Shown: positions 1 through 64,000 of the stretch, in pieces | Position numbering within the stretch: position 1 is the first letter of the stretch | How the letters are laid out: each line of letters begins with the position of its first letter | NCBI GenBank assembly: GCA_043825615.1 | Contig: JBDRRS010000003.1 | Location: 125,379-189,378, forward strand | From: a bacterium | GTDB lineage: Bacteria; CG03 | Reading direction: 5' to 3' | DNA length: 64,000 bases | Notes under the pieces: model-generated | Seen by the model: the letters and a program-made list of their open reading frames with translations, nothing else | What the model was told of the DNA's origin: nothing | Database searches by the model: none | Translations under genes and position numbers: made by a program

Positions 1-71
1 TAGATTCTAATTGGTTTTTTTGGCTTTTTATTGTAGGCGCTGCATTAGGGGGTTTTGGTGTACATTTCGCC

Positions 72-254
72 TTGGATTATTTTCAATTTAATAATTTACC
101 AAAATGGATAAAATTTACATTAATTATTCTTACGGGTATATTTTCTGGCTATCTCTTGGCAAAGATTAGGAATATTATCCAGTTAATTTTGCTTTATGTA
201 CTAATAGTTGGGGGTTTATTTTTGATAGGTTACTTTTTATGGTCAATACTTTAG
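72..254 (+). CDS. hypothetical small membrane protein (60 aa)
   Basis: ORF in track; hydrophobic, two predicted TM segments; AT-rich; followed within 12 nt by hairpin element copy A. Confidence 0.3.
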   Translation: MDYFQFNNLPKWIKFTLIILTGIFSGYLLAKIRNIIQLILLYVLIVGGLFLIGYFLWSIL

Positions 255-265
255 CTAAAAGAACA

Positions 266-323
266 GGGACGGTTCTGATACTTTTTAGTATGGAAATAAA
301 AACCAGAACCGTCTCGGTTTTTT
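266..323 (+). repeat. intergenic hairpin element copy A (terminator-like: 10-bp stem GACGGTTCTG/CAGAACCGTC, conserved loop, U-tract)
   Basis: Perfect 10-bp inverted repeat read directly; loop GATACTTTTTAG...GAAA..AAAACC shared with copies D, E, G; followed by TCGGTTTTTT. Confidence 0.6.
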
Positions 324-354
324 GAAAAGGTTATTTTAAATAGGAGGATAAATT

Positions 355-1134
355 ATGATTGTTCCTTTAAAAGATTTTGGCAAGTCAGTAAAAGAGCTAT
401 CACGAAATCCGCTTGGTATTATAGCGCTATTTATTGTGCTAGTTTATGGTTTTACATGCTTGCTATTTGGATTTTCAGCTAAATCTTTGACACCGAGCGA
501 AAGAGTTCCGCTTATATGGTTTACTACTCTTTTTCCTTGTTTAGTATTAGTTGTATTCTTTAGGTTAGTTACTAGACATAATCGGAAATTGTATGCTCCA
601 AAAGATTTTCGCGATGATGAATCATTCTTTGGAGCTATAAGAAAAAATCAAACGAATCCATCGGAAGCAAAGGAAAGTGATGCTGATATAAAGGATTTGA
701 TGGAATACGGCGAGGGCTTTCAAATAATCAAAAAACTGGAAGAAAAAATAAAAGAAGATTTACGAGTAAGAAAAGTTAGCAATTCTGATAAAAAGGCCGA
801 AGTTTTGATTCATCAGTTGGCGGCAGCGCAAGTATTAACTTGGTTTGAAAAAACATATTATATGCTGTTTGGCAGTCAAATTGCTTTATTAAAATCACTT
901 AATGAAACTCCTTCAGGACTTACAAAACACTTTATCTCTTATAGATTTTTTGAGACAGTTAGAAATCAATACCCAAAAGCATTTTTATCTTGGAGTGTAG
1001 ATAATTATTTAAATTTTCTTATAACGTCCAACTTGATTTTACCAGAAAATGATAAATTGGTTATAACTGTAGTGGGTAGAGAATTCCTAACATGGCTAAC
1101 AAAATCGGGATATTCTGAATTTAAAGAGTATTAA
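355..1134 (+). CDS. hypothetical membrane protein (N-terminal TM helices, C-terminal soluble domain)
   Basis: 259-aa ORF with RBS-like AGGAGG 8 nt upstream; hydrophobic stretches at residues ~20-70; no recognisable catalytic motif. Confidence 0.5.
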   Translation: MIVPLKDFGKSVKELSRNPLGIIALFIVLVYGFTCLLFGFSAKSLTPSERVPLIWFTTLFPCLVLVVFFRLVTRHNRKLYAPKDFRDDESFFGAIRKNQTNPSEAKESDADIKDLMEYGEGFQIIKKLEEKIKEDLRVRKVSNSDKKAEVLIHQLAAAQVLTWFEKTYYMLFGSQIALLKSLNETPSGLTKHFISYRFFETVRNQYPKAFLSWSVDNYLNFLITSNLILPENDKLVITVVGREFLTWLTKSGYSEFKEY

Positions 1135-1185
1135 TCCTAATAGCAATGAGAAAAAGGAAAAAAAAGGTAACGTCTTTGATATTGA

Positions 1186-1228
1186 GAGGGCGAAAATGAA
1201 GATGGAAACCAGAACCGCCCTGGATTTT
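1186..1228 (+). repeat. intergenic hairpin element copy B (GAGGGCG...CGCCCTGGATTTT)
   Basis: Stem GGGCG/CGCCC flanking loop containing GAAAACCAGAACC shared with copies A and C. Confidence 0.45.
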
Positions 1229-1312
1229 AGAAGCCTATCCAAGTGACTGATTTAGGATGTTACGTGATTAAAGAATTAATCTAATATCAAAATAGGGGGT
1301 AAGGTCATAAGA

Positions 1313-1915
1313 ATGCCAAAGAAATTAAGAGGTTATAAAATTTATATTGCACCGCAGATTTCAGGATATTTAGATACTAATGGACAACCTGTAGTATATG
1401 ATGAAAAAACAAAAAAGAGTCTTGACCCTAATAATATTAATGATAAAATTACAATTTATGAGAGACAAGTAAAAGAATGGTTTCTCAACAGGGCATCGAG
1501 ATTACTGAGTGGTAAGAAAAATGGATTTATAATTCTAATGTTGTCAATTTCTTATATTGAAGGTGTTGAGCGATATAGACAAGGGAATAATAGTAGAAAT
1601 AGTAGTACAAACTATTTTAAAACAGGGCTTCAAAGAATATTTGCGGCACTGCATGTAAGCAATCATGACTTAAATGATTTTTATAGCCAAGTAAGATGTG
1701 GATTATTTCATGTGGGGATGACACGAAAGCAAGTAATCATTAGTCAACTTTACCCTCATCCGATAGATTTTTCAGAATCAAACACTATAAAAATTAATCC
1801 AAAAAAATTTCTAAGGGATATAAAGCTAGATTTTAATAGGTATTTAAAAGAACTAAGAGACCCAACCAAGATTGACCTAAGAAATAACTTCGACAGTATG
1901 TATAGGAATATGTAA
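1313..1915 (+). CDS. hypothetical protein (200 aa)
   Basis: ORF in track, AT-rich island, co-directional with neighbours; no motif recognised. Confidence 0.5.
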   Translation: MPKKLRGYKIYIAPQISGYLDTNGQPVVYDEKTKKSLDPNNINDKITIYERQVKEWFLNRASRLLSGKKNGFIILMLSISYIEGVERYRQGNNSRNSSTNYFKTGLQRIFAALHVSNHDLNDFYSQVRCGLFHVGMTRKQVIISQLYPHPIDFSESNTIKINPKKFLRDIKLDFNRYLKELRDPTKIDLRNNFDSMYRNM

Positions 1916-2005
1916 GAAAATAGAAAAAAAGTTATAGCGTTAGAAATTTAATCCCCAAGAAGAAAAGTAAAAGAAAATGGTGAAGAAAGAGAAGGCGTAG
2001 AAGAA

Positions 2006-2028
2006 GATGAAAACCAGAACCATCCCGG
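2006..2028 (+). repeat. intergenic hairpin element partial copy C (GATGAAAACCAGAACCATCCCGG)
   Basis: 3' half of the element only; its GAACCATCCC is the exact complement of copy D 5' arm GGGATGGTTC. Confidence 0.4.
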
Positions 2029-2042
2029 ATAGAGATATATAG

Positions 2043-2678
2043 ATGAAAGAATATAAAACAATAAAAGATTGTGCAGTTGATATTATCTGTGAAAAAGGTG
2101 ATAAATTAAGCAATAAACAGATAGCTGAACAGGTACGGGATATTATGAAGTCAAATACTACTTGGAAATCTATTGCCTGGTATAAAAATAAAATAAACAG
2201 AGGGATTATAAAAGTTGACAGGCAGCAATATAAATGGATTAGAAAAGGAAAAGTGGTACTAAGAGAAATTACAGTTGAGAATTTAGATGAAATAAATTAT
2301 GAGAATGAAGCAGAAAGAATTGTAGCTGAATATGAGAAGAAACGAACCGGCAAATATCCAAAGAGTTTCAAAAAGGGACCGAATAGCCCCGGATATGATT
2401 TAGAGAGCACAGACCGACATATAGAGGTAAAGGGCAAAAAAAACAAAGGCACAAGATGGTTGCCCCTAACAGCCAATGAAACAGAGAAACTAATCAAAGA
2501 TCCAAAATACTGGTTGTATTTAGTGGAAGGGGATATAGAAAAAAAGCCGGACAATGTTGATATATATGCGATTTCAAAAAATGATTTACTAAGTATGACA
2601 CAACTTAAAATACATGCAAGATTAACGCAATTATCAAATAAAGAAAAGAGGAAGAATTGGAAGGTCAGGAAAGTGTGA
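2043..2678 (+). CDS. DUF3883-like (restriction-endonuclease-fold) domain protein with N-terminal helical/HTH-like region
   Basis: C-terminal segment GYDLESTDRHIEVKGKKNKGTRWLPLTANETEKLIKDPKYWLYLVEG resembles the DUF3883 signature as recalled (GYDi...IEVK...lT.nE...YwLY.V); sits directly upstream of Type III mod. Confidence 0.5.
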   Translation: MKEYKTIKDCAVDIICEKGDKLSNKQIAEQVRDIMKSNTTWKSIAWYKNKINRGIIKVDRQQYKWIRKGKVVLREITVENLDEINYENEAERIVAEYEKKRTGKYPKSFKKGPNSPGYDLESTDRHIEVKGKKNKGTRWLPLTANETEKLIKDPKYWLYLVEGDIEKKPDNVDIYAISKNDLLSMTQLKIHARLTQLSNKEKRKNWKVRKV

Positions 2679-2753
2679 GAGGAATTTGTTCTGAAACTGA
2701 ATTTCTTTGAGAGTTTAAAATTTGGTAGAATAGTGAAATGAGGAATTATTTAT

Positions 2754-4751
2754 ATGAAAAACATTTTTAAAAACAAATTGTATGCATTACTTAAAAAAGA
2801 CGTTCGCCTTTGGGACAAAGAAAAGAAAGAACTCAATGAAACTCTTCTGAAAGACTTGATTGATAAGCTAGACGAAAAACTGCTCGGATTGCTGCTCGAC
2901 GACAAAGAAGCAAAAGAAAAGTTTTTTATCAAAGTTAAAGACGTTTTTGTATTAAAGCAAAATGAGTTAAAATTTTTTATTGATGAAAACAAGCTTGATA
3001 ACTCCTATACACAATATCAAAACAAAATAGGATTGCGTGTCGGGAATAAACTTTTAAGCGAACGAGATGAAGTAGTTTTGGATTGGCCTTTCAAGGATTG
3101 TGTGCTTGAAGGCGGGATGACTAAAGAAGACCAAAAAAGAAATGAGATATTTTTTAATGTAGTGTTAGCAAAAGATGAAATTGACCGGTTGGAAGATCCG
3201 AAGGCATTGGTTAATTGGAAAAGATACACTGCTAATGGTGCGGAAAAGGTAAAAGAACTTGAAAGAGATAAAGACGGCACAATCCGGGAAAATTTAATTA
3301 TCAAAGGTAACAATTTGCTTGCTTTACATAGTCTTAAAGAGCAATTTGCCGGAATGGTGAAATTGATTTACATTGATCCGCCTTACAATAGAGACGCTGA
3401 CACTTTTTATAATGATAACTTTAAGCATTCAACATGGTTAACTTTCATGAAAAACAGACTGGAAGTTGCAAAAGATTTATTAAGAGATGATGGAGTGATT
3501 TTTGTGCAGTGTGATGATAATGAACAAGCATATTTGAAAGTTTTGATGGATAAAATTTTTGGAAAGGATTTGTTGCTTTCAATTCATCATATACAAGTTA
3601 GATATGGAAGTAAATCTTTAAATGAAAGAAAAGATTTTCAAGAATTATTAGAATACGTATTAATATACAAAAATAAAAATATTAATATTAATTTCAACAA
3701 ACCAACGCAAAAGTATCCATTAAATAAATTTAATTTAAAAATACAGCATTCAGATAAACCTTCAAAACAAGTTATTGAAAATGGAAGGAAAGTAGATATT
3801 TGGGATTCTGATAATTTTACTATTAAAGAACAGAAAACTGGAGGTATTGATTTTTTTAAAGAGACTTGGATTTCAGGTAGTATATTATCAGGTACTGGTC
3901 ACGGGAAAATGTATATAAAGATTATAGATAAAAGAAGAAGAGAAGATGGAAATGGATGTTTATATAGGATACATGGGATAGGTGAAGATGGACTGGGTTA
4001 TAGATATTATACTAACCCTCAAAATTCTGGTGCAGAAAGAGGAAAAATGTATACGAAAGTACCATTAAAGATTCTTGAACAAGTGAAAAAAGGGACTGCA
4101 AAAAAAGAAAGTCCAATAATTAATTATTATGATTTTAGTCCAGATATTGGGAATATTAGTCATGAAGGAGGTTTTTCTTTTAATTCAGGGAAAAAACCAA
4201 TTAAGATGTTGAAACAATTTATTAATTATTTTAAGGAAAAAAATTGTTTAGTTCTTGATTTTTTTGCTGGATCTGCTTCAACCGCTCACGCAGTTTTACA
4301 ACTTAACAAAGAAGATGGTGGAAACAGAAAATTTCTTTTAGTTGAACAAATGGATTATATAAACACCATTACTTGTCCCAGAGTGCAAAAAATAATAGAA
4401 AAAGAAAATATCGATGATTCTTTCATTTATCTCGAACTTGCTAAATGGAACGAAGAGGCAAAAGAAAAAATATTGAAAGCGAAAAGTTTGAGCGTCTTGG
4501 AAAAACTTTTTGACGAACTTTATGAGCGATATTTCCTTAACTACAATGTAAAAACAAAAGAGTTCAAAGAAAAAACGATTAAGGAAGAAGAATTTAAAAA
4601 GCTTGGTATAGCCAAACAGAAAAAACTTTTTGTTGAAATGTTGGATATGAACCAGATGTATGTGAATTTTAGCGAAAGAGCGGATAAGAAATACAATCTC
4701 TCAAAAGAAGACATTGCATTGAGTGAAGAATTTTATAAATCTAAAAAGTAA
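2754..4751 (+). CDS. mod: Type III restriction-modification system methyltransferase (Mod), N6-adenine beta-class
   Basis: Motif IV LIYIDPPYN (DPPY) at residue ~207 precedes motif I DFFAGSAST (FxGxG-like) at ~503, the beta-class order typical of Type III Mod; stop overlaps start region of res. Confidence 0.85.
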   Translation: MKNIFKNKLYALLKKDVRLWDKEKKELNETLLKDLIDKLDEKLLGLLLDDKEAKEKFFIKVKDVFVLKQNELKFFIDENKLDNSYTQYQNKIGLRVGNKLLSERDEVVLDWPFKDCVLEGGMTKEDQKRNEIFFNVVLAKDEIDRLEDPKALVNWKRYTANGAEKVKELERDKDGTIRENLIIKGNNLLALHSLKEQFAGMVKLIYIDPPYNRDADTFYNDNFKHSTWLTFMKNRLEVAKDLLRDDGVIFVQCDDNEQAYLKVLMDKIFGKDLLLSIHHIQVRYGSKSLNERKDFQELLEYVLIYKNKNININFNKPTQKYPLNKFNLKIQHSDKPSKQVIENGRKVDIWDSDNFTIKEQKTGGIDFFKETWISGSILSGTGHGKMYIKIIDKRRREDGNGCLYRIHGIGEDGLGYRYYTNPQNSGAERGKMYTKVPLKILEQVKKGTAKKESPIINYYDFSPDIGNISHEGGFSFNSGKKPIKMLKQFINYFKEKNCLVLDFFAGSASTAHAVLQLNKEDGGNRKFLLVEQMDYINTITCPRVQKIIEKENIDDSFIYLELAKWNEEAKEKILKAKSLSVLEKLFDELYERYFLNYNVKTKEFKEKTIKEEEFKKLGIAKQKKLFVEMLDMNQMYVNFSERADKKYNLSKEDIALSEEFYKSKK

Positions 4752-4753
4752 AT

Positions 4754-7528
4754 ATGGACGAGCAAAATCTTCAACAACTTGTTGAATCAGAAATAGGCCG
4801 CAAAACCATTTCTAAGATAGAAATACCGGAGTTTATATCCAGTAATTTAAAGCATGATTTTTGGTATTGGCAAAAAGAAGCTTTGCAGTATTTTGTTGCC
4901 TTTGATGCTCTGGAATATGAATATGAAAAGCCGCTAAACGAGCCAACGCATTTGATGTTTAATATGGCCACTGGTACCGGCAAAACTCTGCTTATGGCCG
5001 CTTTAATTATATATTACTACAAAAAAGGCTATAGATATTTCATTTTCTTTGTTAATCAAAACAATATCGTTGATAAAACTGAAAATAATTTTATCAATAA
5101 AAATCATACCAAGTATCTTTTTCACCAAAATATAGTTATTGACGATAAAACTATCAATATCCGTAAAGTAGAAACTTTTGACAATGCTAATGATATTCAA
5201 ATCAAGTTCACATCTATTCACAAGCTTCACAATGTTGTTTATTTGGCAAAAGAAAATGCGGTCACGCTGGAAGATTTACAAAAAAGAGATTTAGTAATGA
5301 TTGGCGATGAAGCTCATCACTTCAATGCTTCAACTATGAGAAATGGACAAACGGAAATGGATTTGCCAACCGAGCTAAAAGGAAATGCCAGCGAAAAAGA
5401 TGTTGAGAAAAGTTGGGAAAATACAGTGTTGAATAAAATTTTAAGAAAAGGCAAAAATAAACAAGATGTTGAAAATAGAAATGTTTTATTGGAATTTACT
5501 GCAACGATACCGAGAAATGCGGATGTTATAGAAAAATATCGCACTAAGACCATTTATAAATTTGAACTTGTAGATTTTTTAAACGCGGGATATACCAAAG
5601 AAATAAATCTCGTTTCTACTTCGCTCAAAAAGAAAGAAAAAATTTTACTTGCTTTGCTTTTTAACTGGTATAGGCATCAAATTGCTCTTAAAAATAATAT
5701 TGCCAATTTTAAGCCTGTTATTCTTTTTAGAAGTAAGTTTATTAAAGAATCAAAGAAAGATTATGAAGAATTTTTGTCGGTTGTTGATAATTTAAAACCT
5801 GCCGATTTTTATTTTTTAAAAAATATTGAAAATTCCATAAAACAAGAGCAATCCAGTGCGTTCAAGGTATATGAACAAGGCAAAAGTCGAGTGCGACAAA
5901 TGCTCCAATTTATCAAGTATAAAAAAATCAACAGTCGAGAAATTGTGAACTATATCAAAGACGAATTTACCGAAAGAAACTGTATTATAACTAACTCGAA
6001 AGACAACAAGGCAACTACTAAAGAGAAAACAACAGAATACCAAGAACAATTACTTAATAGTTTGGAGGATAGAAATAATCATATACGGGCTATTTTTACT
6101 GTTAAACGCCTAACGGAAGGGTGGGATGTTTTAAATCTTTTTGATATTGTTCGCCTTTATAACGGTAGGGATGAAGGCTACGAAAAAAGTACTGGGAAAA
6201 GAAAAGCTGGAGAGGCAACCGTTCAGGAAATACAGCTCATCGGGCGAGGTGTACGCTACTTTCCTTTTTTTTACAATGAACACGAGAAAAACAAGAGAAA
6301 ATTTGATAATGAATTAGAAAATCCACTTCGGGTGTTAGAGGAATTTTATTACCACAGCGACGACGATGTCCGCTATCTTGATGAGTTAAAGCGAGAACTT
6401 AAAAATAAAGGATTTATTCAAGATAATCGCGAGATAAAGAAATTTGCTCTGAAAGATGAATTTAAGCAAAACTATTTCTTTAAAGAAATAAAAGTTTGGA
6501 AAAATGAAAGAATAGATAATCCAGAAAAAAGAAAAAGAACTTTGGCGGAATTGGAAAAAGAATTTGTTTTTGAATATGAAACAAAAGAATTTGCATTGAA
6601 AGAACAGCAAATTGTTTTAGATAAAGAAAAAGATGAAATTTTAGCGGAAAGTTTACAAAAATATAAAAAAACTATCAGCGCAAAAGTTTCGGATTTTGAG
6701 AAGCATATTGTTTGGAAAGCAATTAATAAAAAAGCTACAAAGGATTTATCGCTTTTACGTTTTGATAACTTGCAAAAGGAGTTGAATCTAAATAGTGTTG
6801 ATGAAATTTTATCAGATCGTTTTATCGGCAATTTTAGGGTCAATATTATTGTAGCAAAAGAAAAACAGGGGCTTGATGATATAAGCAATGACGAAAAACT
6901 GGAGTTATTTTTAAAGTTTTTTGATGAATTTACAAGAAAACTCAAAGAAATAGCCAATCCGTATAAGGGAACTGAAAAATTTGAGCCATTTTCTTTTGAA
7001 GATTTATTTGGCGAGGAAAAGCCAAAGAGCGTGCTTATTGATCCTGAAAGTAAAAATCTTGAGGCTGAATTATTAAAAAATAGCTGGTATGTTCTAAATG
7101 GATTTAATGGAACAAGCGAAGAAAGAGAATTATTAGAATTTATGAAAAATAAAATCGGAAATCTACAAGAAAAATATAATGAAGTTTATTTACTACGGAA
7201 TGAAGAAGTATATAAAATTTACGATTTCGAACAAGGACGTGGATTTGAGCCGGATTTTTTGCTTTTTCTAAAAGGCAATAAAGGAAATTTATATTATCAA
7301 ATCTTTATTGAGCCAAAAGGAAGCCAATTTAAGGACAAGGATGGTATGTTTAAATATAGCAAAGAAGGCTGGAAAGAAGAATTTTTACAGAAAATTACTG
7401 ATAAATATGGCAATGGTAATTTATTGAAAGCTGAAAGTAAAGAATATAAATTGCTTGGATTGCCTTTATTTAATGAAAGAGAAAAACATACTTTCGAAGA
7501 AACATTCAACGAACAATTGTTTAACTAA
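4754..7528 (+). CDS. res: Type III restriction endonuclease Res subunit (SF2 helicase + PD-ExK nuclease)
   Basis: Walker A MATGTGKT, DEAH box (MIGDEAHHF), 924 aa; C-terminal PD...ExK-like motif (EPDF...QIFIEPKG); immediately downstream of mod. Confidence 0.85.
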   Translation: MDEQNLQQLVESEIGRKTISKIEIPEFISSNLKHDFWYWQKEALQYFVAFDALEYEYEKPLNEPTHLMFNMATGTGKTLLMAALIIYYYKKGYRYFIFFVNQNNIVDKTENNFINKNHTKYLFHQNIVIDDKTINIRKVETFDNANDIQIKFTSIHKLHNVVYLAKENAVTLEDLQKRDLVMIGDEAHHFNASTMRNGQTEMDLPTELKGNASEKDVEKSWENTVLNKILRKGKNKQDVENRNVLLEFTATIPRNADVIEKYRTKTIYKFELVDFLNAGYTKEINLVSTSLKKKEKILLALLFNWYRHQIALKNNIANFKPVILFRSKFIKESKKDYEEFLSVVDNLKPADFYFLKNIENSIKQEQSSAFKVYEQGKSRVRQMLQFIKYKKINSREIVNYIKDEFTERNCIITNSKDNKATTKEKTTEYQEQLLNSLEDRNNHIRAIFTVKRLTEGWDVLNLFDIVRLYNGRDEGYEKSTGKRKAGEATVQEIQLIGRGVRYFPFFYNEHEKNKRKFDNELENPLRVLEEFYYHSDDDVRYLDELKRELKNKGFIQDNREIKKFALKDEFKQNYFFKEIKVWKNERIDNPEKRKRTLAELEKEFVFEYETKEFALKEQQIVLDKEKDEILAESLQKYKKTISAKVSDFEKHIVWKAINKKATKDLSLLRFDNLQKELNLNSVDEILSDRFIGNFRVNIIVAKEKQGLDDISNDEKLELFLKFFDEFTRKLKEIANPYKGTEKFEPFSFEDLFGEEKPKSVLIDPESKNLEAELLKNSWYVLNGFNGTSEERELLEFMKNKIGNLQEKYNEVYLLRNEEVYKIYDFEQGRGFEPDFLLFLKGNKGNLYYQIFIEPKGSQFKDKDGMFKYSKEGWKEEFLQKITDKYGNGNLLKAESKEYKLLGLPLFNEREKHTFEETFNEQLFN

Positions 7529-7541
7529 AATGGAAAAGTAT

Positions 7542-7599
7542 GGGGATGGTTCTGATACTTTTTAGGATGGGAATGAAAACCGGAAGCGTCCCGGATTTT
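7542..7599 (+). repeat. intergenic hairpin element copy D
   Basis: GGGGATGGTTCTGATACTTTTTAGGATGGGAATGAAAACCGGAAGCGTCCCGGATTTT; outer stem GGGATG/CGTCCC compensates relative to copy A. Confidence 0.55.
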
Positions 7600-7619
7600 A
7601 CAAACAAAAGGAGGTCATT

Positions 7620-7724
7620 ATGAGTGCAAAAAAGAAAGCAAAGAAGAAAGCAAAGAAGAAAGTAGCTAAAAGGAAAGGCACAAAAAAGAGTACAGGTCCT
7701 GGAGGAGGCCGATCTGGTCGATAG
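7620..7724 (+). CDS. lysine-rich micro-ORF (34 aa, MSAKKKAKKKAKKKVAKRKGTKKSTGPGGGRSGR)
   Basis: ATG preceded by AAAGGAGG RBS at -8; not in ORF track (below 60 aa); low-complexity basic peptide. Confidence 0.3.
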   Translation: MSAKKKAKKKAKKKVAKRKGTKKSTGPGGGRSGR

Positions 7725-7743
7725 AGAAGTACTAAATTATAAT

Positions 7744-8196
7744 ATGGGTGGAAGTGGGCAAAATAGATTCAAGAATGCAGAGGAAGCCTTAAAGAAACTC
7801 GGTCAGGATTTTAATGATTGGTGTTCTATTTTAACGACTCACAGTATGCAAGCTGCATATGCAATTATCGCAGCAAACTGGGCCGTGCATGGTAATGCTC
7901 AAAAAATACTCAATAATTGTTGCTCAAAATGGTCACTTGTCGTTGTTTTCCTATTTCTTGGGGTAAACTTGCTCGCAACCAAATGGATGATCCACAAGCA
8001 CTACAAACAATTTCTATATGCAGAGGAGAACTCGGAAAGATGGGAAAAAGAATTCAGAGAAAATAAGGGCAAACGAACTTTCTGGCCGTATACTAAGTGT
8101 ATTGAATATCTTGGTATTGCTCTCCGTTGGCTGAAAGTGGGGGCACCAGTGATAGCTGCTCTGCTATTCATTCTGAGTCTGTTCTTTGGATCGTAA
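7744..8196 (+). CDS. hypothetical membrane protein (150 aa)
   Basis: ORF in track; hydrophobic segments (WSLVVVFLFLGVNLLA, APVIAALLFILSLFF). Confidence 0.45.
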   Translation: MGGSGQNRFKNAEEALKKLGQDFNDWCSILTTHSMQAAYAIIAANWAVHGNAQKILNNCCSKWSLVVVFLFLGVNLLATKWMIHKHYKQFLYAEENSERWEKEFRENKGKRTFWPYTKCIEYLGIALRWLKVGAPVIAALLFILSLFFGS

Positions 8197-8211
8197 TGGT
8201 ACAACGAAGAA

Positions 8212-8275
8212 CGGGAACAGTTTTGATACTTTTTAGGATGAGAATTAAAAGCGGAAGAGCACCTGTGCTCTTTGC
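8212..8275 (+). repeat. intergenic hairpin element copy E (diverged 3' arm GAGCACCTGTGCTC)
   Basis: Shares GTTTTGATACTTTTTAGGATGAGAATTAAAAGCGGAAG with copies A and D. Confidence 0.45.
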
Positions 8276-8554
8276 TTGGAGAGAACGTGAGTAAACAAAA
8301 CCTTAGAAGCTATCCAGTAATAGCGCACGGAGCAGAATATCTTGTAATCGGCTATCTGATGCGTAGGAATATCCTTGCTTACAAGGCATAGCCAGAGAGC
8401 GTTACAAGAATGAAAAGGGGTTTGATATTATCGCAAAGAAATTGGGTATATCTTACCCGGGGATGGAAGATGTCTTACCTGCCTGACGGCAGGCAGGTTG
8501 TAAAGTGCTGTCCCCGCGGATGCTTTGTGTATAATGACGGTAGGAGAAAAAAAT

Positions 8555-8968
8555 ATGAAACCAAACAATTTAAACTCAAGTTTATTTAATTTTGATTATG
8601 TAATCGTAAAAAAACAATGGCTTCGAAATTTTAAGGAAATCATTAAAGATTTAAAAAAGTTAAAAACGAGATCAAAAACTAATATTAAAAAAATAGCAGA
8701 AAAAGATTTAAGAAAAACTATAGAAAATCATATAAAAGATAATGCAGAAGAATTTACTAGAATTATAGAACTCATTGAATTGCAAGTAAGAGTGCTAGTA
8801 AAATTGGAGGAATTTAGTGTTGAAACTCTAAACAAACATCTTTTTTTAACACTTACTCTTTTTAGAATGTTCCATAAGAAAGATATTTCAAAAAGTTTAG
8901 AAAGAAAATTAAGTTGTATTTGTAACCGTCTTAAATGTAGATTTACAAAATTTAAAAAGAAATTCTAA
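8555..8968 (+). CDS. hypothetical protein (start moved to internal Met MKPNNL)
   Basis: ORF 8525-8968 in track; GGAGA RBS-like precedes the ATG at 8555; no motif recognised. Confidence 0.4.
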   Translation: MKPNNLNSSLFNFDYVIVKKQWLRNFKEIIKDLKKLKTRSKTNIKKIAEKDLRKTIENHIKDNAEEFTRIIELIELQVRVLVKLEEFSVETLNKHLFLTLTLFRMFHKKDISKSLERKLSCICNRLKCRFTKFKKKF

Positions 8969-9011
8969 TAAATCTCTCAGCAGACTTTTGAATTAAGATG
9001 AAAAGAGAAAA

Positions 9012-9056
9012 AGGGTACCGGGGCTTTTAAAATGGGAATGGTAACCGGAAGCGGAT
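9012..9056 (+). repeat. intergenic hairpin element copy F (partial)
   Basis: AATGGGAATGGTAACCGGAAGCGG matches the 3' half of copy D. Confidence 0.4.
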
Positions 9057-9138
9057 AATAGAAAAAGTAGGATGTTCCCCTTTCCTCCATAATGTGGAAC
9101 TTTTTTTAAAATAAAATAGATAGAAGGAGAATATTTGT

Positions 9139-10302
9139 ATGGGAGTTTTTAAGTTTAAAACAAATATAGGGATAATGAGTATAGATTATAGACAAACAAA
9201 GAATTTCCCAACGGAAGTTAGAATAGTATCAAAGGATGATTTCGATAGACATATTGAATTTGATTTAGCCACTCACATTAAAATAGAAATCAATCAGTTC
9301 GTAAGTATTCATGATGATGATGGAACTTATTTGATATATGGTGGTTTAAAAATAAGCAAAATAGAACAAAATCTTGAGAGAATCCGATATTATTGTGATT
9401 TAGATAAAATGATATTTGAAAAAAAAGATGTGTTATACAAGGTTGACCATTGGGAAATTGAATTATTTGGAGTTGATTTTTATTCAGAAGAGATCCTGAG
9501 CGGTGAAATGAGATTCCCTTTTTCTCATAAAATTGATAAACCTTTTAGTTTATTTGAAGTCAAACAGCAATCTTGGGAAATACCATATAAAGGATATGAT
9601 TTTTTTGAAAGCCAAGATTTAATATTTGACCTTGTTAGAATACTTTCAATACTCTCCATGAGAGAAGTATGTTTTGGTGACATAAAAGCGTATAATGAAA
9701 ATAATGAATGTATAAAAGCTCAATTAAATAAACCAAAATATATATTTGAACCGAAACTAGATTATAAAATAGGGAATCTAAAGCTAAAAAAATCCTTAAA
9801 TTTTATTTCTGAATTACCTAATCTTAGTTCAAAAAAATATTCTACGCTGGTTTTTTACTATTTAAATGTATTTCATCAAACCTATGCAGAATTTAGTTTA
9901 GCATTTATGTATCAAGTTTTCGAGTGTATATTTAATTCAAAATGGAAACAAGAAAAAGAATTTCTGAAAATTAAAGAGAAGGGGGAGAAAACAAATGAAT
10001 TAAAGAATGAATACATAGAGAAAAAAATAATAGAAGCTTATCGTGTGCTAAACAAAGATGTACAAAATATATTGGATATTACACCGGGGGAATTCTTTAA
10101 ATTGATTAAAAAAATAAGACAGGTATATTTTCATGCAGGGGATTTAAGTAAAGCACTAAATGAAATGAGAAATAAACTACCAGGCGTTAGAAACGAAGAT
10201 AGAAATTATATTATAGCATTAGGGCAAGTAGTATTATCGGTATTATTACTTTCGGCGGTATATGATTATTCTTTAGAGGATATAGAAGTAACAACTAAAT
10301 AA
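9139..10302 (+). CDS. hypothetical protein (387 aa)
   Basis: ORF in track; last gene of AT-rich island; no motif recognised. Confidence 0.5.
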   Translation: MGVFKFKTNIGIMSIDYRQTKNFPTEVRIVSKDDFDRHIEFDLATHIKIEINQFVSIHDDDGTYLIYGGLKISKIEQNLERIRYYCDLDKMIFEKKDVLYKVDHWEIELFGVDFYSEEILSGEMRFPFSHKIDKPFSLFEVKQQSWEIPYKGYDFFESQDLIFDLVRILSILSMREVCFGDIKAYNENNECIKAQLNKPKYIFEPKLDYKIGNLKLKKSLNFISELPNLSSKKYSTLVFYYLNVFHQTYAEFSLAFMYQVFECIFNSKWKQEKEFLKIKEKGEKTNELKNEYIEKKIIEAYRVLNKDVQNILDITPGEFFKLIKKIRQVYFHAGDLSKALNEMRNKLPGVRNEDRNYIIALGQVVLSVLLLSAVYDYSLEDIEVTTK

Positions 10303-10313
10303 AAAGAAAAACG

Positions 10314-10347
10314 AGATTAGTTCTAATACTTTTCTATCTATTGAAAC
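10314..10347 (+). repeat. intergenic hairpin element weak copy H (GTTCTAATACTTTT)
   Basis: Shares GTTCTAATACTTTT with copy G; 12 nt after stop of the 9139-10302 ORF. Confidence 0.3.
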
Positions 10348-10566
10348 CTGCAGAAAGAAATTACATCCTGACAAAACTATCATTCTCGTGGTCTGAAGAA
10401 CTTCGGGTTTTGTAAAGTACGGGATACGGGTAACGGGGGAAGAACAAATCCCCCTCAATCCCCCTTTACTAAAGGGGGAAAGATTGCCACGGGCTTCGCC
10501 CTCGCAATGGCAGGCCAGGGGGAGGAAAGAACTTTGAGTTAAGAAAGCATTTGGTATAATTGCGCT

Positions 10567-11346
10567 ATGATTGGCGCGATAGCGGGTGATATTATCGGTT
10601 CTGTCTTTGAATGGAATAATATTAAGACGACGGAGTTCCCTTTATTTTGTGACGAATCAATGTTTACGGACGATACAGTATTAACCATAGCGGTTGCCGA
10701 TTGTATATTAAACAGTAAAGATTATGCCGGGACTCTTAAATCATGGGGCAGAAAATATCCGGATGCCGGATACGGGGGAAATTTCGGGGCATGGCTGTAT
10801 AATGAGAGAAGCGAACCGTATAACAGTTGGGGGAACGGGTCGGCTATGAGAGTCAGTCCGGTTGGTTTTGCTTTCGGAACCCTTGAGGAAGTATTGGAAG
10901 AAGCAAAGAAAAGCGCTGAAGTAACCCACAACCATCCTGAAGGAATAAAAGGCGCCCAGGCGGCCGCCGGAGCAATATTTTTAGCGAGGCAGGGTAAAAG
11001 TAAAATTGAAATTAAGGAGTATGTGGAAGAGCAATTTGATTATAACCTGAGCAGAACTCTTGATGAAATCAGACCGTCATATTCCTTTGATGTGAGTTGT
11101 CAGGGCTCTGTGCCCGAAGCTATAACCGCATTTTTAGAGTCAAACAGTTTTGAGGATGCAGTTAGAAAAGCGGTTTCAATAGGAGGGGACAGCGATACGA
11201 TTGCCTGTATAGCGGGCGGAATTGCCCAGGCGTTTTATAAGGAAATTCCTGCGGAAATTATATTGAATGTAAAAAAAAGATTGCCGCCGGATATGCTGGG
11301 GGTTGTTGAAGAATGGAGAAAGAGAATAGTAAATGGTAAATGGTGA
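10567..11346 (+). CDS. ADP-ribosylglycohydrolase family protein (DraG/ARH-like)
   Basis: Family-typical N-terminal GAIAGDIIGS and C-terminal GGDSDTIACIAGGIAQA motifs. Confidence 0.8.
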   Translation: MIGAIAGDIIGSVFEWNNIKTTEFPLFCDESMFTDDTVLTIAVADCILNSKDYAGTLKSWGRKYPDAGYGGNFGAWLYNERSEPYNSWGNGSAMRVSPVGFAFGTLEEVLEEAKKSAEVTHNHPEGIKGAQAAAGAIFLARQGKSKIEIKEYVEEQFDYNLSRTLDEIRPSYSFDVSCQGSVPEAITAFLESNSFEDAVRKAVSIGGDSDTIACIAGGIAQAFYKEIPAEIILNVKKRLPPDMLGVVEEWRKRIVNGKW

Positions 11347-11386
11347 TTAGGGAAGAAGGACGAGAGGTATTTAGTATAATTGTGGT

Positions 11387-12235
11387 ATGAGACTTCATAT
11401 CGTCGTATTATTTTCAATTATTGTCTTATCTCTAACAGCGCCGGTCTATGCGGATAATAAAAATGAGATTAATCTTAATTTAGAATGCTCAAGTTATGCG
11501 GGAACGAGCAGAAATATTAATTATTCTTACCGGTCCGGTAAACTTCCATTAAAATACCAGATAGAGAGTTTTACTTTTCCAAATAAAAGGGTAATCAGGA
11601 GTGTTCTTTCGGGAAGAATTTCATTGGATATGAAATACTTCGAACTTGGCTATGGCTATAATTGTGATAAATTCAGTACTGGCCGCAATGGAATATTACG
11701 TATAGGTTCAAAAAATGCATGGGCGCTTGTACTTAAAGGATTCTACAATGTAGAAGAACAGTTTCTGATTGGTGAAAAGAGAAGATACAATACATCAGCT
11801 TACATGGATATGTTGATAGTGTTTGGTAATTTAATATATTTGAACTTTGATTTGAACATGGTGGGGATGCATGTAACTGATGAAGTTATAGATGAAGATG
11901 GAGCATGTAGGGACACTATTAAAGAAGAATCAGATTTTATTTCAGATGCTGAATTTAGTTTAAAAATAAAACTGTTTCCCAGAAGGAAAATATCATATTT
12001 CGTTGGAATAGGTGGGATAAGCAATGAAAATATACATTATGGCGAGAACACTGAAGATTATTGTTTTGTTGGCTATTTTGAGATACTTAATCAGATAAAT
12101 AAGAATATTCATTGGAATATTTCTTTCAAGTGCGGAAATGGTGAAAAGAGTTATCGTACAGGAGAGTTCGAACCCTCGACGAATTCAAGCCAAAAGATGA
12201 TTGGATTGTTTACAAGCGTTTCTTATAAATTGTAA
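11387..12235 (+). CDS. hypothetical secreted protein
   Basis: N-terminal signal peptide-like MRLHIVVLFSIIVLSLTAPVYA; no motif recognised. Confidence 0.45.
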   Translation: MRLHIVVLFSIIVLSLTAPVYADNKNEINLNLECSSYAGTSRNINYSYRSGKLPLKYQIESFTFPNKRVIRSVLSGRISLDMKYFELGYGYNCDKFSTGRNGILRIGSKNAWALVLKGFYNVEEQFLIGEKRRYNTSAYMDMLIVFGNLIYLNFDLNMVGMHVTDEVIDEDGACRDTIKEESDFISDAEFSLKIKLFPRRKISYFVGIGGISNENIHYGENTEDYCFVGYFEILNQINKNIHWNISFKCGNGEKSYRTGEFEPSTNSSQKMIGLFTSVSYKL

Positions 12236-12249
12236 TTAGAGGGTTTTTT

Positions 12250-13167
12250 TTATTCGGGATATTCTTCTTCGTCGTCTTTCTCCGGAGAGATAAAGGATAT
12301 TTTGTAGGTTTTCCCGTTCGTCACTATTCTGATTGTTCCGTCCGTGTCGGTTCTGCATACGAGTGAGCCGTAATTTCTTAATCTGTTTATTACGCCGCTC
12401 TGCGGGTGTCCCCATGTGTTCGGACCGACGCAGATGATGGATACCAGCGGCTGCGCCCAGTCCAGAAACCAGTTTTGTGTAAGAGAGTTTTCAGAGCCGT
12501 GATGCGGGACCTTTAAAACAGTGCAGAGAAGATCGTCCTTGAAGGAGCGGACTATTTTCCGGCCCGCCGCTGCTTCCGCGTCACCGGTGAAGAGAAAAGA
12601 AACATCTTTGTAGGTCAGTTTGAAGACAACAGAGTTATCGTTCGCCGGTGACCCTCCGCGCCTTAGGTATTTTTTAGGGGGGTGCAGGATTTTGATTTGG
12701 CAGTCTTTGTCCCAATCCAGCTCATCGCCTGCGTGCACCTCTATCAGGGATATGTCTTTTTTTTCGGCAATCTTCAGTATCAGTTCGTAATCTTCTTCAT
12801 CCGGGGGGAAACCCGAATCCACGATGGTGCCCACATCAAATTCTTGGACAACGGGCCTGATGCCTCCGATGTGATCGCTGTGCGGATGGCTCATGATGAT
12901 ATAATCAATGTATTTTATACCCATTTTCTTGAGGAAAGGAACAACGATTGTTGAGCCGGCGTCAAACGGGTTCCATCCGACACCGCCGCTTCCGCCGTCC
13001 GAAAGCACTGTTTTGCCGCCCGGAAGTTGTATGAGAGCGCAATCTCCCTGTCCGACGTCAATAAAGGTTATCCTGAGAAGTTTTTCAGGCGGGTTTTGGG
13101 GCGCTGCGGTTATACCGGATACGAGAAAAATGAGCGCAGCCGCGCATATTTTTATTGGGATTTTCAT
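12250..13167 (-). CDS. MBL-fold metallo-hydrolase, ComEC/Rec2 C-terminal-domain-like, secreted
   Basis: HPHSDH motif, DVGQGD, HHGS; signal peptide. Confidence 0.75.
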   Translation of the reverse strand: MKIPIKICAAALIFLVSGITAAPQNPPEKLLRITFIDVGQGDCALIQLPGGKTVLSDGGSGGVGWNPFDAGSTIVVPFLKKMGIKYIDYIIMSHPHSDHIGGIRPVVQEFDVGTIVDSGFPPDEEDYELILKIAEKKDISLIEVHAGDELDWDKDCQIKILHPPKKYLRRGGSPANDNSVVFKLTYKDVSFLFTGDAEAAAGRKIVRSFKDDLLCTVLKVPHHGSENSLTQNWFLDWAQPLVSIICVGPNTWGHPQSGVINRLRNYGSLVCRTDTDGTIRIVTNGKTYKISFISPEKDDEEEYPE

Positions 13168-13272
13168 TACGATATTGTAATAATTAAAAGCCGGAACGCA
13201 AAAAGTTCAAGGGAAGAGGCGGGTAACGGGGAGCGGGCCGGGGCTTTGCAATAAAAGAAAGGGTAAAAGAAA

Positions 13273-13359
13273 GGGGACGGTTCTAATACTTTTTGGGCGG
13301 GGCAAAATAAGAAACACCGTTGGTTTCGGGGAAATGTCATATTGTAAAGCACCGTCCCC
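13273..13359 (+). repeat. intergenic hairpin element copy G (outside the AT-rich island)
   Basis: GGGGACGGTTCTAATACTTTTTGGG...; distal complement CACCGTCCCC at 13350-13359; upstream of ankyrin gene. Confidence 0.45.
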
Positions 13360-13382
13360 ATTGCTAAAATATAAAAAGCGAA

Positions 13383-14426
13383 ATGAAGAGAATCTTTAGG
13401 TTTGGAACCGTTGTTATTCTGCCGTTCATTTACTCCGTCGTTTATTGTTACGCATCAAGCGAGGAGTTATTAACGGCGATAAGGGACGGTGATATAGAAC
13501 AGGTCAATGCATTAATTCAGGCCGGTACCGATATCAACGCCAATGACGAAACCGGCTGGATAACGCCGCTGATGCAGGCGGCTTTTACCGATTCTTTTTA
13601 TATAACGAAGTTACTGATAGAAAACGGAGTGGATGTCAACGCTAGAAATAATTCCGGCTTTACGGCGCTGATATTTGCGGTCGCCGAAAAATCCCTTGTT
13701 GTTGCAAGGCTTCTTATAGAAGCCGGCGCGAATGTTAATGTTAAAGGCGATAACGGTCTGACGCCGCTGATGGTAGGCGCTTTGAACCAGTCATACGCTC
13801 TGGTAAATTTACTGCTTGAAAAAGGAGCTGATATCAATCTCAAAAACAGCGAAGGAAAGACGGTAATAAAGCTGGCCGGAGAAAAAGGCTATGATAAAAT
13901 AGTCGCCCTGCTTGAGAGTTACAGAGAGTTAAAAACTGTTAAGGAGGTTCCTGTAACAGCCCCGAAAGAGCCCAGCCCCGCGCCCTTCAATCCGCTGGCG
14001 GAGTGGGCCACCGGCAGGGGATGGATTGGAAAGGATATCAAACTGATAAATGCCGCCCGGGGGAATTCTCTGGAAGCGGTAAAATCGCTGATAAAGGAAG
14101 AGGTTGATATCAATGCCGTGACCAGAACCGGGACGACGGCGCTGATGTGGGCGGCTTTTCACAATTCTCCGGATATTGCGGGGCTGCTGCTTGAAAAGGG
14201 CGCCGACGTCAATCTTAAAAATAATAACGGAATGACGGCGCTGATATTCGCTGCGGGCGCGAATTCTCTGGCCATGGCAAAATTACTGCTTGAAAAAGGG
14301 GCGGATATGGAAGCGGTGAGCGTTCACGGCGTAACGTCTTTGATAGCGGCGGACACTAACGGTTATGAAGAAATGAGAATTTTTCTGACGAAGTATAAGG
14401 GGAAACGTAATGAATTTTCTTATTAG
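13383..14426 (+). CDS. ankyrin repeat protein with signal peptide
   Basis: Repeated TPLM.AA...LLLE.GADVN ankyrin units. Confidence 0.8.
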   Translation: MKRIFRFGTVVILPFIYSVVYCYASSEELLTAIRDGDIEQVNALIQAGTDINANDETGWITPLMQAAFTDSFYITKLLIENGVDVNARNNSGFTALIFAVAEKSLVVARLLIEAGANVNVKGDNGLTPLMVGALNQSYALVNLLLEKGADINLKNSEGKTVIKLAGEKGYDKIVALLESYRELKTVKEVPVTAPKEPSPAPFNPLAEWATGRGWIGKDIKLINAARGNSLEAVKSLIKEEVDINAVTRTGTTALMWAAFHNSPDIAGLLLEKGADVNLKNNNGMTALIFAAGANSLAMAKLLLEKGADMEAVSVHGVTSLIAADTNGYEEMRIFLTKYKGKRNEFSY

Positions 14427-16503
14427 GCCGTCCCGTCCGTCGTCGGCGGGAGCCCTTCTCGGGGTTTCGCTCTTATTTTTAATCGTCCCTGAAGTTAAGG
14501 CGGAGGTCTGGACAACTTATACAAACGCCACGACCGTCGGCGGGCTCGTTAATAACAATGTTCATGTAATAGTAATAGACGGAAACAATAAATGGTTCGG
14601 AACAAACACCGGCGTGAGCAAATTCGACGGGGAAGTCTGGAAGTCCTATACAACCGGAGACGGCCTTGCCAAAAGCAATGTCCGGGCGATAGCAATAAGC
14701 GGAAACGGAAGTAAATGGTTCGGATTCGGAAGTTCAGGGGGCGGCGTAAGCATGTTAGATGTGACTGAACAAGTTTGGGAAACCTATACGACTGCGGATG
14801 GGCTTGTTAGTAATGTTGTTTATGCAATAGCGATAGACGGAAACGATAAATGGTTCGGCACGAGCGGAGGTGCGTGTAAGTATGGCGAATCGGGATGGAG
14901 CACCTATACGGCTACGAATAGCGGTCTTGTCTATAACAGTGTCACGGCAATAGCGATAGACGGCAGCGGTAATAAATGGTTCGGCACGGGCCAGGGCGTA
15001 AGCGTGTTAGACGCGGCTGAACAATCATGGAATTCCTATACGACTGCAAACAGTGGAATTGTTAATAATTATATCCAGGCGATGGCGATAGACGGAAACG
15101 ATAAATGGTTCGGCGCTTATAATGCCGGCGTGAGCAGTTTTGACGGAGAGAACTGGACGACTTATACAAAACCCCCGGCCGGCGGCGGTCTTGTTGATAA
15201 TAATATTCTGGCAATAGCAATAGACGGCAGCGGTAATAAATGGTTCGGCACGAGCGGCGGAGTGAGCAAGTTTAACGGGAATGAATGGATAACCTATAAA
15301 ACTGCCGATGGCCTTGCCGATGATTATGTCCAGGCAATAGCGATAGACGGGGACGGTAATAAATGGTTCGGAACAAGCAGCGGAGTGAGCAGGTTTGATG
15401 ATATCGGCATCAGCGGCGGTATTACGGACACTGAAGATGCGGGCATGAACGGGGTAACGGTAAATCTTACGGGAGCGGAAACAAGGACGGCGACAACAAC
15501 TGCCGACGGAAATTATCAGTTCAGCGACCTCACGCCGGGCAATTACATAATAACTCCGGTTAAAAGCGGTTATACATTCCTGCCGGTTTCCATCAGCACG
15601 GGTTCTCTCGCCGGCGACCTCGTGGAGCAGAATTTTACCGGGGACAGACCGCCGAACGTTCCCGCCGTCGTAACGCCGCTGGACGGAGCAGTTGATGTTT
15701 CAACCGGAACGGCGCTTACCTGGACGGGCGGGGACCCCGACACGGGCGATACGGTGACTTATGACGTTTATTTTTCCTCTTTTTCGCCGCCTTCCTTCAA
15801 AATAAATCAATCAGGCGCGACATATAACCCCGGCGGATTGGACAATAATACGACGTATTACTGGAAAATCGTCGCAAAGGATTCTTACGACGTGGAAACG
15901 GCCGGGCCGGCATGGTCTTTTGTAACGGGGGATATCCCGTTTCCCGTTTATTACATCAAAGGTTACATAAAAGATTCCGGTGAGGAAGGAGTAAGCGGGG
16001 TGACGGTAGAACTTACTGGAGCCGCTGAAGGTTCTGCGGCTACGGATTCATCCGGGTATTATGAATTTACAAATCTGGCGTCGGGAAATTATGCGGTGAC
16101 TCCTTCAAGCGCGGGATGTTTGTTTGCGCCGCCGAACTGGATATATTCCCCGCTGGCCTCCAATCAGGGCGGGCAGGATTTCCACATTGCCGGAATACTT
16201 ACGGGCGAAGGGAACGTTGAGGTCAGGGGAGGGCCAAAGGGTTATATAAAACTGAGCAAGGGCGAAAAGGCCGAGATAATCATGAGGCCGGTGACATCCG
16301 GGCTGGTCACAATCAAAATTTATACTCTGCGGAAAAAACTCGTCTGGAAAAAAGAAATTTATGTAACGGGAGGAACGCAGCCGCTGCCAGTGGTATGGGA
16401 ATGTAAAAATACAGGGTCGGAGCAGGTCGCTTCGGGAACTTATATAGCGCATATAAAAGGAGCGGGATACAACGAAAAGAAATATATTGTTGTCGTCAGG
16501 TAA
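14410..16503 (+). CDS. secreted two-component-regulator-propeller (Reg_prop) repeat protein with carboxypeptidase-regulatory-like domains and T9SS-type C-terminal domain
   Basis: About nine repeats of V.AIAIDGNNKWFGT..GVS; GNY..TP.KSGYTF (CarboxypepD_reg-like); C-terminal SGTYIAHIKGAGYNEKKYIVVVR resembles T9SS/FlgD-Ig sorting domain. Confidence 0.65.
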   Translation: MNFLIRPSRPSSAGALLGVSLLFLIVPEVKAEVWTTYTNATTVGGLVNNNVHVIVIDGNNKWFGTNTGVSKFDGEVWKSYTTGDGLAKSNVRAIAISGNGSKWFGFGSSGGGVSMLDVTEQVWETYTTADGLVSNVVYAIAIDGNDKWFGTSGGACKYGESGWSTYTATNSGLVYNSVTAIAIDGSGNKWFGTGQGVSVLDAAEQSWNSYTTANSGIVNNYIQAMAIDGNDKWFGAYNAGVSSFDGENWTTYTKPPAGGGLVDNNILAIAIDGSGNKWFGTSGGVSKFNGNEWITYKTADGLADDYVQAIAIDGDGNKWFGTSSGVSRFDDIGISGGITDTEDAGMNGVTVNLTGAETRTATTTADGNYQFSDLTPGNYIITPVKSGYTFLPVSISTGSLAGDLVEQNFTGDRPPNVPAVVTPLDGAVDVSTGTALTWTGGDPDTGDTVTYDVYFSSFSPPSFKINQSGATYNPGGLDNNTTYYWKIVAKDSYDVETAGPAWSFVTGDIPFPVYYIKGYIKDSGEEGVSGVTVELTGAAEGSAATDSSGYYEFTNLASGNYAVTPSSAGCLFAPPNWIYSPLASNQGGQDFHIAGILTGEGNVEVRGGPKGYIKLSKGEKAEIIMRPVTSGLVTIKIYTLRKKLVWKKEIYVTGGTQPLPVVWECKNTGSEQVASGTYIAHIKGAGYNEKKYIVVVR

Positions 16504-16511
16504 TTTGTCTA

Positions 16512-17786
16512 ATGTGTAATACAGGGAAGATTTTCTCTATTTGTGTTTTCATAATAATTCAAAGCGCCGTTTATGCGGGAGAAGGGACGGGAGCGGCAAT
16601 ATTCGCCCAGCCCGCCGGCGTAAGAGCGTCCGGAATGGGGGAAGCATATACGTCGGTGGGGGACGACGTGTGCTCTCTTTATTATAATCCGGCCTGCCTT
16701 GCGCGGTTAAGCCGGAAAGAGGCGTCTTTACTTTATCAGTCGGGGGTTATCGGGGACACGTTCGGGTCCTTTAATTTAGGCCTGCCGTTTGAACCGTTCG
16801 TTGCGGCCGTGAGTTATTTCAATTATACCACCGGTAATCTTGATTTGATTGATAGCGGCGGCGGTATCAGGAGCATAAAAGCGGAAGAGGACTATGCGGT
16901 AACATTGTCGGCCGGTTGCAGCCCGTGGGACGGAGCGGACATAGGCCTTAATTTAAAAATGCTCAACTCAACCATTGCCGGGGAATTTACGGCTGCCGCG
17001 CACGCTTTTGATATAGGCGGCGTATATCATGTGATAGAAGACAGTTTATTTTTCGGGTTATCCGTGCAGAACATCGGAGGGGAATTAACGTATGATGCGG
17101 AAACCGAACCGCTTCCGGCAATTATAAGAAGCGGAATTTCTTATAACCAGGAATATTCGCTTATTTCTTTTGATATTGTGAAACCGGGAGACGGCAGTAT
17201 GGAGAAATGCCTGGGCGTCGAGTATTCTTTGCTGGATGGTCTTGCCCTGCGCTGCGGGTACAGGGATATGGGGGATACGGATGAAATAAGCGCCGGTTTC
17301 GGGGTGACGTTATCGGACATGAAAATTGATTACGCCTGGTCGCCGGATTCGGACCTGGGCGACTGCCATAGGTTTTCATTAACTAAGAGGTGGAAATCAA
17401 AAGTCACAAAGGGAAGGGATGACCCCGACTTATCGGGACCGTGGCGGGTTTTTACAAAGGCGAGAGAACTTTTCCGTCTCGGACGGTACAAAGCCGCTCA
17501 AAAGAAATTTAGAGAGGTCCTGAAATCGGTTCCTTCCCATGAAGAATCAAAAAAATGCATTATTCTCTGCCAGAGGAACTTTTATGAGAGTTTGGCGCCG
17601 GAAGCGCAGCAGCGGTATATTGACAGGTGTTTTATGAAAGGCGTAGATATGATTAAGAAGAAGAAATATGATAAAGCAGTTGAGTGCTTTGAAGAGGTTT
17701 ACAACATCAATCCGAAATATCCGCAGGTGAAGGACTATTTACAGTGGACAAGAGATAAATTGAAGGAATATCCGTTCACGAAATGA
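16512..17786 (+). CDS. outer-membrane beta-barrel protein, PorQ/PorV-like N-terminus, C-terminal helical (TPR-like) domain
   Basis: N-terminal GVRASGMGEAYTSVGDDVCSLYYNPACLA resembles the FadL/PorV/PorQ family signature; call is by motif resemblance only. Confidence 0.45.
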   Translation: MCNTGKIFSICVFIIIQSAVYAGEGTGAAIFAQPAGVRASGMGEAYTSVGDDVCSLYYNPACLARLSRKEASLLYQSGVIGDTFGSFNLGLPFEPFVAAVSYFNYTTGNLDLIDSGGGIRSIKAEEDYAVTLSAGCSPWDGADIGLNLKMLNSTIAGEFTAAAHAFDIGGVYHVIEDSLFFGLSVQNIGGELTYDAETEPLPAIIRSGISYNQEYSLISFDIVKPGDGSMEKCLGVEYSLLDGLALRCGYRDMGDTDEISAGFGVTLSDMKIDYAWSPDSDLGDCHRFSLTKRWKSKVTKGRDDPDLSGPWRVFTKARELFRLGRYKAAQKKFREVLKSVPSHEESKKCIILCQRNFYESLAPEAQQRYIDRCFMKGVDMIKKKKYDKAVECFEEVYNINPKYPQVKDYLQWTRDKLKEYPFTK

Positions 17787-17789
17787 TCG

Positions 17790-18680
17790 GCGGGGGAAGG
17801 GGTATAATGCCAGGGAAGAAAACCAACCGGCGCACGGCTTTTGCTGTCTGCGCAGAGAACGGTTATCGGGTGACGGGAGAGCGCCCCTGCCCGTGCGGAA
17901 TTCAATTCGTAAAGACCCCGTTTTGCTCGAAAAAGCGCTTTTTCAGCCGGCTTAATGGTTTTGTATGGCTGAAAGCCGGAAAATGACACATTTCCCCTAA
18001 GTCGGCTTTCAGCACGCCACGGCGCATCTACGACCGCAATCAAATTGCTCGCAAAATCTTCTCCGCCCCGAGAAATCCAAAGGATTTCCGGGACTCAGTC
18101 CTCGGAATTTCTTTGAAATTCCAGAGGGTAATCTGCGTAGAAGTCGCAACGTAAGATACATCGCTGCTGAGGACTGACCGGCCTTGTTCCGCTTGTCGGC
18201 CCGGTGGCGCCAGGCACCTTGCGCGGAAAACGGCAGCAAGTCCGGATAAATCCGGCCGCTGCAGGAAAAGATGGCGATTACCGGCGCGGCGGGCGAAACA
18301 ATAAAAACTGAGTTTCATTTTTTTTCAGGGTTATCAGCCGAAAATTGGTTTTACTTGTTTTCATTGTAAAATTGGTATAGTTTCTTCATAGAACATATTA
18401 AGTATTGAATTGAAATTCTTTAATCATAAGAAAATACAAGATATTTCTGTTAAAAAGCATTAAATATTTTTCAGGGAGAAATCCCTCTAAAAGTTTACAG
18501 AATAGATATTATCATAACTTGTAAAGGGGTTCCCGACGGGGGAAAAATCCTGCAGGTTTTCATGAAATCGAGCTGCCTTCCCTTTTTTCTCAGGTATTTA
18601 CCGTCGGGGAAAGTTATATAATCTTTGTATTTGTCAATTTTCAGGGTCTGTTAATGGTTTTGTACCCTGAAATCGCTTTT
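17790..18680. other. ~0.9-kb region without coherent ORF between convergent genes; GC-rich core 17990-18320 with multiple hairpins (possible ncRNA or gene remnant)
   Basis: Only short overlapping low-complexity ORFs on both strands; local palindromes GGACTCAGTCC, CCGGATAAATCCGG, GGAATTTCTTTGAAATTCC. Confidence 0.3.
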
Positions 18681-18684
18681 TTGA

Positions 18685-19848
18685 TTAAAATTGGGTTTTA
18701 CGCACAATTCTCGTAAAAGGAGAATCAATAAGTTCCTGGTCTGCCATCCGGAGCCGTTCTATAAGCGCCGAAATAAAAGCCCTGTAAAATTTTACGGCGA
18801 TGTCCTGGCGGCTGTTGAAAAGATTATCCAGAGAGTCCCTGTCAATTTTGAAAAGAACCGAATCTGCCGCCGCCTGAGCGCTGCCGCTGCGCGGTATGTT
18901 TATAAGAAGAGCCATTTCCCCGAAAAATTCGCCGGGATGGATAAATGCAAGGAATTTCTCCTTCTTTGCGCCCTCCTGCCCTATCGTCTTGAATATTTTT
19001 ATCTTTCCTTCGAAAACAACGTAGAAATTGTTGCCGGCGGCGCCTTCGGAAAAAATAACGGACCCGGCCGGCGCTTTAAATTTTTTTCCGGTTCTTTGAA
19101 CATAGATGAGTTCTTCGGCGTTAAATTCGGAAAATACGCTGAGATTTTTGAGGACGAGCAGATTTCCGGTGTATTCCTCGATGTCATCGCTCTCGGCGGA
19201 GGTTATGCCGGCAAACCTGAAAGCCGTGTGCCAGTGCTCTCCCATATCGGCATCCCGTATCTTTACGCCGCGGAGGTTGAATTGTTTTCCCTCTTCGAGA
19301 GAAAACGTTATCCGGTAAGATTCGGAATCAGGAATACGCTTTTCCGTTTTGACGGAAATGCCTCCGGCGGACAGGTTTCTCAAAGTGCCTTCCGTCTTCG
19401 TGCCGGCCTCGGATATTGCCACCGGCGTTTTCACGGATATTCGCAGGTGTTTTCTTTTGTCGTCCTTGATTTTCCCTATTTTAACTGAGCCGAAGTCCGT
19501 CTGCTTACGCGGCAGCACGCTTTCAGCCCATGTTTTTTTCAGCGCCTCGGCCAGTTTTTCTTTGAAAAACATTGTCGTTTTATACGAAACGATGTCTTTG
19601 GAAAAAATGAAAACCGGAAGTTTGCCCGTCTCTGTCTTTCTGAATTTATTAAAGTCAGGGTCTTTGAACAGGTGCTTGGTATCGGAGGAAAGAATTATCA
19701 GAGACGGCGGGTTATCAGTTATGTTTTTTTTGAGATTAATCCATTCCGCCACTTCGCGAAAGTTGAGTTCAAATTCCTTCAGGCATTCTTTGATAAAAGA
19801 AAAAAGTTCTCTGTTCTTTCCTAAAAAAACGATGTTATAATTCTTCAC
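18685..19848 (-). CDS. PilZ domain / cyclic-nucleotide-binding domain protein
   Basis: RKHLR...NLSAGG (PilZ RxxxR / D/NxSxxG); C-terminal FGEMALL...RSGSAQAAADS (cNMP-binding). Confidence 0.7.
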   Translation of the reverse strand: MKNYNIVFLGKNRELFSFIKECLKEFELNFREVAEWINLKKNITDNPPSLIILSSDTKHLFKDPDFNKFRKTETGKLPVFIFSKDIVSYKTTMFFKEKLAEALKKTWAESVLPRKQTDFGSVKIGKIKDDKRKHLRISVKTPVAISEAGTKTEGTLRNLSAGGISVKTEKRIPDSESYRITFSLEEGKQFNLRGVKIRDADMGEHWHTAFRFAGITSAESDDIEEYTGNLLVLKNLSVFSEFNAEELIYVQRTGKKFKAPAGSVIFSEGAAGNNFYVVFEGKIKIFKTIGQEGAKKEKFLAFIHPGEFFGEMALLINIPRSGSAQAAADSVLFKIDRDSLDNLFNSRQDIAVKFYRAFISALIERLRMADQELIDSPFTRIVRKTQF

Positions 19849-19890
19849 AATTCTATTATATCAATATATCAATTTCCTGCAAGCACGGGT

Positions 19891-19941
19891 CCAAGCATGG
19901 GGTCATCCAAGCATGGGGTCCATGCATCCAAGCATGGGGTC
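19891..19941 (+). repeat. tandem repeat, three copies of CCAAGCATGGGGTC
   Basis: Read directly: copies at 19891, 19907, 19928. Confidence 0.7.
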
Positions 19942-19956
19942 AGGTCTTGCAATGCA
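19936..19956 (+). repeat. REP-like element GGGGTCAGGTCTTGCAATGCA (forward)
   Basis: Same 18-mer at 35744 and inverted at 20006 and 36612. Confidence 0.7.
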
Positions 19957-20005
19957 ACAGTTATTGAAGGAAATTGAGGAGTTTATGAAGGAAATTAATG
20001 TGTTA

Positions 20006-20023
20006 ATGCAAGACCTGACCCCC
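20006..20023 (-). repeat. REP-like element (inverted copy), with 19936-19956 forms a REP doublet
   Basis: ATGCAAGACCTGACCCCC is the reverse complement of the REP core; ~50 bp from the partner. Confidence 0.7.
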
Positions 20024-20024
20024 A

Positions 20025-20828
20025 CTATGACCCCACTATTTTGAGCATTTGTTTGTGGAGAAGCATGTTGCTGCAGAGAATTGTTTTGTCTTTATTTTCA
20101 TACTTTCCGTCAATTGATATTTCTTTTCCCGAATAGTCCGTGACTTTTCCTCCCGCTTCCTCTATCAGGATTTTCCCGGCGCCGGTGTCCCACGGGAACA
20201 AACCTTCCTCCCAGAAACCGTCAAACCTTCCGCAGGCGACATACGCCATATCAAGGGTGGCCGAACCCGGTCTTCTGATGCCCTGGGCGTTTACGACAAA
20301 TTTTTTGAATAACTCGACCGTTCTCAGGGGGTTTTTCCATACGTAATAAGGGAACCCCGTGGAAATAAGGGCTCTTTTCATTTTCTTTATGCCGGAGACC
20401 TTTATTTTCTTCCCGTTGAGAAAAGAGCCCTTCCCCGCCGCAGCAAAAAAGATTTCCCCGTTCGCCGGATTGTAAGTTACGCCGATAACAGGCGTTCCGT
20501 TCCTGACGAGGGAGACGCTCACCGCCCACATTCTGCCGCCGTGCGAGTAGTTGACGGTCCCGTCTATAGGGTCAATGACCCACATCGTTTCCTTTATTTT
20601 CTGAAAGGTTCTCTCCTCGCACAGGAAACCGGCGCTGCAGAGTTTGGAGAGTTCTTTGACGAGGAATTTTTCGCATCTTTTATCAGCGTCGGTTACGGGA
20701 TTGATTCGCCCCTTGTATTCGATACGGATTTTTTTTTGTCCGGCCTGCGCAAGGCGGCCGGCTTTTACGAGGACGGGCAGAACCTGTTTGAGTATTTTGC
20801 CGTAATTGATAATTCTATTTTTTGACAA
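20025..20828 (-). CDS. inositol monophosphatase family protein
   Basis: WVIDPIDGT and FPWDTGAG motifs. Confidence 0.85.
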   Translation of the reverse strand: MSKNRIINYGKILKQVLPVLVKAGRLAQAGQKKIRIEYKGRINPVTDADKRCEKFLVKELSKLCSAGFLCEERTFQKIKETMWVIDPIDGTVNYSHGGRMWAVSVSLVRNGTPVIGVTYNPANGEIFFAAAGKGSFLNGKKIKVSGIKKMKRALISTGFPYYVWKNPLRTVELFKKFVVNAQGIRRPGSATLDMAYVACGRFDGFWEEGLFPWDTGAGKILIEEAGGKVTDYSGKEISIDGKYENKDKTILCSNMLLHKQMLKIVGS

Positions 20829-22023
20829 CCTTGAAATTCTTCAACCTTCCGGCCTGCGGCAGTTCCCCGGCAATCGGTCCGGCGTAGTCGATGAATGCCT
20901 GCGTGACGTTGTTGCCCGCGGAATTTATGAATTTTGCGGGCATCTCCCTCGTTTCTTTCGCGACGCTTTCAAGCGGAACTCTTTCAAAATAGACGCTGTA
21001 TTTTTTCGACGGTTTCCGGCGGATGGCTATCGAGCCGTCCGTGTCCGCCGCTGCAGCTTTCTTTACGGCAATTTCACCGGCGAGCCGGGCTTCTTTCGCG
21101 TCGGTTTCGGAGACGATGCCCGGAAACGACCGCTGGAGGTAGCCGAATGTGTCCGCCCTGACACGCGTTATGTTGGTTCTTGTCTTGATTTCCGCCGCCA
21201 GCAGGTCCCCGAGCGCGCCGCTGCCGCTCAACTGGACATTGCCGTGGGCGTCCTTTTCCCTGATGAATTTAGCGGCGATTGCGGCGCCTTTTCCGTCGGA
21301 TATGCCTTCCGACACAGCCGCGAGGCATCGTCCGAGTTTTTTGTAAACGCCTGAAACGTCCCTGATAAATTTATCCATGCCGAAAGGCCTTTCGGGAAGA
21401 TATATCAGATGAGGCCCGTCGCCGGGTCTGGACCGTCCGAGCGCGGATGCGGCCGTAAGGAAACCCGCGTGGCGTCCCATGACGATGTCAATTTTAACGC
21501 CGGGCAGAGCGAGGTTGTCCAGATTGTCTCCCATAAAAGCGGACGCTACGAACTTTGCCGCCGAGCCGTATCCGGGGGTGTGGTCGTTCTCCCTGAGGTC
21601 GTTGTCGATCGTCTTCGGAATGTGAAAACACCGGAGTTCCCATTTCACTTTTTTTGCTTCCTGGTTGATAATGTACGCGGTTTCGGCCGAGTCGTTGCCG
21701 CCTATGTAAAAAAAATACCTCACGCCGAACTTGTGAAGAGTCCTGAAGATAACCCCGCAATCTTCGGGTGTGGGTTTTTTCCGGACGGTGCCGAGCGCGG
21801 AAGAAGGCGTGCGGGCGACTTTTTCAAGATTGTCCGCCGTTTCTCTTCCGAGGTCTATAAAGTCCTTTTCAAGGATTCCCTTGATGCCGTGACGGGCGCC
21901 GTAAATTTTTTTTATTTGGAAATGCTTCTTCGCCTCGATAACCGCGCCGGCAAGACTCTGATTTATGACCGCCGTCGGACCCCCGCTCTGCGCGATAAGC
22001 ATATTGCCGGTAATGTTTTTCAT
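20815..22023 (-). CDS. pfp: 6-phosphofructokinase, PPi-dependent type
   Basis: GGPTAVIN, YIGGNDS, PKTIDNDL motifs typical of PFK A family. Confidence 0.8.
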   Translation of the reverse strand: MKNITGNMLIAQSGGPTAVINQSLAGAVIEAKKHFQIKKIYGARHGIKGILEKDFIDLGRETADNLEKVARTPSSALGTVRKKPTPEDCGVIFRTLHKFGVRYFFYIGGNDSAETAYIINQEAKKVKWELRCFHIPKTIDNDLRENDHTPGYGSAAKFVASAFMGDNLDNLALPGVKIDIVMGRHAGFLTAASALGRSRPGDGPHLIYLPERPFGMDKFIRDVSGVYKKLGRCLAAVSEGISDGKGAAIAAKFIREKDAHGNVQLSGSGALGDLLAAEIKTRTNITRVRADTFGYLQRSFPGIVSETDAKEARLAGEIAVKKAAAADTDGSIAIRRKPSKKYSVYFERVPLESVAKETREMPAKFINSAGNNVTQAFIDYAGPIAGELPQAGRLKNFKVVKK

Positions 22024-22130
22024 CCTACGCCCCCTCCTTACCCCGTTAGAGAGCGCCGCTCCCGCGAGCCTCGTCCGCCTCAGGCGGCCGGGCAGGGGCT
22101 CCCGTCGGCGGTATGTTACTCTAATGGGGT

Positions 22131-23078
22131 TTACGCTTTTTTAATTACTCCCATTTTCCTGAATTTTCTGTATCTTGTCATGGAATACGGTTTTTTTTCT
22201 TTAACGATTTCAATTGCCTGCAGTAATCTTTTCTTCAGGAGTTTCGCCTGTTTTTCGGGCTCAAGGTGCGCGCCGCCGAGCGGCTCGGGGACAATTTCGT
22301 CAACCACGCCGAAATCGAGAAGGTCCTGCGCCGTGAGTTTCAGGATATTTGCCGCCTTCTCCGTACTCGCCGCGTCTCTGAAAAGAATTGAAGCGCAGCC
22401 CTCTGGCGATATCACGGAATAAACCGCATTTGAAAGCATTAGAATATAATTACTTACACCGAGCGCGAGCGCTCCGCCGGACCCCCCTTCCCCTATAACG
22501 ACGCTGACAATCGGGACTTTAAGGCCCATCATCTCCTGAAGGTTCTGCGCAATCGCGCGCGACTGGCCTCTTTCCTCCGCTCCGATTCCCGGATACGCCC
22601 CGGGGGTGTCTATAAAAGTTATCACGGGAATGCCGAATTTCTCGGCGAGTTTCATAACTCTCAGCGCTTTCCTGTAGCCCTCCGGCTGGGACATCCCGAA
22701 ATTCCTTCTCATTTTTTCGGCGGTCGTTTTCCCTTTTTCCTGTCCGACGACTGCGCATTTCAGCCCGTCGATATCCGCCAGGCCGGCTATGATTGCGGGG
22801 TCATCCGAAAAATACCTGTCGCCGTGCAGTTCAAGGAAGTTCGTAAAAATATTCGCGGCATAATCGGAAAACAGCGGCCTTAAAGGGTGCCGGGCAATCT
22901 GCACTTTCTGAAACGGGGTGAGTTTTGAGAAAATTTTTTTTCTCAGTTTAAGGACTTTCATTTTCAGACCGGCGATTTGTTTTGAGTTCTTTTCGGGTTC
23001 AAGTTCAAGCTGTTTTATTTTCTTCTCGATTTTTAACAGCGGTTTTTCGAATTCGGGAGATAAGTCAGACATGAGCAA
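22131..23078 (-). CDS. accA: acetyl-CoA carboxylase carboxyltransferase subunit alpha
   Basis: ARHPLRP, FIDTPGAYPG, GEGGSGGALA motifs. Confidence 0.9.
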   Translation of the reverse strand: MLMSDLSPEFEKPLLKIEKKIKQLELEPEKNSKQIAGLKMKVLKLRKKIFSKLTPFQKVQIARHPLRPLFSDYAANIFTNFLELHGDRYFSDDPAIIAGLADIDGLKCAVVGQEKGKTTAEKMRRNFGMSQPEGYRKALRVMKLAEKFGIPVITFIDTPGAYPGIGAEERGQSRAIAQNLQEMMGLKVPIVSVVIGEGGSGGALALGVSNYILMLSNAVYSVISPEGCASILFRDAASTEKAANILKLTAQDLLDFGVVDEIVPEPLGGAHLEPEKQAKLLKKRLLQAIEIVKEKKPYSMTRYRKFRKMGVIKKA

Positions 23079-23121
23079 CCGGACATTTCAACACTGAACA
23101 TTTTGACATTACTTTTATTTT

Positions 23122-23895
23122 TTAGAATGCCGCCCGGTAGATGATAGAAAGAGCTCTTTCTATTTTTGCGTCTTCCAAGGCTTTACCGTTTTCCTCTATT
23201 TCTGTCCTGGTAATGTTTTCGAAGTTCAGCATAAATTCCAGCCCTTCCGTAAATTGCAGAATGGCGCCCGCATTAAACCTGCATAAACCGTTCCCGCGTC
23301 CGAGGTTAATCCCTTCGGCGCAGAAACCGAATTTTGAGGGCTTGAAACTAAAGCCCGCAAAGGAACTGATTTTATCTCTGAAACTGTCGGGGTTTTCAGC
23401 AAGTACCTTGTTGTAATTCGCTCCGCCGGTCACAAAAAAATTCGGGAAGAAAAGTTCTTTGGTCATTACAAGAAAAAACCCTATAGGTTCTATCCGGTAT
23501 TTCTGCGTACTTGTACCGGTGCTGTCTATCCATTCATAACCCTGCCTGTCATATCCGAGCGATACTTTCGGAAAAGCGTAGTTGCCCCTGAAAATGTCCA
23601 TCTTCAAATAAAGATTCGGGTCCCTTCCCTTTGGCGTTTGCGAACCGATCAGCGAATCCACGTTCCATGAAAAACCCACATTAAAACCCTGCAGTACGCC
23701 GAAGACCGCCCTTGTGAGCATTCCGCCGCCCTTGTACATTCTGAAATTAACGTTATATTCGCCGTAGTTCATTCCCCCCGCCGTCGGGGTAAATATCAAT
23801 CTTTCCATGTTGTCCGCTTTCGCGGTTTCTTCCGCCGGCAGGGTTCCTGCCGTCAACACGCACGCCAGTATAAACAACAAAAGACCTTTTTTCAT
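23122..23895 (-). CDS. hypothetical outer-membrane beta-barrel protein (start moved to MKKGLLL)
   Basis: Signal peptide; C-terminal aromatic F; GGAGGTG RBS upstream of the internal ATG at 23895. Confidence 0.5.
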   Translation of the reverse strand: MKKGLLLFILACVLTAGTLPAEETAKADNMERLIFTPTAGGMNYGEYNVNFRMYKGGGMLTRAVFGVLQGFNVGFSWNVDSLIGSQTPKGRDPNLYLKMDIFRGNYAFPKVSLGYDRQGYEWIDSTGTSTQKYRIEPIGFFLVMTKELFFPNFFVTGGANYNKVLAENPDSFRDKISSFAGFSFKPSKFGFCAEGINLGRGNGLCRFNAGAILQFTEGLEFMLNFENITRTEIEENGKALEDAKIERALSIIYRAAF

Positions 23896-24013
23896 AAACA
23901 CCTCCTGAATTACCCTAATTTTATTAAAATATCCGGTCAAGGTCAAATTTTTTAAAAGATGGTTTTCTGCGGGATGTTAAAATACGGAAAAATTCGGCTC
24001 AAAAGGTGTTTCC

Positions 24014-25663
24014 CTATTTTTTTCTTTTTAATTTTTTAAGGATGCGCTCAATATCCGATTTCAATTTAGGAGAAATATTCGGGTTGCTGTGCACTTTTTC
24101 CAAAAAAGGAATTCCCTGCGTTATTTTAAATTTCTTTATGTAATATAGATAAAACCGCAAACGATAAGCTCTTTTTTTATCAAATAAATCTTTTTCATAC
24201 AATTTCGATTTTTCCTCCAGGAAAGCGTAATCTATTTGCTCGTAATGTTCTTTTGTTAACTTTAGTACCATTGCTTGTATTTTCCTTCCTATGTTTTTCT
24301 GCAAATTCGGGTATTCTAAAAAAGCAAATAGTTCGGGGAGCAATAACAACTTTTTTGAAGATATAAAATCCAGCACTATTTTCTGCGAGTTTTTATAACC
24401 GCGTTTGAACGGGATATTCATTACGGAAACTGTGTTTGAATCACTTTTGTCATATTTCAAATTTAACAGAAATTTGATTCGTTTTTCAAGATAATCATCA
24501 GCGTATTTGCTTATTTTTGAATCGCACAGATACATAAGGTATTCCATTGTTTTCATAACGGTTAAGTCGTTCAATATAGCAACTATTTTTTTACGGATAA
24601 TTACGGCATCGTAAGGGACAACCTGCAGGTTTCCAAGTACGTCCAGCAACACTGTTATGTGCCTGGTGCGTTCTGAAAACTCTAAATTATTTTTATCTAT
24701 TTTATCAACGATTTCAAATGCCTTAAGAGCCACGTCGAAATTTTTTGATTTTAGTAAATGATACAACCCCGGCAGACATTTCCTGCTTTTTATAATGTCA
24801 AAAACTTCAAGCAGGGTCTGTTCAATTTCAGGGGATTTATAATTATTTGCGTATTGGTTCAAATAACCGGCGTACTTCTCCCCGCCTAAAAATGCAACCA
24901 CCTTAATTATTTTCTGAATCACTTCTTCGTCCGAACTTGTTTTATACGCGTTCGCCGCCATATCCAAATAGTTGGTTTTATTGTTGTTCAGTATAAAATC
25001 CAGCGTCTTGAGTTTTTCTTCTTTGCTGCCGTATTTCAAGTTATACACCGTTTCTTTGTCGGAACCGCTCATTAGGGAGTTTCCATCGCTTTTAGAGTTG
25101 TAAGTATCTTCTATTACAACGGTTTCACCGCCTTCGAATGTGGTCCTAACAAGGGAAGAAACTAATTTATCCGTCAGATAATGAATCCTCGATTCAGAGG
25201 AAGTCGTCGCATGATTGCTGTATAAGATTTTACCTGTTTCCACATCTACCATGTTTACGGATACAACGAATTTATTCAGCAGTTTTCCGAATTTTCCGGT
25301 TACAATATACCGTATGTTTAATATTTTCCCGATTTTAACAGCGCATTCTACTTCCGTGCAAGCGGTTTGCTGGAAACCCTGCTCCGCCAGCACCTTATCA
25401 AGGTTGTTCCTGTCAACAACGTTAAAGCGCTTGCTTTTGACGATACCTTCTCTGAAAAATTCCGCTACGAATATGGAGTCGCTGGCAGATACGCCCTGAG
25501 AGCCGAAGTCCAGAACCGCTATATTATGGATTTTGTTCTTTATTGCAACCGCGCCGACGGTAAGAAACGCGAGCAATACTACTGCGGTGAAAACATTGTG
25601 TAACTTTCTCTTTATTTTTCCGGATTCTGCGCTAAATAAAAAAGACATTGCGAATATTCTCAT
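24014..25663 (-). CDS. CsgG/LpoB-like N-terminal domain protein with C-terminal alpha-helical repeats
   Basis: IAVLDFGSQGVS...VVDRNNLDKVLAEQGFQQ...VTGKFGKL pattern; AT-rich gene. Confidence 0.5.
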   Translation of the reverse strand: MRIFAMSFLFSAESGKIKRKLHNVFTAVVLLAFLTVGAVAIKNKIHNIAVLDFGSQGVSASDSIFVAEFFREGIVKSKRFNVVDRNNLDKVLAEQGFQQTACTEVECAVKIGKILNIRYIVTGKFGKLLNKFVVSVNMVDVETGKILYSNHATTSSESRIHYLTDKLVSSLVRTTFEGGETVVIEDTYNSKSDGNSLMSGSDKETVYNLKYGSKEEKLKTLDFILNNNKTNYLDMAANAYKTSSDEEVIQKIIKVVAFLGGEKYAGYLNQYANNYKSPEIEQTLLEVFDIIKSRKCLPGLYHLLKSKNFDVALKAFEIVDKIDKNNLEFSERTRHITVLLDVLGNLQVVPYDAVIIRKKIVAILNDLTVMKTMEYLMYLCDSKISKYADDYLEKRIKFLLNLKYDKSDSNTVSVMNIPFKRGYKNSQKIVLDFISSKKLLLLPELFAFLEYPNLQKNIGRKIQAMVLKLTKEHYEQIDYAFLEEKSKLYEKDLFDKKRAYRLRFYLYYIKKFKITQGIPFLEKVHSNPNISPKLKSDIERILKKLKRKK

Positions 25664-25977
25664 TTCTTCTATAATAAATTACCTCTTTATTGTGTTGAAG
25701 TCAATATTTGGTTGTTGTTACACAATTACGGTTTACCCTGCACCACGGCTTGACAACCGCGGCTTTTGGGGTGATACCCTTCGGGATTTCATATTCATTC
25801 ATCCGCAGGTTTACACTCTCTGCTTTCTGGCTGTGCGGGATAAACCTGTTTGGAAGTGGGAAATAAAGACGGAAGAACAATTAGCGGGTATCTCCTGTTT
25901 TTCGTCAGCCTTTTTTGCTTTATGTTTTGTTTTTTTTTGAAAACTTGCTAAAATGTAAAAGTTCAGTGAACGGCGTG

Positions 25978-26063
25978 TCATTGCGAGGGAATGACTGCCT
26001 GCCGAAGGCAGGCGAGACCGAAGCCCGCCTGAGGCGGGCCACGCCCTTCGGGCTCGCAATGAC
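25978..26063. repeat. 86-bp GC-rich palindromic element, 11-bp terminal inverted repeats GTCATTGCGAG / CTCGCAATGAC
   Basis: Read directly; internal sub-hairpins GCCTGCCgaaGGCAGGC and GCCCGCCtgaGGCGGGC; partial relative at 10491-10510. Confidence 0.55.
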
Positions 26064-26103
26064 AAATACGGTTTTCGCTGAATATTTATGCTAAAATAAA
26101 GCA

Positions 26104-26577
26104 ATGAAAGTCAAAGACGTGATGCTGAAAGATGTTGTGACCGTGAGAAGGTCCACTAACCTCGGGCAGCTTCTGGAGATTTTCGGGAAATTTCACATAT
26201 CGCCGGTGCTTCCCGTTATTGACAACGCGGGGAACCTTATCGGCACGATTACGCTTGAGAACGTTATAGAGCAGTTCAGCAATATCCCCGCGCACTTTTC
26301 AAGAGCTGCGAAGTACGCTTCTCATGATGATATGACAATCAGCGAGCTGCTGACCGCGGACATACCGAAAGATGCGGCGACGCTCTTTCTCGTCGACGAT
26401 CTCCTGTCGGAAATACCCATAACAATTTCACAGGACGCCGGCGTCATGGAAGCGGAGAGAATGATGAAACTCAACCGCGTTGAAATAATTCCCGTCGTGG
26501 ACGGGAAAAAATTCGCCGGCGTCGTCACGAAGTTCGACATTGTCCTCGGAATTCTGAAAGAAAAAGGAATTGTCTGA
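26104..26577 (+). CDS. CBS-pair domain protein
   Basis: Two CBS-like units (VVTV...IGTIT; IIPVVD...AGVVT). Confidence 0.75.
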   Translation: MKVKDVMLKDVVTVRRSTNLGQLLEIFGKFHISPVLPVIDNAGNLIGTITLENVIEQFSNIPAHFSRAAKYASHDDMTISELLTADIPKDAATLFLVDDLLSEIPITISQDAGVMEAERMMKLNRVEIIPVVDGKKFAGVVTKFDIVLGILKEKGIV

Positions 26578-26586
26578 TACCTGGAT

Positions 26587-27756
26587 ATGCACATACTTTT
26601 CAGTTTCGGCATAATTCTTTTCGGAGCATGGTCTGCGGGAAAAATCATAAAATATATCGGACTCCCCCTCGTTACGGCTTATATAATTTTCGGTATTGTG
26701 ATGGGGCCTGACATTCTGAATCTCGTTCACGGAAATTTTATCACCGCCTCGCCGCTTATTTCCAGCATCGGGCTCGGTTTTATCGCTTTCAACATCGGGC
26801 AGAATTTTGTCTGGGAAAACATAAAGCGGCTCGGTAAAATGGTCATCTGGATATCCTGCCTTGAGGCGTTTATGGCGTGGATTTTCGTAACTCTGGGAGT
26901 CCATTTTCTGGCCGGTATGAACTGGGCGACTTCAATCTGCCTCGGGGCTCTCGCTTCCGCTACGGCGCCGGCGGCGACGATGATGGTTATAAGGGAATAC
27001 AAAGCGTCGGGCCTTTTTACGAACACTCTCCTCGGGGTTGTGGCGCTGGACGACGCGTGGTGTCTGGTAATAATATCAATAGCGATCGCCGTTACCAAAG
27101 CCGTCTCGCTTCATGGCGCGGGAAATACCGTAATACTCAATGCGTTCTTTCACTCGATAGGCAGTATTACGGGGGCGTGTCTGGTCGGCGCGCTTCTCAC
27201 GGTGATGATAAAAAAAATATCCATTTTTGTCGTAACGCGGGATAATCTCCTGATTTTTATGCTGAGTTTCCTTTTCATAGGGATCGGCGCTTCCGAAATG
27301 TTTCATTTTCCCCTTCTCCTGACCTGCATGATAATGGGCGCCGTACTCGCCAATATTACGCGGGAGACGAAGTTTTTTGACGTCCTGCACGAGGTGGACG
27401 CACCGGTTTATCTGCTCTTCTTTGTGCTCGCCGGCGCGAATTTGAAAATAGCGCAGCTCGGAACAATCGGAATCGTCGGCATCGTTTATTTCTTTGTAAG
27501 AGTGGCGGGGAAATTTTCGGGGTCTTATCTGGGAAGCGTTATCTCGGATGCGCCCGTCAGAATCAGAAAATATATCTGGCTGGGGCTTGTCCCGCAGGCG
27601 GGCGTCGCTCTGGGAGCGGCTCTTATGGTGCGCGACCGGTTTCCTCTTGTCGGCGAAACAATTTTTACGACGGTTGTCGCAACAACGGTTCTTTACGAAC
27701 TGGTGGGACCTCTCTGCACGAAATTATCTCTCCGGAAAGCCGGCGAAATCCTGTAA
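26587..27756 (+). CDS. cation:proton antiporter (Na+/H+ exchanger family)
   Basis: Polytopic membrane protein; N-terminal GLPLVTAYIIFGIVMGPDILNLV typical of CPA/KefB-type exchangers. Confidence 0.75.
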   Translation: MHILFSFGIILFGAWSAGKIIKYIGLPLVTAYIIFGIVMGPDILNLVHGNFITASPLISSIGLGFIAFNIGQNFVWENIKRLGKMVIWISCLEAFMAWIFVTLGVHFLAGMNWATSICLGALASATAPAATMMVIREYKASGLFTNTLLGVVALDDAWCLVIISIAIAVTKAVSLHGAGNTVILNAFFHSIGSITGACLVGALLTVMIKKISIFVVTRDNLLIFMLSFLFIGIGASEMFHFPLLLTCMIMGAVLANITRETKFFDVLHEVDAPVYLLFFVLAGANLKIAQLGTIGIVGIVYFFVRVAGKFSGSYLGSVISDAPVRIRKYIWLGLVPQAGVALGAALMVRDRFPLVGETIFTTVVATTVLYELVGPLCTKLSLRKAGEIL

Positions 27757-27862
27757 ACATCTGTCTCTCCGTTAAATGCGTACTATAATCCTGGCGCCGT
27801 GACTGAACAGTAAGCAGTACGGAATCAATAAATCCCAAATAAACTTAAAATTCTACTCCCAA

Positions 27863-29149
27863 TTACTTGGAAAAATGTTTCTGACTTGCAGCCAGCCCGT
27901 CTTCAAGCGACTCTTCCATCGTTGAGTACTTCCAGCCGCCGAACCTTCCGGTTGATATTATTTTGTGTTTTTTGAGGAACCCGAAAATTTTGGGCAGGAC
28001 CTTTTCCCTTTCATTATCGTAAATGACATAAGCGAACGGGATGTTCAGGTCTTTTTGGACGAGGATGCTTTTCTCCGTGAGGCGCAGAAATTCAAGAATT
28101 TTTTTTACCGTCATTTCCGCCTTCCCGTCCCGGAATGATTCCTCTACGTAAATGTTCGAGAACCGCTCCGGCACGCTGCCGAAATTGGACAGGAAACCGA
28201 TTCTGTAAAACGGGAATTTCTTTTCGGGAAAATAAATCCAGTGCCCCATTTCCGAAAAATTCTTTTTTAAAACGAGGTTCGTGTTTTTCACGCCCGCCCA
28301 CTTTAATTTCTTTGAAAGTTTCCGCATTTCCGGACAGCCGTTCAGACGGTTCAGGAGAACGGGCAGAGGGATTGTGGATATGATTTCGTCATAGGATATT
28401 TTGCCGTTTCCTGTAAATATTATTTTTTTATTCAGGTCGATTGATTTTACTCCCGCTCCGAAAATTATGTTTTTCCCTTTTGCCAGCGGCTTTATGATTT
28501 CGCTGATTCCTCCTCTTTCCGGGTAATAAAACGAGGCGTTGTAACCTCCCGTCTGCTCCGGGTTGCGCCGCGCGGCTCCTTTGAGTATCAGACCTTTCGA
28601 AGGCGGCGGCACGAATCTCCCCATCCACAGGGTGCTCATTTTTCTCAAGTCGTATTTCCAGAGTTTCCTGTTATACGGCTCAAAAAAGAGGCGGAACATT
28701 CTTTCACCGAAGGAATTCTTAGCCCAGTCGTAAAAACTGCCGCGGGCCGGCTCTCCCCTGCCGGCAAGGAAGTCCTTTACGCATTTGGTTTTTTCCTTTT
28801 GCGGCAGGTAGGCGAGATGATACTGGAAGGGATAGGGGACAGACCCGTCCAGCAGATGTATTGACGCGGAGCGCGAATGTTTTTTCAGAGGGACTTTCAG
28901 TTCCGACGTTATAAAACGCTTCCAATCCTTATCCTTCGCAGGGTGGCGTGATGTCGTCTGCTTTTTATTTTTGAAATGCAGGAGGTGTCCGGTGTAATCA
29001 AAGAAAAAACCGTTTTTCTTCTCGGTTCGGCAGAGCCCACCAGCTTCGCTTTCTTTTTCAAGGACGAGCGGTTTTATTTTTCTTTTTACAAGGAAATGCG
29101 CTGCGGAAAGGCCGGTGAGCCCCGCCCCGAGAATCACGATTTTTTTCAC
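27863..29149 (-). CDS. NAD(P)/FAD-dependent oxidoreductase (UDP-galactopyranose mutase / amine-oxidase-like)
   Basis: N-terminal Rossmann VILGAGLTGLSAA...E...GG. Confidence 0.65.
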   Translation of the reverse strand: MKKIVILGAGLTGLSAAHFLVKRKIKPLVLEKESEAGGLCRTEKKNGFFFDYTGHLLHFKNKKQTTSRHPAKDKDWKRFITSELKVPLKKHSRSASIHLLDGSVPYPFQYHLAYLPQKEKTKCVKDFLAGRGEPARGSFYDWAKNSFGERMFRLFFEPYNRKLWKYDLRKMSTLWMGRFVPPPSKGLILKGAARRNPEQTGGYNASFYYPERGGISEIIKPLAKGKNIIFGAGVKSIDLNKKIIFTGNGKISYDEIISTIPLPVLLNRLNGCPEMRKLSKKLKWAGVKNTNLVLKKNFSEMGHWIYFPEKKFPFYRIGFLSNFGSVPERFSNIYVEESFRDGKAEMTVKKILEFLRLTEKSILVQKDLNIPFAYVIYDNEREKVLPKIFGFLKKHKIISTGRFGGWKYSTMEESLEDGLAASQKHFSK

Positions 29150-32025
29150 CAGTTCACTCCCAGCCGGAAATACGATTCATATTCCTTATCCCGCAGAGTC
29201 CTTGCCCTGTCAAAAGAAATAAAGAGAGGATAACTCTGAAAAAGGAGCGCGTTCAGCCGGAAACCGAACCCGAAGGAGTGCCTGAGATTTTCTTTCCCCC
29301 ACTCGCTGCTTTTTGAGAAAACCTCTCCCGCATCGTAAAAAATAACCCCTTTCAAACTCTTGAAATACATCGGAGGTATCAGCCACCAGACATTATAGTC
29401 AATATCAGGAAAAACGTAAAACCTGTATTCGGCGGAGCCGAGAGCGAGCCGGCTCTCGTCGGGCACGCCGCTTAAGCCACGGACCATGTTCCACCGCGTG
29501 ATGTCGAAAAGTTCCGGCGTTTCGCCCCACGAGAAAAGACCGAGAAGCCGCAGGGCAAAAATGTGGTTCGGGAAAACAATAGGGGCAAAAAACTGTTCTT
29601 CAAAATAAACCGATTTGTACTGGAAATCGCCGCCGAGACGTTTCCCCGACTGCGCAAAACTCAGGTTGGCTCTCCTCCCTTTTACGATGTCCATAAACCT
29701 GTAAATGCTGAAATCCCTGACGAGAGAGAGGACGTAAGCGTTTTCAAACGTTTCGTAATAGTCGTTTTCCTCCCAGTCAAGCAGGTCTTTGTTTCTTTCC
29801 CGCGCGAGCATCAGTTCCAGCCGGTTGTTTTTGTCGAGGGGTCTTGTGAAAAAAAGGCCGAAAGCGTCTTTTCTGCTGTCCTCTTTCATCACCTCGGCCG
29901 CGTCTTCGTCATCTCCGGGGATGCTCCATCTTGTTTCTCTCGAGCCGCCCGTAAAAAAACCGGCGTTCGTTTTCCATTTCTTGCACAGGTAGGAAAAAGA
30001 ATAATTCATGTCTCTCGTCGCCGACAGCCACTGGAGATAGAGAGAGGCATTGTGGTTGCCGGTGATATCGGACGCCTGCATGTAATTCAAAACATAGAAT
30101 TCCACGTCTCCCTCGGAAAAAGCGAACATCGCGAGAGGGTAAACCAGGTCAAAAGACCACCGTGTTTTGTATTTTCTGAAGTCATAGGGCAGGACTTCAG
30201 ACGGTTCCGGCGGTTTCTCTTTTTCCTTTTTCATTTCGATTCCCGCAGTAAAATTTTCATCCTGCGTTTCAGGGGCATGTCTCCGCAAAGCAGGTTTTAT
30301 ATCCTCGATGTCAATTCCTCTTTTGAGAAAGGCATCGTCAATGACTGACGATGAACCGGCGTGCGCTGAATCCGCCGTTGCCGGAGGTGAATCAAAAACA
30401 TAAATCTGCCGGGAACCTTCCCACTGGATTACGGCGGCAATTTCATTGTTTTTTGAAACCGCGAAATCCGTAACGCCTGTTTTAATGAACGTCATATTTT
30501 CCGCCTCGTCGAAATTTGAGGAGGAATATCTTATTCTGAAAATATCGCTGAAAGAATTTCTGTCGCTTATGAAATACAGGTGTTTCCCGAGAAGATGCGG
30601 AGTTTTTTCGTCAAAGGACGTGTCTGTAAGCCATGTTTTTTTGAAAGATGAAAGCGATATTTCTCTCAGGTCAAGTTCCTGCCTGCGTTCGCAGGAATAG
30701 ATGATTTTCTGTTCGCCGGGAATTACCGTAAAGGAGTGTTCAAAGTCGTCGTCGTCCGTAATGTTTGAGATTTTTCCTTCGTTCCAGAGGAATATGTCGC
30801 TCCTGCAAGACAGGTCCCCAGCCATCAGGAGAGAACCGTCGTTAAGGGCTTCAATCTGTCTTACCTCGGTGAAAGGGATGGGGATTTCGAGAAACTTTTT
30901 ATTTTCATAAAAGACCAGATGGTGTTTTCCGTCCTTCCACGCGGTAAAAATGAGCCGGTTCCCGTAATAAGCGAAAGAGTCCCCTACATTGTCAAAATAA
31001 TTCTTTTTTCTTTTTAAAAGACGTTTCTGCTTTCCGCTTTTCACGTCCTTTATCACAATTTCGTCGTAGCCGTATCCGTCGGAAACGAACGCAATTTTAC
31101 CGTCAAAGAAAAAAGGGCTTCTCGCCCGGTAGAACCGGAAATCCGGGGAAATCATCCGCCCGAGTTTTTCCGGAGCGTTTCTTTCATCGGTCGCTTTTTT
31201 ATACTGTCCGTCCAGATATTCTTCGAACAAAGCGTCGAATCTGCGCGAACCGGTATCAAACGTTTTTCTCATCGCGATGTTCTGTTCCCATATCTGCGGG
31301 AATTGTTTTACGAGTTCGAGAACTTTATTTTTGCCGTATTTCCGCGCGATAAAAATCATCATTTTCTGCGACTGCTTATAAGCAAGGTAGACGCGGTAGC
31401 CCTCAAGGTGAGAGAAGGAAAGCAGGTCCTCCGAAGGGACGAGCAAGCCGTGCAGGTAGATATCCCGGAGAGCTGCGGCGTCTTCCCCGTCCCAGATGTC
31501 GGATGAAAATTCGGCAAGGCCCTCCTGTATCCAGAGAGGAATGGGATATATCATAAGGCGCACGAGTGAAATCGACCGCCAGAAACCGCCGTAGAAAATT
31601 TCAAAACTCGCGACGTGCGTGTATTCGTGCTGGAGGATGTGCCTCATTTCCCGGGGCGAAGTATAGTAAGGCAGCACAAACCTGTTCTTAAACGCCTCCG
31701 CAAAACCGCCTGTCCCCCACGACACGGGGGCTATCCTGTTCGAATGAAAGTCAGGGTGGTCTTCAAAGAAAAAAAAGAACGGTTTTTTCCGCGGGCTTAC
31801 GTTGAGAAATTCAAACGTTTCGTCGTGGGTTTTTTCAAGCATTTGCGATATCAAAGCCGTCTTATGAGAAATCTGCGGGTAGTGGAAAATCGTAAAATGT
31901 TCCGTTTCGCAGGTGCTCCATTCGAAGTTCTGCGTATATGTCTGATTTTTTCCGAATTCGAGACCGGAAACCGCCGACGATATTAAAAGTGCAAAAATGC
32001 CGTAAAGTGAAACTTTACATTTCAC
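29146..32025 (-). CDS. large secreted protein: N-terminal HExxH metallopeptidase-like region, TolB-like beta-propeller, C-terminal Omp85/BamA-like beta-barrel
   Basis: Signal peptide; HEYTHV zinc-binding motif; C-terminal FYDAGEVF...FGFGFRLN; 4-nt overlap with upstream oxidoreductase gene. Confidence 0.5.
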   Translation of the reverse strand: MKCKVSLYGIFALLISSAVSGLEFGKNQTYTQNFEWSTCETEHFTIFHYPQISHKTALISQMLEKTHDETFEFLNVSPRKKPFFFFFEDHPDFHSNRIAPVSWGTGGFAEAFKNRFVLPYYTSPREMRHILQHEYTHVASFEIFYGGFWRSISLVRLMIYPIPLWIQEGLAEFSSDIWDGEDAAALRDIYLHGLLVPSEDLLSFSHLEGYRVYLAYKQSQKMMIFIARKYGKNKVLELVKQFPQIWEQNIAMRKTFDTGSRRFDALFEEYLDGQYKKATDERNAPEKLGRMISPDFRFYRARSPFFFDGKIAFVSDGYGYDEIVIKDVKSGKQKRLLKRKKNYFDNVGDSFAYYGNRLIFTAWKDGKHHLVFYENKKFLEIPIPFTEVRQIEALNDGSLLMAGDLSCRSDIFLWNEGKISNITDDDDFEHSFTVIPGEQKIIYSCERRQELDLREISLSSFKKTWLTDTSFDEKTPHLLGKHLYFISDRNSFSDIFRIRYSSSNFDEAENMTFIKTGVTDFAVSKNNEIAAVIQWEGSRQIYVFDSPPATADSAHAGSSSVIDDAFLKRGIDIEDIKPALRRHAPETQDENFTAGIEMKKEKEKPPEPSEVLPYDFRKYKTRWSFDLVYPLAMFAFSEGDVEFYVLNYMQASDITGNHNASLYLQWLSATRDMNYSFSYLCKKWKTNAGFFTGGSRETRWSIPGDDEDAAEVMKEDSRKDAFGLFFTRPLDKNNRLELMLARERNKDLLDWEENDYYETFENAYVLSLVRDFSIYRFMDIVKGRRANLSFAQSGKRLGGDFQYKSVYFEEQFFAPIVFPNHIFALRLLGLFSWGETPELFDITRWNMVRGLSGVPDESRLALGSAEYRFYVFPDIDYNVWWLIPPMYFKSLKGVIFYDAGEVFSKSSEWGKENLRHSFGFGFRLNALLFQSYPLFISFDRARTLRDKEYESYFRLGVNW

Positions 32026-32027
32026 AA

Positions 32028-33659
32028 TTATTCTTTCTTGAGAATGTCTCCGATGCTGAAACCCGCGGATTCCGAAGAATAATATTGCTGCATCGTTTCG
32101 TTTTCTTTCTGTTTTTCCAGTTCCTTTATGCTGAGTTCTACCATCCTTAAGTTTTCGTTTACCTTTACGACAACCGCTTCAATTTTCTGACCTTCGGAAA
32201 AGGCGGAAAGGTTTTCGGTTTTTCCCGCCTCAATCTGCGAAATGTGGATAAAACCCGTTATTCCGTCCGGAAGGTCCATTATAAGTTTATCCGTATCAAC
32301 TTTGGCGACCGTGCCGGTTACGTTCCGCCCTGAAACGTAATTTTTAAAAGGGCTGTCTTCTATCTGTTTCAGGCCCAGATAAATTTTTTGTTCCTCAACG
32401 CTGATGCTCAGAATTTTTGCGGAGACCTGCTGGTCGACACACAAGATGTCCGCGGGATGGGAAATTCTTTCTTTCCATGAAAAATCCTTCAGCAGAATAA
32501 AACCCTCTGCGGCATCCGGAAGTTCCACAACGGCGCCGTTCTTCGTAAGATGGGTAACCCTGCCTTCAATTGTTTCCCCGACGGAATGTTTCGCGGTAAA
32601 GCTCTGCCATGGATTTTCCTGCGTGTTCTTCAGGCTCAGGGATATTCTTTTGTTTTCATGGTCGCTCTTTAACACCATTACTTCTATTGTCTGGCCTTCT
32701 TTCAGGACCTCGGCTGTCTTGAGATTTCTTTTCCAGGACAGTTCGCTTATGTGCAGGAGCCCCTCAAGACCCGGCTCAAGTTCAACAAAAGCTCCGTACT
32801 CTACAACGCCTCTTACAACGCCGTTGTGTATGCTGCCGACAGGGTATTTCTTTTCGACTTTTTCCCATGGGTGAGATTTTGTTTCTCTTAAACTCAGGGA
32901 AACCCTGTTTTCCGTTTTGTTCAGTTTTGTAATCTTGACTTCTATTTCCTGCCCGATTTTCAATTCGTCGGAAACCCTTTCCGTCCTGCCCCACGAGATG
33001 TCCTTTATGTGAAGAAGGCCTTCAAATCCTCCTATGTCCACAAATGCGCCGAATTTGGTAATGCCTTTTACGACGCCTTTTTTTATTTCGCCCTCGCGCA
33101 CCTCGGACCAGAATTTTTCCTGAAGCTTTTTATATTCCGGTTCGACCACGTCCCTCCACGAGACGACAATATCGTTTTTAATTCTGTTGAATTTCTTTAT
33201 TTTCACGGGGACGTCCTGCCCTATGGTTTCTTTTATTTTTCTGACGGGAGGATAACCTATCTGCGAGTTCGGCATAAATGCCTCAATCCCGTTGATTTTG
33301 GCTTTTACGCCGCCTTTAATCTGCTCAACAATTCTGGCGGTGACGGTTTCCCCTTTTTCAAACGCCTGCTCAATGTCGTATATCGCCTTGTTCTTCTGCG
33401 CTCGACGGCACGACAGCGTCGGGGAACCGCCGGTTCCGGACATATCAATTATGTATACGTCTATGTCCTGCCCGACGGAAATATCGCTCACCTCAGATAT
33501 TTCCGAAAGGGGAATTACGCCTTCGGCTTTTCCCCCGATATCCACCAAAACGCCGTCCGGACTGGAAACGTCAAGCACTTTTCCCTTGACGATTTTCCCC
33601 GCCGCAAGTTTTGGAATGGCATTCACAACTTCATCCATCAGATTCTTTGACTCACTCAT
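32028..33659 (-). CDS. rpsA: 30S ribosomal protein S1
   Basis: Multiple S1 domains (G..V.G.V......G..V..G....G..H.SE). Confidence 0.9.
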   Translation of the reverse strand: MSESKNLMDEVVNAIPKLAAGKIVKGKVLDVSSPDGVLVDIGGKAEGVIPLSEISEVSDISVGQDIDVYIIDMSGTGGSPTLSCRRAQKNKAIYDIEQAFEKGETVTARIVEQIKGGVKAKINGIEAFMPNSQIGYPPVRKIKETIGQDVPVKIKKFNRIKNDIVVSWRDVVEPEYKKLQEKFWSEVREGEIKKGVVKGITKFGAFVDIGGFEGLLHIKDISWGRTERVSDELKIGQEIEVKITKLNKTENRVSLSLRETKSHPWEKVEKKYPVGSIHNGVVRGVVEYGAFVELEPGLEGLLHISELSWKRNLKTAEVLKEGQTIEVMVLKSDHENKRISLSLKNTQENPWQSFTAKHSVGETIEGRVTHLTKNGAVVELPDAAEGFILLKDFSWKERISHPADILCVDQQVSAKILSISVEEQKIYLGLKQIEDSPFKNYVSGRNVTGTVAKVDTDKLIMDLPDGITGFIHISQIEAGKTENLSAFSEGQKIEAVVVKVNENLRMVELSIKELEKQKENETMQQYYSSESAGFSIGDILKKE

Positions 33660-34543
33660 CTTACCACCTTTTTATAAACGCATTTCTCAATTTCTAAAAC
33701 CAGCTCTCTCGGAGAGGAAGCTCCCGATGTAATTCCGATCGGGCGGCTTATTTTTTTTCCTCTCAAGTCGTTTACCCCTGCAATTATTTCAGCTGGGCAG
33801 ATACGCCTGACAATTTTTGCGAGGTTCACCGTATTGCTGCTTTTTTTATCACCGACTATTATAACCGATTTAGAAATTTTTGCAAGTTCTTTCGCCTCAA
33901 CCCGCCGCTCCTTTGCTTCTCTGCATATTGTGTTTATTATGCGCGCTCCGGGAATTTTGCCGCGAAGGACGCCCGAAATTTCAAGAAACCTGCTGTCGGT
34001 TATTGTTGACTGGCAGATCACGGCGGTTTTTTTCTTTTTGGTGCGCCGGGCGGGTTGTGCTTTGAAATTTTCGGCAGCCGCTTTATTTTCGACAATCACG
34101 GAGCCGCGCCCCGCATGCGAGATGAGCGCCTTAACCTCCGCGTGCAGAGGGTTGCCTATGATAACGATTGAGTAATCCGACTTTTTCAGTTTTTCAAGAG
34201 TCAGATGTATTTTTTTGAGAATAGGGCAGGTGAAATCGAAAATTCTGCAGTTTTTTTTCTTTAAGGTGTTTATCGTTTTCAGAGGAAGTCCGTGAGCCCG
34301 TATAATTACGTCTGACTTTGCAGGAATGGCCGTTGGTTTCTTTACGATGATGAGACCTTTTTTTGCGAGGTCTATCATAACGAAAGAGTTGTGCACGAGG
34401 TCGCCTATGCAGTAGACTTTTTTATGCAGCAGGAGTTTTTTTGTTTTTTTTACCGCTATCGTTACGCCGCTGCAGAAACCGGCAAATCCCGCAACTTTTA
34501 TAGCGGGCGTCCACGTATCAGCGGGCGTTTTTTTCAATGCCAT
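33656..34543 (-). CDS. ispH: 4-hydroxy-3-methylbut-2-enyl diphosphate reductase
   Basis: LytB-type motifs incl. GDLVHNS and IVGDKKSSNT. Confidence 0.85.
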   Translation of the reverse strand: MALKKTPADTWTPAIKVAGFAGFCSGVTIAVKKTKKLLLHKKVYCIGDLVHNSFVMIDLAKKGLIIVKKPTAIPAKSDVIIRAHGLPLKTINTLKKKNCRIFDFTCPILKKIHLTLEKLKKSDYSIVIIGNPLHAEVKALISHAGRGSVIVENKAAAENFKAQPARRTKKKKTAVICQSTITDSRFLEISGVLRGKIPGARIINTICREAKERRVEAKELAKISKSVIIVGDKKSSNTVNLAKIVRRICPAEIIAGVNDLRGKKISRPIGITSGASSPRELVLEIEKCVYKKVVR

Positions 34544-35096
34544 CTTTTATCCTCTCACAAATTTTTTCGGAAACTTCACGCGTGTAAGGCATTTTTCTCT
34601 CCGGGAAATCAACAGGGTTGCCGAATTTAACGGAAAACCTTTTAAGGTTTTTCCATTCGTTTGTCCCTTTTATGAAGACGGGAATAACCGGTTTTTCCGT
34701 GCGGTAAATAATATAAGACACGGCTCGCCGTATCTTTTTGACTTTGCCGTCGCCCGTTTTATTCCTTGTACCCTCGGGAAACACGAGTAAATTTTTACCG
34801 GAATTCACTATTTCCACGGCTTTTCTGAATGCGCTCCTGTCAAAAAGATTTCTGTCCACGGGAAAAGCGCCGAGTTTTTTCAGAAAAAATGCGATTACAG
34901 GGTTATAAAAAAGTTCTTTCTTCGCCATAAAATGAAGTCTCCGGAACGTTGAAGCCGCTATTACGGGAGGGTCACAGTTGGAAAGGTGGTTTGAGCAGAG
35001 AATTACGCCTCCTCCGGGGATGATGCCTGAAACTTTCAGCCGGAAAAAAATTCCTCCGGCAAACAGGGACAAAACCCATGCAATCAAATAAATCAT
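34518..35096 (-). CDS. plsC: 1-acyl-sn-glycerol-3-phosphate acyltransferase
   Basis: NHLSNCD (NHxxxxD) and FPEGTR motifs. Confidence 0.8.
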   Translation of the reverse strand: MIYLIAWVLSLFAGGIFFRLKVSGIIPGGGVILCSNHLSNCDPPVIAASTFRRLHFMAKKELFYNPVIAFFLKKLGAFPVDRNLFDRSAFRKAVEIVNSGKNLLVFPEGTRNKTGDGKVKKIRRAVSYIIYRTEKPVIPVFIKGTNEWKNLKRFSVKFGNPVDFPERKMPYTREVSEKICERIKDGIEKNAR

Positions 35097-35764
35097 TTTT
35101 TCCCGCTTTTTTCTGCAACCTCTTTTATAATGATGTCCGCAACTTCTTCAATGCTTTTGTTCGTTGAATCTATCACCGTCGCCCCCGCCGGAATTTTCAG
35201 CGGGCAGAGCCCCCTTGTTTTGTCAATGTTGTCTCTTTTGTTTATGTCGGCTATGATGCGCTCTAAAATCTGCGGGTTTCCTTTTTCCTTTAATTCCAGA
35301 AATCTTCTTTTCGCTCGTTCGCTAATGCTGGCGTCGAGATAAAACTTAAATCGGGCGCGAGGGAACACGACCGTTCCGATGTCGCGGCCTTCCATGACCA
35401 CGCCCGATTTTTCCGCAAATTGCCGCTGCATGTCGCGGAGAATCCGGCGGACTTCCCCGCTTGCCGCCGTTATGGAAGTGCGGTTCGTAACGGTTCTCGA
35501 CCTGATTTTGCGGGAGACGTCCTCCCCGTCCAGTAATATTTTCTGTTTATCGAACCGTATTCTGGAACCTGCGGCGATTCCGCACATTTTTTTCGGATCC
35601 GTCATGTCGATTTTATTTTTCAGCGCCTTGTATGTTACCGCCCTGTACATTGCGCCTGTGTCTATATAGGTTAAGCCGAGTTTCTCTGCCACGATGCGGG
35701 CTATCGTGCTCTTCCCCGCCCCCGCCGGCCCGTCTATTGTAATGGGGTCAGGTCTTGCAATCAT
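35093..35764 (-). CDS. cmk: cytidylate kinase (annotated start lies inside REP-like repeat; true start uncertain)
   Basis: ITIDGPAGAGKST P-loop typical of Cmk; first codons ATGATTGCAAGACCTGACCCC coincide with REP core. Confidence 0.85.
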   Translation of the reverse strand: MIARPDPITIDGPAGAGKSTIARIVAEKLGLTYIDTGAMYRAVTYKALKNKIDMTDPKKMCGIAAGSRIRFDKQKILLDGEDVSRKIRSRTVTNRTSITAASGEVRRILRDMQRQFAEKSGVVMEGRDIGTVVFPRARFKFYLDASISERAKRRFLELKEKGNPQILERIIADINKRDNIDKTRGLCPLKIPAGATVIDSTNKSIEEVADIIIKEVAEKSGKK

Positions 35765-36629
35765 ACATTTTCTCTATGCGCCGTAATCTGCGGCTCACTG
35801 TAGCATAATGCACGCCAAGATATTCCGCTATTTCTTTCATACAGTACCTGTATTTTTCATAGGCTTCCACTATGGCATTATCACTGTTCTTTCTCAATAT
35901 CACCCTCAGCGGTTTACGCTTTGGTTCCTGCTGAATCCTCGGTATTTCTTTAATCCTTTCTTTTTTCGATATTTTTTTGATAAATTTATCATCACCGTAA
36001 TATATCTGCCCTTTTAATTTTTCCCATACCGTTTTACCCACTCCCTCTTTAACAAACTTATAATATTTTTCTACCCCTTTTTTTTGATTATTGTCGAACT
36101 GCTTTAATATCCAATCTGTCGTCAGCCAATCCGGGCACTCTTCCAATCCCAGCATTGCCCGATACGCGCTCCATTTCCAATCTTCAACCCTTTTTACTAT
36201 CCCTGCTCGCACTGAATTCAACACTATATATCTGCTTAGTTCCAGTAAATGCTCATTTTTCTGCACAACTATTGCTTTATATCTGCCCTGAAACAAATGC
36301 CCAACACGGCTATGCATCTTGTTAAACCGCTGTGTATACACTCCATTTAACTGCCGCATTCCTCCTGATAAATTACCTTCAGGCGTCTCTACCAATAAAT
36401 GATAATGATTGGTCATCAAATTATATGAATGGCATAACCATTTATAACGCTTTATCGTTTTTTCAAGTATCCGCAGGAACTCTTTACGGTCACTGTCATT
36501 GTAATATATACTCCGCTTTGCGTTACCTCGTGCTGTAATATGGTATATTGCCCCGGGATATTCTATTCTTAGCGGCCTAGCCATATTTCAACTTACCTTT
36601 TATTTTGTTGCATTGCAAGACCTGACCCC
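35744..36629 (-). mobile_element. REP-flanked RAYT unit inserted between aroA and cmk
   Basis: GGGGTCAGGTCTTGCAAT at 35744-35761 and its reverse complement at 36612-36629 bracket the RAYT gene. Confidence 0.7.
35748..36584 (-). CDS. REP-associated tyrosine transposase (IS200-like Y1 HUH transposase family) with C-terminal HTH
   Basis: GAIYHITARGN, HuH motif NHYHLLV, GHLFQGRYK, ELSRYIVLNSVRAG; C-terminal HTH-like IAEYLGVHYATVSRRL. Confidence 0.85.
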   Translation of the reverse strand: MARPLRIEYPGAIYHITARGNAKRSIYYNDSDRKEFLRILEKTIKRYKWLCHSYNLMTNHYHLLVETPEGNLSGGMRQLNGVYTQRFNKMHSRVGHLFQGRYKAIVVQKNEHLLELSRYIVLNSVRAGIVKRVEDWKWSAYRAMLGLEECPDWLTTDWILKQFDNNQKKGVEKYYKFVKEGVGKTVWEKLKGQIYYGDDKFIKKISKKERIKEIPRIQQEPKRKPLRVILRKNSDNAIVEAYEKYRYCMKEIAEYLGVHYATVSRRLRRIEKMYDCKT

Positions 36630-37883
36630 TTCCAGGGTTTTCAGAAAACCGGGGAAAGAAACGGAGATGCTGTCTGCGTCATCTATCAGCGTGCTTCCGC
36701 GGGCTATCAGACCGGCGAGGGAAAGCATCATTGTTATCCTGTGGTCGCCGAAACTTCGTACGCCGGCGCCGGAAAGTTTTACCGGCCCGGAAATTTCAAA
36801 ACCGTCCTCTAATTTTTTTATTTTTGCGCCCATTTTTTTTAATTGGGAATAAGTCGCTTCAAGCCGGTCGCACTCTTTCACTTTCAATTCTCCGGCGCCT
36901 GTTATAACCGTTTTACCCTCCGCCTGTGTTGCGCACAGGGCAAGAAGCGGGATTTCATCAATCATCGCAGGAACGTCTTTTTCGGTAAATTCCGCCGCAC
37001 GGAGGGAGCTTTCCGCAACGATTATGTCCGCCACGGGCTCCAGACCGAAGAACTTCCTGTTAGTTATTTTATACCTCAGCCCCATTTTCCGGATGGCTTT
37101 TAAGAACCCCGTCCTCGTCGGGTTTATTCCGACTTCTTTTATTTTTAAGTTGCTTTTAAGGATTGCCGCCGCTGTTATGAAAAAAGACGCGGATGAAATA
37201 TCGCCGGGGATTTTTACTTCTGCGCTCTTCGGTTTCTGCCCGCCTTTTAATTCCACCCTGCCGGATTTTTTTGTTACTTTTACGCCGAAAAGCGGAAGCA
37301 TTCTTTCGGTGTGGTCGCGTGATTTTATTTTTTCGAAAATCTTCGTCGTGCCCGCGGCGTTGAGACCCGCCAGAAGAATGGACGTTTTTACCTGAGCGGA
37401 GGCGATGGGCATTCTGTAGGATATTGCCTTGAGTGTTTTTCCTTTTATAACAAGCGGCGGGAAACCGCTCCTGCTGATAATTTTTGCGCCCATCTTTTCC
37501 AGCGGCGCGGTGATTCTTTTCATAGGCCGGCGAGAGAGAGACCTGTCGCCCGTGAGGGTTGCCGAAACGGGCAGACCTGCAATCAGACCTGCGAGGAGAC
37601 GCATCGTCGTTCCGGAGTTCCCGCAGTATATTTCCTTTCCGGGCGTTTTGTAAGGGTGCCCTGTTATCAGAAGGTCGAAGCCCGATTTTTTTACGCCGGC
37701 TCCGAGCGAGGAAACCGCTTTCAGCGTCGAAAGAGTGTCGTCGCTTTTCAGAAAATTTTTAATTCTTGAAGTTCCTGAAGCAGTCGAGGAAATAATTACC
37801 GCTCTGTGCGAAATGGATTTATCCGGCGGGACTCTTATTTCACCTGATATTCTTTTTACGGGTCTTATTCTCAAACCCTTCAT
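36600..37883 (-). CDS. aroA: 3-phosphoshikimate 1-carboxyvinyltransferase (EPSP synthase)
   Basis: GNSGTTMRLLAGL motif; length 427 aa; last codons overlap REP-like repeat. Confidence 0.9.
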   Translation of the reverse strand: MKGLRIRPVKRISGEIRVPPDKSISHRAVIISSTASGTSRIKNFLKSDDTLSTLKAVSSLGAGVKKSGFDLLITGHPYKTPGKEIYCGNSGTTMRLLAGLIAGLPVSATLTGDRSLSRRPMKRITAPLEKMGAKIISRSGFPPLVIKGKTLKAISYRMPIASAQVKTSILLAGLNAAGTTKIFEKIKSRDHTERMLPLFGVKVTKKSGRVELKGGQKPKSAEVKIPGDISSASFFITAAAILKSNLKIKEVGINPTRTGFLKAIRKMGLRYKITNRKFFGLEPVADIIVAESSLRAAEFTEKDVPAMIDEIPLLALCATQAEGKTVITGAGELKVKECDRLEATYSQLKKMGAKIKKLEDGFEISGPVKLSGAGVRSFGDHRITMMLSLAGLIARGSTLIDDADSISVSFPGFLKTLEGVRSCNATK

Positions 37884-38712
37884 AAGCGTTCCTGATATCG
37901 TTCAGTTTTTTCAAGAGGCGGCGGTCGTTTATATCCTTTTTAAAATTATCCAGCGTTCCGGAAAACTTTTGTATATGCCTGTTTATTTCCGTCCTGTTCT
38001 GCTTAAAAATGGCGTTCCACAAAAACGGGCTGCTTTTTGAAACCCGCGTCATGTTTTTGAAACTCCCCGCAATGAATGCAGGGGATATTTTACTTCTTTT
38101 CAGATAACTTAAAAACATTTCCGTAAAGCAGAATGAGATAACGTGGGGAAGATGGCTCGTCAGAGCGGCGAATTCGTCGTGTTTATCCGGACGGACGATG
38201 GAGCAGACCGCGCCTAAACCGCTCCAGAATTTTTTCACTTTTTCCAATGCGTCCTTACCGGTGCCCTTCACCGGCGTCAGCAGGACGTTCGTCCCGCGGA
38301 AGAGGTCTCCCCTGCTGTTTATGCAGCCGCTTTTTTCCGAACCCGCCATCGGATGACAGCCGACAAATTCAATCCCGTGTTTTTTCGCGAAGGGATGGAT
38401 TTCCCTGCAGATTTTTTCTTTTACGCTTCCAGCGTCAATGAGGATTGAACCCTTTTTCATAAAAGGGATTATGCGCTTTGAAATTTTTACGATTACGTCG
38501 ACGGGCGTGCAGACGGCCACGATGCCGCAGCCTCCCGCTTTTGAAAAGTCGGCCGAAAAGACATCGCAGACCCCTTCCCTTTTCGCAATCCGGAGCCGGT
38601 CTTTGTTCCTGCCGAAGCAGACAACGTCTTTTCCGCGGGATGTGTAAAATTTACCGATTGACCCGCCGATAAGCCCCGGCCCCACAATCCCGATTTTATT
38701 AAACATAGCCAT
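37840..38712 (-). CDS. tyrA: prephenate dehydrogenase
   Basis: N-terminal Rossmann IGIVGPGLIGGSIG; family-typical length. Confidence 0.75.
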   Translation of the reverse strand: MAMFNKIGIVGPGLIGGSIGKFYTSRGKDVVCFGRNKDRLRIAKREGVCDVFSADFSKAGGCGIVAVCTPVDVIVKISKRIIPFMKKGSILIDAGSVKEKICREIHPFAKKHGIEFVGCHPMAGSEKSGCINSRGDLFRGTNVLLTPVKGTGKDALEKVKKFWSGLGAVCSIVRPDKHDEFAALTSHLPHVISFCFTEMFLSYLKRSKISPAFIAGSFKNMTRVSKSSPFLWNAIFKQNRTEINRHIQKFSGTLDNFKKDINDRRLLKKLNDIRNAYEGFENKTRKKNIR

Positions 38713-38786
38713 ATACTATAAAAAATATCACGAAAGGCAAAATCCGGTACCTGTCGGAAGTTCGTCGTATTTGAAAATGCAACTTC

Positions 38787-38945
38787 CTAAAACAGAGTAT
38801 AAATGAGAGGCGCCAGCGCCGAACCTTCAGTAAAAACGATTAATGCGCTTGTTACTATCAGGAAGATAAATATCGGCACCAGCCACCATTTCTTGCGGGT
38901 TTTCAGGAATTCCAGGTACTCTAATACTGTCGCTAATTTTTTCAT
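38787..38945 (-). CDS. small membrane protein, DUF5989-like (52 aa, not in ORF track)
   Basis: Translated by hand: MKKLATVLEYLEFLKTRKKWWLVPIFIFLIVTSALIVFTEGSALAPLIYTLF; same gene-order context as carbamoyltransferase/SGNH clusters. Confidence 0.5.
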   Translation of the reverse strand: MKKLATVLEYLEFLKTRKKWWLVPIFIFLIVTSALIVFTEGSALAPLIYTLF

Positions 38946-38966
38946 AATATCCTCTTTTGGACCTCT

Positions 38967-40034
38967 TTAAACCGTCGGCTGCAATTTTAGCAAATTTTTC
39001 CTAATCAAGTAACTATATATTCTTTCTCCGACAATAGAATGTCCTGCGCTATTCCAGTGGCAATTGTAGGGCATTCCGTCAACGACAATTCCGGCGGTCT
39101 TCGCTTTTTTTATCAGTTCAGGAATATCGGGTATATAATGTATCTTGCATTTCCTGCAGATATTCGGAAAAGCGTTGCCTAACCATTCGGGCTTAAAGGC
39201 AGAAAAAGCGATTATTGGAGTGCTGCCGGCTCTTTTTTTGACCAATTTCATTATCTCCGAAGTTGTGTTTACCGATTGTTGAAATAACGGGTGTCTTTCA
39301 TGCAGTTCGTCTTCTATTGAACCAATCATTTTTTCTTTTACAATGTGTAATCTGCTTTTAAATAACCGTAAAAAATATGAAAAATGAACTAATTTATGGA
39401 TCCACGTGTAACCTCGACTCTGTTTCGGGTATAAATACTCAATTTGCCCGTCTTTGTAATAAGGTCTTCTCATCTGGTTATTGTTTCTATTACTGGCGGA
39501 TTCAAGAGAGTAATCATTATTAATAATATCATTGCTGCTGAATTGCCATAAAATAATGTCGGGCTTTATTATGTCAAAAAACTTATCCAATATCATGTAT
39601 TCCTGCAGCGAGCCGTAGCCGCCGCATCCGTAGGCGAATATTTCCGTGTCCTTATTTTTCAAAAAATCGTAGTAGGTATTGCCGTCCGAAACAGTATTTG
39701 CCTGTGTAATTGAGTCGCCTATTACAAGTATTTTGGTTTTGGAAGTATTCGTGTCGCCGAAAACGCGGAAACCCCACTTGGTCGTGGTAAATTTTATTTT
39801 CCCGTATCTTTTATATCTCTTTTCCACAGATATGTTTGGAGCAGTTTCCCATCCGAGGTATTTTGAAAAGTTGCTTTCACGGGGAATTGCTTTGCTTTTA
39901 ATTAAATAGAAACTTCTCGTTACACCCTCCAGCAGAAGGATGAATAAAACGAACGTTGTAATTAAAAATATGATTTCACGAACTCTTATTCCGGTAAATA
40001 CTCCCGTTTTTTTAAAATTGTTTTTCATATTCAT
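38967..40034 (-). CDS. SGNH/GDSL-family hydrolase, membrane-anchored
   Basis: ILVIGDSIT motif; N-terminal TM. Confidence 0.6.
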   Translation of the reverse strand: MNMKNNFKKTGVFTGIRVREIIFLITTFVLFILLLEGVTRSFYLIKSKAIPRESNFSKYLGWETAPNISVEKRYKRYGKIKFTTTKWGFRVFGDTNTSKTKILVIGDSITQANTVSDGNTYYDFLKNKDTEIFAYGCGGYGSLQEYMILDKFFDIIKPDIILWQFSSNDIINNDYSLESASNRNNNQMRRPYYKDGQIEYLYPKQSRGYTWIHKLVHFSYFLRLFKSRLHIVKEKMIGSIEDELHERHPLFQQSVNTTSEIMKLVKKRAGSTPIIAFSAFKPEWLGNAFPNICRKCKIHYIPDIPELIKKAKTAGIVVDGMPYNCHWNSAGHSIVGERIYSYLIRKNLLKLQPTV

Positions 40035-40338
40035 TCTTCCCGGAATTATCTATCTTCTTTGGAATCCAGTAACTATCCGCTTTCCTGTCAAATTTTAAAT
40101 CCAAGAATTTTTTCCCGAAGATGCTTGCCGCGAATCTGATAGGCGTAATTATGAGATAAAACAGAATAAACAGAAAAATCTTTGTCGTAAGCCATTTTAT
40201 AATGCCGGCAAAAAACATCCATATTTTATAGACGGGTTTCAGCGTGACGGGTAAAAGCAGGCCGGGTAATAAAAATACTGCGGAAAATGCAAAAAAACAG
40301 CGGTAACAACCTTTCCGCAAGAGGAACAATACGCCCAA
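40012..40338 (-). CDS. hypothetical small membrane protein (SxtJ-like context)
   Basis: 108-aa hydrophobic ORF overlapping the SGNH hydrolase start; gene context only. Confidence 0.4.
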   Translation of the reverse strand: MGVLFLLRKGCYRCFFAFSAVFLLPGLLLPVTLKPVYKIWMFFAGIIKWLTTKIFLFILFYLIITPIRFAASIFGKKFLDLKFDRKADSYWIPKKIDNSGKNEYEKQF

Positions 40339-40443
40339 TAGACCGAGGATAGTACCGATTGTTATACCGAAGTTACGCAGTTCCTTTTTCTCGCTCTTGG
40401 AATTTTCTATCTTTTCAGTAATCGTAAACCTCCTTGAAATACA

Positions 40444-41457
40444 TTATTTTTTTTTCTTTCCGAGCATCGTAAAAAAACCGCCTTCCCTGCCCCCTGTAAA
40501 AAGCAGCCGGCTTTGGATAAGAATGTGTTCAAGCCAATTCCCCCTCGGGTTCGGGTTAAACAGATTCTCGTCTTCCGAAAACGACTTTGGGTTTCTTAAT
40601 TTGGGAATGCTGTTTATAAAATCAAAACCGGTTTGATCGAACCATTTCAGCACTTCGCCGATAGTGTGCTTTGATTCGTGCGGATTTTCATACTGGTCTT
40701 TATACCACGTGAATTTTTTGTGATAACCGATGTTTCTGCTTCTCAAACGCTGGTCTAAAAACTTGAAATGCCCGCCGGAAAACTTGAAAACAGCGCGGCG
40801 GATATCGGTGGTTAACCTGCCGTAACTGTTATAAAGCCCGATAATAATATATCCTCCTTTTTTTACAAGTTTCGATATGGACCGGAAACCGGCAAAAGGG
40901 TCAGCCGTGTGGTGAAGAACGCCGTTACAAATGACAAGAGGAAAACTTTCTTCTTTGAAGATGGGTTTAAACAGGTTCATTTGATAGAATCCCACTCTTT
41001 CAAGATTATTTTCCGCCCTGAAATTGTTGGCTAACCTTAAAGAGTTAAAGCAAATATCAGTCCCGAAGGTGAACCTGTGAGCGACTCCCAGAAAATTGGT
41101 TAGTTGACCCGTGCCGCAGCCGACTTCCAGAACTCTGATATTGAAAGGAACCTGTTTGTTTAACAAACGCGCAAAAATTCCCTTCCGGGCTTTTTGAATA
41201 AGGTCGCCTATGTTTTCAAAATCTTCATAGTTCGGAAACGGCGTTTTTTCATAGAATGCTTTTATTGTATCCGTAATACCGCCTTCTTTATTGTTTTCCC
41301 CGTTTGCCCAAAAAAGAAGGGGAATGCCGTCCTTGATTTGATAACGGTTACGGCAATCCCCGCATTTTATCCCGGTATCGGATATTTTCAGATTTCCTCC
41401 GCATGAAGGGCACATAAAAATCTCCGAATGTTTTTCCATGTGTTTTAACATTATCAC
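40444..41457 (-). CDS. class I SAM-dependent methyltransferase with N-terminal zinc-ribbon
   Basis: CPSCGG...CGDC zinc ribbon; LEVGCGTGQ motif I. Confidence 0.8.
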   Translation of the reverse strand: MIMLKHMEKHSEIFMCPSCGGNLKISDTGIKCGDCRNRYQIKDGIPLLFWANGENNKEGGITDTIKAFYEKTPFPNYEDFENIGDLIQKARKGIFARLLNKQVPFNIRVLEVGCGTGQLTNFLGVAHRFTFGTDICFNSLRLANNFRAENNLERVGFYQMNLFKPIFKEESFPLVICNGVLHHTADPFAGFRSISKLVKKGGYIIIGLYNSYGRLTTDIRRAVFKFSGGHFKFLDQRLRSRNIGYHKKFTWYKDQYENPHESKHTIGEVLKWFDQTGFDFINSIPKLRNPKSFSEDENLFNPNPRGNWLEHILIQSRLLFTGGREGGFFTMLGKKKK

Positions 41458-41462
41458 AACGG

Positions 41463-43298
41463 TTATTGCCTTTCAGCCGCTCCGAACTGCCCGGACCATT
41501 CAACTTCACCTGACAGATTCTGCTCTTTTTTTTCTATCAGATAATTACCCATAATTAAGAAATCCATATTTGTTCGCATAAAGCACTTATAAGCGTCTTC
41601 CGGTTTGCATACAATGGGTTCTCCGCGGACGTTGAAAGAAGTGTTAATGATTACGGGACAGCCGTATTTCTCGTTGAATTTTTCTATCAGGCGGTAATAT
41701 AAAGGGTTATCGTTCCTGTCAACGGTTTGAAGACGAGCCGTGTAATCTACATGAGTAACCGCCGGAATACTTGAACGTACAATTTTCAATTTATCAAGAC
41801 CGAAGAGTTTCTGTTCTTCGCCTGACATCTCCCGGCAAATTTCTTTTTTTACCGGCGCCACCAAAAGCATATAGGGGCTTTCCGTTTTCGTTTCAAAATA
41901 ATCAGAGGCTTTTTCTTTCATTACGGAAGGCGCAAAAGGACGAAAACTTTCTCTGAATTTTATTTTCAAGTTTATTGTCTCCTGCATTTTGACAGAACGG
42001 GCATCTCCCAAAATTGAGCGGTTTCCCAATGCGCGCGGGCCGAATTCCATACGTCCCTGAAACCAGCCGATTACGTTTTGCCCGGCGATTAAATCGGCTA
42101 TTTTCTCCGGAATTTCTTCATCCGTTAGCAGCGTGTAAGGAATATGGCGCTCTTCAAGATAGTTTTTAATATAATCATTTTTGAACTCCGGACCGAGGTA
42201 AGAGCCCTGTTGAAAATCCTTTTTCCCGTCGGCGATTCTCTTTTTCTCCAGGTATTGATACCAGACAAACAAAGAGGCGCCCAACGCTCCGCCGGCATCT
42301 CCCGCTGCCGGCTGTATCCAGATATTTTCAAAAGGTCCTTCCCGCAGAATTTTCCCGTTAGCGACGCAATTCAAAGCCACACCCCCCGCCAGACAGAGAT
42401 TTTTGTGTCCGGTTTCTTTATGGATGTGCCGCGCCATGCGCAACATAATTTCTTCGGTTACTTCCTGCACGGAGCGGGCTAAATCCATATCTTTTTGCGT
42501 TATTTGCGATTCCGGTTTTCTCGGAGGGCCGCCGAACATTCTCTCGAATTTTTTGGTAATCATTTTTAATCCGACGGGATAATCAAAATATTTCATATTC
42601 ATCCTGAAAGAGCCGTCTTTTTTTAAGTCCAGCAACTCGGAAAGAATCAAATCCTTATATTTCGGCTCGCCGTAAGGAGCCAGACCCATCACTTTATATT
42701 CGTCCGAATTTACTTTAAATCCCGTGTAATATGTAAACGCCGAATAAAGCAATCCGAGAGAATGGGGAAAATCAATCTCGGACAGAATGCGTATCCCGTT
42801 GTCCTTGCCTGTGCCGTAACTCGTCGTCGCCCATTCGCCGACCGCATCCGTCGTGAGAAAAGCCGCTTCCTGGAAAGGCGAAGGAAAAAAGGCGGCTGCG
42901 GCATGCGACTCATGATGTTCGGGGAAAATAATTTTGCCGTCAAAGCCTGTTTCCTCTGCTATGAATTCCTTCATCCAGATTTTTTGTTTTATCCATAAAG
43001 GCATGGATTTAAGAAACGAGCGGATGCCAAGAGGCGCATAATTCAGATGGGTCTCTAATATACGCTCGAACTTGAGAAAAGGTTTTTCGTAAAATGCCAC
43101 AAAATTCAGGTCTTTGGATTTTAAACCCTTACTCTGTAAACAGAAATTTATTGCATTTTTCGGGAAGGAAAAATCGTGTTTTTTTCGGGTAAACCTTTCT
43201 TCCTGGGCGGCTGCTGCTAATTTGCCGTCCTGAACCAGACAGGCGGCGCTGTCATGATAAAATGCCGATATTCCCAGAATATTCACAGATTCTCCCAT
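41463..43298 (-). CDS. carbamoyltransferase (NodU/CmcH family)
   Basis: N-terminal ILGISAFYHDSAA and overall length typical of the family. Confidence 0.85.
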   Translation of the reverse strand: MGESVNILGISAFYHDSAACLVQDGKLAAAAQEERFTRKKHDFSFPKNAINFCLQSKGLKSKDLNFVAFYEKPFLKFERILETHLNYAPLGIRSFLKSMPLWIKQKIWMKEFIAEETGFDGKIIFPEHHESHAAAAFFPSPFQEAAFLTTDAVGEWATTSYGTGKDNGIRILSEIDFPHSLGLLYSAFTYYTGFKVNSDEYKVMGLAPYGEPKYKDLILSELLDLKKDGSFRMNMKYFDYPVGLKMITKKFERMFGGPPRKPESQITQKDMDLARSVQEVTEEIMLRMARHIHKETGHKNLCLAGGVALNCVANGKILREGPFENIWIQPAAGDAGGALGASLFVWYQYLEKKRIADGKKDFQQGSYLGPEFKNDYIKNYLEERHIPYTLLTDEEIPEKIADLIAGQNVIGWFQGRMEFGPRALGNRSILGDARSVKMQETINLKIKFRESFRPFAPSVMKEKASDYFETKTESPYMLLVAPVKKEICREMSGEEQKLFGLDKLKIVRSSIPAVTHVDYTARLQTVDRNDNPLYYRLIEKFNEKYGCPVIINTSFNVRGEPIVCKPEDAYKCFMRTNMDFLIMGNYLIEKKEQNLSGEVEWSGQFGAAERQ

Positions 43299-43417
43299 TA
43301 TAAAAAATTGCTTGGTTTCGTCATTGCCTGTTAATATTACTATAAAACTTCTTTTGCTGTCAATAAAATTGACGAATGCCGGAATTTTTAATAAAATCAG
43401 CAGATTAAGGAGGGGTC

Positions 43418-44434
43418 GTGAAAATAGCGGTTGTCGGCGCGGGCTACTGGGGAAAGAATTTAATACGGAATATGTATCAGCTGGGCGCTCTTGCCGCTGT
43501 TTGTGATGTTGACGGGACAGGTCTGGAGAAAATTAAAAGAACTTTCCCCGGAATAGAGGCGGAAACCGATTTGTCTTCGGTTCTGAACAATCCGGAAATT
43601 AAAGCGGTGGTCATTGCCACTCCCGCCTCTACGCATTATGCCGTAGCGAAACAGTGCCTTTCCGCGGGAAAACACGTTCTTGTTGAAAAGCCGTTCACTC
43701 TTTCTTTAAAAGAAGCAGACGAACTTATTTCCATTGCCCGCGGGAAAAAACTCGTTCTGATGGTCGGGATGACATTTATTTATAACGCCGCCGTCCGGAA
43801 AGTGAAGGAATTGATTCAGTCGGGCGCTCTGGGAGATATTTACTATGTTTATTTTGAGCGGGTGAACCTCGGAAAAGTCAGGACCGACGTAAACGTGTGG
43901 TGGAACCTCGCTCCCCACGACATCTCAATTGCTCTTTACTGGCTTGATTCAAAAATTGACAATTTAACGGCCCGCGGCGCCTGCTATCTGCAGAAAGACA
44001 TAGAGGACGTCGCATGGGCGAACATAAAGTTCAAAAACGGCGCCTGCGTGCTTATCCACACTTCATGGCTTCACCCCCATAAGACGAGAAAGGCGATTGT
44101 CGTCGGCTCAAAGAAAATGGCCGTCTATGACGAGATTTCATCCGATATGAAAATTCAGATTTACGATAAGGGAATAGACAAAAAGGACATATCAAAACGT
44201 CTGGGTGAATACGAGAATTTCGGACAGTTTCAGCTCATCCAGCGCGCGGGGGACATTTACATCCCGAAAATAAATTTCACCGAACCGCTTTTAGAAGAAT
44301 GTTCTCATTTTATCGACTGTATAAAAACAAACAAACGTCCGCGGACGGACGGCGCCTGGAGCCGTGAGATTGTAAAGGTTCTGGAAGCGGGCCAGAAATC
44401 AATGAAGAAAAACGGCAGACTTGTCAAGCTGTGA
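43418..44434 (+). CDS. Gfo/Idh/MocA-family oxidoreductase (WbpB-like UDP-sugar 3-dehydrogenase)
   Basis: [13 protein letters not shown] Rossmann; EKP motif. Confidence 0.8.
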
Positions 44435-45045
44435 ATTACAAAATCTGCAGAAATGTTAAAATCGGAAAAAATTCCGAGGTCGGTGATTTTTCCATAATAG
44501 GACTCCCTGAAAAATCAAAATCCGCCAAAACGGTTATCGGCGACAACGCGACAATCCGCTCTCACACGGTCATTTATGCCGGTAACCTCATCGGGAAGAA
44601 TTTTAATACCGGTCATATGGTGATGATAAGGGAATCGAACAGAATAGGCGATAACGTAAGCATCGGCACGGGCTCCTGCGTTGAACACCATGTCAAAATC
44701 GGCAACGGCGTCCGTCTGCACTCAAATGTTTTTGTGCCGGAATACACGACGCTGGAGGACGGCTGCTGGGTGGGGCCGAATGTTGTTTTTACCAATGCGC
44801 GGTATCCCAAAAGCAAAAACGTAAAAAAGCGGTTAAAAGGAGCGCTGGTAATGAAAGGGGCCAAAATCGGCGCGAACGCGACCGTTCTTCCGGAAGCGGT
44901 CATCGGCAGGAATGCCCTCGTCGGCGCGGGTTCCGTCGTAACAAAAGATGTCCCTGACAATAAGGTCGTTGCGGGCAACCCCGCGAAAGTGATAAACGAC
45001 ATAAGAAAAATTTCCGTTTATGGAAAGAAAAATTTCCCTGGTTGA
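44431..45045 (+). CDS. hexapeptide-repeat N-acetyltransferase (WbpD-like)
   Basis: Left-handed beta-helix hexapeptide repeats throughout. Confidence 0.8.
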
Positions 45046-46135
45046 TTTGGCCGCGCAGTACCGGCTGATAAAAAGCGAGATAGACGAAGCGGTCAGCCGC
45101 GTCCTGACGAATACCAATTTTATAATGGGGAAGGAAGTAACCGATTTTGAATTGAATTTCGCCGGATTCTGCGGTGTTAAGTTCGCCATCGGCGTCGGCA
45201 ACGGGACGGACGCCCTGTATATTGCGCTCCGCGCGCTTGGAATAGGGGCGGGCGACGAGGTCATCACGGCTCCGAACACGTTTATCGCCACGACGGAGGC
45301 GATATCAATGACGGGAGCCAGACCCGTTTTTGCCGACGTGGAGGAAAACAGTTTTACGATTGACGCGGATATGATTGAAAATGCAGTCACCTCCAGAACA
45401 AAGGCAATCATACCCGTTCACCTTTACGGGCGTATCTGCGATATGGAAAAAATAAAAGCGATTGCGCAAAAGCGCGGTTTGAAAATAATTGAGGATGCCG
45501 CCCAGGCGCACGGCGCGGAGCTCGGAGGAATTAAAGCGGGCTCTTTTTCGGATGCCGGTTGCTTCAGTTTTTATCCGGGAAAGAACCTCGGCGCAGCGGG
45601 CGATGCGGGCGCCGTTGTTACCAGCGACGAGAAACTTGCCGGTAAGATAAGAATGTTAAGAAATCACGGCCGGCAGAAAAAATACATTCACGAATTTGAA
45701 GGGGTAAACAGCCGGCTGGACACAATTCAGGCGGCTGTCCTGAACGTCAAACTGAAACACCTTTCTGAGTGGGTGAAAAAAAGAAACGAGAAGGCGGAAA
45801 TCTACCGGGAATTGCTTGGCGGGTGCAAAGGAATTAAACTTCCCGGGATTCCGCCCTGCGGTATCCACGCGTGGCATCTTTTTGTTATCCGGTGCGCGTT
45901 CAGGGATAAGTTAAAGAGTCAACTTGAAATCGAAAACATTTCCTGCGGAATTCACTACCCTGTTCCCCTTCACCTCCAGCCCGCGTACAGCCGGCTGGAT
46001 TATAAGGAAGGCGATTTCCCTGTCGCCGAGCGTCAGGCAAAAGAAATCCTTTCGCTTCCTATTTATCCCGAATTACAGGGTGACGACCAGAGAAGAATTT
46101 GCGAGGTGATAAAAAAAACCTGCAGGGAGAACTGA
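45020..46135 (+). CDS. DegT/DnrJ/EryC1/StrS-family sugar aminotransferase (WbpE-like)
   Basis: Family-typical motifs incl. GNGTDAL, putative PLP lysine in SFYPGKNLG. Confidence 0.85.
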
Positions 46136-47080
46136 ATGTATAAAGAAAAAAAGATTGCCCTTGTGATTCCGGCGCGCAACGAAGAGGTCTTGATAATACC
46201 GACGCTAAAAGGCGTGCCGGAACTTATTGATAAGGTCTTTGTGGTTGACGACGGCAGCTCTGACAAAACGGCGGAACTGGTCGGTGAATACGCGGGAAAA
46301 GATAAAAGGGTCGTACTGCTGCGGCACGGAAAAAATTCGGGTGTCGGGTCGGCGCTGATTACGGGATACAGGAAGTCGGCGGAAGAGGGCTACGATATCT
46401 CCGTGGTAGTCGGAGGCGATAACCAGATGCCGCTGGATAATGTCACGGATTTTCTTGACCCGCTGATTGCGGGCGCGGCGGATTATACGAAGGGTAACCG
46501 GTTTCTCGTCGAGGAAAATGTTTTTGACGATATGCCGTCTCTCCGCCTGATAGGAAATTCCGTAATTTCCTTAATCACTAAAATTGCTTCGGGTTATTAT
46601 AAGATTTTTGACTTCGTCGAGGGTTATACCGCAATTACAAAGAAAGCGATTGAGACAATTAACTGGGACAAGGCGTGGAAGGGCTACGGTTACCCGATGG
46701 ATTTTTTAATCCGGTTGAACGCATATGGTTTCAAGGTAAAGGATATTCCCCGCCGGGCAATATATCTCCCCGGAGAGAAACAGACCCAGATCAAGGGGCT
46801 GCCTTACGCAATAAGGGTAACGCCGATGCTTGTGCGGGGTTTTCTGTGGAGAATTGCGAAAAAATATGTGTTCAGGGATTTTCATCCTCTCGTATTATTT
46901 TACTTCGGAGGAATAATAATGCTGCCTGTCGGAGTGCTGTTCGGCATATATCTTTTACATCAGCAAATAGCGGGTTTCGGAGTTTCCGGACCCCGTGCGA
47001 TATTATGCGCGCTTTTAATTATGGCAGGTTTACAGTTTCTCTTTTTCGCGATGCTATTTGATATGCAGCAGAGTGATTAA
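46136..47080 (+). CDS. glycosyltransferase family 2 (polyprenyl-phosphate glycosyltransferase-like) with C-terminal TM helices
   Basis: IPARNEE, VVDDGSSD, DGD-like motifs. Confidence 0.8.
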   Translation: MYKEKKIALVIPARNEEVLIIPTLKGVPELIDKVFVVDDGSSDKTAELVGEYAGKDKRVVLLRHGKNSGVGSALITGYRKSAEEGYDISVVVGGDNQMPLDNVTDFLDPLIAGAADYTKGNRFLVEENVFDDMPSLRLIGNSVISLITKIASGYYKIFDFVEGYTAITKKAIETINWDKAWKGYGYPMDFLIRLNAYGFKVKDIPRRAIYLPGEKQTQIKGLPYAIRVTPMLVRGFLWRIAKKYVFRDFHPLVLFYFGGIIMLPVGVLFGIYLLHQQIAGFGVSGPRAILCALLIMAGLQFLFFAMLFDMQQSD

Positions 47081-48824
47081 AAATTTCAAATTTCTTTGCG
47101 TTCTTGCGGTATTGCTCACGTTTTCAGGATGCGCTGAGCGGAAAGAAGTTGCCGATATTCTGCTTATTTATAATTCAAAAAAAGAACAGACCTCCGATGT
47201 CAATTTCCGCAAAATTTCCGAATATTACGGTCTGCTCTGCGGCAAAACTGATTTATCCGAAACGGCGCTAACGGAAGATTTATTCGGGAATATCACAACC
47301 GCCGGCATAAACGGGGCGAATCTTGAAAGATTAAAACCGGATGAGTTGTCTCTTCTCAAAAGTAAAATAAGCGCCGGAGGAATGAAATTAATCGTTCTCA
47401 TGCAAGAATCGGCTGAATACAAAAATCTTAAAAAATTAACAGGTAATGAAGTTCAGGGCGTTGCGGAGGCGGCCCAAACCGGTCATTACAGCGTTTCGGC
47501 ACGCTTTCCCCTGATAACACGGGAGTTTACAGGCCATGAACTAAATTATCCGGATATGGAACGTATTCCCTGCATAAATGTAAATAAGAATGCAGTGAGC
47601 GCGTTCCCTTTAATAGCGGCCGGCGACGGTCAGGCGGTGTTTATTTACCATAAATCAGGGAAAGGAGAAATATTTTTTATTGCCGGTAAGGAATGCCCGA
47701 ACCTTGAAGAGAATCAGATGTATAAAATTTATTGCAGCACTGAAAGTTTTTACAACTTGCTCCCGGCAATGACGGCAATACGCTACTCTATGGGAAACAG
47801 ATGCTGGCGCAACGAGCGGAACTATGCAAATCTGACAATAGACGACCCTCCCCTGCGTCAGACAACCCGTCCGAAGGACTGGATGGGTCTGGATTATTTC
47901 GGCTTGCTTAAAGAATTAAAAAAACATAATTACCACATAACAATTGCTCTTATTCCCGGCTGGATGAAGTTTACCGAAAAAAGCGTGGTCGACCTCTTTC
48001 TGCAGAACCCCGACAGGTTCTCCATAGTTCAGCACGGCAACAATCATGACGGCTATGAATTCTGGCACTATGACCCTCAACCCGGCGACTCCCGCCCGCC
48101 AAAACCATACCGCGACCAGGACGAAGACCTTGCCGAAGGTATGCAGAGAATGAACGGTTTTTCAAAAGTTACAGGAATTCCCTGGGGACGACTCATAATT
48201 TTTCCCGGCGGAATCTGTCCGTTAAGAACATTTAAACTGCTGAAAAAATACAACTTTCTCTGTACTGTAAACTACCAAAGAGAACCTCTCGGGGAGAAAC
48301 CCGCAGACACCTACGACTATCAAATGTATCCCGCCGAAATGAGTTTCGGTTCTTTCCCGTCCGTGCGCAGAGAACATCCGGGACTGCACTTCCCTGTTTT
48401 GAACTTTATTCTGTTTAGTATGTTTATTGATACGCCGTTCCTGATTTATGACCACGCATGGGATTTTAAGGAAGGCGCTAAAACGTATAATTTACTGGCG
48501 GATGAAGTTAACAGAGTTACCGGCGGCGTAGAATGGCGGAGTTTGGGAGAAATCGCCGAACATCTGTATCTTGAGAGAGAACGAGCAGACGGAGTCATAG
48601 AAGTAAAGATGTTCAGCAACGGAATTGTTCTGGAAAATAAATACGAAGTTCAAAAAAAATACAGGATAACCAAAAGAGAAAACTTTGATGTGCCTGTTAA
48701 GTGTGTCAGGGTAGATAACGCAAAAGTAAAATATAAGAAAAAGGAAGATTACATTTGCGTAACTACGGTCATTGATGCTCATTCGGAAAAGAAAATCAGG
48801 ATTGAATATAAAGGACCGAAATGA
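47058..48824 (+). CDS. hypothetical lipoprotein, possibly polysaccharide-deacetylase-like
   Basis: Lipobox LTFSGC; LTIDDPP and HGNNHD weakly resemble NodB-type motifs. Confidence 0.35.
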   Translation: MICSRVIKNFKFLCVLAVLLTFSGCAERKEVADILLIYNSKKEQTSDVNFRKISEYYGLLCGKTDLSETALTEDLFGNITTAGINGANLERLKPDELSLLKSKISAGGMKLIVLMQESAEYKNLKKLTGNEVQGVAEAAQTGHYSVSARFPLITREFTGHELNYPDMERIPCINVNKNAVSAFPLIAAGDGQAVFIYHKSGKGEIFFIAGKECPNLEENQMYKIYCSTESFYNLLPAMTAIRYSMGNRCWRNERNYANLTIDDPPLRQTTRPKDWMGLDYFGLLKELKKHNYHITIALIPGWMKFTEKSVVDLFLQNPDRFSIVQHGNNHDGYEFWHYDPQPGDSRPPKPYRDQDEDLAEGMQRMNGFSKVTGIPWGRLIIFPGGICPLRTFKLLKKYNFLCTVNYQREPLGEKPADTYDYQMYPAEMSFGSFPSVRREHPGLHFPVLNFILFSMFIDTPFLIYDHAWDFKEGAKTYNLLADEVNRVTGGVEWRSLGEIAEHLYLERERADGVIEVKMFSNGIVLENKYEVQKKYRITKRENFDVPVKCVRVDNAKVKYKKKEDYICVTTVIDAHSEKKIRIEYKGPK

Positions 48825-49858
48825 GAATATTGGTGGATATTCTGCACCCGGCGCATGTTCATTTTTTCAAAAATGCAATTCGGGAATGGGAAAAAAGGGG
48901 ACATCAGGTTTTGACGACAGCACGGGATAAAGATGTAACGCTTAATTTGCTTAAAGCGTATAATATTGATTTTACGGAGATCAGCAAAATAGGAAAAGGG
49001 ATATTCGGACTCGCGGGAGAACTGGTCTTACGGAATTGCCGGCTGATTAAAATAGTAAAAAATTTCAGCCCGGATATTATGTTCGGAGTAGCGGGAGTTT
49101 CTATTGCGCCCGTCGGTAAGATTACGGGAATACCGTCTGTTGTTTTCACCAATAACGAACATGCCGCATTATCCAATAAAATCACATTTCCCTTTGCGGA
49201 TGTAGTATGTACTGCATCATGTTTTAAGAAAAATTTCGGAAAAAAGCATGTATGGTTTAATGGATATCACGAGTTGGCTTATCTTCACCCCGATTATTTT
49301 AAGCCGGACGAATCCGTTTTGAGGGAATTAAACCTTACAGTGACGGATAAATTCGTTATTTTCAGATTTGTTTCATGGGGCGCGGCTCATGACATCGGGG
49401 AAAAATGGCTTTCCCTTCAGGAGAAGCGCAAATTAATAAAAAGCGCAGAAAAATATGCCAGGGTGTTCATTACTTCGGAGTCGCGGCTGCCCCCTGATTT
49501 AATGAGATATCATATATCTATTTCTCCGGAGAAAATGCATTCTCTGTTGAGTTTTGCCCGCCTGCACATCGGAGAAAGCGCAACAATGGCTTCGGAAAGC
49601 GCGGTGTTAGGTGTGCCTGCTATCTTTGTTTATTCTTCCCCCCGGGGATATACCGACGAAATCAGGGATAAATATGAACTGTTATTTACATTTTCCAGTA
49701 AAAACCATAATTGGAGAAAAATTGAGAATAAATTGATAGAATTACTGGAGGACGAAAATATGAAGGAAAAATGGCAAATGAAAAGAAATAAAATGCTGGC
49801 AGAAAAAACTGATGTCACTAAATTTATCGTAGGGCTGGCGGAGAAATATTGTGGTTAA
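48821..49858 (+). CDS. DUF354-family protein (GT-B-like)
   Basis: N-terminal MRILVDILHPAHVHFFKNAI matches DUF354 signature as recalled. Confidence 0.65.
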   Translation: MRILVDILHPAHVHFFKNAIREWEKRGHQVLTTARDKDVTLNLLKAYNIDFTEISKIGKGIFGLAGELVLRNCRLIKIVKNFSPDIMFGVAGVSIAPVGKITGIPSVVFTNNEHAALSNKITFPFADVVCTASCFKKNFGKKHVWFNGYHELAYLHPDYFKPDESVLRELNLTVTDKFVIFRFVSWGAAHDIGEKWLSLQEKRKLIKSAEKYARVFITSESRLPPDLMRYHISISPEKMHSLLSFARLHIGESATMASESAVLGVPAIFVYSSPRGYTDEIRDKYELLFTFSSKNHNWRKIENKLIELLEDENMKEKWQMKRNKMLAEKTDVTKFIVGLAEKYCG

Positions 49859-50648
49859 ATCATCCGAAGCCCATATAAATTACGATAGGCAATGGTTTAT
49901 CGTGGTTAAAAAAATGCATGAATTACGTCCCCCTGCCGTAGAGTTGCGTGATGAGTTAATCCTAAAGTTGTTTCCTCTAAAAGGAAATAATCTTACCTGT
50001 CTTGACGTGGGATGCGGATACGGAAAATATACTTTGGAACTTTTAAAGAGAGGATTTTCCGTCCATGCTTTTGACGGTTCTGAAGATGCCGTCAAAAAGT
50101 TAAAAGAAAGTGTCCCTGAAGATTCTTCCGGCAGGCTGACCGCGCAGGCGGCAACCATTGAGAATTTTACATCAACTGCCCGGTATGATTTTATTCTGGT
50201 ATCGGAAGTGCTGGAGCACATTAAAGATGATTGCGGCGCTGTAAAAAAATTATTTTCTTTGCTGAAAGAAGACGGAAGAATGATTATCTCGGTCCCGCAT
50301 GATATGAAGTTATGGACAGTGACGGATACTTTTGTCGGGCACCTTCGCCGATATAGCAAAGAGTCGCTTATAAAAATTTTACCCTCGGGAAAAATAAAAA
50401 TTGAAAAAATGTGGTGTTACGGATTCCCCTTCCTGTGGATGGTACGTCTGTTGCGAAAAATCTTCTGTATGGGCCCTGAATACATTGTTGCAAAGACAAC
50501 AAAACCGACTTTTTATGGAACGTTGCTGAAAATTTGCACATGGATATTAGGGAGATTACTCTTTTTTGACAGGTTGTTTTTGAATGTATTCACGGGTATA
50601 GGGCTGATAACTGTGATTGTAAAGCATAATGGGATTAATAAAGATTAA
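49851..50648 (+). CDS. class I SAM-dependent methyltransferase
   Basis: LDVGCGYGKYT motif I. Confidence 0.75.
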   Translation: MVKSSEAHINYDRQWFIVVKKMHELRPPAVELRDELILKLFPLKGNNLTCLDVGCGYGKYTLELLKRGFSVHAFDGSEDAVKKLKESVPEDSSGRLTAQAATIENFTSTARYDFILVSEVLEHIKDDCGAVKKLFSLLKEDGRMIISVPHDMKLWTVTDTFVGHLRRYSKESLIKILPSGKIKIEKMWCYGFPFLWMVRLLRKIFCMGPEYIVAKTTKPTFYGTLLKICTWILGRLLFFDRLFLNVFTGIGLITVIVKHNGINKD

Positions 50649-50651
50649 GAA

Positions 50652-51869
50652 ATGAATTTTACAGGCAATATCAAAAGTCAGCTGTTTAAAGAAAGTATTT
50701 CCGGTGTGCTAAAATATTCCGAGGCCGGTAATTATGCGGGTTATTCGAAATTTGACGCTTTAAATTCACCTTTGCTGTGGAAAATTTTCGGGAGCAGTTC
50801 TATTTACCGATTTATAATTATTCAAATGGTCAACAGAATCCCGTTTCATATACGCCCGCTTTTGGGCGTTAAAAAACTGCGCAACCCCAAAGGAATAGCG
50901 AATTTTATAAAAGCGTACTGCGCTCTTTATAAGATAGAATCTTTGCCGGAATACTTGAATAAAATAAGAGAATTGTCGGATTGGCTTTTGAAAAACAACT
51001 CCAACAAAAATAACAGATATCATGGAGTTTGCTGGGGGTATAATTTTCCGTGGCAGAACCCGGGATTTTATGCGCCAAGATATTTTCCGAATTGTATTGT
51101 AACTTCGTTTGCCGGAGATGCGCTGCTTTACGCTTATGAGTTAACCGGAGATATTAAATATATGAAAACCGCGGAAAGCGCCGCAACTTTTATTTTAAAA
51201 GACCTTCCCGTTATGGAAGAAACCGGGGATGGGAAGTGCATAGGCTACGTTCCGGCAAAATTGCGCTGGAAGGTTATAAATATTAATTCGGTGGCTGCCG
51301 GTTTTTTATCCCATTTATTTGCCGTTTCAGGCGAAGAAAAATATATTGATGAAGCAAGACGTTTAACTAATTGGGTGATTTCCAAAAAAAAAGAGGGCGA
51401 TGTATGGTCTTATACATATCCGGAATCTTCTTCAGGAATAATGCCTGACAACTACCACACCGGCGGAATATTAGACGGTATTTTTGATTACATGGTTAAC
51501 AGCAAGGACCACACATATATGGAAACTTATATGAGAGGTTTGAATTTTTATAAAAGGAGATTTTTTAAATCTGACGGCGCTCCGAAACTGTTTGATAAAA
51601 AAGAGTTTCCTTACGATATTCACAGTGTTGCACAGGGAATAATTACATTTGTTAAAGCGGGTAAATTTGATTCGGATTATATGGATTTTGCAAAGAATAT
51701 AGCCGCATGGGGCATCAGGAATATGCAGGATGCAAGCGGACATTTTTACTATAGGAAATATAAATTTTATACCCTGAAATATGATTTAATGCGCTGGAAC
51801 AATTCATGGATGACCTGGGCTCTGGCGGAACTGTTGCTGCAATTATTTAAGGGGACGAATGAAAAATAA
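50652..51869 (+). CDS. hypothetical protein (405 aa)
   Basis: ORF in track within glycan locus; no motif recognised. Confidence 0.4.
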   Translation: MNFTGNIKSQLFKESISGVLKYSEAGNYAGYSKFDALNSPLLWKIFGSSSIYRFIIIQMVNRIPFHIRPLLGVKKLRNPKGIANFIKAYCALYKIESLPEYLNKIRELSDWLLKNNSNKNNRYHGVCWGYNFPWQNPGFYAPRYFPNCIVTSFAGDALLYAYELTGDIKYMKTAESAATFILKDLPVMEETGDGKCIGYVPAKLRWKVININSVAAGFLSHLFAVSGEEKYIDEARRLTNWVISKKKEGDVWSYTYPESSSGIMPDNYHTGGILDGIFDYMVNSKDHTYMETYMRGLNFYKRRFFKSDGAPKLFDKKEFPYDIHSVAQGIITFVKAGKFDSDYMDFAKNIAAWGIRNMQDASGHFYYRKYKFYTLKYDLMRWNNSWMTWALAELLLQLFKGTNEK

Positions 51870-53343
51870 AAAAATTATTCTGATTTTCTGCGGTGCAAAA
51901 GGAAAAGGCGTTCGGTTACCACTGGCTGTTCTTGTTCTGGCACGGCCTTTAATTGACGCTGGATTTGGCGTTGAACTTTTTGATCTCCGGGTGGAGAAAT
52001 TTTTTTTAAAAAATCCGAAGGATGTTTTATTGATGGGCGTAAGTGCATGGACAGGAAAACACAGCATCCCGCAGGCGATTGAAGTTTCCAGGAAAATAAA
52101 AAAAATAAATCCGGAAATACCTATTGTCTGGGGCGGCCCTCACGCTACTTCATTGCCGGAAGAAACGGCCAACAACAAATACATAGACATTGTTGTAAGA
52201 GGTGCGGGTGAAGAATGCCTGTTGGAGCTGGCGAATAAAATTTATCGGAACAAAGACATTTCAGGCGTTAAAGGGATAACCTATAAGAAAAATGGTCAGG
52301 TCATTTCCACGCAGGACAGGGACATTCCTAATATTAATAAAATCACTCACCTGCCGTACGATTTGCTGAAACTGTCCAGATATCCGGCGCTGCGGTATAA
52401 CTTTGATTATCTTTCCAGCGTGGGTTGTCCTCACAGATGCATGTTTTGTTCCGAACCGTTTTTTTCCAAAAGAAAGTGGAATGCAAAGGACAATGAGGTG
52501 ATGGCTGCCGAATTGGATTACATAGTCAAAAAATTCAATCCTGAACGCATTGTAATAAATGATTCCAATTTTTTCGTAAACAAAAACCGCGTTTTGAAAT
52601 TTTGCCGGAATAAGATTGAACGGGGGTACAAATTTAAAATACATGCTGAGTGCAGAATTGATTATTTTTCGAAATACGATTCCGAAACGCTGTTGCTTTT
52701 GCACCGAGCCGGTTTTTCTGAAATTCTGTTCGGCGGGGAATCAGGTTCGGATAGGACATTGCAATTTATCAAAAAAGATATAACGTCGGAACAAATTCTG
52801 AAAAGCGTAAAAAAAACAAAAGATTTTGATATTACGCCGGTTATCAGTTTTATGATTGGTTTTCCCGAAGAAAATCAGAAACATCGCTTAAAAACAATTG
52901 AAATTTATGACAGAATTATGAAAATTAATCCTAAAGCACGGATAAACGGAATCCGTGTTCTGACTCCTTTCCCCTGCACGGGTTTGTATGATTATGTGAA
53001 GGAAAAACATCATTTCCATCCGCCTGAAACACTTGAAGAATGGGGCAAATACACACTGTATGAAACGAATTATGCCACATGGTTGAGCAAGAAGGAATTG
53101 GACATTATTAAAAATATATCAATAGTGGCAAGATATTTTTATGTGTTTAAACTCCTTAAATCGTGGTCATTGCGGGAACTCGTCGCAAGACACCACTCGC
53201 TTTTACGGGGGGTTGCTTCCGTATTTTTCAACCATCTTTTTTATCTGCCCGCAGTTTTCAGGTGGAAATTGCGTTACTTCAATAATGCCGTGGAATTCCA
53301 TTTGTGGAACAGAATTTTGCAGGCATTTACGGGTAAAAAATAA
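51859..53343 (+). CDS. B12-binding domain radical SAM protein
   Basis: CPHRCMFC (Cx3Cx2C) cluster motif preceded by a B12-binding-like N-terminal domain. Confidence 0.8.
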   Translation: MKNKKIILIFCGAKGKGVRLPLAVLVLARPLIDAGFGVELFDLRVEKFFLKNPKDVLLMGVSAWTGKHSIPQAIEVSRKIKKINPEIPIVWGGPHATSLPEETANNKYIDIVVRGAGEECLLELANKIYRNKDISGVKGITYKKNGQVISTQDRDIPNINKITHLPYDLLKLSRYPALRYNFDYLSSVGCPHRCMFCSEPFFSKRKWNAKDNEVMAAELDYIVKKFNPERIVINDSNFFVNKNRVLKFCRNKIERGYKFKIHAECRIDYFSKYDSETLLLLHRAGFSEILFGGESGSDRTLQFIKKDITSEQILKSVKKTKDFDITPVISFMIGFPEENQKHRLKTIEIYDRIMKINPKARINGIRVLTPFPCTGLYDYVKEKHHFHPPETLEEWGKYTLYETNYATWLSKKELDIIKNISIVARYFYVFKLLKSWSLRELVARHHSLLRGVASVFFNHLFYLPAVFRWKLRYFNNAVEFHLWNRILQAFTGKK

Positions 53344-53442
53344 GATATGATGTGTTAATGATTAATATTAGGTAGAAGGATTTTTACTGGATACCCCCGG
53401 AAACCTATTTTGTATTGCTCTGTTATGAGAGGGGGTGCCGTT

Positions 53443-54642
53443 ATGCAGAAAAAAATGAATCTTTTATTCGTGGGTACTGTTAGAGGCGCTGATCCGCCTA
53501 ACCGCATCAATGCTCTTATAAAAATGGGTTATGATGTTTCTATACTCAACATAGATAGAGAATTTTTTTCATATAATACAATAAAAGAGCTTACTGGACT
53601 GAAATCTGTTACAAACTTGTTCTACGAGAAAAAACTTTATTCTGCTATGAAATCTAAAATGGCAGAAGCAGCAAAAATGCTGTTAAGTACATTTCATCTG
53701 TATGAAAATAAGGAAGTTAAAGCGAAGGTGAAAGAAGTTATACTCAAGAATAAGATAAATATGGTGTATTGCCACTGGGGAGTAACTGTTGTTCCGCTAA
53801 TAGCCTTGATTAAAAACGAGTTTCCAAATCTGCCAGTTATCCATGAGATACTGACTTATCCTTCTTCGGTAAATCCATTAGAGATTGCTTTTCAGAATTT
53901 TTTCTACGGGAGGGTGGTAAAAAAGATCGACGGCAGGATACATTGCAGCCGGCGGATGTATGATTATTTGAACTCCCGGTTTAATTTAAAACAACGGGGA
54001 AAAGATTTAATTCAGCCATTATACTTTAACAGGCGTTATTTTTATAAAAAAAGGCTGCCAGCGTTATCGGAGAAAGATAACGTTCCTCATATTATATTTA
54101 TTGGTATTGGAAGAGAGAACTTCTCTAAAAAAAGACCGTCTGATGATATTAGAAAAAAAATTCAGGAAATAACCAAATTGCAAATACATTTCTGGATTAG
54201 TTCAAAAAACAAAAATATAGAGGAAAGCGATTACGTGCATTTCTACCCATGGCTTAACTCTTTTGAAGTAGCCAACGGTTCCATGGCGACTTTTATGACT
54301 CAATTCGACGCTTGCATCTATTTACACAATTTAAAGAAAAATTATGCAATGTATGAAAACAGTTTACAGACAAGATTCCGATTTGCTCTCACGGCGGGTA
54401 TACCGATAGTCATGCCTATCGGGTATTACGGAGCTTGTCAGGATATTGTTGAAAAATACAAGATTGGATTTGCTTATAAAGATGTCGGGGAACTCAAAGC
54501 AAAATTATCCGATAGAGAACTTATGGCGGAATACCGGAAAAATGCCGTCAGGGCCTCGCCGGAGTTTACTTTTGAAAACAACTTTGAAAAATTGGACAAA
54601 TTTGTTAAAGAAATAATATATCCGGAATCGCATGCTGTCTAA
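53443..54642 (+). CDS. hypothetical protein, possibly GT-B-fold glycosyltransferase (start moved to MQKKMNLLF)
   Basis: ORF 53410-54642 in track; C-terminal region weakly GT-B-like. Confidence 0.35.
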   Translation: MQKKMNLLFVGTVRGADPPNRINALIKMGYDVSILNIDREFFSYNTIKELTGLKSVTNLFYEKKLYSAMKSKMAEAAKMLLSTFHLYENKEVKAKVKEVILKNKINMVYCHWGVTVVPLIALIKNEFPNLPVIHEILTYPSSVNPLEIAFQNFFYGRVVKKIDGRIHCSRRMYDYLNSRFNLKQRGKDLIQPLYFNRRYFYKKRLPALSEKDNVPHIIFIGIGRENFSKKRPSDDIRKKIQEITKLQIHFWISSKNKNIEESDYVHFYPWLNSFEVANGSMATFMTQFDACIYLHNLKKNYAMYENSLQTRFRFALTAGIPIVMPIGYYGACQDIVEKYKIGFAYKDVGELKAKLSDRELMAEYRKNAVRASPEFTFENNFEKLDKFVKEIIYPESHAV

Positions 54643-55291
54643 AATAAAAAAAGCAATAAAAAGCACTGTATTTTATAACCTTTTGTGGAAAATGTGGATG
54701 CTTCTTGCCCTCTGGGAGTGGTATTTGAGAGGAAAGCCCGATCCGCCGCCGCCGCCGGTAAAGCAGAATACGGTTAAAGAATACGCCGCGCGGTTCAATT
54801 TAAGCACGTTAATTGAAACGGGCACCTATCTTGGCGATATGATTAGGGCAACCGGAAATTGTTTTAACCGCATTTTTTCAATTGAGTTAAATGAAACACT
54901 CTATGAAAAAGCAAAGAAAAAGTTTTCCAAATTTTCTCACATTCAGATTATTAACGGAGACAGCGGCAGGATTTTGCCGGATTTACTGCGCTCTATTTCG
55001 CAGCCATGCCTGTTCTGGCTTGATGCGCACGAAGGAAATAAAGATACGCCGGTTACTATGGAAATAAAATCTATTTTCTCACATTCTGCTTCGGGGCACG
55101 TGATACTTATAGATGATGCAAGATTCTTTGTCGGGCGAAATAACTATCCTGCCATTGAAGAATTAAAGGAATTTGTCCGCGATCACCGCCCGGACCGGGT
55201 GATGGAAATTAAACATGACATTATTAGAATTCACCCCGCTTTACAGGATACAGGCGCAACTCCGCGTAGCGGGGTTCACGGAACCAAATAG
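54632..55291 (+). CDS. putative methyltransferase-fold protein (CmcI/TylF-like)
   Basis: IETGTYLGD and DAHE motifs; proline-rich linker. Confidence 0.45.
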   Translation: MLSKIKKAIKSTVFYNLLWKMWMLLALWEWYLRGKPDPPPPPVKQNTVKEYAARFNLSTLIETGTYLGDMIRATGNCFNRIFSIELNETLYEKAKKKFSKFSHIQIINGDSGRILPDLLRSISQPCLFWLDAHEGNKDTPVTMEIKSIFSHSASGHVILIDDARFFVGRNNYPAIEELKEFVRDHRPDRVMEIKHDIIRIHPALQDTGATPRSGVHGTK

Positions 55292-55320
55292 AATGTATCA
55301 AGCGGATAAAGTATAAAACC

Positions 55321-56637
55321 ATGGGCGCGGTAAAAGACAGTTTGAAAATTTTCAGCGGCAGGATTGCCGTTATAATTGCCGGCGCGCTCGCTAACATTCT
55401 TATAGCCCGTATCCTCGGTCCCGAAGGCCAGGGAATTTACACGTTGATTATTTTACTTCCGTTTTTGGCTGCAAAAATAGGGGATTTGGGAATAGGTCAT
55501 GCTAACGTGTATTTTTTGGGAAAGAAGGAACATGGTTTACAAAAAATTGCAAATAATTCTTTTTCACTGGCAATTATTATCGGATTACTGGTTTTGGTTA
55601 TCAGCGGATTTGCATTAAATTTTTTACAGCCCTCATTTTTTAAGAATGTACCTCTCGCTTATTTGCGCGTTGCTCTTTTAACTTTGCCTTTTTTTCTTTT
55701 CATATCTTATTTCGGCATGATACTGCTCGGAGCAAACAGAATAAACGAATATAATGTTGTCCAGAATTTTTTACGCAGCCTTCCTCTGCTTTTATTTTTA
55801 CTGTTTTTTCTGGTTATTTTGAAAAAAGGTCTTTTGGGCGCAACGCTCGCATGGGCATTAACTAATATAATAGCGGGGGCGGTTTCTATTTATTTTGTGC
55901 AGAGATTAACCGGAATAAAATGGGCAGTAGATTTTAAATTTTGCAAAGAGCTAATCAAATTCGGCGTCAAAGGATATTTAGCCACCATAATGAATTTTCT
56001 CAACTATCGCCTTGACATATTGCTGATAAATTTTTTTACGAGCGCGGTACTCGTCGGTTATTACAGTATATCCGTTCTGATTGCCGAGACCCTTTTATTT
56101 TTCCCGACTTCCATCGGTCTTGCGCTTTTTCCCCGGACGGCACAGTCAAGCCGGGAACTTCCCTACCGTTCCACCCCTCAGATATGCAGGGTCTCGCTTT
56201 TTCTAACTTTTATTAGCGCTTGTATCCTTTTTGTTTTAAGCAAGAGTATTATTCTGATTCTTTTCGGGAAACAATTTATCCCTGCTTATCAACCGCTGAA
56301 AATTCTGCTTCCCGGAATAGCGGCTTTGAGTGTCTGCAACATACTCAATTTTGACCTGATAGGCCGCGGAAAACCGATATTTGTTACTTACGCTTCAGGG
56401 GTTGCCCTTGGAATAAACATAATATTGAACCTGCTGTTTATTCCAAGGTGGGGAATCTCCGGCGCCGCTCTCTCTTCAACTTTATCTTATGTGGTAATGA
56501 CGGCTATCGTTCTGAAAAAGTTTTTAAGCATCTCGGAAAATAAATTCCTGGATACTGTATTTATCAAACGTGAGGATTTTAAAGTCATCCGGAGCAAGTT
56601 CGCGAAATTTGCAGAAAAAATCCATTATGGAAAATAA
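55321..56637 (+). CDS. oligosaccharide flippase (Wzx/MOP family)
   Basis: ~12 TM polytopic protein with family-typical N-terminus. Confidence 0.75.
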   Translation: MGAVKDSLKIFSGRIAVIIAGALANILIARILGPEGQGIYTLIILLPFLAAKIGDLGIGHANVYFLGKKEHGLQKIANNSFSLAIIIGLLVLVISGFALNFLQPSFFKNVPLAYLRVALLTLPFFLFISYFGMILLGANRINEYNVVQNFLRSLPLLLFLLFFLVILKKGLLGATLAWALTNIIAGAVSIYFVQRLTGIKWAVDFKFCKELIKFGVKGYLATIMNFLNYRLDILLINFFTSAVLVGYYSISVLIAETLLFFPTSIGLALFPRTAQSSRELPYRSTPQICRVSLFLTFISACILFVLSKSIILILFGKQFIPAYQPLKILLPGIAALSVCNILNFDLIGRGKPIFVTYASGVALGINIILNLLFIPRWGISGAALSSTLSYVVMTAIVLKKFLSISENKFLDTVFIKREDFKVIRSKFAKFAEKIHYGK

Positions 56638-59026
56638 AAGAAAAAAAATAAGGGCGGTTATCTCTGACGGAATAAAAATACCGGGATCTCTGTTTTCCGC
56701 AATTTCAATTGTGTGGCTCGGAGTGGTTACGTCCCGGTTTATGAAGTATCACCGGATTAATCCGGATATATCATATTTATTCAAATTGGAAGGTCAATTC
56801 AATCTGGCCATTTTTTTACGTTTATTAACCGAATACATATCCGCATTGTTCCTGGTCGTCGGCATTATGGCAGGCGCTTTTTTTATCGGAAGAAAAGTCA
56901 TTCAATTGCTAAAAATTAAAATGAGTTCGCCGCTCGAAGATTTAACTTTTTCGCTCGGCGCCGGCCTCGGGTCTTTGGGTTATATCGTTTTCTTTCTGGG
57001 AATTTTCGGTTTATTGTACAAGTCAATTTTTTATCCTTTGTGGCTTGTGCTTTTCGTACTGGGAATAAAAGAAATTTTACCTCTGGCGAAAACGGGCGCT
57101 TCAAAGAAATTTCAGATTTCATTACTGCACAAAATTATTATTTTTCTTTTGTTTATACCCGTCCTGTTTAATTTTTTTATAAGTTTCACGCCGGAAATGT
57201 TCTACGATTCATTAAATTACCATGTGGGCCTTTCAAATTATTACAGCGTTTATCACAGGATCCTTCCAAGCCCCTACAAGATTGTTTCACATTACCCGCA
57301 CCTGATGTCCATTGTTTATCTTATGGGAATGATGCTGAAAAGCGAAATGACGCCTAAATTAATCAATTTTTCCTGCGGTTTGATAACCATTTTAGGAATA
57401 TTTTACTTTTGCGAAAAGAACTTTAAAAGCCGGATTACAGGCATTATCGGCGTTGCGGTTTACTATTTTACTCCGACGGTCATCAGCAGGTCATGGGCGG
57501 CAACAACGGATATCGGACTGACGTTATTCACCTTCCTTAGTTTAGCCGCTTTAATTAATTCGCTGACTAAAAAAGACGATAATAAGTGGCTGCTCCTGTC
57601 TGCGGTTTTTGCCGGATTTGCCATGGGCACAAAGTATTCGGGAATTTTATTTACTTCCGGTTTGGTTGCCGTGTTATTCTTTTCGAAAGATGATTATTTT
57701 TCTGTAAAAATAAAAAAAATTTTGTTATTCGGCGCAATTTCGCTAATGATATATTCCCCGTGGCTTATTAAAAACTATGTGGAATCCGGCAATCCCGTTC
57801 ACCCGTTCCTCGGCAAATACTGGAAAGTCAAACATTCACATCAATCGCACACCGAACAAATCAAAAATTATTTTTCAGCGCCTGTGCGCAGAAAACAGAA
57901 TTTTCTAAATCTTCTGACGGTGCCGTGGAACCTCAGTATAAAAGGAGGCGGCAGCAACAAATACAGTTCGCCGGATTATTTTATGCTCGGAGCCGTTTTC
58001 CTCGCGTTTATTCCGTTGTTTTTTTTCATTAACGCCAAAAATAAAAAAACGGTTTATAAACTTTTATTGTTTTCGTTTTTTACTTACGTTTTATGGGTTC
58101 TGTGGGCGCCGGATACCAAAATTAAGTATTACACTCCGGCGATACCCGCATTAAGCGTGGCGGCGGCTTACACTATCGTAAAGATTGAAGAAATAAATAA
58201 ATACCTGGGAAAGATGCTTTTAGTGGTTTTTATACTTTTGATAACTATTAACTTTTTATTTATGGTCCCGCTCGCGCACGTTGTTTATAAACCCTTTTCC
58301 ATTCTGACGGGCAGCGTATTAAAAAGCGAATATCTTTCTGCATCCAGGCCGAGTTACCCCTGCCCCTCATACGGCGCCTACAGGTACGTAAACGAAAACC
58401 TTTCCGCGGATGCAAAAATCCTGATGTTCAGGGACTCCAAATGCTATTACATAAAAAGAAAATTCGTTACTTCCGATATCGCCGGGCACAATCCTCTGAT
58501 TGAGTTCTTAAAAAATGCGGGCGACGCGGATGAATTTTACAGTTATCTCAAACAAAAAAACTTCACGCACATCATCGTAAATATACCCGAAACAATCAGA
58601 ACCGCTGTCTATGGGACATTATACTTTGAAAAAAAGGACTTTGCGGTTCTAGACGGATTCTGGAAAAAATACATGAAAAAATTATATGATTTAAACGGCG
58701 TTTATCTGTATGAAATTCTGTCCGAAGAAGAGGCATCAAAGCCGCGCACCCCACCGGAGAACACTGTGGAAAAAACCTATGTAATTTTCAAAATGCAGGC
58801 GGCAGAAGAAAATATGAAAAGCGGGAACTGGAAAGGCGCGCTTGAAGACATAAACGATTTAATTGATAAAAATGTTGCGGACCACCGTACTTATTACTTT
58901 GCAGGGATTTGTTATTACAACCTCGGGGTCTACGTCAATGCGGAAAAAACCATGCAAATTGCGTATAAACTCAGACCCGAGGAAAGATACCGTCAACTTC
59001 TTGAGGATTTGAAAAAGAAATTTTAG
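56627..59026 (+). CDS. large polytopic membrane protein (GT39/GT83-like glycosyltransferase architecture) with C-terminal TPR-like domain (start moved to MENKRKK)
   Basis: Many TM helices over ~550 aa, then soluble C-terminal helical repeats; overlaps Wzx stop by 11 nt. Confidence 0.45.
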   Translation: MENKRKKIRAVISDGIKIPGSLFSAISIVWLGVVTSRFMKYHRINPDISYLFKLEGQFNLAIFLRLLTEYISALFLVVGIMAGAFFIGRKVIQLLKIKMSSPLEDLTFSLGAGLGSLGYIVFFLGIFGLLYKSIFYPLWLVLFVLGIKEILPLAKTGASKKFQISLLHKIIIFLLFIPVLFNFFISFTPEMFYDSLNYHVGLSNYYSVYHRILPSPYKIVSHYPHLMSIVYLMGMMLKSEMTPKLINFSCGLITILGIFYFCEKNFKSRITGIIGVAVYYFTPTVISRSWAATTDIGLTLFTFLSLAALINSLTKKDDNKWLLLSAVFAGFAMGTKYSGILFTSGLVAVLFFSKDDYFSVKIKKILLFGAISLMIYSPWLIKNYVESGNPVHPFLGKYWKVKHSHQSHTEQIKNYFSAPVRRKQNFLNLLTVPWNLSIKGGGSNKYSSPDYFMLGAVFLAFIPLFFFINAKNKKTVYKLLLFSFFTYVLWVLWAPDTKIKYYTPAIPALSVAAAYTIVKIEEINKYLGKMLLVVFILLITINFLFMVPLAHVVYKPFSILTGSVLKSEYLSASRPSYPCPSYGAYRYVNENLSADAKILMFRDSKCYYIKRKFVTSDIAGHNPLIEFLKNAGDADEFYSYLKQKNFTHIIVNIPETIRTAVYGTLYFEKKDFAVLDGFWKKYMKKLYDLNGVYLYEILSEEEASKPRTPPENTVEKTYVIFKMQAAEENMKSGNWKGALEDINDLIDKNVADHRTYYFAGICYYNLGVYVNAEKTMQIAYKLRPEERYRQLLEDLKKKF

Positions 59027-59055
59027 TTCGGTGCAAACGGAAAAGTTCCCGAAGT

Positions 59056-60390
59056 TTATTTCTGCATTGATTTGAGGAAGTCCTTGTTCGTCGCGGTCTT
59101 TTTTATTTTTTCGCGGATAAATTCCATCGCTTCAACATGGTCAACCCTTGAAAGAAGTTTTCTTAAAATCCAGATCTTGTTAAGAACTTCCTCGCTCAAA
59201 AGAAGTTCCTCCTTCCTCGTGCCGCTTTTTGATATATCTATTGTAGGGAAAACTCTTTTGTCGGTTAATTCCCGCGAGAGGTTTACCTCCATGTTTCCCG
59301 TGCCCTTGAATTCTTCGAATATGACTTCGTCCATCCGGGAGCCGGTGTCCACAAGAGCCGTAGCGATGATGGTTAAACTCCCCTGCTCCTTGGTCGCTCT
59401 TGCCGCTCCGAAAAATTTTTTCGGTTTCTGAAGAGCGCTGGACTCCAGCCCCCCCGACATAACTCTTCCTGACGACGGTGTCTGGGCGTTGTGGGCCCTC
59501 GCCAGCCGCGTGAGGGAATCAAGGAGTATCACGACATCCTCCCCCATTTCAACAAGCCGTTTCGCTTTTTCAAGCACCATATCCGCCACCTGCGTGTGTC
59601 TTTGCGGCGTTTCGTCAAAGGTTGAGGCGACCACTTCCGTGGCTACGCTGTTCCGCATATCGGTAACTTCCTCAGGCCTCTCGTCAATAAGCAGGCATAT
59701 AAGAACAACTTCGGGATGATTTTCCGTTACGGCGTTGGCAATTGCCTGAAGAAGCATGGTTTTTCCCGTTCTTGGGGCGGCCACAATCAGACCCCTCTGG
59801 CCTTTTCCTATAGGGGTAAGCAAATCCATCACCCGCGTCGAAATCTGGTCTCTCGTCGTCTCAAGGTTTATCTTTTCATGCGGATACAAAGGGGTTAATT
59901 TGTCGAAGTGCGGCCTTTTTATTGATTCTTCAGCCGTCTGGGAATTTACGGATGTAATGTCGTTCATTGCGTAGTATTTTTCGTTGTTGACGGACGGATG
60001 TTTGCAGAAGCCCTTCAGAAAGTCCCCTGTTCTGAGGCGCAGGCGCTTTATCAGCATGGGCGCCACATAAATATCGTTGTTTGAAGGGAGATAACTGTTT
60101 TCGCTGGCCCTCAGAAAACCGAATCCGTCGGGAAGTATCTCGAGAAAACCTTCTTTTTCTTCTTTCGGAGGGACGGCATTTTCCGCCGGCGTTTCGTTTT
60201 CCCTGTATTCTTTCTTAGGCAGGGATTCAACAACCGCCGCGGGCGCAGGCGTAACCCGCGATTTCATTATTTCCTCTATTAGAGCATCTCTTTTCAGTTT
60301 TGGGATGTTTTTAACATTCATTGACGATGCAATGTGCCTCAGTTCCCACCATTTCATTTTTTCCAGTTCTTCCATGTTAATTTCCGGCAT
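59056..60390 (-). CDS. rho: transcription termination factor Rho
   Basis: [15 protein letters not shown] Walker A and overall Rho-typical sequence; AGGAGG RBS 8 nt upstream. Confidence 0.9.
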
Positions 60391-60406
60391 TTTGCCTCCT
60401 GTTATA

Positions 60407-60714
60407 CTTACTCACTCGCATATAATTCTCGATTGTTCAGCTCAAGAAGGGGAAGTTTCCCCTTATTGTGCTCCGAATCGTCCTCAGGCGGACAATTCTC
60501 CGCGGTCATCCCCTCCAAAGGTAAAGGATGGTTGCTTTCACGAGCATACTTATAGACTTACTCACTCGCATATAATTCTCGATTGTTCAGCTCAATAGGG
60601 GGGATTTGCCCCCCTGCTACGCATTGTGCCCCGGGCAACCGCTTCCCAGCGCACTCGTCGCTTGTCCCCCCCCCCATAAGGTAAAGGACGGTTGTTTTCA
60701 CGATCATACTTTTA
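60407..60714. repeat. tandem duplication (2 units, ~150 and ~158 bp) immediately upstream of rho
   Basis: Unit starts CTTACTCACTCGCATATAATTCTCGATTGTTCAGCTCAA at 60407 and 60557; unit ends AAGGTAAAGGA[T/C]GGTTG[C/T]TTTCACGA[G/T]CATACTT; internal hairpins covary (AGGGGAAgTTCCCCT vs GGGGGGatttgCCCCCC). Confidence 0.8.
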
Positions 60715-60926
60715 CAATTGCCAGCCGCTGCCCCTAAGAATTGTTACAAAGGCAGCCGGTGGTTTGATAAAACTTCTGTTTAATTCCTGGTTTTTATCTC
60801 AATGTTTCAAAATCCCAAACTTTCCCGATTTAGTTTTTCTTAAATTTTCTATCCCTGTATGGATATTTTACAAATACGGCTTTTTCGTGTCAACCCCCAA
60901 TTTCCAATATTTTCCAGGTGGGGTTT

Positions 60927-61406
60927 TTAAGTTTTTTTGCCGCGGGCAAGGGCAATAATTCCCGTCCGCACCATTTCTTTTATGCCATAGGGCGAAAGAA
61001 GTTTCAGGAACGCCTCGATTTTATTTTCCCTTCCCGTTAATTCAAGAACACAGGTGTCCGTCGAAACATCAACGATATTGGCGCGGAAAACATTGGCAAT
61101 CTCAATAATTTCCCTGCGCACATTTTTTGAGGTGCTCACCTTTACAAGCATCAGGTCTCTTTCTATAAACTCCTCGTTTTTGAAGTCAATTACTTTTATT
61201 ACGTCAGGGAGTTTGTTCAGTTGTTTTACAACCTGTTCTAATATTTTGTCATCGCCTTTTACAACAATTGTCATTCTGGAAATGTCGGCGACCTCAGTTT
61301 CCCCTACCGTCAGCGAACTTATGTTAAAAGCCCGCGCGGAAAAAAGCCCCGAGATTTTCGCAAGGACCCCCGGCTTGTTTTCAACAAGAGCCGCAATCGT
61401 ATGCTT
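60927..61406 (-). CDS. ilvN: acetolactate synthase small (regulatory) subunit, ACT domain (start moved to MKHTIAAL)
   Basis: HTIAALVENKPGVLAKISGLFSARAFNISSLTV ACT-domain signature. Confidence 0.75.
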   Translation of the reverse strand, partial: KHTIAALVENKPGVLAKISGLFSARAFNISSLTVGETEVADISRMTIVVKGDDKILEQVVKQLNKLPDVIKVIDFKNEEFIERDLMLVKVSTSKNVRREIIEIANVFRANIVDVSTDTCVLELTGRENKIEAFLKLLSPYGIKEMVRTGIIALARGKKT

Positions 61407-61459
61407 CATTTTTTCCTCCTTTATCATTTTTTTTGACACTATATCTTTTGTGTTTTTTC

Positions 61460-64000
61460 TTATTTAATAACCGCCAGTTTTTTGACTTCCGTTATATCCC
61501 CTTCTCCTTCCTTCAATGCTTTTACGGAATACAAATAAACTCCGCTGGCAATATCCGAGATGTTCCATGCGTGCTCATAAGCATATTTGCCCCTGACAAT
61601 TGTAAACTCATTTCCGGAAAGTTCCTTCGTATAAACGAGTTCACCAGCGATATTATATATTTTTATTTGAACTTTGTCAGCAATCCCGCACTCAACATGA
61701 ATCGTCGGTTTCTTTCCTCTCTTCGCAGGATTCGGATACGAGTAAATCTCTCCCTTTCTGAATGTCATATCTGGCCCGGCTCTGCTTACTTTCACCGAAG
61801 AAACAACTTCCCTCACAAACGAGCCGTCGCTCACCCCTTCATTCCCCGCTAAATCCTTTCCCGTCACGTAGATTTTATCAATGTCTCCGAAGCCGGTTCT
61901 TTTTGTGTAAATTCCTTTATAAGTCGTGGTCGTTCCTGTTACCGGTTCCATTTCTATTTCAACACTCTGTTTCTTATCTTTTTTGCTGTTGCCGTTTGGC
62001 AGAACCTCGGCAATAATATCCGGCGCTGCCTGAAGTTCTTCCGAGGCGGTAACGGTTATTATCATCTCATCCGACGTTTCAGGGTCAACTGTTAAAACCA
62101 CCCCAAACTCCGGAGGTGTCGTATCAAACATTGTGCTTACAGGTGAAAGAACCGCATACAGTGACGCGACAGAACCCACCCGAACAATCACTCTGTGATT
62201 TATCCTGTCAACCGTTCCGCCTAAAGCAACCCATTCTCCCAACTCTTCATTCCAGTCGTAAATATCAAGTTCTTCCTCGCTCCCCCCTTCAGGGAGCAAA
62301 GCGGGCTCATAAAACATAATCAGAAACGCAGCCGGGGTGAATATAACGCCGTCCGGAGAGATGTCATAAAGTTCCCCCATGATTTCCAGGCCGGATAACT
62401 GAAGTGATTTTGAGGCATTATCGGGAACTGACGTTGTTGAAATTGAAACCGCACCTGCAATATTCGGATACCATATATCTACAAACCCGTCGCTGCTCAT
62501 TGTCTCATTCGGTGATTCGCTTGCAACCACAATATAACTGCTCTCAACAGGCGATGTCTTCTGGGCGGTCTTCGCCTGAATGTTAAGCAAATATATCCCG
62601 TCTGAAACTATATCGCCGTTGTAATCTCTTCCGCCCCAGTCGGCGCTCTGCGGGTTCTGACCGCTTTGTCTTAACTCATCATCAATGAGAATCCGAAAGA
62701 TATCCGGATTGTCCTTATCCTCTATTCTGATGGTAACATTTGAGTTCTTTGAAATTGAATAATGAATCGTTATTGTGTCCCTCACCCCGTCAAAGTTCGG
62801 TGAAAAAGGGTCTGGTTCCGTTGAGATATTATAAACATAAAGAGCGGTATTTGAGATTGTTACTTTATTCATTGAACTTTCACAGGAGTAACCCAGAACA
62901 TCAAACGCCGTTACCTGATAATAATAGTCGCCCGGAGAAACCAGACCTCTGTTATCGTCTTTACCGTCCCAGACAACATTCTGGAGAACATCAAGTGCCT
63001 GCGTCGTGTCGCTTAAGAGGCATCTTGTTATGCTTGTCCCTTCCTGGTCGGAATACACTTTTACGCTTACTTTCACCGGTTCCGTTGTTTTCGTGTCCGA
63101 AAACATATAAGAGAGCGTCGTTATATCATCTGTCCCGTCCCCGTCGGGACTGAATGTTGCAGGGTTAACGGGCTCAACCGAAATTGTCAGCACATCAACC
63201 TGCATGGTAATTATGTACTGCTGGGAAGGTCCGACCTCCGTCGTGTATCCGAACTGGTCGGTGCCTGTTAGCTGATAATAATACTTACCGTTTGAAACGA
63301 ATTTACCGTCTTCCCTTTTCCCGTCCCATGTGTGAGAATAAATACCGGGAACCGCTTCCTCACTGTTTGAAATTAGATCTCTTACGAGGTTTTCTCCGCC
63401 CGAATCGGAATAAATCTTTATTGAAACATAAGATGAGGTCGCTCCTTTCAAGTCGGAAAGCGAATACGTTATTGTTGATACTTCATCCACAAAATCCCCG
63501 TCCGGAGAAAAGGGGTCGGGACTATCCGCAATATCCGAAAAAACGAGAATGTCCTTGCTCTTTACTATAACCAGTCCAGGAGCGCTCTCAACGGGATTTC
63601 CGTATGTCTCGGCGATTATCTTTATGTTATACGAGGCGTTCGGAACATAAAAGCCGCTGTCTCTCTTCCCGTCCCATGTGTCCGTGCTTATCCCGACAGC
63701 CCTTGTTTCATCCGTTATTAGATTCCTTACAATCTCTCCTGTTACCTTGTCCGAAATAATTACACTTACCCCCGCTTCTTCAGAAAGCGAATAGACAATG
63801 TCTATTGTGTCGGCAAGTCCGTCGTCGTCAGGCGAAAATACGTTATTCGCTACACCGTCAACATAAAAGACAGGAACTGTAATTACAACCAGAACATTTG
63901 AGATTGTAACCTCCGCGCTTTCATCAGTTGTTATGCTTCCACCAACATTTGTTTTTATCTGATATGTGTAAATTCCGTTTGGAAGCCAGTTCCCGGAATC
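61460..64000 (-). CDS. large surface protein with repeated FlgD-Ig-like domains and T9SS C-terminal sorting domain (5' end beyond window)
   Basis: C-terminal ASGVYLYSVKA...TEVKKLAVIK; repeated FSPDGDG...WDGK..G..V..G.YYYQ units; hand translation shows the frame stays open from 63490 to 64000. Confidence 0.7.
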   Translation of the reverse strand, partial: DSGNWLPNGIYTYQIKTNVGGSITTDESAEVTISNVLVVITVPVFYVDGVANNVFSPDDDGLADTIDIVYSLSEEAGVSVIISDKVTGEIVRNLITDETRAVGISTDTWDGKRDSGFYVPNASYNIKIIAETYGNPVESAPGLVIVKSKDILVFSDIADSPDPFSPDGDFVDEVSTITYSLSDLKGATSSYVSIKIYSDSGGENLVRDLISNSEEAVPGIYSHTWDGKREDGKFVSNGKYYYQLTGTDQFGYTTEVGPSQQYIITMQVDVLTISVEPVNPATFSPDGDGTDDITTLSYMFSDTKTTEPVKVSVKVYSDQEGTSITRCLLSDTTQALDVLQNVVWDGKDDNRGLVSPGDYYYQVTAFDVLGYSCESSMNKVTISNTALYVYNISTEPDPFSPNFDGVRDTITIHYSISKNSNVTIRIEDKDNPDIFRILIDDELRQSGQNPQSADWGGRDYNGDIVSDGIYLLNIQAKTAQKTSPVESSYIVVASESPNETMSSDGFVDIWYPNIAGAVSISTTSVPDNASKSLQLSGLEIMGELYDISPDGVIFTPAAFLIMFYEPALLPEGGSEEELDIYDWNEELGEWVALGGTVDRINHRVIVRVGSVASLYAVLSPVSTMFDTTPPEFGVVLTVDPETSDEMIITVTASEELQAAPDIIAEVLPNGNSKKDKKQSVEIEMEPVTGTTTTYKGIYTKRTGFGDIDKIYVTGKDLAGNEGVSDGSFVREVVSSVKVSRAGPDMTFRKGEIYSYPNPAKRGKKPTIHVECGIADKVQIKIYNIAGELVYTKELSGNEFTIVRGKYAYEHAWNISDIASGVYLYSVKALKEGEGDITEVKKLAVIK

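What the first reader, a model, noticed from the sequence alone, without database searches (positions are those of the whole stretch)
35744..36629. RAYT (IS200-like Y1 transposase) inserted between aroA and cmk, with REP repeats overlapping three coding ends
The 278-aa protein has the HUH Y1-transposase signature (GAIYHITARGN, NHYHLLV, GHLFQGRYK, catalytic-Tyr region SRYIVLNSVRAG) plus a C-terminal HTH, and is bracketed by inverted copies of GGGGTCAGGTCTTGCAAT. The left repeat contains both the RAYT stop codon and the annotated cmk start (ATGATTGCAAGACCTGACCCC gives MIARPDP), and the right repeat encodes the last residues of aroA. The element therefore interrupts the conserved aroA-cmk-plsC-ispH-rpsA arrangement and may have remodelled the gene termini.
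Basis: partly seen in the sequence, partly recalled or inferred. Interest (0 to 1): 0.6.

Follow-up and report, generated by a model that had tools for sequence, protein, structure and literature searches.

The report
TIR-flanked tyrosine transposase splitting aroA–cmk
A small mobile element of a named but barely studied kind (a "TIRtron": a RAYT-like tyrosine transposase gene between two 18-base inverted repeats) has landed exactly between two housekeeping genes, and its ends now supply the stop of one gene and the start of the other; this is a neat but ordinary case.

Summary
Window 35744-36629 is an 886-bp unit with perfect 18-nt inverted repeats (GGGGTCAGGTCTTGCAAT) around a 278-aa HUH/Y1 protein with a C-terminal HTH.

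The repeats are not REPs. Single arms do not fold, there is no GTAG tag, and the same 18-mer occurs across many phyla. The unit fits the published TIRYT/"TIRtron" class (Di Nocera 2013), which is TnpAY1 subclass 2.1 (Quentin 2018).

Empty sites in close relatives (L001, L002) show aroA and cmk overlapping by ATGA with no element. Here 35-50 nt of that junction are replaced.
- AroA now ends ...TLEGVRSCNATK* instead of ...TLRKLTK*.
- Cmk now starts MIARPDPI- from an ATG just inside the other repeat, 17 nt before the transposase stop.

A second, gene-less 87-bp repeat dimer at 19936-20022 is also a lineage-specific insertion (empty in L123).

Three family-wide features emerged:
- The 18-mer sits 45-48 nt before the start codon in 6 of 6 homologues chosen by protein alone.
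- The repeat appears to carry the -35 box of a promoter for a leaderless mRNA.
- Ends often show tandem "flank + GGGGTCA" stutters.

Verdict: a new member of a known kind, of moderate interest.

The parts
35744..36629 (-). Complete TIRtron, 886 bp: TIR, promoter region, TIRYT gene, TIR
   Evidence: Perfect 18-nt inverted repeats. Absent from the orthologous site in L001 and L002. GC is 39.4% against 43-50% for the operon genes.
36606..36629 (-). Gene-proximal (5') terminal inverted repeat. The 18-nt core is 36612-36629. It is identical over 24 nt to the left arm of the mini element. It also encodes AroA residues 419-426.
   Evidence: (pair I5, 24/24).
35744..35769 (+). Gene-distal (3') terminal inverted repeat. 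The 18-nt core is 35744-35761. It matches the right arm of the mini element at 23 of 26 positions. It holds the TIRYT stop (35748-35750), cmk codons 2-7 and, just inside the core, the cmk ATG (35762-35764).
   Evidence: (pair I7). Many homologues also end ...DCKT*, meaning their stop lies in the TIR.
35748..36584 (-). TIRYT gene, 278 aa: HUH (H60-Y61-H62), catalytic Tyr119 in RYIVLNSVRAG, C-terminal HTH around residues 235-277
   Evidence: Pfam and NCBIfam hits. Invariant columns in alignment A1. The AF2 model (pLDDT 79) best matches 4er8_A, the E. coli TnpA-REP, with TM 0.76.
36590..36618 (-). Predicted promoter of the element: -35 TTGCAA (36613-36618, inside the TIR), 17-nt spacer, -10 TAAGTT (36590-36595), then the ATG 5 nt further on (leaderless mRNA predicted)
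   Evidence: Inference from a family pattern. 12 of 19 gene-proximal TIRs have TAnnnT 16-18 nt after TTGCAW, against 9 of 190 other ends. The generic promoter scan did not flag it.
36600..37883 (-). aroA (EPSP synthase), 427 aa. The last 9 codons and the stop (36600-36629) are element sequence.
   Evidence: Relatives are 421-424 aa and end ...FLKTLRKLTK*.
35093..35764 (-). cmk (cytidylate kinase), 223 aa. The start codon and the first 7 codons (35744-35764) are element sequence. It overlaps the TIRYT 3' end by 17 nt.
   Evidence: Relatives start MNNGLVRRKIIVTIDGP or MKNKIIVTIDGP.
19936..20022 (.). Gene-less 87-bp TIR dimer (mini element, MITE/REPIN-like). Both arms match the TIRtron ends beyond the 18-nt core.
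   Evidence: As ssDNA it folds into a 16-bp-stem hairpin (dG -18.3, z -4.3). Absent from the orthologous site in L123.
19881..20034 (.). Whole block present in the window but absent in L123. It comprises the mini element plus junction 'stutter': CCAAGCATGGGGTC(A) in 3 copies on one side and [TAGT+GGGGTCA] followed by TAGT-G and the TIR on the other. The stutter provides the stop codon (20025-20027) of the IMPase/SuhB-like ORF. Boundaries are uncertain by a few nt.
   Evidence: The SuhB-like C-terminus changes from KIVAEN* in L123 to KIVGS* in the window.

Best explanation
Window 35744-36629 is a complete 'TIRtron'. It is a gene for a TIR-associated tyrosine (HUH/Y1) transposase (TIRYT, TnpAY1 subclass 2.1: a RAYT-like catalytic domain plus a C-terminal helix-turn-helix) between two 18-bp terminal inverted repeats. 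Those repeats are nearly invariant across the whole protein family.

**Shown**
- In this lineage only, the element sits in the 4-bp-overlap junction of aroA and cmk, inside the tyrA-aroA-cmk-plsC-ispH-rpsA operon and in the same orientation as the operon.
- 35-50 nt of the old junction are gone.
- AroA now reads 9 codons into the element before stopping.
- Cmk now starts at an ATG directly inside the other repeat and reads out through it, 17 nt before the transposase stop.
- A gene-less 87-bp dimer of the same repeats at 19936-20022 is a second lineage-specific insertion.

**Inferred**
- The Y1 enzyme cuts and rejoins DNA at the repeat tips without making target duplications. It moves both its own unit and gene-less dimers in trans.
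- The HTH reads the invariant repeat.
- The repeat carries the -35 box of a promoter that makes a leaderless transposase mRNA. That promoter would also feed cmk and the genes downstream.
- cmk translation is coupled to the transposase ORF.
- Only insertions that left both essential genes with usable ends could survive. This is easy here because the repeat is open in 5 of 6 reading frames.
For: **Identity of the protein**
- Pfam Y1_Tnp 54.7 bits; NCBIfam REP_Tyr_transpos 79.8 bits against IS200 16.7 bits.
- HUH and Tyr are invariant in 23 homologues.
- The AF2 model best matches 4er8_A, ahead of the ISDra2 and IS608 TnpA structures.

**Class**
- The repeat starts GGGGTCAG, which fits the GGGGWSAS motif that defines most TIRYT TIRs (PMC3733652).
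- A C-terminal HTH is the mark of subclass 2.1 (PMC6006769).

**Insertion**
- L001 (AroA 89% identical) and L002 (82%) have the same operon with an aroA/cmk ATGA overlap and no element.
- L003 (93%) also ends AroA with RKLTK*.
- The element's GC and GC3 are lower than those of the operon genes.

**Mobility of the repeat**
- The mini element is absent from L123, whose SuhB-like protein is 92% identical.
- 103 of 119 loci with the 18-mer lack a TIRYT gene and mostly hold inverted dimers 30-125 nt apart.

**Family-wide architecture**
- 6 of 6 homologues picked by protein alone (54-58% identity) have the 18-mer, with 0-2 mismatches, 45-48 nt before the ATG.
- Promoter pattern: 12 of 19 against 9 of 190.

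**No target duplication**
- The flanks of both window copies and of the census pairs I read by eye share no direct repeat.
Against: - No experiment shows that any TIRYT transposes or cleaves DNA. The mechanism is carried over from IS608, ISDra2 and TnpA-REP.
- The insertion is not clean. 35-50 nt of target are missing, which a simple Y1 insertion does not explain, so a second event (a deletion, or recombination) must be assumed.
- The NCBIfam hit is 0.2 bits under its cutoff, and the HTH Pfam hits are all just under theirs.
- The -10 in the window copy (TAAGTT) is weak, and the generic scan did not call a promoter.
- Only one gene copy and one dimer are visible in 64 kb, and the copy number in the rest of the genome is unknown.
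- The window protein departs from the family at three nearly invariant positions (N55, S124, A140), so it may not be active.
Confidence: 0.85

Rival explanations
1. A classical RAYT/REPIN system: a domesticated single-copy RAYT flanked by REP palindromes that it spreads as REPIN doublets.
For: The catalytic domain is closest to RAYTs. The gene is single-copy in the window. The 87-bp dimer folds into a long hairpin like a REPIN.
Against: - Single arms are not palindromic and carry no GTAG tag.
- The 18-mer is shared across phyla rather than being lineage-specific.
- A C-terminal HTH is present.
- Quentin et al. found no REPs next to subclass 2.1 genes.
- The whole gene-plus-repeats unit is itself a recent insertion, unlike vertically inherited RAYTs.
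Confidence: 0.07
2. The element split an ancestral bifunctional aroA-cmk fusion gene. Removing 35744-36629 joins AroA E418 to Cmk I8 in frame.
For: The frame arithmetic holds. Natural AroA-Cmk fusions of 613-709 aa exist (NCBIfam PRK11860).
Against: The ten best AroA relatives (59-93% identity) are stand-alone proteins of 421-438 aa. The fusions are only 38-46% identical and come from other phyla. L001 and L002 show two genes with an ATGA overlap. An in-frame join has a 1-in-3 chance of arising anyway.
Confidence: 0.02
3. The unit is no longer a transposon but a fixed, domesticated operon member. It is kept because cmk's start, aroA's stop and perhaps the promoter for cmk-plsC-ispH-rpsA now lie in it, or because the protein has a host function.
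For: It has the same orientation as the operon, with a 15-nt gap to aroA and a 17-nt overlap with cmk. Loss by anything other than an exact, in-frame excision would damage two housekeeping genes. The protein is alone in its 90% cluster. It has three substitutions at nearly invariant positions.
Against: The repeats are still perfect (18/18) and match the mini element over 24 nt, which suggests recent activity. The insertion is younger than the split from a relative with 93% identical AroA. No host function is known for any TIRYT.
Confidence: 0.06

Closest known systems
TIRtron / TIRYT (Di Nocera, De Gregorio & Rocco 2013, BMC Genomics 14:522), equal to TnpAY1 subclass 2.1 (Quentin, Siguier, Chandler & Fichant 2018, BMC Genomics 19:475)
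   Same: - RAYT-like Y1 gene flanked by long terminal inverted repeats that start GGGGWSAS.
- The repeat overlaps the 3' end of the gene.
- C-terminal HTH.
- Repeats also occur elsewhere as singles, dimers and clusters.
- Patchy distribution across many phyla.
   Different: Nothing contradicts membership. The following are not in those two papers as far as I read them:
- the full 18-nt (about 26-nt) end is essentially invariant at about 50% protein identity;
- its distance to the ATG is fixed;
- a -35 box appears to sit in the repeat;
- junction stutters occur at the ends;
- a copy supplies the termini of two housekeeping genes.
RAYT / REP-REPIN systems (E. coli TnpA-REP, PDB 4ER8; Nunvar 2010; Bertels & Rainey 2011)
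   Same: Best structural match for the catalytic domain (TM 0.76). HUH plus a single Tyr. Inverted doublets that can form hairpins. Usually one gene copy.
   Different: The repeats here are not self-complementary, have no GTAG, and are shared between phyla. The protein is about 110 aa longer and has an HTH. The gene-plus-repeat unit itself is a recent insertion.
IS200/IS605 TnpA (IS608, ISDra2)
   Same: HUH/Y1 fold (Foldseek E around 1e-5). No target-site duplication seen.
   Different: Those elements have subterminal hairpins and no terminal inverted repeats, and their TnpA is 130-150 aa without an HTH. NCBIfam IS200 scores only 16.7 bits against a cutoff of 55.
Bacterial MITEs (e.g. RUP, NEMIS/Correia, ERIC)
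   Same: The 87-bp dimer has terminal inverted repeats, no coding capacity, sits at gene ends, and its subterminal sequence resembles the ends of the full element.
   Different: MITEs are normally mobilised by DDE transposases and make target duplications. Here the presumed partner is a Y1 enzyme and no duplication of the classical kind is seen.

Membership tests
TIRYT / TIRtron (TnpAY1 subclass 2.1) | Y1 HUH catalytic domain with an HUH motif and one catalytic Tyr, RAYT-like | tested here: met
   Pfam Y1_Tnp 54.7 bits. H60-Y61-H62 and Y119 are invariant in A1. Foldseek best match is 4er8_A.
TIRYT / TIRtron (TnpAY1 subclass 2.1) | Gene flanked by terminal inverted repeats rather than REP hairpins | tested here: met
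   18/18 inverted repeats at 35744 and 36612. The arms do not fold on their own.
TIRYT / TIRtron (TnpAY1 subclass 2.1) | The TIR carries the GGGGWSAS motif (true of most, not all, TIRYTs) | tested here: met
   The TIR begins GGGGTCAG. The motif is taken from PMC3733652.
TIRYT / TIRtron (TnpAY1 subclass 2.1) | C-terminal HTH domain (Bac_DnaA_C, HTH_23 or HTH_28 type) | tested here: inconclusive
   HTH_23 scores 23.7 bits against a cutoff of 24.6, and several other HTH models fall just under their cutoffs, all on residues 236-276. Three confident helices at 235-277 in the AF2 model. Only weak PDB HTH hits. The domain is very probably present but no curated cutoff is passed.
RAYT / REPIN | Flanking repeats are short imperfect palindromes (REPs), usually GTAG-tagged | tested here: not met
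   Single arms give dG 0 to -1.5 kcal/mol, no better than shuffles. No GTAG at either end.
RAYT / REPIN | Repeat family is specific to a lineage and abundant (tens to hundreds of copies per genome) | tested here: not met
   The exact 18-mer occurs in many phyla, so the lineage-specificity part of the feature was tested and fails. The abundance part was not settled: there are only 4 arms in 64 kb, and the genome-wide count could not be obtained with these tools.
RAYT / REPIN | Passes the curated NCBIfam REP_Tyr_transpos equivalog model | tested here: not met
   79.8 bits against a cutoff of 80, covering only residues 6-139.
IS200/IS605 | Short TnpA matching the IS200 model; subterminal hairpins; no TIRs | tested here: not met
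   NF033573 scores 16.7 bits against a cutoff of 55. The protein is 278 aa. The ends are TIRs.
Active transposon (any family) | Insertion polymorphism between close relatives | tested here: met
   Empty aroA-cmk site in L001 and L002. Empty suhB-downstream site in L123.
Active transposon (any family) | Demonstrated cleavage and strand transfer by the encoded protein | not testable with these tools
   No biochemical data were found for any TIRYT. Only two papers use the term.

The most novel reading that the evidence does not exclude
TIRYT/TIR elements may be one pan-bacterial family of still-active Y1 transposons that do not recognise hairpins at their ends. They would instead recognise an invariant 18-26-nt sequence, read by the HTH, and nick 7 nt inside it (GGGGTCA^GG). 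Under this reading the recurrent exact tandem duplications of [9-10 nt of flank + GGGGTCA] at element ends are the scars of that reaction. This would be a transposition chemistry not described for HUH enzymes. In this genome the copy would then have become effectively un-losable, because aroA's stop, cmk's start and perhaps the promoter of four downstream housekeeping genes lie inside it.
Probability: 0.2. Interest if true: 0.6.

Novelty: new member of a known kind. Interest (0 to 1): 0.4.

Why it matters
For this locus, the case is a clean, datable example of a mobile element rewriting the ends of two housekeeping genes inside an essential operon without destroying them. The evidence is a comparison of filled and empty sites.

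For the family, TIRYTs are the largest subclass of Y1 "RAYT-like" proteins (Quentin 2018) and have no known mechanism. Three features seen here give concrete handles for biochemistry:
- the end sequence is invariant;
- it lies at a fixed distance from the start codon, with a -35 box apparently inside the repeat;
- junction stutters always end after GGGGTCA.

These suggest which oligonucleotide to use, where to look for the nick, and which transcript to map.

Tried and rejected
1. **Split-fusion idea.** Exact removal of the element joins aroA and cmk in frame. I rejected an ancestral fusion because the nearest AroA relatives are stand-alone proteins and the empty sites show two genes.
2. **Rfam scan of 19000-38000 at E up to 1.** Only two chance-level hits, none at the repeats.
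3. **Full-text search for the repeat sequence.** No paper.
4. **phmmer of the protein against PDB sequences.** Nothing at E up to 0.01. A 23-sequence profile gave only a weak 4er8 hit at E 0.079. Fold comparison was needed.
5. **Exact-protein contig look-up.** Not on record, so I could not read the rest of the source contig.
6. **Genome-wide census in the source genome.** The census is therefore across genomes, not within this one.
7. **Generic sigma-70 and terminator scan of 35000-38900.** Counts were at shuffle level and it did not flag the TIR-embedded promoter.
8. **Classical target-site duplications.** I looked for them by eye at both window copies and at a number of census pairs and saw none. 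The A-rich bases just outside the tips are symmetric, not direct repeats.
9. **Extra diverged repeat copies in the window, up to 5 mismatches.** None beyond chance.
Full report
**1. What is in the sequence**

On the minus strand the window carries the operon tyrA (37840-38712), aroA (36600-37883), a 278-aa ORF (35748-36584), cmk (35093-35764), plsC, ispH and rpsA.

- Pfam Y1_Tnp scores 54.7 bits against a cutoff of 23.
- A cluster of HTH models falls just under cutoff on residues 236-276.
- NCBIfam REP_Tyr_transpos scores 79.8 bits against a cutoff of 80, while the IS200 model scores only 16.7 against 55.
- cmk and aroA are unambiguous (TIGR00017 248 bits, TIGR01356 424 bits).

GGGGTCAGGTCTTGCAAT occurs exactly at 35744-35761 (+) and 36612-36629 (-). 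It occurs again at 19936-19953 (+) and 20005-20022 (-, one mismatch). That is 4 matches against 0.06 expected.

The transposase stop lies in the left repeat. cmk codons 2-7 are the left repeat, and its ATG is the three bases just inside it. AroA residues 419-424 are the right repeat, and its last three codons and stop follow within the element.

**2. The repeats are not ancestral coding sequence: empty sites**

I first noticed that deleting 35744-36629 joins AroA E418 to Cmk I8 in frame, and I asked whether the element had split a fusion gene. A search with that hypothetical fusion showed otherwise. The nearest AroA relatives (93, 89, 82 and 65% identity) are stand-alone proteins of 421-424 aa ending ...FPGFLKTLRKLTK*. 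Natural AroA-Cmk fusions are only 38-46% identical.

Two of the close relatives lie on long contigs with the same operon and no element (L001 and L002). Their aroA stop overlaps the cmk start as ATGA. Read on the gene strand:
- L001: AAAACCCTG-(50 nt)-ACAATAGACGGG
- L002: a 35-nt middle
- window: AAAACCCTG-GAA-[886-bp element]-ATT-ACAATAGACGGG

So 35-50 nt of junction are replaced. The lost segment held the last five AroA codons, the stop, and the first 7-12 Cmk codons.
- AroA gained EGVRSCNATK.
- Cmk gained MIARPDPI in front of the conserved TIDGPAGAGKS P-loop.

The closest relative (L003, 93%) still has the RKLTK* end, so the insertion is recent. The element is also compositionally distinct, with GC 39.4% and GC3 0.405 against 43-50% and 0.46-0.59 for the operon genes.

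**3. The second locus**

The pair at 19936-20022 is an 87-bp gene-less dimer. Its arms match the two ends of the large element beyond the core (24/24 and 23/26). As single-stranded DNA it forms a 16-bp-stem hairpin (dG -18.3, z -4.3).

A relative with a 92% identical IMPase/SuhB-like gene (L123) has an empty site. It reads AAAATAGTTGCAGAGAATTGATAT, where the window has AAAATAGT-[about 154 nt]-GCAGGAAATTGATAT. Here too a neighbour's end changed, from KIVAEN* to KIVGS*. Both repeat loci in the window are therefore lineage-specific insertions.

**4. What kind of element**

The protein has more than 8000 homologues. Nearly all are 275-290 aa with Y1_Tnp plus an HTH, at 55-61% identity, and they come from many candidate and classical phyla. 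The window protein (NCBI MFH1957009.1) is alone in its 90% cluster.

In a 23-sequence alignment the HUH triad and Tyr119 are invariant. An AlphaFold model (pLDDT 79) best matches the E. coli REP-associated transposase 4ER8 (E 1.3e-7, TM 0.76), followed by ISDra2 and IS608 TnpA.

The literature already names this branch. Di Nocera et al. 2013 called RAYT-like genes flanked by long terminal inverted repeats 'TIRtrons' encoding 'TIRYTs'. They noted a shared GGGGWSAS motif, repeats overlapping the gene's 3' end, and repeat families occurring as dimers and clusters (PMC3733652). Quentin et al. 2018 equate this with TnpAY1 subclass 2.1. That is the largest subclass, it has a C-terminal HTH, and it has no REPs nearby (PMC6006769).

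The window repeat starts GGGGTCAG. Single arms do not fold. The element is therefore a TIRtron, not a REP/REPIN system. Only these two papers use the term, and no mechanism has been published in the library I could search.

**5. Family-wide features found along the way**

*(a) The exact 18-mer is widespread.* With W at position 17, it occurs in at least 119 stretches of species-representative genomes from Proteobacteria, Nitrospirota, Actinomycetota, Acidobacteriota, Rokubacteria, Chlorobi, Bipolaricaulota, Omnitrophota, Elusimicrobia, Parcubacteria and others. My own rough estimate of chance matches in 596 Gb is about 35.
- Most loci hold inverted dimers 30-125 nt apart.
- 16 loci hold a TIRYT gene that is 45-58% identical to the window's.

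*(b) The repeat is present when homologues are chosen by protein alone.* To avoid ascertainment bias I took six homologues selected only by protein (54-58% identity). All six have the 18-mer, with 0-2 mismatches, starting 45-48 nt before the ATG. The 3' repeat is exact in two, degenerate in two and absent in two. The end is far better conserved than the protein. The consensus over 204 ends is GGGGTCAGGTCTTGCAWT-nnn-RCA-T.

*(c) The repeat appears to carry a -35 box.* The repeat contains TTGCAW at positions 12-17.
- In 12 of 19 gene-proximal repeats a TAnnnT hexamer follows after 16-18 nt, against 9 of 190 other ends.
- In nine of those the start codon lies 5-8 nt after the hexamer.
- This predicts a promoter with its -35 box in the repeat and a leaderless mRNA.
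- In the window the elements are TTGCAA 36618-36613, TAAGTT 36595-36590 and ATG 36584. This is inference from pattern only, and the generic scan did not flag it.

*(d) Ends often carry a partial copy just outside.* 27 of 193 ends have a partial copy (GGGGTC or GGGTCA) within 45 nt outside, against a 1.6% background. In at least 16 of these the flank is repeated too, by 5-11 nt, giving tandem copies of [flank + GGGGTCA], exact in many cases, with a period of 12-21 nt. Both sides of the window's mini element show this. The inner edge of the duplication almost always falls after GGGGTCA. That suggests, but does not prove, a nick 7 nt inside the repeat.

*(e) Many homologues end ...DCKT\*.* In these the stop codon is inside the 3' repeat. 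The repeat is open in five of six reading frames (read directly from the sequence). This explains how it can be absorbed into neighbouring ORFs.

**6. How it most likely works**

*Shown:*
- A TIRtron and a gene-less dimer were inserted in this lineage.
- The neighbours' termini are now element-encoded.
- The gene lies in operon orientation, 15 nt after the aroA stop, and overlaps cmk by 17 nt.

*Inferred from the HUH/Y1 families (IS608, ISDra2, TnpA-REP):*
- Tyr119 makes a covalent 5'-phosphotyrosine link at the repeat tips and rejoins the strands without target duplication.
- The HTH reads the invariant repeat.
- Gene-less dimers are moved in trans.

*Inferred here:*
- The element brings its own promoter, which would also drive cmk-plsC-ispH-rpsA.
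- cmk translation is coupled to the transposase ORF.
- The missing 35-50 nt need a second event, either a deletion or a recombination.
- Selection kept only a configuration in which both housekeeping genes stayed intact.

**7. Rivals**
- A classical RAYT/REPIN system fails on the repeat properties.
- The split-fusion idea fails on the empty sites.
- A fully domesticated, immobile copy cannot be excluded, but the perfect repeats and the recent date argue for recent activity.

**8. Verdict**

The finding is real and well observed, but it is mislabelled as REP/RAYT. It is a new member of a known, little-studied kind. The local story, in which gene termini are captured from a transposon end, is tidy but not surprising. 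The family-level regularities are the more useful by-product. Interest 0.4.

Noticed in passing
Window 19880-19935 and 20018-20040; also L005, L006, L011, L021, L036, L041, L042, L071, L081, L097, L102, L104, L112 and L208 (about 2390-2420): Exact tandem duplications of [5-11 nt of flank + GGGGTCA] lie just outside element ends, with a period of 12-21 nt. 27 of 193 ends have a partial copy within 45 nt, against a 1.6% background. The inner boundary is nearly always after GGGGTCA, which may mark the cleavage site.
   Followed up: partly
L091 (2.6 kb), L007, L084, L032: The repeat also forms same-orientation arrays. L091 has 10 copies, all on one strand, within 2.6 kb. L007 and L084 have tandem units of 34 and 41 nt. 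I did not look at what lies between the L091 copies.
   Followed up: no
L203-L208 and 13 other TIRYT loci; window 36590-36618: The repeat contains a -35-like TTGCAW. A TAnnnT hexamer follows after 16-18 nt in 12 of 19 gene-proximal repeats (9 of 190 other ends), and the ATG lies 5-8 nt later. This predicts a leaderless transposase mRNA.
   Followed up: partly
Window 35744-36629: Exact removal of the 886 bp would fuse AroA(1-418) to Cmk(8-223) in frame. Natural AroA-Cmk fusions exist in other phyla (P0131-P0182). This is probably a coincidence (1 in 3), but it means that a precise excision need not be lethal.
   Followed up: yes
L003 1700-1900: In the closest relative (AroA 93% identical, 2.2-kb contig) aroA is followed not by cmk but by a different ORF, 55 nt downstream. 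The aroA-cmk junction may therefore be rearranged independently in this clade.
   Followed up: no
Window 257-327, 7534-7604, 8205-8275, 13265-13335 (plus 1196-1232 and 2001-2037): A different repeat family of about 71 nt, in 4-6 copies at 62-82% identity, with an internal inverted repeat (ACGGTTCTG...CAGAACCGT) and a T-run. It is unrelated to the TIR and its nature is unknown.
   Followed up: no
Window 13556-14308 and 14518-15421: In-gene tandem repeats with periods of 99 nt and about 123-132 nt. They are presumably protein repeat domains.
   Followed up: no
Window 60394-60462 and 60544-60612: Two 69-nt direct repeats, 86% identical and 150 nt apart. Not examined.
   Followed up: no
Window 35748-36584 (protein positions 55, 124, 140): The window TIRYT has N55, S124 and A140 where at least 90% of 23 homologues have C, P and S. 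S124 is in the catalytic YxxLNPxRA motif. This may be noise or early decay.
   Followed up: no

Follow-up and report, generated by a model that had tools for sequence, protein, structure and literature searches.

TobZ-type enzymes make carbamoyl-adenylate from carbamoyl phosphate and ATP. To our knowledge, the characterised relatives TobZ, GdmN, NovN and NodU all carbamoylate the final substrate directly, and we know of no SxtJ or SxtK partner for any of these soluble enzymes, which act on small molecules or Nod factors. In the saxitoxin clusters, sxtI (1839 bp), sxtJ (405 bp), sxtK (165 bp) and sxtL, the last annotated as a GDSL lipase, are contiguous. The saxitoxin literature assumes that SxtI, SxtJ and SxtK act jointly, names GPRALGRS as the catalytic motif of SxtI, and assigns SxtL a decarbamoylase role without experiment; our search of the literature on SxtJ, SxtK and SxtL found no experimental test of their roles. 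Group transfer of another kind is described for DltX-DltD (with DltB) in teichoic-acid D-alanylation and for PatA-PatB in peptidoglycan O-acetylation. There, DltX (NQAKFIYNEF) and PatA (FIYANF) terminate on the extracellular side in the acyl-shuttle hexapeptide FXYXXF, whose Tyr delivers the acyl group to a partner SGNH protein (PMC12148441, PMC13653941).

The window analysed here is a 64,000-nucleotide stretch of a bacterial contig. The five minus-strand genes which a sequence-only reading had placed between 38787 and 43298 are all real and lie where it put them (Table 1). It had not recognised the set as the SxtI/SxtJ/SxtK/SxtL-type cassette of the saxitoxin clusters, in which what appear to be the same four families are contiguous: a carbamoyltransferase (CT) of ~611 aa, an SxtJ protein of ~135 aa, a microprotein of ~52-54 aa (here a putative SxtK) and a GDSL/SGNH protein. 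The window differs from those clusters in its glycan locus, in the absence of sxt core genes such as sxtA, sxtG and sxtB, and in an inserted methyltransferase (MT), the order being CT-MT-SxtJ-SGNH-microprotein. We tentatively conclude, with a probability of about 0.4, that the locus encodes an SxtI/J/K/L-type membrane-tethered O-carbamoylation module running a carbamoyl relay to an envelope glycan.

Table 1. Positions of the cluster genes and of the upstream promoter match in the window
Feature	Coordinates	Strand	Basis or remark
DUF5989 microprotein, 52 aa, inferred SxtK-type	38787..38945	-	Pfam DUF5989, 73.6 bits
SGNH/GDSL-fold protein, 355 aa	38967..40034	-	N-terminal TM anchor, small beta module, SGNH core
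SxtJ-family small membrane protein, 136 aa, probable ATT start	40012..40422	-	Pfam SxtJ PF19588
Class I SAM methyltransferase (MT), N-terminal Trm112p-like Zn ribbon, up to 337 aa	40444..41457	-	Pfam Methyltransf_11/31/23/12/25 + Trm112p
O-carbamoyltransferase (CT), SxtI/NodU/TobZ type, 611 aa, cytoplasmic	41463..43298	-	Pfam Carbam_trans_N + Carbam_trans_C
Weak sigma-70-like promoter match	43334..43363	-	TTGACA-18-TAATAT, 10/12 matches; consensus match only, upstream of CT

The CT matches Carbam_trans_N (E 8e-101, 338 bits) and Carbam_trans_C (E 3e-76, 255 bits), and its full length aligns with the solved O-carbamoyltransferases 7XB6, NovN, GdmN and TobZ (E 1e-99 to 1e-76), the alignments to the last three covering residues 10-591. 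It shares with the TobZ group the build of an N-terminal Kae1-like and a C-terminal YrdC-like domain, here spanning the whole protein, as well as the metal-binding and GPRALG motifs: PEHHESHAA (HHESH, the His-rich metal site) in the Kae1-like domain and EFGPRALGNRS (GPRALGxRS) in the YrdC-like domain. Domains and motifs thus bear out the earlier NodU/CmcH call, and O-carbamoyltransferase activity is predicted. Unlike the TobZ group, the clade of this CT is membrane-tethered, unusually conserved across phyla (58-81% identity; 77-81% for 605-aa homologues) and fused to its tether in some lineages. Natural CT::SxtJ fusions form at least 36 clusters, with identities falling as low as 62%, and in a survey of 80 species-level loci from more than 15 phyla, in which most counts refer to 73 loci, SxtJ directly follows CT in 65 (+3) of 73. 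The fusions and this near-universal adjacency show that CT is held at the membrane via SxtJ.

The SxtJ protein itself is most likely longer than the 108 aa originally given. The short ORF (40012-40338) matches Pfam SxtJ, and an ATT codon at 40422 lies 28 codons upstream of its start and 6 nt after AGGAGG. Homologues start at the position equivalent to this ATT, with a conserved N-terminal KELRNFG; an independent sister MAG has exactly the same AGGAGG-N6-ATT junction, with TTA in place of the TTG; and profile positions 1-95 are covered only by the long form (28.5 bits; cut-off 24.4). These observations favor the ATT start and a length of 136 aa. The protein has three to four helices; its N-terminus is cytoplasmic, and its C-terminal tail is rich in K/R and ends in EYEKQF. 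Its AF2 model (pLDDT 77) is helical up to residue 102 with a disordered tail, and a search for fold relatives found none recognisable.

The 52-aa ORF had been considered unannotated; it is present in NCBI as MFH1957012.1, 'DUF5989 family protein', and was also called by the Logan gene caller. Its DUF5989-like identity holds (Table 1), and the ORF is very strongly conserved, the family comprising 2,258 representative clusters, with identities of 45-67% across phyla and 98% in the sister MAG. Its size and position, which match those of sxtK (165 bp), make it a putative SxtK counterpart. The window copy is composed of a basic N-terminus, one TM helix and the C-terminal tail LIYTLF-COOH, a minor variant of the family consensus APFIYTLF in which the first Phe of the hexapeptide is replaced by Leu, a point against the relay. 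An FxYxxF-type hexapeptide forms the end of 49 of the 50 homologues taken from the loci and of 131 among 150 diverse representatives, the exact FIY[TAS][LI]F-COOH/FXYXXF fit being found in 46 and 127 of these, respectively, and the Tyr (Y49) is invariant in DUF5989 homologues. Among 20,152 background ORFs such ends belong essentially to DUF5989 only, with ~1-2 in 20,000 once the family is set aside. The N-terminal flank carries 6.5 K/R residues on average against 0.1 in the C-terminal tail, which implies a predicted N-in/C-out topology, with FIYxxF-COOH on the outer membrane face.

The tail of DUF5989, a point not raised before, corresponds to the acyl-shuttle hexapeptide of DltX and PatA (FIYTLF in the family, FIYNEF and FIYANF in the two shuttles). 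The likeness extends to a single-pass N-in/C-out microprotein of ~50 aa in the case of DltX, to the invariant Tyr, and to an SGNH-fold partner with an N-terminal membrane anchor and catalytic Ser/His. HMMER searches gave no Pfam DltX match at E<=10 for 30 DUF5989 members, and no match of the window microprotein to NCBIfam DltX at E<=0.1; the resemblance is one of motif and architecture, and convergence or coincidence could explain it. In contrast to the Dlt and Pat systems, there is no MBOAT, carrier protein or acyl-CoA donor here, the donor would be a cytoplasmic CT tethered to a small SxtJ, and carbamoyl would be transferred in place of D-alanyl or acetyl. Since no MBOAT or AT3 gene occurs in the window or among the recurrent neighbours of the 80 loci, CT is the sole candidate donor enzyme. 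Having no such enzyme to load the Tyr, the module is not a member of the MBOAT-SGNH systems; it may only work like them.

The SGNH protein was correctly described as membrane-anchored. Its AF2 model (pLDDT 93.9) places a TM helix at residues 18-49, S108 and H326 are invariant, and the superfamily blocks I (GDS), II (G), III (ND) and V (H) are present together with the SGNH fold. Its designation as a deacylase was an assumption, and the FIYxxF motif of the microprotein rather suggests a partner in acyl(carbamoyl) transfer, as DltD is for DltX. We propose that it is an extracytoplasmic (carbamoyl)transferase or esterase. In fold searches PatB and OatA scored below generic esterases and CgnD, and thus the fold does not demonstrate a transferase role. 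Identity between loci is only 9-25%, and this is the fastest-evolving gene between the sister MAGs; the contrast with the conserved CT and microprotein would be expected if the donor side were invariant and the SGNH protein specific for its acceptor.

The four cassette families are co-conserved across the surveyed loci. DUF5989 comes next after CT-SxtJ in ~45 of 73 loci, about two-thirds, and 30 of 73 (~40%) have an SGNH gene no more than 6 kb away. The SGNH gene accompanies DUF5989, occurring in 25 of 40 DUF5989-positive and 3 of 22 DUF5989-negative loci (Fisher p = 4e-4, phylogenetic kinship ignored). The order SxtJ-SGNH-SxtK is shared by the window, its sister MAG L082, L039 and Brocadia, and is duplicated as a unit in the last. 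An alternative in which the genes are chance neighbours brought together by operon shuffling, with no common function and with a hydrophobic tail that happens to end in FIYxxF, would agree with the clear lack of co-conservation of MT and with the unrelated downstream genes tyrA and aroA. It is at odds with a CT-SxtJ-microprotein order kept across more than 15 phyla with occasional fusions, with genes that overlap or are tightly spaced, and with the rarity of FxYxxF ends outside the family, and we regard it as highly improbable. As far as CT, SxtJ and the microprotein are concerned, it is effectively ruled out by the gene neighbourhoods and the fusions.

In the relay that we favor, cytoplasmic CT would make carbamoyl-adenylate by the chemistry of TobZ-type enzymes, and SxtJ holds CT at the membrane. 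The carbamoyl group would then reach the invariant Tyr of the DUF5989/SxtK microprotein at the outer face, the crossing possibly occurring through SxtJ or a flipped lipid intermediate. On the model of DltX-DltD and PatA-PatB, the catalytic Ser of the anchored SGNH protein would accept the group and pass it to a hydroxyl of the envelope glycan, and MT, as a lineage-specific add-on, would probably methylate the same glycan. Such a relay, if true, offers a testable route for carbamoylating the cell envelope. Against it, CT is cytoplasmic whereas the Tyr is predicted to be outside, and SxtJ is small, with no demonstrated channel or catalytic residue.

A scheme confined to the cytoplasmic face needs no membrane crossing. 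Here, CT would directly O-carbamoylate the lipid-linked (undecaprenyl-PP) glycan intermediate before Wzx flipping, as the characterised TobZ relatives do with their final substrates; SxtJ and the microprotein would be purely structural or regulatory, anchoring and orienting CT; and FIYxxF would be a docking or stability element rather than a covalent carrier. The SGNH protein would act separately, as an extracytoplasmic esterase editing O-acyl or carbamoyl groups in the way proposed for SxtL, whose decarbamoylase role in the saxitoxin literature would suit this scheme. In about one-third of loci CT-SxtJ has no adjacent microprotein or SGNH gene, implying that the pair may function without them. 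Of four diverse homologues from the SGNH subfamily that were examined, three lie in glycan loci lacking a CT within 6 kb, and esterases make up most of the subfamily's fold neighbours. What this scheme does not account for is an invariant Tyr in an exact C-terminal FXYXXF across the membrane from CT, the tracking of the microprotein by the SGNH gene, and SxtJ-SGNH-SxtK acting as a unit. We regard it as possible, at well under even odds.

The substrate had been suggested to be a lipid or glycan, and a glycan or envelope component is plausible because the module recurs in glycan or nucleotide-sugar loci. The cluster adjoins a divergently transcribed Wzx-type glycan locus, with which it shares a 119-bp intergenic region containing the promoter match. 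On the other side are the aromatic amino-acid housekeeping genes tyrA and aroA, unrelated to the cluster and apparently transcribed in the same direction. These flanks mark the cassette as a form outside toxin synthesis, presumably the ancestral one. Tailoring of a diffusible natural product, carbamoylated by the module and methylated by MT, would recall saxitoxin, whose clusters carry the same cassette, or crocagin: among solved structures, CgnD (PDB 8A2N, 13% identity) comes closest to the SGNH protein, and the crocagin cluster to which it belongs also encodes the carbamoyltransferase CgnI and the methyltransferase CgnL. CgnD is reported to be a very slow leader peptidase in a precursor-peptide operon, and crocagin-like clusters without a CT exist, so that the CT link there may be coincidental. 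The window contains no PKS, NRPS, RiPP precursor or sxtA/G-like genes and is flanked as described, nucleotide-sugar and glycosyltransferase genes recur as neighbours across phyla, and the module is present in small-genome CPR bacteria and Omnitrophota. Therefore, we consider a small-molecule product unlikely.

The 3' end of SxtJ and the SGNH gene overlap by 23 nt, and a search for minus-strand terminator-like sites inside the cluster found none, consistent with a single operon.

MT is the one gene for which co-conservation failed. The sequence-only reading was right about a zinc-ribbon SAM methyltransferase, which Pfam supports, and its place in the conserved set did not stand. MT lies between CT and SxtJ only in the window and L082, follows SxtK in L020, and in the 80-locus survey is adjacent to the module only in the lineage of the window and one Nitrospirae MAG; it is a lineage-specific insert or accessory outside the conserved core. 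Public gene callers give lengths of 323 and 331 aa, and the true start is probably the ATG at 41439 (331 aa) or at 41415 (323 aa).

The sequence-only reading had placed five consecutive genes on the minus strand, and the ORF list returned all of them at exactly the positions claimed. Judged from its sequence, the O-carbamoyltransferase (CT) is a catalytically intact enzyme of the TobZ type. A promoter-like site lies ahead of CT, the start of the SGNH gene overlaps the end of sxtJ by 23 nt, and the SGNH stop is separated by 21 nt from the start of the DUF5989 microprotein gene, which is preceded by an AAGAGGA box; no terminator-like site was found on the minus strand inside the cluster. The 52-aa ORF had been regarded as unannotated, but exactly this protein is already deposited at NCBI as MFH1957012.1, 'DUF5989 family protein', and the Logan gene caller has it as well.

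Features of the module and of the neighbouring glycan cluster in the window
Feature	Position	Strand	Assignment
CT	41463-43298	minus	Pfam Carbam_trans_N (E 8e-101) and Carbam_trans_C (E 3e-76)
Methyltransferase	40444-41457	minus	Pfam: class I SAM methyltransferase after Trm112p-like zinc ribbon
SxtJ	40012-40338 (as first called)	minus	Pfam SxtJ family (PF19588)
SGNH protein	38967-40034	minus	weak Pfam GDSL/SGNH match
Microprotein	38787-38945	minus	Pfam DUF5989, 73.6 bits
Wzx-type glycan cluster	43418-59026	plus	divergent from module

The length of 108 aa initially given for the small membrane protein SxtJ proved to be an ORF-finder truncation, and three gene callers yield three different lengths (68, 108 and 122 aa). 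SxtJ homologues begin with M-[LI]-x-E-E-I-K-x-I-K-S-x-K-K-E-L-R-K-F-G, and this N-terminus is kept in frame in the window (ITEKIENSKSEKKELRNFG), with ACG-ATT replacing the ATG of the others and a strong AGGAGG located 6 nt ahead of the ATT (window 40420-40446, minus strand). An independently assembled sister MAG, whose CT is 95% identical, has the identical junction TAA-TGT-ATT-TCA-AGGAGG-TTT-ACG-ATT, and only the 136-aa form initiated at ATT aligns with the Pfam SxtJ profile right from its first position. Therefore, we place SxtJ at 40012-40422 (136 aa), with what appears to be a non-canonical ATT start codon. The TTG at 40338 was ruled out as the start by the N-termini of the homologues, by the profile coverage and by the sister MAG, in which it is TTA. 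SxtJ is also read in the same frame as the methyltransferase upstream, which stops at a TAA 7 codons ahead of the ATT.

The closest non-self matches of CT are 605-aa proteins of 77-81% identity from Brocadia/Planctomycetota, Nitrospinota, Thermodesulfobacteriota, Omnitrophota and Elusimicrobiota, and its close relatives number in the thousands. Scanning one genome per GTDB species gave more than 600 CT matches, of which the best 80 loci, from more than 15 phyla including CPR groups, were analysed; neighbourhood genes were collected by iterative HMM searches over all stop-to-stop ORFs, and the counts rest on the 73 loci whose sequence extends at least 1 kb beyond the end of CT. SxtJ directly follows CT in 65 of these and is fused, upstream or weakly matching in 3 more, the microprotein is found in about 45, and an SGNH homologue lies within 6 kb in 30. 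A methyltransferase of any kind is nearby in only a handful, and the zinc-ribbon type adjoins the module only in the lineage of the window and in one Nitrospirae MAG (L020). What had been proposed as one co-conserved set thus stands for CT, SxtJ, the microprotein and the SGNH protein; the methyltransferase, lacking co-conservation among the 73 loci, was rejected as a core component and is lineage-specific. The small ORF is conserved: among 1.84 billion representative proteins, 2,258 clusters of homologues were found. Thousands of uncultured lineages carry the module, including anammox bacteria, Omnitrophota, CPR bacteria, Acidobacteriota and Ignavibacteria.

The SGNH gene occurs in 25 of 40 microprotein-positive loci versus 3 of 22 microprotein-negative loci (Fisher p = 4e-4, ignoring phylogeny, each locus being from a different species), usually directly after the microprotein, between SxtJ and the microprotein, or directly upstream of CT. 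Chance adjacency of the genes is a very improbable explanation, which we rank below both a carbamoyl relay and direct carbamoylation at the cytoplasmic face. The order in Candidatus Brocadia is SGNH1 - SxtK' pseudogene - CT - [DUF2281/PIN toxin-antitoxin insertion] - SxtJ - SGNH2 - SxtK, with an SxtJ' fragment ahead of SGNH1, SxtK being the name used for the microprotein; therefore, the SxtJ-SGNH-SxtK unit was duplicated as a whole, with later decay of one of the copies. In this locus (L083 4091-10563, MAG GCA_030409075.1), the toxin-antitoxin pair separates CT from SxtJ, and the duplicate upstream of CT retains an intact SGNH gene next to the SxtJ fragment and an SxtK pseudogene, which is interrupted by an in-frame stop and has its motif decayed to SIYAMF. 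Two other loci (L018 3076-4890 and L078 6142-7941) carry a second, much more divergent carbamoyltransferase paralogue a few kb upstream of the main CT, scoring about 200-230 bits against the CT profile.

Cyanobacterial saxitoxin clusters contain adjacent sxtI (carbamoyltransferase, 1839 bp), sxtJ (405 bp), sxtK (165 bp) and sxtL (GDSL lipase). The same four families, nearly equal in size, are found in the window (611, 136, 52 and 355 aa), although here a methyltransferase is inserted. From size and position, we infer that DUF5989 is the SxtK family. The gene set of the window is a new member of the known, uncharacterised SxtI/J/K/L-like cassette. That carbamoyltransferases are associated with sxtJ/K-like genes has long been known, and from the first description of the saxitoxin cluster onwards SxtJ and SxtK have carried the label 'hypothetical proteins thought to work with SxtI'. 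Tailoring of a small molecule by the module seems improbable to us, and is likewise ranked below the relay and carbamoylation at the cytoplasmic face.

In the 50 distinct microprotein homologues from the loci, a basic N-terminus (RKKWW) is followed by a single transmembrane helix and by a C-terminus that hardly varies, with the consensus ...GSA[LV]APFIY[TAS][LI]F-COOH. All except one (49/50) end in [FL][IV]Y[TAS][LIFM]F, 46 of them in exact FxYxxF, and a 30-sequence alignment shows no variation at K18, W21, P24, A45, P46, Y49 or F52. The exact ending recurs in 127 of the best 150 clusters, and most of the remaining endings there contain the motif followed by apparent read-through. As background, 47 of 20,152 ORFs in the same loci end in FxYxxF, and essentially all are DUF5989 genes. 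The positive-inside rule (6.5 K/R ahead of the helix versus 0.1 after it) places the C-terminal tail outside the cytoplasm, so that the co-conserved microprotein is predicted to carry an outward-facing FIYxxF-COOH ending.

This ending resembles that of known acyl shuttles. The 49-aa membrane microprotein DltX ends in NQAKFIYNEF. The invariant Tyr of its C-terminal hexapeptide, FXYXXF (PMC12148441, PMC13653941), is charged with D-alanine by the MBOAT DltB, and the D-alanine then goes to the catalytic Ser of DltD, an SGNH protein anchored in the membrane. PatA-type MBOATs themselves end in the hexapeptide (FIYANF) and hand acetyl on to the SGNH protein PatB. HMMER searches revealed no match to DltX, either for 30 DUF5989 members against Pfam (E<=10) or for the window copy against NCBIfam; therefore, we claim a likeness in motif, architecture and partner type only, and not family membership. 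PDB searches with SxtK and with an approximate DltX sequence returned nothing usable. In the literature searched, we found no paper naming DUF5989 and none tying carbamoyltransferases to acyl shuttles.

CT is tethered to SxtJ, the two being physically fused in some lineages. Natural in-frame CT::SxtJ fusions of 735-774 aa are common in Pyrinomonadaceae/Acidobacteriota (L052 9995-12214; database matches P0121-P0155 and P0212), and their SxtJ tail ends in RFERLF in place of the usual YERQF. The C-terminal Tyr of SxtJ (YE[RK]QF) was considered as a cytoplasmic carbamoyl acceptor and rejected, because it is only ~60-70% conserved and is Phe in the fusions.

The SGNH subfamily alignment has S108 (in GDS), D169, N173 and H326 invariant, and 33 of 40 homologues possess an N-terminal hydrophobic anchor. 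The AF2 model of the window protein (pLDDT 93.9) consists of a TM helix (18-49), a small beta module and the SGNH core. The co-occurring SGNH protein is predicted to be membrane-anchored, and its Ser and His are intact. The subfamily is small (158 proteins at E <= 1e-5, identity down to 36%) and fast-evolving: identity between loci is 9-25%, versus 58-81% for CT across phyla, and between the sister MAGs it is 87.7%, versus 93-98% for the other four genes. An invariant donor side combined with a divergent SGNH protein is in keeping with a CT substrate that stays constant while the final acceptors vary. Viewed from the SGNH side, the coupling to CT is not exclusive; one of four diverse homologues adjoins CT-SxtJ, and three, in glycan loci or at a contig end, have no CT beside them.

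Two Ignavibacteria MAGs (L019 2252-8276 and L023 1994-7847) carry 4-6 tandem SGNH paralogues, some of ~630 aa, upstream of CT on the opposite strand; these may be several acceptor-specific enzymes served by one donor module. Some close SGNH homologues are labelled as Asgard archaeal (Hodarchaeota, Promethearchaeota; P0411, P0433 and L085 6001-10527), and CT-SxtJ is also present on the P0433 contig; horizontal transfer or binning error could account for these labels. The closest solved structure to the window protein is CgnD (PDB 8A2N), which is reported to work unusually slowly as a leader peptidase and to have a Ser of poor nucleophilicity, and whose cluster also encodes a carbamoyltransferase (CgnI) and a methyltransferase (CgnL). 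Because crocagin-like clusters without CT exist, we set the CgnD-CgnI pair aside as independent support for an SGNH-CT partnership and keep it as a lead; by analogy with the shuttles, the true role of CgnD might be worth revisiting.

Unbiased clustering of the neighbour genes revealed no other family in more than ~7 loci. A glycan-locus context of the module is recurrent, the neighbours including GDP-mannose dehydratase, UDP-glucose dehydrogenase, DegT aminotransferase, GT9, B12-radical SAM enzymes and methyltransferases. The glycan cluster of the window encodes a UDP-GlcNAc 3-dehydrogenase-like enzyme, a NeuD/PglB-type N-acetyltransferase, a DegT aminotransferase, GT2, DUF354, a methyltransferase, a B12-radical SAM enzyme, a Polysacc_synt flippase and a PMT_2 GT-C. 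Neither the clustered neighbour genes of the CT loci nor this divergent glycan locus contains an MBOAT/AT3 acyltransferase; a hidden one was rejected on this ground, and no other acyl-donor enzyme stands beside CT. A B12-binding radical SAM enzyme lies beside or near the module in unrelated lineages (window 51859-53343; L025 13517-14977; L085 10547-11971) and may C-methylate the same glycan. Three genes of the glycan locus (47058-48824, 53410-54642 and 54632-55291; 588, 410 and 219 aa) have no significant Pfam/NCBIfam match.

We tentatively favour, with a probability of about 0.4, a relay in which CT/SxtJ would load the carbamoyl group onto the microprotein Tyr, from which the SGNH protein would move it to an envelope glycan; its central chemical step is one that we infer. 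An aryl carbamate is chemically suited to carbamoylate a serine nucleophile, as carbamate inhibitors of serine hydrolases do. The group might cross the membrane by direct relay or on a flipped lipid-linked intermediate. SxtJ is comparable, by analogy, to small lipid-carrier flippases in size and topology, so the lipid-linked intermediate is as conceivable as the direct relay. The main competing explanation is that CT directly carbamoylates a lipid-linked glycan at the cytoplasmic face, with SxtJ and the microprotein being structural and the SGNH protein an independent esterase. CT-SxtJ stands alone in about one third of the loci, and every characterised CT relative acts directly on its own substrate, both of which agree with this explanation; however, it leaves the invariant outward-facing FXYXXF tail unexplained, and we consider it a serious possibility that falls short of even odds. 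Extending the relay, DUF5989/SxtK proteins would be carbamoyl-carrying counterparts of DltX, loaded on their extracytoplasmic Tyr by the cytoplasmic CT and SxtJ without MBOAT/AT3 and discharged through SGNH proteins to envelope polymers, in a hitherto unrecognised, phylum-spanning extracytoplasmic O-carbamoylation; we put this forward with reserve, as conceivable and somewhat doubtful.

The novelty appears to lie in four points taken together: the DltX/PatA-type acyl-shuttle ending of DUF5989, the fusion of CT to SxtJ, the linkage of the SGNH protein with the microprotein and the lack of an MBOAT. This combination possibly defines an MBOAT-independent, carbamoyl-transferring variant of the acyl-shuttle systems. 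The FXYXXF ending and the fusion make the function of SxtJ and SxtK directly testable. If the relay is true, carbamoyl would be a new acyl group, with a new MBOAT-independent loading machine, for extracytoplasmic modification of envelope polymers, and the carrier role would recast those of SxtJ, SxtK and SxtL in saxitoxin biosynthesis. If it is false, the cluster remains useful as a clearly bounded case of a carbamoyltransferase module that is widespread and membrane-tethered.

Elsewhere in the window, positions 1-10300 are low in GC (~31% versus ~46% elsewhere) and encode a NOV_C-domain protein, a type III restriction-modification pair (Mod 2754-4751, Res 4754-7528) and several more ORFs without family match; this segment is probably a horizontally acquired defence island. 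It is followed by an ADP-ribosylglycohydrolase gene (10567-11346). An IS200/REP-type Y1 transposase gene (PF01797; 35748-36584, minus strand) is located between aroA and cmk, co-directional with the cluster.

Follow-up and report, generated by a model that had tools for sequence, protein, structure and literature searches.

What does the DNA between positions 43418 and 59026 build? In this part of the window (the whole 64,000-nt stretch that was analysed), 13 same-strand ORFs on the plus strand, with gaps or overlaps of at most about 100 nt, form a real 13-gene operon of an uncultured bacterium; its family and fold assignments, operon structure, synteny and cassette swaps are direct observations. 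A sequence-only reading had proposed a contiguous plus-strand surface-glycan locus, and this part of its interpretation, which is partly supported overall, was borne out: upon profile annotation, the core enzymes stay in their named families. A divergent unit (38967-43298, encoding the SGNH, SxtJ-like, methyltransferase and carbamoyltransferase proteins) probably also belongs to the locus. The SGNH protein carries a hydrophobic segment at residues 12-42 and marks a conserved left edge, this position in the sister contig L086 being occupied by an ortholog of 75% identity. We predict, with somewhat better than even confidence, that the locus encodes a GT-C-dependent, Wzy-independent envelope glycosylation pathway.

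38967..40034, minus strand: SGNH/GDSL-type esterase or acyltransferase with an N-terminal membrane anchor (Pfam Lipase_GDSL 1.6e-5)
40012..40338, minus strand: small SxtJ-like membrane protein with two hydrophobic segments (Pfam SxtJ 1.2e-5; variable region 1)
40444..41457, minus strand: class I SAM methyltransferase with an N-terminal Trm112-like zinc ribbon (Methyltransf_11 4e-16, Trm112p 0.002; variable region 1)
41463..43298, minus strand: NodU/CmcH-type carbamoyltransferase (Carbam_trans_N 8e-101, Carbam_trans_C 3e-76; variable region 1)
43418..44434, plus strand: g1, Gfo/Idh/MocA oxidoreductase, putative UDP-GlcNAc 3-dehydrogenase (Pfam GFO/IDH/MocA 1e-27)
44431..45045, plus strand: g2, left-handed beta-helix (hexapeptide) N-acetyltransferase (Hexapep 1.6e-26)
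45020..46135, plus strand: g3, DegT/DnrJ/EryC1 sugar aminotransferase (PF01041 1.5e-126)
46136..47080, plus strand: g4, GT2 polyprenyl-phosphate sugar synthase of the DPMS/AglJ/ArnC/GtrB type (GT2 Pfam 1e-19)
47058..48824, plus strand: g5, exported lipoprotein, NDST1-type glycan N-deacetylase (AF2 model and Foldseek)
48821..49858, plus strand: g6, DUF354 protein of GT-B fold, distantly MurG-like (PF04007 3.5e-27)
49851..50648, plus strand: g7, class I SAM methyltransferase with a C-terminal hydrophobic helix (Methyltransf_23 5e-21; variable region 2)
50652..51869, plus strand: g8, cytoplasmic (alpha/alpha)6-toroid protein of 405 aa, epimerase- or hydrolase-like (variable region 2)
51859..53343, plus strand: g9, class B (B12-binding) radical SAM enzyme (PF02310 5e-13, PF04055 4e-17; variable region 2)
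53443..54642, plus strand: g10, GT-B-fold glycosyltransferase, GT4/Gtf3-like, 399 aa (AF2 model pLDDT 87)
54632..55291, plus strand: g11, weakly methyltransferase-like protein (Methyltransf_24 E=0.004; PDB 1vbf 0.013)
55321..56637, plus strand: g12, MOP-superfamily (Wzx-type) flippase (Polysacc_synt 1e-16, MurJ 2e-7, MatE 2e-5)
56570..59026, plus strand: g13, GT-C (PMT_2) glycosyltransferase (PMT_2 6e-14, PMT 4e-7)

The first three genes were confirmed as the oxidoreductase, acetyltransferase and aminotransferase that had been called (Pfam 1e-27, 2e-26 and 1.5e-126). The top NCBIfam match of g1 is an archaeal UDP-GlcNAc 3-dehydrogenase (177.8 bits, below the 450-bit cut-off), g2 matches the NeuD/PglB/VioB family (94 bits, below cut-off) and g3 scores 220 bits against the 631-bit ArnB cut-off; indeed, all the nucleotide-sugar enzymes and the g4 GT2 score under the NCBIfam equivalog cut-offs. 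The g1 protein has a 90% identical counterpart in L086, and in L083 a g1-type oxidoreductase is fused to a hexapeptide acetyltransferase. Neither a WbpA-type 6-dehydrogenase nor a WbpI 2-epimerase is present in the locus, so that the product of the trio is probably not the uronic acid and the earlier label "WbpB/WbpE/WbpD-like" is true at the family level only. Judged by their profiles, g1-g3 would best match a UDP-GlcNAc-level route (UDP-GlcNAc3NAc-type).

The type of pathway is defined by g4, a polyprenyl-phosphate synthase type, together with the GT-C protein g13. The best NCBIfam matches of g4, whose GT2 call stood, are AglJ (93 bits vs a cut-off of 325), PpgS, Dol-P-hexose transferase and ArnC (23 vs 529), all below cut-off. 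A profile of 7 g4 orthologs matched the P. furiosus Dol-P-Man synthase in the PDB at 1.4e-18, followed by GtrB and ArnC (about 1e-8 each); the C-terminal transmembrane helices of g4 show as hydrophobic segments within residues 249-311. The flippase call for g12 also stood, with about 11 or more hydrophobic segments. As for g13, previously described as an 800-aa polytopic protein with a C-terminal TPR-like domain, its TPR-like tail was found again, short and weak (residues about 725-811, E about 1e-3), behind a conserved extracytoplasmic C-terminal domain, and the protein itself belongs to the PMT_2 GT-C family. The ATG at 56627 is its probable start codon, for a length of 799 aa; its orthologs are 79% (L086), 43% (L088, where it is flanked by a B12-radical SAM and a methyltransferase gene) and 23% (L084) identical, and D213 in the loop motif TPxxxxDxLxxH is invariant in four orthologs. 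The DPMS/ArnC/GtrB-like GT2, the MOP flippase and the PMT_2 protein with its invariant loop Asp thus make up the triad of a three-component system. Against this explanation counts the flippase, which in three-component systems is usually GtrA or ArnE/F, not Wzx. Known PMT_2-type enzymes also move single sugars, so the two extra GT-B enzymes are at odds with a simple one-sugar system and may act on a different acceptor.

A Wzx-type flippase, three cytoplasmic glycosyltransferases, and a lower GC content and cassette variation typical of O-antigen loci could instead denote a classical Wzx/Wzy O-antigen or exopolysaccharide locus, and homologs of g10 and g5 do occur in ordinary Wzx/Wzy loci. Here g4, g6 and g10 would build an Und-PP-linked repeat, g13 would be an accessory modifier or ligase/polymerase-like, and the phosphoglycosyltransferase, Wzy and Wzz would lie elsewhere. 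As the sequence-only reading had noted for Wzy and Wzz, no initiating phosphoglycosyltransferase, Wzy_C, Wzz or O-antigen ligase family was detected among the window ORFs of at least 150 aa, nor were Bac_transf or Glycos_transf_4 families found in the 64-kb window, although these 64 kb are only a part of the genome, which could encode an initiating transferase or polymerase at another site. Moreover, g4 resembles monophosphate-carrier synthases rather than repeat-unit GT2s, g13 is PMT_2 and neither Wzy_C nor an O-antigen ligase, and the GT2 and GT-C pair recurs without Wzy in L084; we consider this reading unlikely.

The tail of g13 bears on the nature of the acceptor. The sequence-only reading had suggested a protein or S-layer glycan, which may be the product. 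As a special case of the GT-C-dependent pathway, the C-terminal domain and TPR-like tail would serve to recognise a protein that is secreted or displayed at the surface (pilin-like, S-layer or T9SS cargo) for O-glycosylation, as does TfpW, a pilin-glycosylating GT-C whose TPR domain is periplasmic (bioRxiv 10.1101/2020.04.19.049825). Consistent with this, N_methyl pilin-like genes and genes for a prepilin peptidase and PilS/R-like regulators border the related modules of L001, L083 and L084, which also include a TMEM260_N+TPR protein. Nevertheless, the window is devoid of pilin motifs, the locus holds no candidate acceptor gene, and the TPR signal is missing from the L084 ortholog, making protein glycosylation a rather doubtful candidate.

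The lipoprotein of unknown function (g5) is indeed an exported lipoprotein, with a signal peptide ending in FSGC, and can now be assigned as a deacetylase. Its AF2 model (pLDDT 89.9) comprises an N-terminal Rossmann/ThuA-like domain, a (beta/alpha) deacetylase domain and a C-terminal beta-sandwich; Foldseek ranks human NDST1 first (E=2e-14, 555 columns), with further matches to CE4 3rxz and ArnD 8t0j. Conservation is complete at D262 and nearly so at D263, H326 and H466. Family members bear T9SS sorting domains and, in polysaccharide loci, have DegT and GFO genes next to them, and it is the fold match, the signal peptide and these secretion domains and neighbours of its relatives that identify g5 as an exported deacetylase. 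Another reading is lipid A or LPS-core modification of the Arn/Lgm/Flm type: the GT2 would attach a DegT-made aminosugar to undecaprenyl phosphate, and after deacetylation and flipping an ArnT-family GT-C would move it to lipid A phosphates. PMT_2 is the ArnT family, ArnB and ArnC are among the matches of g3 and g4 and ArnD among those of g5, and the closest radical SAM homolog adjoins a YdjC (NaxD-type) deacetylase and a GT2. This scheme is nonetheless improbable: the Arn scores lie far under their cut-offs, ArnD and NaxD act at the cytoplasmic face whereas g5 is exported and its family found in exopolysaccharide loci, the locus adds two GT-B enzymes, a Wzx-type flippase and a TPR-like tail, and related modules adjoin pilin-like genes.

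Of those GT-B proteins, g6 was correctly called DUF354, an uncharacterised family (PMC4520260), and is a putative glycosyltransferase on a lipid-linked acceptor, with a distant similarity to MurG (NCBIfam 3e-7; PDB MurG 1f0k 0.007). The second, g10 (53443-54642), had been omitted from the gene list; Foldseek aligns it with the GT4 enzymes MshA, BshA, PglA and Gtf3 (E down to 6e-14, TM about 0.65-0.68), and its homolog sits in the Wzx/Wzy polysaccharide locus L087.

Among the tailoring genes, two SAM methyltransferase-like proteins had been predicted, which holds for g7 (hydrophobic segment at 238-257) and weakly for g11 (82% identical counterpart in L086). The g8 profile matches GH76 (2e-6) and cellobiose 2-epimerase (4e-6) in the PDB and its homologs match GH88, GH127 and C5-epim_C; the family counts 2391 representatives, some fused to GT2 or Asn-synthase domains. 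The predicted B12-binding radical SAM enzyme, g9, was verified: its CPHRCMFC motif (C190/C194/C197, CxxxCxxC) is invariant in 19 homologs. It reaches no NCBIfam subfamily cut-off, with ApyD (155 bits), BchE (137) and HpnJ (124) scoring best. The HpnJ match brings to mind a free membrane glycolipid, in which the GT2 would glycosylate a lipid, a deacetylase bare the amine and the radical SAM enzyme rearrange the aminosugar. The closest g9 homolog (51% identical, L091) lies beside a YdjC protein, of the family that includes HpnK, and a GT2, and LPG_synthase_TM proteins, which are HpnL-like, adjoin the radical SAM gene in L001, L004 and L006. Formation of the BHT cyclitol ether requires three genes, HpnI, HpnK and HpnJ (PMC5462960). 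We regard this reading as very improbable: the HpnJ score is far under its 577-bit cut-off with ApyD and BchE higher, no squalene-hopene cyclase or other hopanoid gene occurs in the window, g5 is extracytoplasmic, and the flippase and GT-C imply onward sugar transfer.

Comparison with relatives separates core from accessory genes. L086 carries the same locus, flanked by the same housekeeping genes, but lacks g7 and g8, and a 28%-identical, non-orthologous B12-radical SAM gene replaces the methyltransferase/405-aa/radical SAM cassette (variable region 2). It also lacks the SxtJ-like protein and the 40444..41457 methyltransferase, and an unrelated 309-aa ORF with no Pfam match replaces the carbamoyltransferase (variable region 1); in L071, a homolog of that methyltransferase adjoins a carbamoyltransferase. 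The tailoring genes are thus swappable cassettes, and g7, g8 and g9 are not essential to the core pathway. In other phyla, g9 orthologs (40-46% identical) lie beside a g4-type GT2 and a methyltransferase, often also near the trio and a GT-C. L001, L003, L004 and L006 share a GT2-GT4-AsnB-MT-rSAM arrangement; g7 orthologs (31-39% identical) lie directly upstream of the radical SAM gene in the first three, and in L006 a frameshifted fragment of 41% identity takes this place. A single operon of L084 groups a GT-C with GT2 (44%), GFO (45%), Hex (46%), DegT (48%) and radical SAM (40% identical) genes. In one scan, a g4-type GT2 was found near 3/5 radical SAM orthologs vs 0/75 more distant homologs (Fisher p=1e-4). 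The YdjC and GT2 neighbours of the closest g9 homolog, and the B12-radical SAM and methyltransferase genes that flank the L088 ortholog of g13, are further recurrences in favour of the GT-C-dependent pathway. The proposed coupling of trio and B12-radical SAM recurs in unrelated genomes (L003, L006/L083, L084), and this comparative evidence, drawn from gene neighbourhoods, supports a tie between the trio/GT2 and the radical SAM enzyme.

In the GT-C-dependent pathway that we favour, g1-g3 would convert UDP-GlcNAc into a UDP-2,3-diacetamido-2,3-dideoxyhexose by 3-oxidation, transamination and N-acetylation, and g4 would place this sugar on undecaprenyl phosphate at the inner membrane face. The lipid-linked sugar may then be lengthened by g6 and g10 and tailored by the methyltransferases g7/g11, the toroid protein g8 and g9, the latter most likely by C-methylation or rearrangement of an N-acyl aminosugar, the weakest step. 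Following flipping to the outer face by g12, g13 would move the sugar onto a periplasmic or surface acceptor, protein or another glycan, g5 would strip N-acetyl groups outside the cytoplasm, and the divergent carbamoyltransferase/methyltransferase/SGNH unit would add or remove O-substituents; all substrates and the order of steps are as we infer them.

How does this pathway compare with known systems? Routes to 2,3-diacetamido sugars include WbpB/WbpE/WbpD of Pseudomonas/Bordetella, GnnA/GnnB and the archaeal MMP0352-0350. The present locus shares with them a Gfo/Idh/MocA, DegT and hexapeptide N-acetyltransferase set in one operon, and an oxidoreductase-acetyltransferase fusion in one relative, but differs from WbpB/E/D in having neither WbpA nor WbpI; the archaeal 3-dehydrogenase is the best profile for its oxidoreductase, yet below cut-off. 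With the Arn (L-Ara4N), Lgm (GlcN) and Flm/NaxD (GalN) lipid A pathways it shares DegT, an ArnC-like GT2, a PMT_2 (ArnT-family) transferase and deacylase tailoring around the lipid-linked stage; it differs in lacking ArnA, in scoring far under the Arn equivalog cut-offs and in its exported NDST-like deacetylase, Wzx-type flippase, radical SAM enzyme and extra glycosyltransferases. Like HpnI/HpnK/HpnJ (PMC5462960), which act on a lipid-bound N-acetyl-hexosamine, it combines a GT2, an N-deacetylase and a B12-radical SAM enzyme, but g9 is not an HpnJ ortholog, the hopanoid context is absent, and the pathway goes on with a flippase and a GT-C. TfpW of Pseudomonas aeruginosa (bioRxiv 10.1101/2020.04.19.049825) and the eukaryotic TMTC/TMEM260 O-mannosyltransferases are likewise GT-Cs with a C-terminal TPR and a polyprenyl-phosphate sugar donor, and related bacterial modules adjoin pilin-like genes; here, in contrast, the window has no pilin gene, the donor is another sugar and the TPR is very short. 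The Haloferax N-glycan initiated by AglJ on dolichol phosphate, with the AglQ/Agl32 epimerase (PMC3827465, PMC12624080), resembles the locus in AglJ being the best NCBIfam match of g4 and in its further glycosyltransferases, methyltransferase, (alpha/alpha)-toroid epimerase-like protein and Wzx-like flippase, but the present host is bacterial, AglJ reaches 93/325 bits and the final transferase is PMT_2, not the AglB/STT3 oligosaccharyltransferase. Finally, published three-component extracytoplasmic systems, such as Gtr O-antigen glucosylation, CsbB/GtcA/YfhO and the Citrobacter pentofuranose systems, combine a polyprenyl-phosphate sugar synthase, a flippase (in one case of the MATE family) and a GT-C (PMC11127046). 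The present locus differs from them in its donor, probably a 2,3-diacetamido hexose made within the same operon, in the TPR-like tail of its GT-C and in adding a B12-radical SAM enzyme, methyltransferases, two GT-Bs, an exported NDST-like deacetylase and a carbamoyltransferase unit, but it has in common with them a DPMS/GtrB/ArnC-type GT2 with C-terminal helices, a MOP/MATE transporter and a GT-C whose loop Asp is conserved, the genes for all of which lie in one operon.

The glycan locus is a compact array of 13 plus-strand ORFs (43418-59026), neighbours overlapping by 4-26 nt or lying at most ~100 nt apart, between housekeeping genes identified by Pfam (ispH, plsC, cmk, aroA and tyrA on the left, rho and ilvN on the right). 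Pfam bears out the families that a sequence-only reading had named (GFO/IDH/MocA, hexapeptide acetyltransferase, DegT, GT2, DUF354, class I methyltransferase, B12-binding and radical SAM domains and a Polysacc_synt (Wzx-type) transporter). Of the two methyltransferase-like proteins in that list, one is a class I methyltransferase by Pfam while the other (g11) is only weakly methyltransferase-like, and one gene (g10) had been omitted. The genes are as follows:

43418-44434, plus strand: g1, Gfo/Idh/MocA oxidoreductase
44431-45045, plus strand: g2, hexapeptide acetyltransferase
45020-46135, plus strand: g3, DegT aminotransferase
46136-47080, plus strand: g4, GT2
47058-48824, plus strand: g5, lipoprotein
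48821-49858, plus strand: g6, DUF354
49851-50648, plus strand: g7, methyltransferase
50652-51869, plus strand: g8, toroid protein
51859-53343, plus strand: g9, B12-radical SAM enzyme
53443-54642, plus strand: g10, GT-B
54632-55291, plus strand: g11, weakly methyltransferase-like
55321-56637, plus strand: g12, Wzx-type flippase
56570-59026, plus strand: g13, PMT_2 GT-C
38967-43298, minus strand: divergent unit (SGNH, SxtJ-like, methyltransferase, carbamoyltransferase)

Sensibly placed promoter-type hexamers occur only in the divergent intergenic region (43299-43417); the promoter and terminator scan gave counts not above those of shuffled sequence, and the window gave no match in Rfam, cobalamin and SAM riboswitches included, and no tRNA. 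Antisense ORFs within the locus (e.g. 44833-45411 and 52261-52704) were taken to be non-coding because well-supported plus-strand genes overlap them over their whole length. At its left end (1-10300), the window has a GC content of 31% (42% overall) and carries a NOV_C-domain protein, several ORFs without Pfam match and a type III restriction-modification pair:

2754-4751: type III restriction-modification mod
4754-7528: type III restriction-modification res

This region is probably a mobile or defence island. Three adjoining genes at 13383-17786, encoding an ankyrin-repeat protein (347 aa), a 697-aa SdrD_B and CarboxypepD_reg protein and a TPR protein, are unrelated to the glycan locus. On the minus strand (61460-63490), a 676-aa protein combines a FlgD_ig domain with a CHU_C/Por_Secre_tail sorting domain, evidence that a type IX secretion system (T9SS) exists in this organism. 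As to lineage, such sorting domains hint at no more than the FCB group.

The pathway type can be read from g4, g12 and g13. The best NCBIfam matches of g4 are AglJ, PpgS, a dolichyl-phosphate hexose transferase and ArnC; compared with the PDB, a profile of seven orthologs matched the Pyrococcus Dol-P-Man synthase (5mlz, 1.4e-18), then ArnC and GtrB, and hydrophobic segments occupy its C-terminal part (between residues 249 and 311). Based on these matches and the terminal hydrophobic helices, g4 is predicted to be a GT2 of the polyprenyl-phosphate sugar synthase kind and not one that builds repeat units. g12 is a MOP/Wzx-type transporter by Pfam. g13 had been described as an 800-aa membrane protein with a TPR-like end; the TPR signal is there, though weak and limited to the last ~90 residues, and to it is added a PMT_2 match (Pfam, 6e-14), the signature of a predicted GT-C glycosyltransferase. 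Its loop motif TPxxxxDxLxxH contains a putative catalytic residue in the first outer loop, D213, which four orthologs, the most distant 22% identical, all share. Single-sequence PDB searches with g4, g13 and g5 gave no match, and profiles or structure models were needed.

By analogy, a polyprenyl-phosphate sugar synthase, a MOP transporter and a GT-C enzyme would follow the logic of three-component extracytoplasmic glycosylation, for which a system with a MATE-family flippase has been published (PMC11127046). The reported lack of Wzy and Wzz was confirmed among window ORFs of at least 150 aa, which include no initiating phosphoglycosyltransferase or ligase family either; the initiating phosphoglycosyltransferase, Wzy and Wzz could be encoded beyond the 64 kb. 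With two additional GT-B enzymes, the product is possibly a lipid-linked oligosaccharide rather than a single sugar.

The donor sugar would come from g1-g3, earlier proposed to be a WbpB/WbpE/WbpD-type trio. The families stand by Pfam, with the aminotransferase (g3, PF01041, 1.5e-126) and the N-acetyltransferase (g2, Hexapep, 1.6e-26) encoded together with the Gfo/Idh/MocA oxidoreductase g1. The uronic-acid route probably does not: the UDPG_MGDP_dh family, that of a WbpA-type UDP-GlcNAc 6-dehydrogenase, is absent among window ORFs of at least 150 aa. This absence, together with the best NCBIfam equivalog of g1 (an archaeal UDP-GlcNAc 3-dehydrogenase, 177.8 bits, below the 450-bit cut-off), makes UDP-GlcNAc3NAc more likely than its uronic acid. 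The trio is kept in the loci L084, L074, L082 and L003. In L083 (2589-4304, minus strand), a single 571-aa protein joins the Gfo/Idh/MocA oxidoreductase to the hexapeptide acetyltransferase, a fusion that supports both enzymes acting in one pathway.

Among the remaining genes of the locus, g10 (model pLDDT 87) has a GT-B fold like that of GT4 enzymes and Gtf3, and g6 shows weak similarity to MurG. Its family, DUF354, is uncharacterised, with only a predicted glycosyltransferase fold and few conserved catalytic residues (PMC4520260). g8 is an (alpha/alpha)6 toroid, kin to GH76, GH88 and sugar epimerases, and some proteins of its family carry a fused GT2 or Asn-synthase domain. The locus would thus place both DUF354 and this toroid family in glycan assembly.

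g5 has no match in Pfam and, by sequence, none in the PDB. Its structural model (pLDDT 89.9) matched the human NDST1 N-deacetylase in Foldseek (E=2e-14 over 555 columns, with a TM of only 0.47) and also CE4 deacetylases, including ArnD. D262 is invariant, D263 and several histidines nearly so, and this DD pair with its histidines would fit a metal-dependent deacetylase; the metal triad of NDST1 has been described (PMC10864358). A signal peptide and relatives carrying T9SS sorting domains point to an extracytoplasmic location. The family lacks a Pfam model and counts at least 373 homologs, some with T9SS sorting domains. Its members are found in Wzx/Wzy polysaccharide loci; in L089 a member neighbours DegT and GFO genes, in L090 a Wzy_C gene. 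This apparently widespread family would consist of exported, NDST1-like deacetylases that act on glycans and are encoded in polysaccharide loci, which gives a large Pfam-less family a probable function. A 579-aa protein preceding the radical SAM gene in L084 was considered as a remote g5 homolog and ruled out (hhalign probability 0.1).

We then consider the radical SAM enzyme. g9 has an N-terminal B12-binding domain (PF02310, 4.6e-13) and a radical SAM core (PF04055, 4.3e-17), and the CPHRCMFC motif noticed from the sequence is indeed its CxxxCxxC cluster, with C190, C194 and C197 invariant in 19 homologs. It belongs to no characterised NCBIfam subfamily (HpnJ, BchE, PhpK, HpnR, GenK-like and others), all scores being far below cut-off (best bits/cut-off: ApyD 155/750, BchE 137/481, HpnJ 124/578). 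BchE and HpnJ are not known to methylate. Since the nearest profiles include these two enzymes as well as ApyD, g9 may catalyse either a C-methylation or a rearrangement, and its reaction is the weakest point of the model.

Full-length orthologs of g9 (40-46% identical) occur in Desulfobacterota-like and other genomes, with a g7-like methyltransferase directly upstream and a g4-like GT2 (41-44% identical) within a few kb. An oxidoreductase/acetyltransferase(/aminotransferase) set is also present in L003, L006 and L084, a PMT_2 GT-C in L004 and L084, a common operon GT2-GT4-AsnB-methyltransferase-radical SAM in L001, L003, L004 and L006, and an LPG_synthase_TM protein adjoining the radical SAM gene in L001, L004 and L006. 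In one genome scan, a g4-type GT2 was found near 3/5 g9 orthologs vs 0/75 weaker homologs (p=1e-4). The closest g9 homolog (51% identical; L091, 1406-5646) has a second B12-radical SAM gene on one side and a YdjC deacetylase with a GT2 on the other, an arrangement that recalls HpnI/J/K or NaxD logic, and a g13 ortholog (43%) has a different B12-radical SAM enzyme and a methyltransferase as its neighbours. These neighbourhoods repeatedly tie g9 to lipid-carrier GT2s, N-acyl-acting enzymes and GT-C transferases. Recurrence of its clade with this same lipid-carrier GT2, a methyltransferase and GT-C genes across several phyla points to a lipid-linked intermediate whose sugar undergoes an undescribed modification. 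Tailoring sets vary widely among relatives; in L084, the B12-radical SAM gene is followed by a SPASM-type radical SAM enzyme and a polysaccharide pyruvyl transferase (11481-13708). Antibiotic, lipid and cofactor pathways offer well-known examples of cobalamin-dependent radical SAM enzymes; we found no characterised one in a bacterial envelope-glycan, O-antigen or polysaccharide locus in the literature.

Variation between close relatives was seen in one sister contig, L086 (a metagenome scan with g13 gave one locus). L086 shares both the flanks and the locus, with g1-g6 and g11-g13 74-93% identical and g10 61% identical. Two segments of this otherwise shared locus are replaced. Window 39950-43381 (SxtJ-like, methyltransferase, carbamoyltransferase) gives way to an unrelated insert with one sizeable ORF (309 aa), for which Pfam gave no match, and window 49867-53749 (g7, g8, g9) to a single B12-radical SAM gene only 28% identical to g9. 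The tailoring genes are therefore cassettes that can be exchanged while the scaffold stays fixed, and by swapping radical SAM and carbamoyl cassettes these bacteria could plausibly diversify their surface against phages or predators. Between cmk and aroA, the window also carries an IS200/Y1-type transposase with an HTH domain (35748-36584, minus strand), probably a recent insertion since it is missing from the otherwise collinear L086.

With folds, families, synteny and cassette structure as observed, and the substrate of every step inferred, the genes could act as follows. g1-g3 would make the diacetamido UDP-sugar, which g4 would put onto undecaprenyl phosphate; g6 and g10 would possibly extend the lipid-linked sugar, and g7, g8, g9 and g11 would tailor it. 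g12 would then flip the product and g13 transfer it to an acceptor outside, where g5 would deacetylate it; the divergent unit would add or remove O-substituents. Pilin-like genes found beside related modules in other genomes, and the precedent of TfpW, a pilin-glycosylating GT-C (bioRxiv 10.1101/2020.04.19.049825), speak for a possible protein acceptor. However, type IV pilin motifs, looked for since relatives have them, were not found in the window. L083, which shares its contig with L006, carries UbiA, FAD_binding_4 and short-chain dehydrogenase genes (16143-19143 and 12927-13397) resembling a decaprenyl-phospho-arabinose donor pathway, near an N_methyl pilin-like gene and large TPR proteins, a setting that recalls TfpW-type pilin arabinosylation.

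A further reading, which we hold to be unlikely, is an archaeal-N-glycan-like assembly in a bacterium, in which an AglJ/DPMS-type GT2 would start a short glycan on undecaprenyl monophosphate, GT-B enzymes extend it, a cobalamin-dependent radical SAM enzyme rewrite the lipid-bound glycan (C-methylation or ring/acyl rearrangement of a diacetamido sugar) and a PMT_2 GT-C move the whole glycan onto surface proteins, with the swappable radical SAM slot diversifying the surface glycan between close relatives.

No glycan locus of such gene composition was found in the literature. The locus fails the NCBIfam equivalog tests of the Arn system (ArnB 220/631 and ArnC 23/529 bits/cut-off), ArnA is absent and ArnD is only a distant fold match of the exported g5; nor does the locus pass such tests of HpnJ or the uronic-acid Wbp route. 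It would work like three-component or Arn-type systems, beyond which it carries a radical SAM enzyme, an exported deacetylase of NDST-like kind, DUF354 and a carbamoyl cassette; the chemistry of the radical SAM step and the swapping of cassettes are the parts worth pursuing.

Follow-up and report, generated by a model that had tools for sequence, protein, structure and literature searches.

A tandem hairpin-rich unit directly upstream of rho as a possible cis-acting leader RNA module

The rho locus and its two repeat units

The window considered here, a stretch of DNA from an uncultured bacterium analyzed over its full 64 kb, carries rho on its minus strand (59056..60390). The gene encodes a protein of 444 amino acids with Rho_N, Rho_RNA_bind, and ATPase domains. 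Upstream of it, and on the same strand, is an ilvH/ilvN-like gene (60927..61409; 160 amino acids) for the small subunit of acetolactate synthase, with a CCCCA/TGGGG hairpin at its 3' side that adjoins the rho promoter. The gene directly upstream of ilvH (61460-63490, minus strand) encodes a 676-amino-acid protein with FlgD-Ig and type IX secretion C-terminal sorting domains; the related locus L081, with the gene order ilvB-ilvH-rho, has ilvB in this place. The spacer between rho and the ilvH-like gene is 536 nucleotides long and contains the repeat described below.

From where is rho transcribed? A scan for hexamers 16 to 18 nucleotides apart, with a -10 carrying A at position 2 and T at position 6, reported TTGACA-17 nt-TAAAAT on the minus strand at 60893-60865 (11 of 12 matches). 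This is the probable rho promoter. Transcription would start near 60858, and the promoter lies about 500 nucleotides upstream of the start codon. A TTGACA..N16-17..TAnnAT arrangement also precedes rho in the related loci L081, L084, L085, L088, and L091, at 145 to 320 nucleotides from the start codons. The first part of the leader (60712..60858, minus strand) is A-rich and C-poor and ends in a strong hairpin at 60721-60762 that has no U tract. The repeat units begin about 150 nucleotides downstream of the promoter. After them come a TATAAC linker, the Shine-Dalgarno sequence AGGAGG (60395-60400), a CAAA spacer, and the rho ATG (60388-60390), which together occupy 60388..60406 on the minus strand. 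A scan of 59000-61600 found no terminator-like site on the rho strand between promoter and rho. Because a conserved promoter lies upstream and nothing terminator-like intervenes, both units are most likely part of a rho 5' untranslated region (UTR) of about 470 nucleotides. The initial annotation had proposed a duplicated structured leader or promoter. The leader half of that proposal fits: the units are oriented with rho, have a conserved rho promoter on one side and the ribosome-binding site of rho on the other, and have a homologue in the same position in a relative, L083. The promoter half is not supported: the TTGAGC...TATATG pair within the units has a spacer of 15 nucleotides, lacks T at the last -10 position, and fails the scan that reported the upstream promoter.

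The tandem duplication itself is real, as both of the blocks that frame the units occur twice in the window where shuffled sequences are expected to hold none. Each unit is about 150 nucleotides long and, read on the rho strand, has three hairpins (P1, P2, and P3) between a 5' A block and a 3' B block. The B block (UUGAGCUGAACAAUCGAGAAUUAUAUGCGAGUGAGUAAG) is a 39-mer present exactly two times in the 64 kb, at 60407-60445 and 60557-60595. It is identical in the two units as first reported, and direct reading of the sequence extends the exact repeat to 40 nucleotides (60406-60445 and 60556-60595). The A block, with the rho-strand consensus AAGUAUGMUCGUGAAARCAACCRUCCUUUACCUU, is the near-identical terminal block of the earlier description; it is a 34-mer found at 60518-60551 and 60678-60711 that agrees at 31 of 34 positions, with three differences. 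Start to start, the B blocks are 150 nucleotides apart and the A blocks 160. Tandem Repeats Finder reported no array here because the middles of the units are too diverged.

All parts of both units lie on the minus strand. Unit 1 (60557..60711), delimited by the repeat blocks, folding, and alignment to L083, consists of an A block (60678-60711), hairpin P1 (about 60664-60689), hairpin P2 (60626-60654), hairpin P3 with a core at 60598-60614 that is extended by CAAU/AUUG pairing to 60593-60626, and a B block (60557-60595). P1 includes a run of 10 G residues at 60666-60675. A linker of 5 nucleotides (60552..60556; TCTAT on the rho strand) leads into unit 2 (60407..60551), which was delimited by the repeat blocks, folding, and a match to a dispersed hairpin. 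Its A block (60518-60551) is followed by P1 (60507-60530), P2 (60475-60498), P3 (60443-60468), and the B block (60407-60445). In general, P1 pairs a pyrimidine tract with a G-run, and P3 is a G-run/C-run stem lengthened by CAAU/AUUG. Both units have the G-run/C-run hairpin that had been noticed at the outset, unit 1 at 60598-60614 and unit 2 at 60443-60468. In unit 2, P2 is a stem of 9 perfect base pairs and contains CCGCCTGAGG of a dispersed hairpin family. The repeat had been said to end 17 nucleotides before the rho ribosome-binding site; the distance is in fact 6 nucleotides to the Shine-Dalgarno sequence and 16 to the ATG.

AAGTAT/TAAGTAT direct repeats flank the units, and the relative L082 has AAGTAT beside its own rho ribosome-binding site; a target-site duplication could leave such repeats, and slippage at microhomology predicts the same pattern. 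The ends of the unit, AAGTATG... and ...GAGTAAGT, are not inverted with respect to each other, and a repeat search of the region found no terminal inverted repeats, so the unit is not a MITE by that mark. The homopolymer at 60666-60675 is 10 nucleotides long (G on the rho strand and C on the plus strand); its counterpart in L083 has 6 nucleotides, and in unit 2 the run is broken. Such a tract could be prone to slippage or could have introduced a length error during assembly.

Is the duplication an artefact, a repeat collapsed or falsely expanded during assembly? The source is a metagenome-assembled genome (MAG) contig, and the region holds both the 10-nucleotide homopolymer and the 40-nucleotide exact repeat. 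However, the middles of the units differ strongly from each other, which is not the product of simple assembler stutter. Logan contigs are k=31 assemblies, and an independent one from the same strain (L089, SRR26275509), encoding a 100% identical Rho, begins with the last 30 nucleotides of the 40-mer plus the first base unique to the unit 2 side. It therefore breaks exactly at the exit of the 40-mer, as a k=31 graph is expected to break at a true repeat, and this argues that an artefact is barely credible.

When the rho strand was folded and compared with shuffled sequences, the z-score was -3.74 for unit 2, -3.41 for the L083 unit, and -0.86 for unit 1. The weak value for unit 1 is explained by its G-runs and C-runs, which let any shuffle fold well. 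On the plus strand, the corresponding scores are -2.74 (unit 2) and -0.49. The RNAalifold consensus has three main hairpins and a minor stem in the B block, and pairs 90% of its cells versus 40 to 60% when the partners are slid. The three copies align in different registers over P3 and the B block, and the pairing of P2 differs between unit 1 and L083. A U-G pair in P2 of unit 2, read on the rho strand, becomes a C-A mismatch on the other. Do the hairpins covary, as had been claimed? They are kept despite sequence change, but the compensatory changes, which affect three pairs and all fall in P2, are equaled by 14 of 500 shuffles. With the consensus derived from the same three sequences that were used to test it, this covariation is weak and only suggestive. 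The P3 C-run could pair with either the 5' G-run or the 5' arm of P3. The lengths of G-run and P3 arm vary together (10/6 in unit 1, 6/6 in L083, and 4/4 in unit 2), a covariation seen across three copies only.

Relatives, constraint, and the history of unit 2

Beyond the same strain, the closest relatives by Rho are annotated as Elusimicrobia or Elusimicrobiota; one of the Rho relatives, P0125, is a C-terminal fragment. Comparison of upstream regions found a homologous unit at the same position in L083 (Rho 85%), where a single unit adjoins the same TATAAC-AGGAGG-CAAA-ATG and the contig ends inside the A block. L081 (Rho 91%) shares the ilvB-ilvH-rho synteny and has a 212-nucleotide spacer with no unit, and L082 (Rho 93%) has none in the 110 nucleotides of upstream sequence on its contig. 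Conservation upstream of rho is thus present in L083, at a level above that of synonymous sites, but not in L081 and L082. The absence of the unit from these two, whose Rho proteins are closer than that of L083, means that it is dispensable. GTDB genomes scanned through Rho gave relatives of at most 57% identity, and the motif was in none of them. An nhmmer search found no further whole-unit copy in the 64-kb window or in approximately 490 kb of related loci (92 loci). A scan of the JGI metagenome collection for GAATTATANGCGAGTGAGTAAG gave 0 matches; the collection evidently holds no close relatives, as the N terminus of Rho recovered only two distant loci from it. Nor was the unit found in viral, plasmid, or phage collections, and a joined query of the three open reading frames (ORFs) that cross the units (two on the plus strand and one on the rho strand) had no match among 5.8 billion proteins. 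The known copies therefore number three, from two lineages.

How well is the unit conserved between these lineages? Of 132 aligned nucleotides, unit 1 shares 111 (84%) with the L083 unit, versus 59% identity at the 176 fourfold degenerate sites of the adjacent rho genes, a difference that corresponds to a binomial z of about 5 to 6 calculated from the counts. Such an excess over fourfold sites suggests that the unit is under selection. Synonymous identity is not raised over rho codons 1 to 45. From GCGAGTGAG to the ATG, unit 2 and L083 differ by zero substitutions, a stretch that spans the 3' half of the B block, the linker, the Shine-Dalgarno sequence, and the start codon. Unit 1 and L083 are separated by indels of 1, 2, 2, and 6 nucleotides; as these are not all multiples of three, the conservation does not come from coding. 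By its leader and initial 12 rho codons, the window falls with L083; by the remainder of the gene, it falls with L081 and L082. This grouping hints at recombination and weakens the argument for selection. Recombination may have touched the leader and the start of rho, with a breakpoint near codon 12 and an uncertain age. The first 12 or so codons of rho match the L083 lineage, and in L081 and L082 the protein begins with MEGLNL and MDGLNL, respectively.

The middles of the two units do differ, as the initial annotation stated, but gradual divergence is not the best account of unit 2. Over a 33-nucleotide stretch of the middle, unit 1 matches L083 at 28 positions and unit 2 at 14. The unit 2 segment CCGCGGAGAATTGTCCGCCTGAGGACGAT aligns to two other hairpins, one at 22061-22084 in the window and one in the rho leader of L091/L086; in both comparisons, a score as high arises in only 1 of 300 shuffles. 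In the window, CCGCCTGAGG has three occurrences where 0.09 are expected, always in GC-rich intergenic hairpin clusters. Unit 2 is thus a mosaic, and its center was probably replaced by a member of the dispersed CCGCCTSAGGCGG hairpin family rather than slowly mutated. Units 1 and 2 have the same B block, 6 to 7 positions of which differ from L083. The simplest history is the following. A single unit, such as L083 has at this position, was probably ancestral and was then probably duplicated by unequal recombination or slippage at the flanking short direct repeat AAGTAT; after this fairly recent duplication, the central hairpin of the rho-proximal copy would have been swapped for a member of the CCGCCTSAGGCGG family. 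An older duplication followed by gene conversion of the flanks may serve as the alternative.

The genome and its relatives are rich in other intergenic hairpins. GC-rich (70 to 83%) multihairpin islands stand out from the 42% GC genome at 22024-22130 and 25977-26063, as well as in L091 at 2277-2470 (the same as L086 1-125), and all have the CCGCCTSAGGCGG hairpin in common. The islands are closed by inverted repeats (CCCCATTAGAG/CTCTAACGGGG and GTCATTGCGAG/CTCGCAATGAC; in L091, a perfect 18-bp ATGGGGACGGTTCCTATT pair), and two of them, at 22024-22130 and in L091, stop immediately short of a Shine-Dalgarno sequence, which in L091 is that of rho. The element in the L091/L086 rho leader is 194 nucleotides long with 18-bp terminal inverted repeats. 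A palindromic motif, GGGGACGGTTC or GAACCGTCCCC(ATT), recurs in the intergenic DNA of this clade, often just 5' of ribosome-binding sites. Sites of this motif are found in the window (258-323 and 13270-13362), L081 (1776-1787), L082 (39-50), L086 (112-123), and L091 (2279-2290 and 2457-2468), and the motif precedes the rho ribosome-binding site in L082, L086, and L091. GGGACGGTTC is present twice in the window versus 0.1 expected. The intergenic stretch 19849-20024 contains four direct copies of AAGCATGGGGTC, two inverted copies of GACCCCACTAT, and a 30-nucleotide inverted repeat (GGGGTCAGGTCTTGC.../...GCAAGACCTGACCCC), and a 15-mer from it also lies in the L088 rho leader (1375-1389), just before the ribosome-binding site. 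Finally, three small hairpins of the G-run/C-run and CTCGCAATG types at 10420-10566 are followed by TTGAGT-15 nt-TGGTATAAT. The extended -10 in TGGTATAAT ends 6 nucleotides before the ATG at 10567, which suggests that this gene may have a leaderless or near-leaderless mRNA.

Possible functions and rival readings

What might the units do? Several familiar devices were considered and set aside. The long untranslated leader of an Escherichia coli-type rho attenuator is there, at about 470 nucleotides between the promoter (60893-60865) and the ATG (60390). The Rho-loading (rut) site of such an attenuator is not: the ratio of C to G is 0.40 to 0.94 in all 78-nucleotide windows of the leader on the rho strand, no C-rich, G-poor tract of roughly 70 to 80 nucleotides is found, and the units are strongly structured. 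Intrinsic termination fits poorly as well, as P3 has no U tract, being followed by UAUUGAG or UUCUUGAG, and the scan of 59000-61600 gave no terminator-like rho-strand site. In silico deletion of one or both units leaves the predicted accessibility of the Shine-Dalgarno sequence unchanged, so they do not mask it. As a protein-coding gene, the unit is discounted by the indels that break its frame, by the lack of a Pfam match for the 49-amino-acid ORF, and by the lack of any database protein. The idea that the A or B blocks are decayed copies of the rho start was rejected: the alignment is not significant for the window, whose scores are reached by 427 of 500 and 500 of 500 shuffles, and only marginal (11 of 500) for L083, where CCGGGAATTA is common to the B block and rho codons 2 to 4. 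BoxA/Nus antitermination, sigma-54 and ECF-type promoters, and CsrA binding (GGA) all proved a poor fit to the invariant positions, judged from sequence only. The riboswitch that the initial annotation had entertained found no counterpart among known families: at gathering thresholds, Rfam 15 (4,227 models) had no match in the whole window, and a permissive search of 60300-61000 returned only chance-level matches (E values of 1.9 to 8.5, far below threshold).

The reading we prefer, tentatively and at somewhat less than even confidence, is that the unit is a selected, cis-acting RNA module in the rho leader, lineage-restricted and duplicated in this genome. The two units would most likely be tandem noncoding leader modules, transcribed together with rho from the TTGACA-17-TAAAAT promoter. 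Each module has a conserved, largely unpaired 5' arm (the A block), three local hairpins, and a conserved 3' arm (the B block), which in the proximal copy leads straight into the Shine-Dalgarno sequence. We infer that the module influences rho expression in cis, as an RNA. The likeliest device would be a switch in which the 5' G-run competes with the 5' arm of P3 for the P3 C-run, altering pausing, read-through, or the fate of the transcript just before the ribosome-binding site, and two copies might give a stronger or steeper response. Given that there is no U tract, no C-rich tract, and no change in Shine-Dalgarno accessibility, no classical terminator, Rho-based, or translational read-out can be named.

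The strongest competing reading is that of a structured repeat, either selfish or neutral: a hairpin composite resembling REP/BIME elements or MITEs that was amplified in a permissive rho leader and has no role specific to rho, with at most generic effects on mRNA stability. We consider this unlikely, yet serious enough to be weighed with care. The genome and its relatives carry GC-rich multihairpin islands, some of them directly before ribosome-binding sites; the rho leader of L091/L086 has, at the corresponding position, a different hairpin element bounded by inverted repeats; P2 of unit 2 is one member of a dispersed family; and the unit is found in L083 and missing from the closer L081 and L082. 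The units also fold independently, with no contact with the Shine-Dalgarno sequence, and the flanking AAGTAT direct repeats resemble a target duplication. Against these points, no other copy of the whole unit turned up in the 64 kb, the approximately 490 kb of related loci, or the JGI metagenome, viral, plasmid, and phage collections; no called ORF was matched among the 5.8 billion proteins; and the unit has no terminal inverted repeats. Its presence at the same site in two lineages, at 84% identity versus 59% at neutral sites, fits vertical inheritance under constraint. Many dispersed whole-unit copies, as in a REP/BIME family, were sought and not found in the window or the 92 loci; only P2 of unit 2 is dispersed.

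Other readings give the units a more conventional job. In third place, and quite unlikely, is a module made of a hairpin and a weak promoter, in which P3 stops upstream transcription and the TTGAGC-N15-TATATG pair of the B block serves as a weak proximal promoter. The second B block would then drive rho with a leader of about 20 nucleotides, and the first would drive unit 2 as a small RNA or provide an extra rho start. The order of hairpin and then TTGA mirrors the junction after ilvH, where a hairpin adjoins TTGACA; TTGAG and TATA are present in all three copies, with several of the differences falling within the would-be spacer; unit 2 and L083 hardly differ over the stretch that starts at GAATTATA and ends at the ATG, as might be expected of a -10 with a short leader; and another gene in the window has TTGAGT-15-TGGTATAAT. 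However, the spacer is 15 nucleotides, the -10 candidates TATATG and TATAAG lack the final T, and the site fails the consensus scan. The strongest conservation lies downstream of the putative -10 rather than in the hexamers, no U tract follows P3 when read on the rho strand, and a far better promoter, conserved in relatives, is already in place upstream. Far less probable is that the opposite (plus) strand is the functional one, yielding an antisense RNA or a DNA-level element that uses a TATAAT in the B block and a terminator-like site made of a hairpin and TTATTGT. Read on the plus strand, the B block shows this TATAAT unchanged in all three copies, the terminator-like site lies at 60449-60461, and the plus strand is C-rich, but no acceptable -35 is found at 16 to 18 nucleotides, folding is weaker (z-scores of -2.74 and -0.49), and the G-U pairs favor the rho strand. 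The least likely of these is a leader-peptide attenuator, in which translation of the Ile/Leu/Val/Thr-rich peptides MIVKTTVLYL... and MLVKATILYLWRG would select the hairpins that form, an idea with very little chance of being right. The short peptide ORFs described earlier both exist, one of 49 amino acids (60558-60707) and one of 13 from the ATG at 60547. They start in the conserved A block, where the three differences are conservative first-position changes, the peptide coding reaches the G-run, and an ilv gene lies upstream. But neither ATG has a Shine-Dalgarno sequence, though genes here use a strong AGGAGG; the lengths are unequal, at 49 versus 13 amino acids; in L083, the conserved TTTACCTT is read in a shifted frame because of a 1-nucleotide indel; P3 does not qualify as an intrinsic terminator; and the longer ORF has no Pfam or protein-database match.

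Comparison with known leader elements and significance

We place the unit among structured 5' leader elements, and three groups of known systems are instructive for comparison. In E. coli and Salmonella, the rho 5' UTR is a site of Rho-dependent attenuation that is modulated by the small RNA SraL (PMC12360218). The locus described here is like that leader in having a long untranslated leader and a dedicated promoter and in being a plausible place for control of Rho synthesis. It differs in being G-rich and structured, without the defining C-rich, unstructured loading site, and there is no sequence similarity. Tandem riboswitches, such as those for glycine, are homologous structured modules placed in series within one 5' UTR. 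The arrangement of two homologous modules directly before a gene is shared, whereas an Rfam match, a terminator, and a platform that masks the Shine-Dalgarno sequence are all lacking here; furthermore, only three copies are known, and the second of the two in this genome has a foreign central hairpin. REP/BIME elements are extragenic palindromic repeats that are dispersed in the genome, typically at the 3' ends of genes. The likeness lies in GC-rich hairpin modules with conserved linkers in intergenic DNA, in P2 of unit 2 being part of a dispersed palindromic family, and in the comparable hairpin clusters elsewhere in the window and in the rho leaders of relatives. Unlike REP/BIME elements, the whole unit is confined to a single locus in the 64 kb and the related loci searched, it is located in a 5' leader rather than at a gene 3' end, and its conservation at one orthologous site exceeds what the neutral rate would give.

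Rho acts as a global regulator. To our knowledge, the control of its level is understood in only a few model bacteria, and the known route is attenuation at a C-rich leader. If the unit is merely a repeat in a tolerant leader, its lesson would be the ordinary one that REP-like hairpins remodel 5' UTRs. One bold speculation, which we hold to be quite unlikely, is that it represents a class of cis-regulatory RNA not described before, which would set Rho synthesis in an uncultured Elusimicrobia-related clade through a G-run/C-run switch sensing a ligand, a protein, or temperature, rather than through a C-rich loading site for Rho itself, with the tandem copies giving a steeper or two-input response. 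More generally, if the unit is regulatory, this G-rich, hairpin-rich module would be a different way to control the synthesis of Rho, and the locus would offer a natural case of a leader element evolving through duplication and hairpin swapping.
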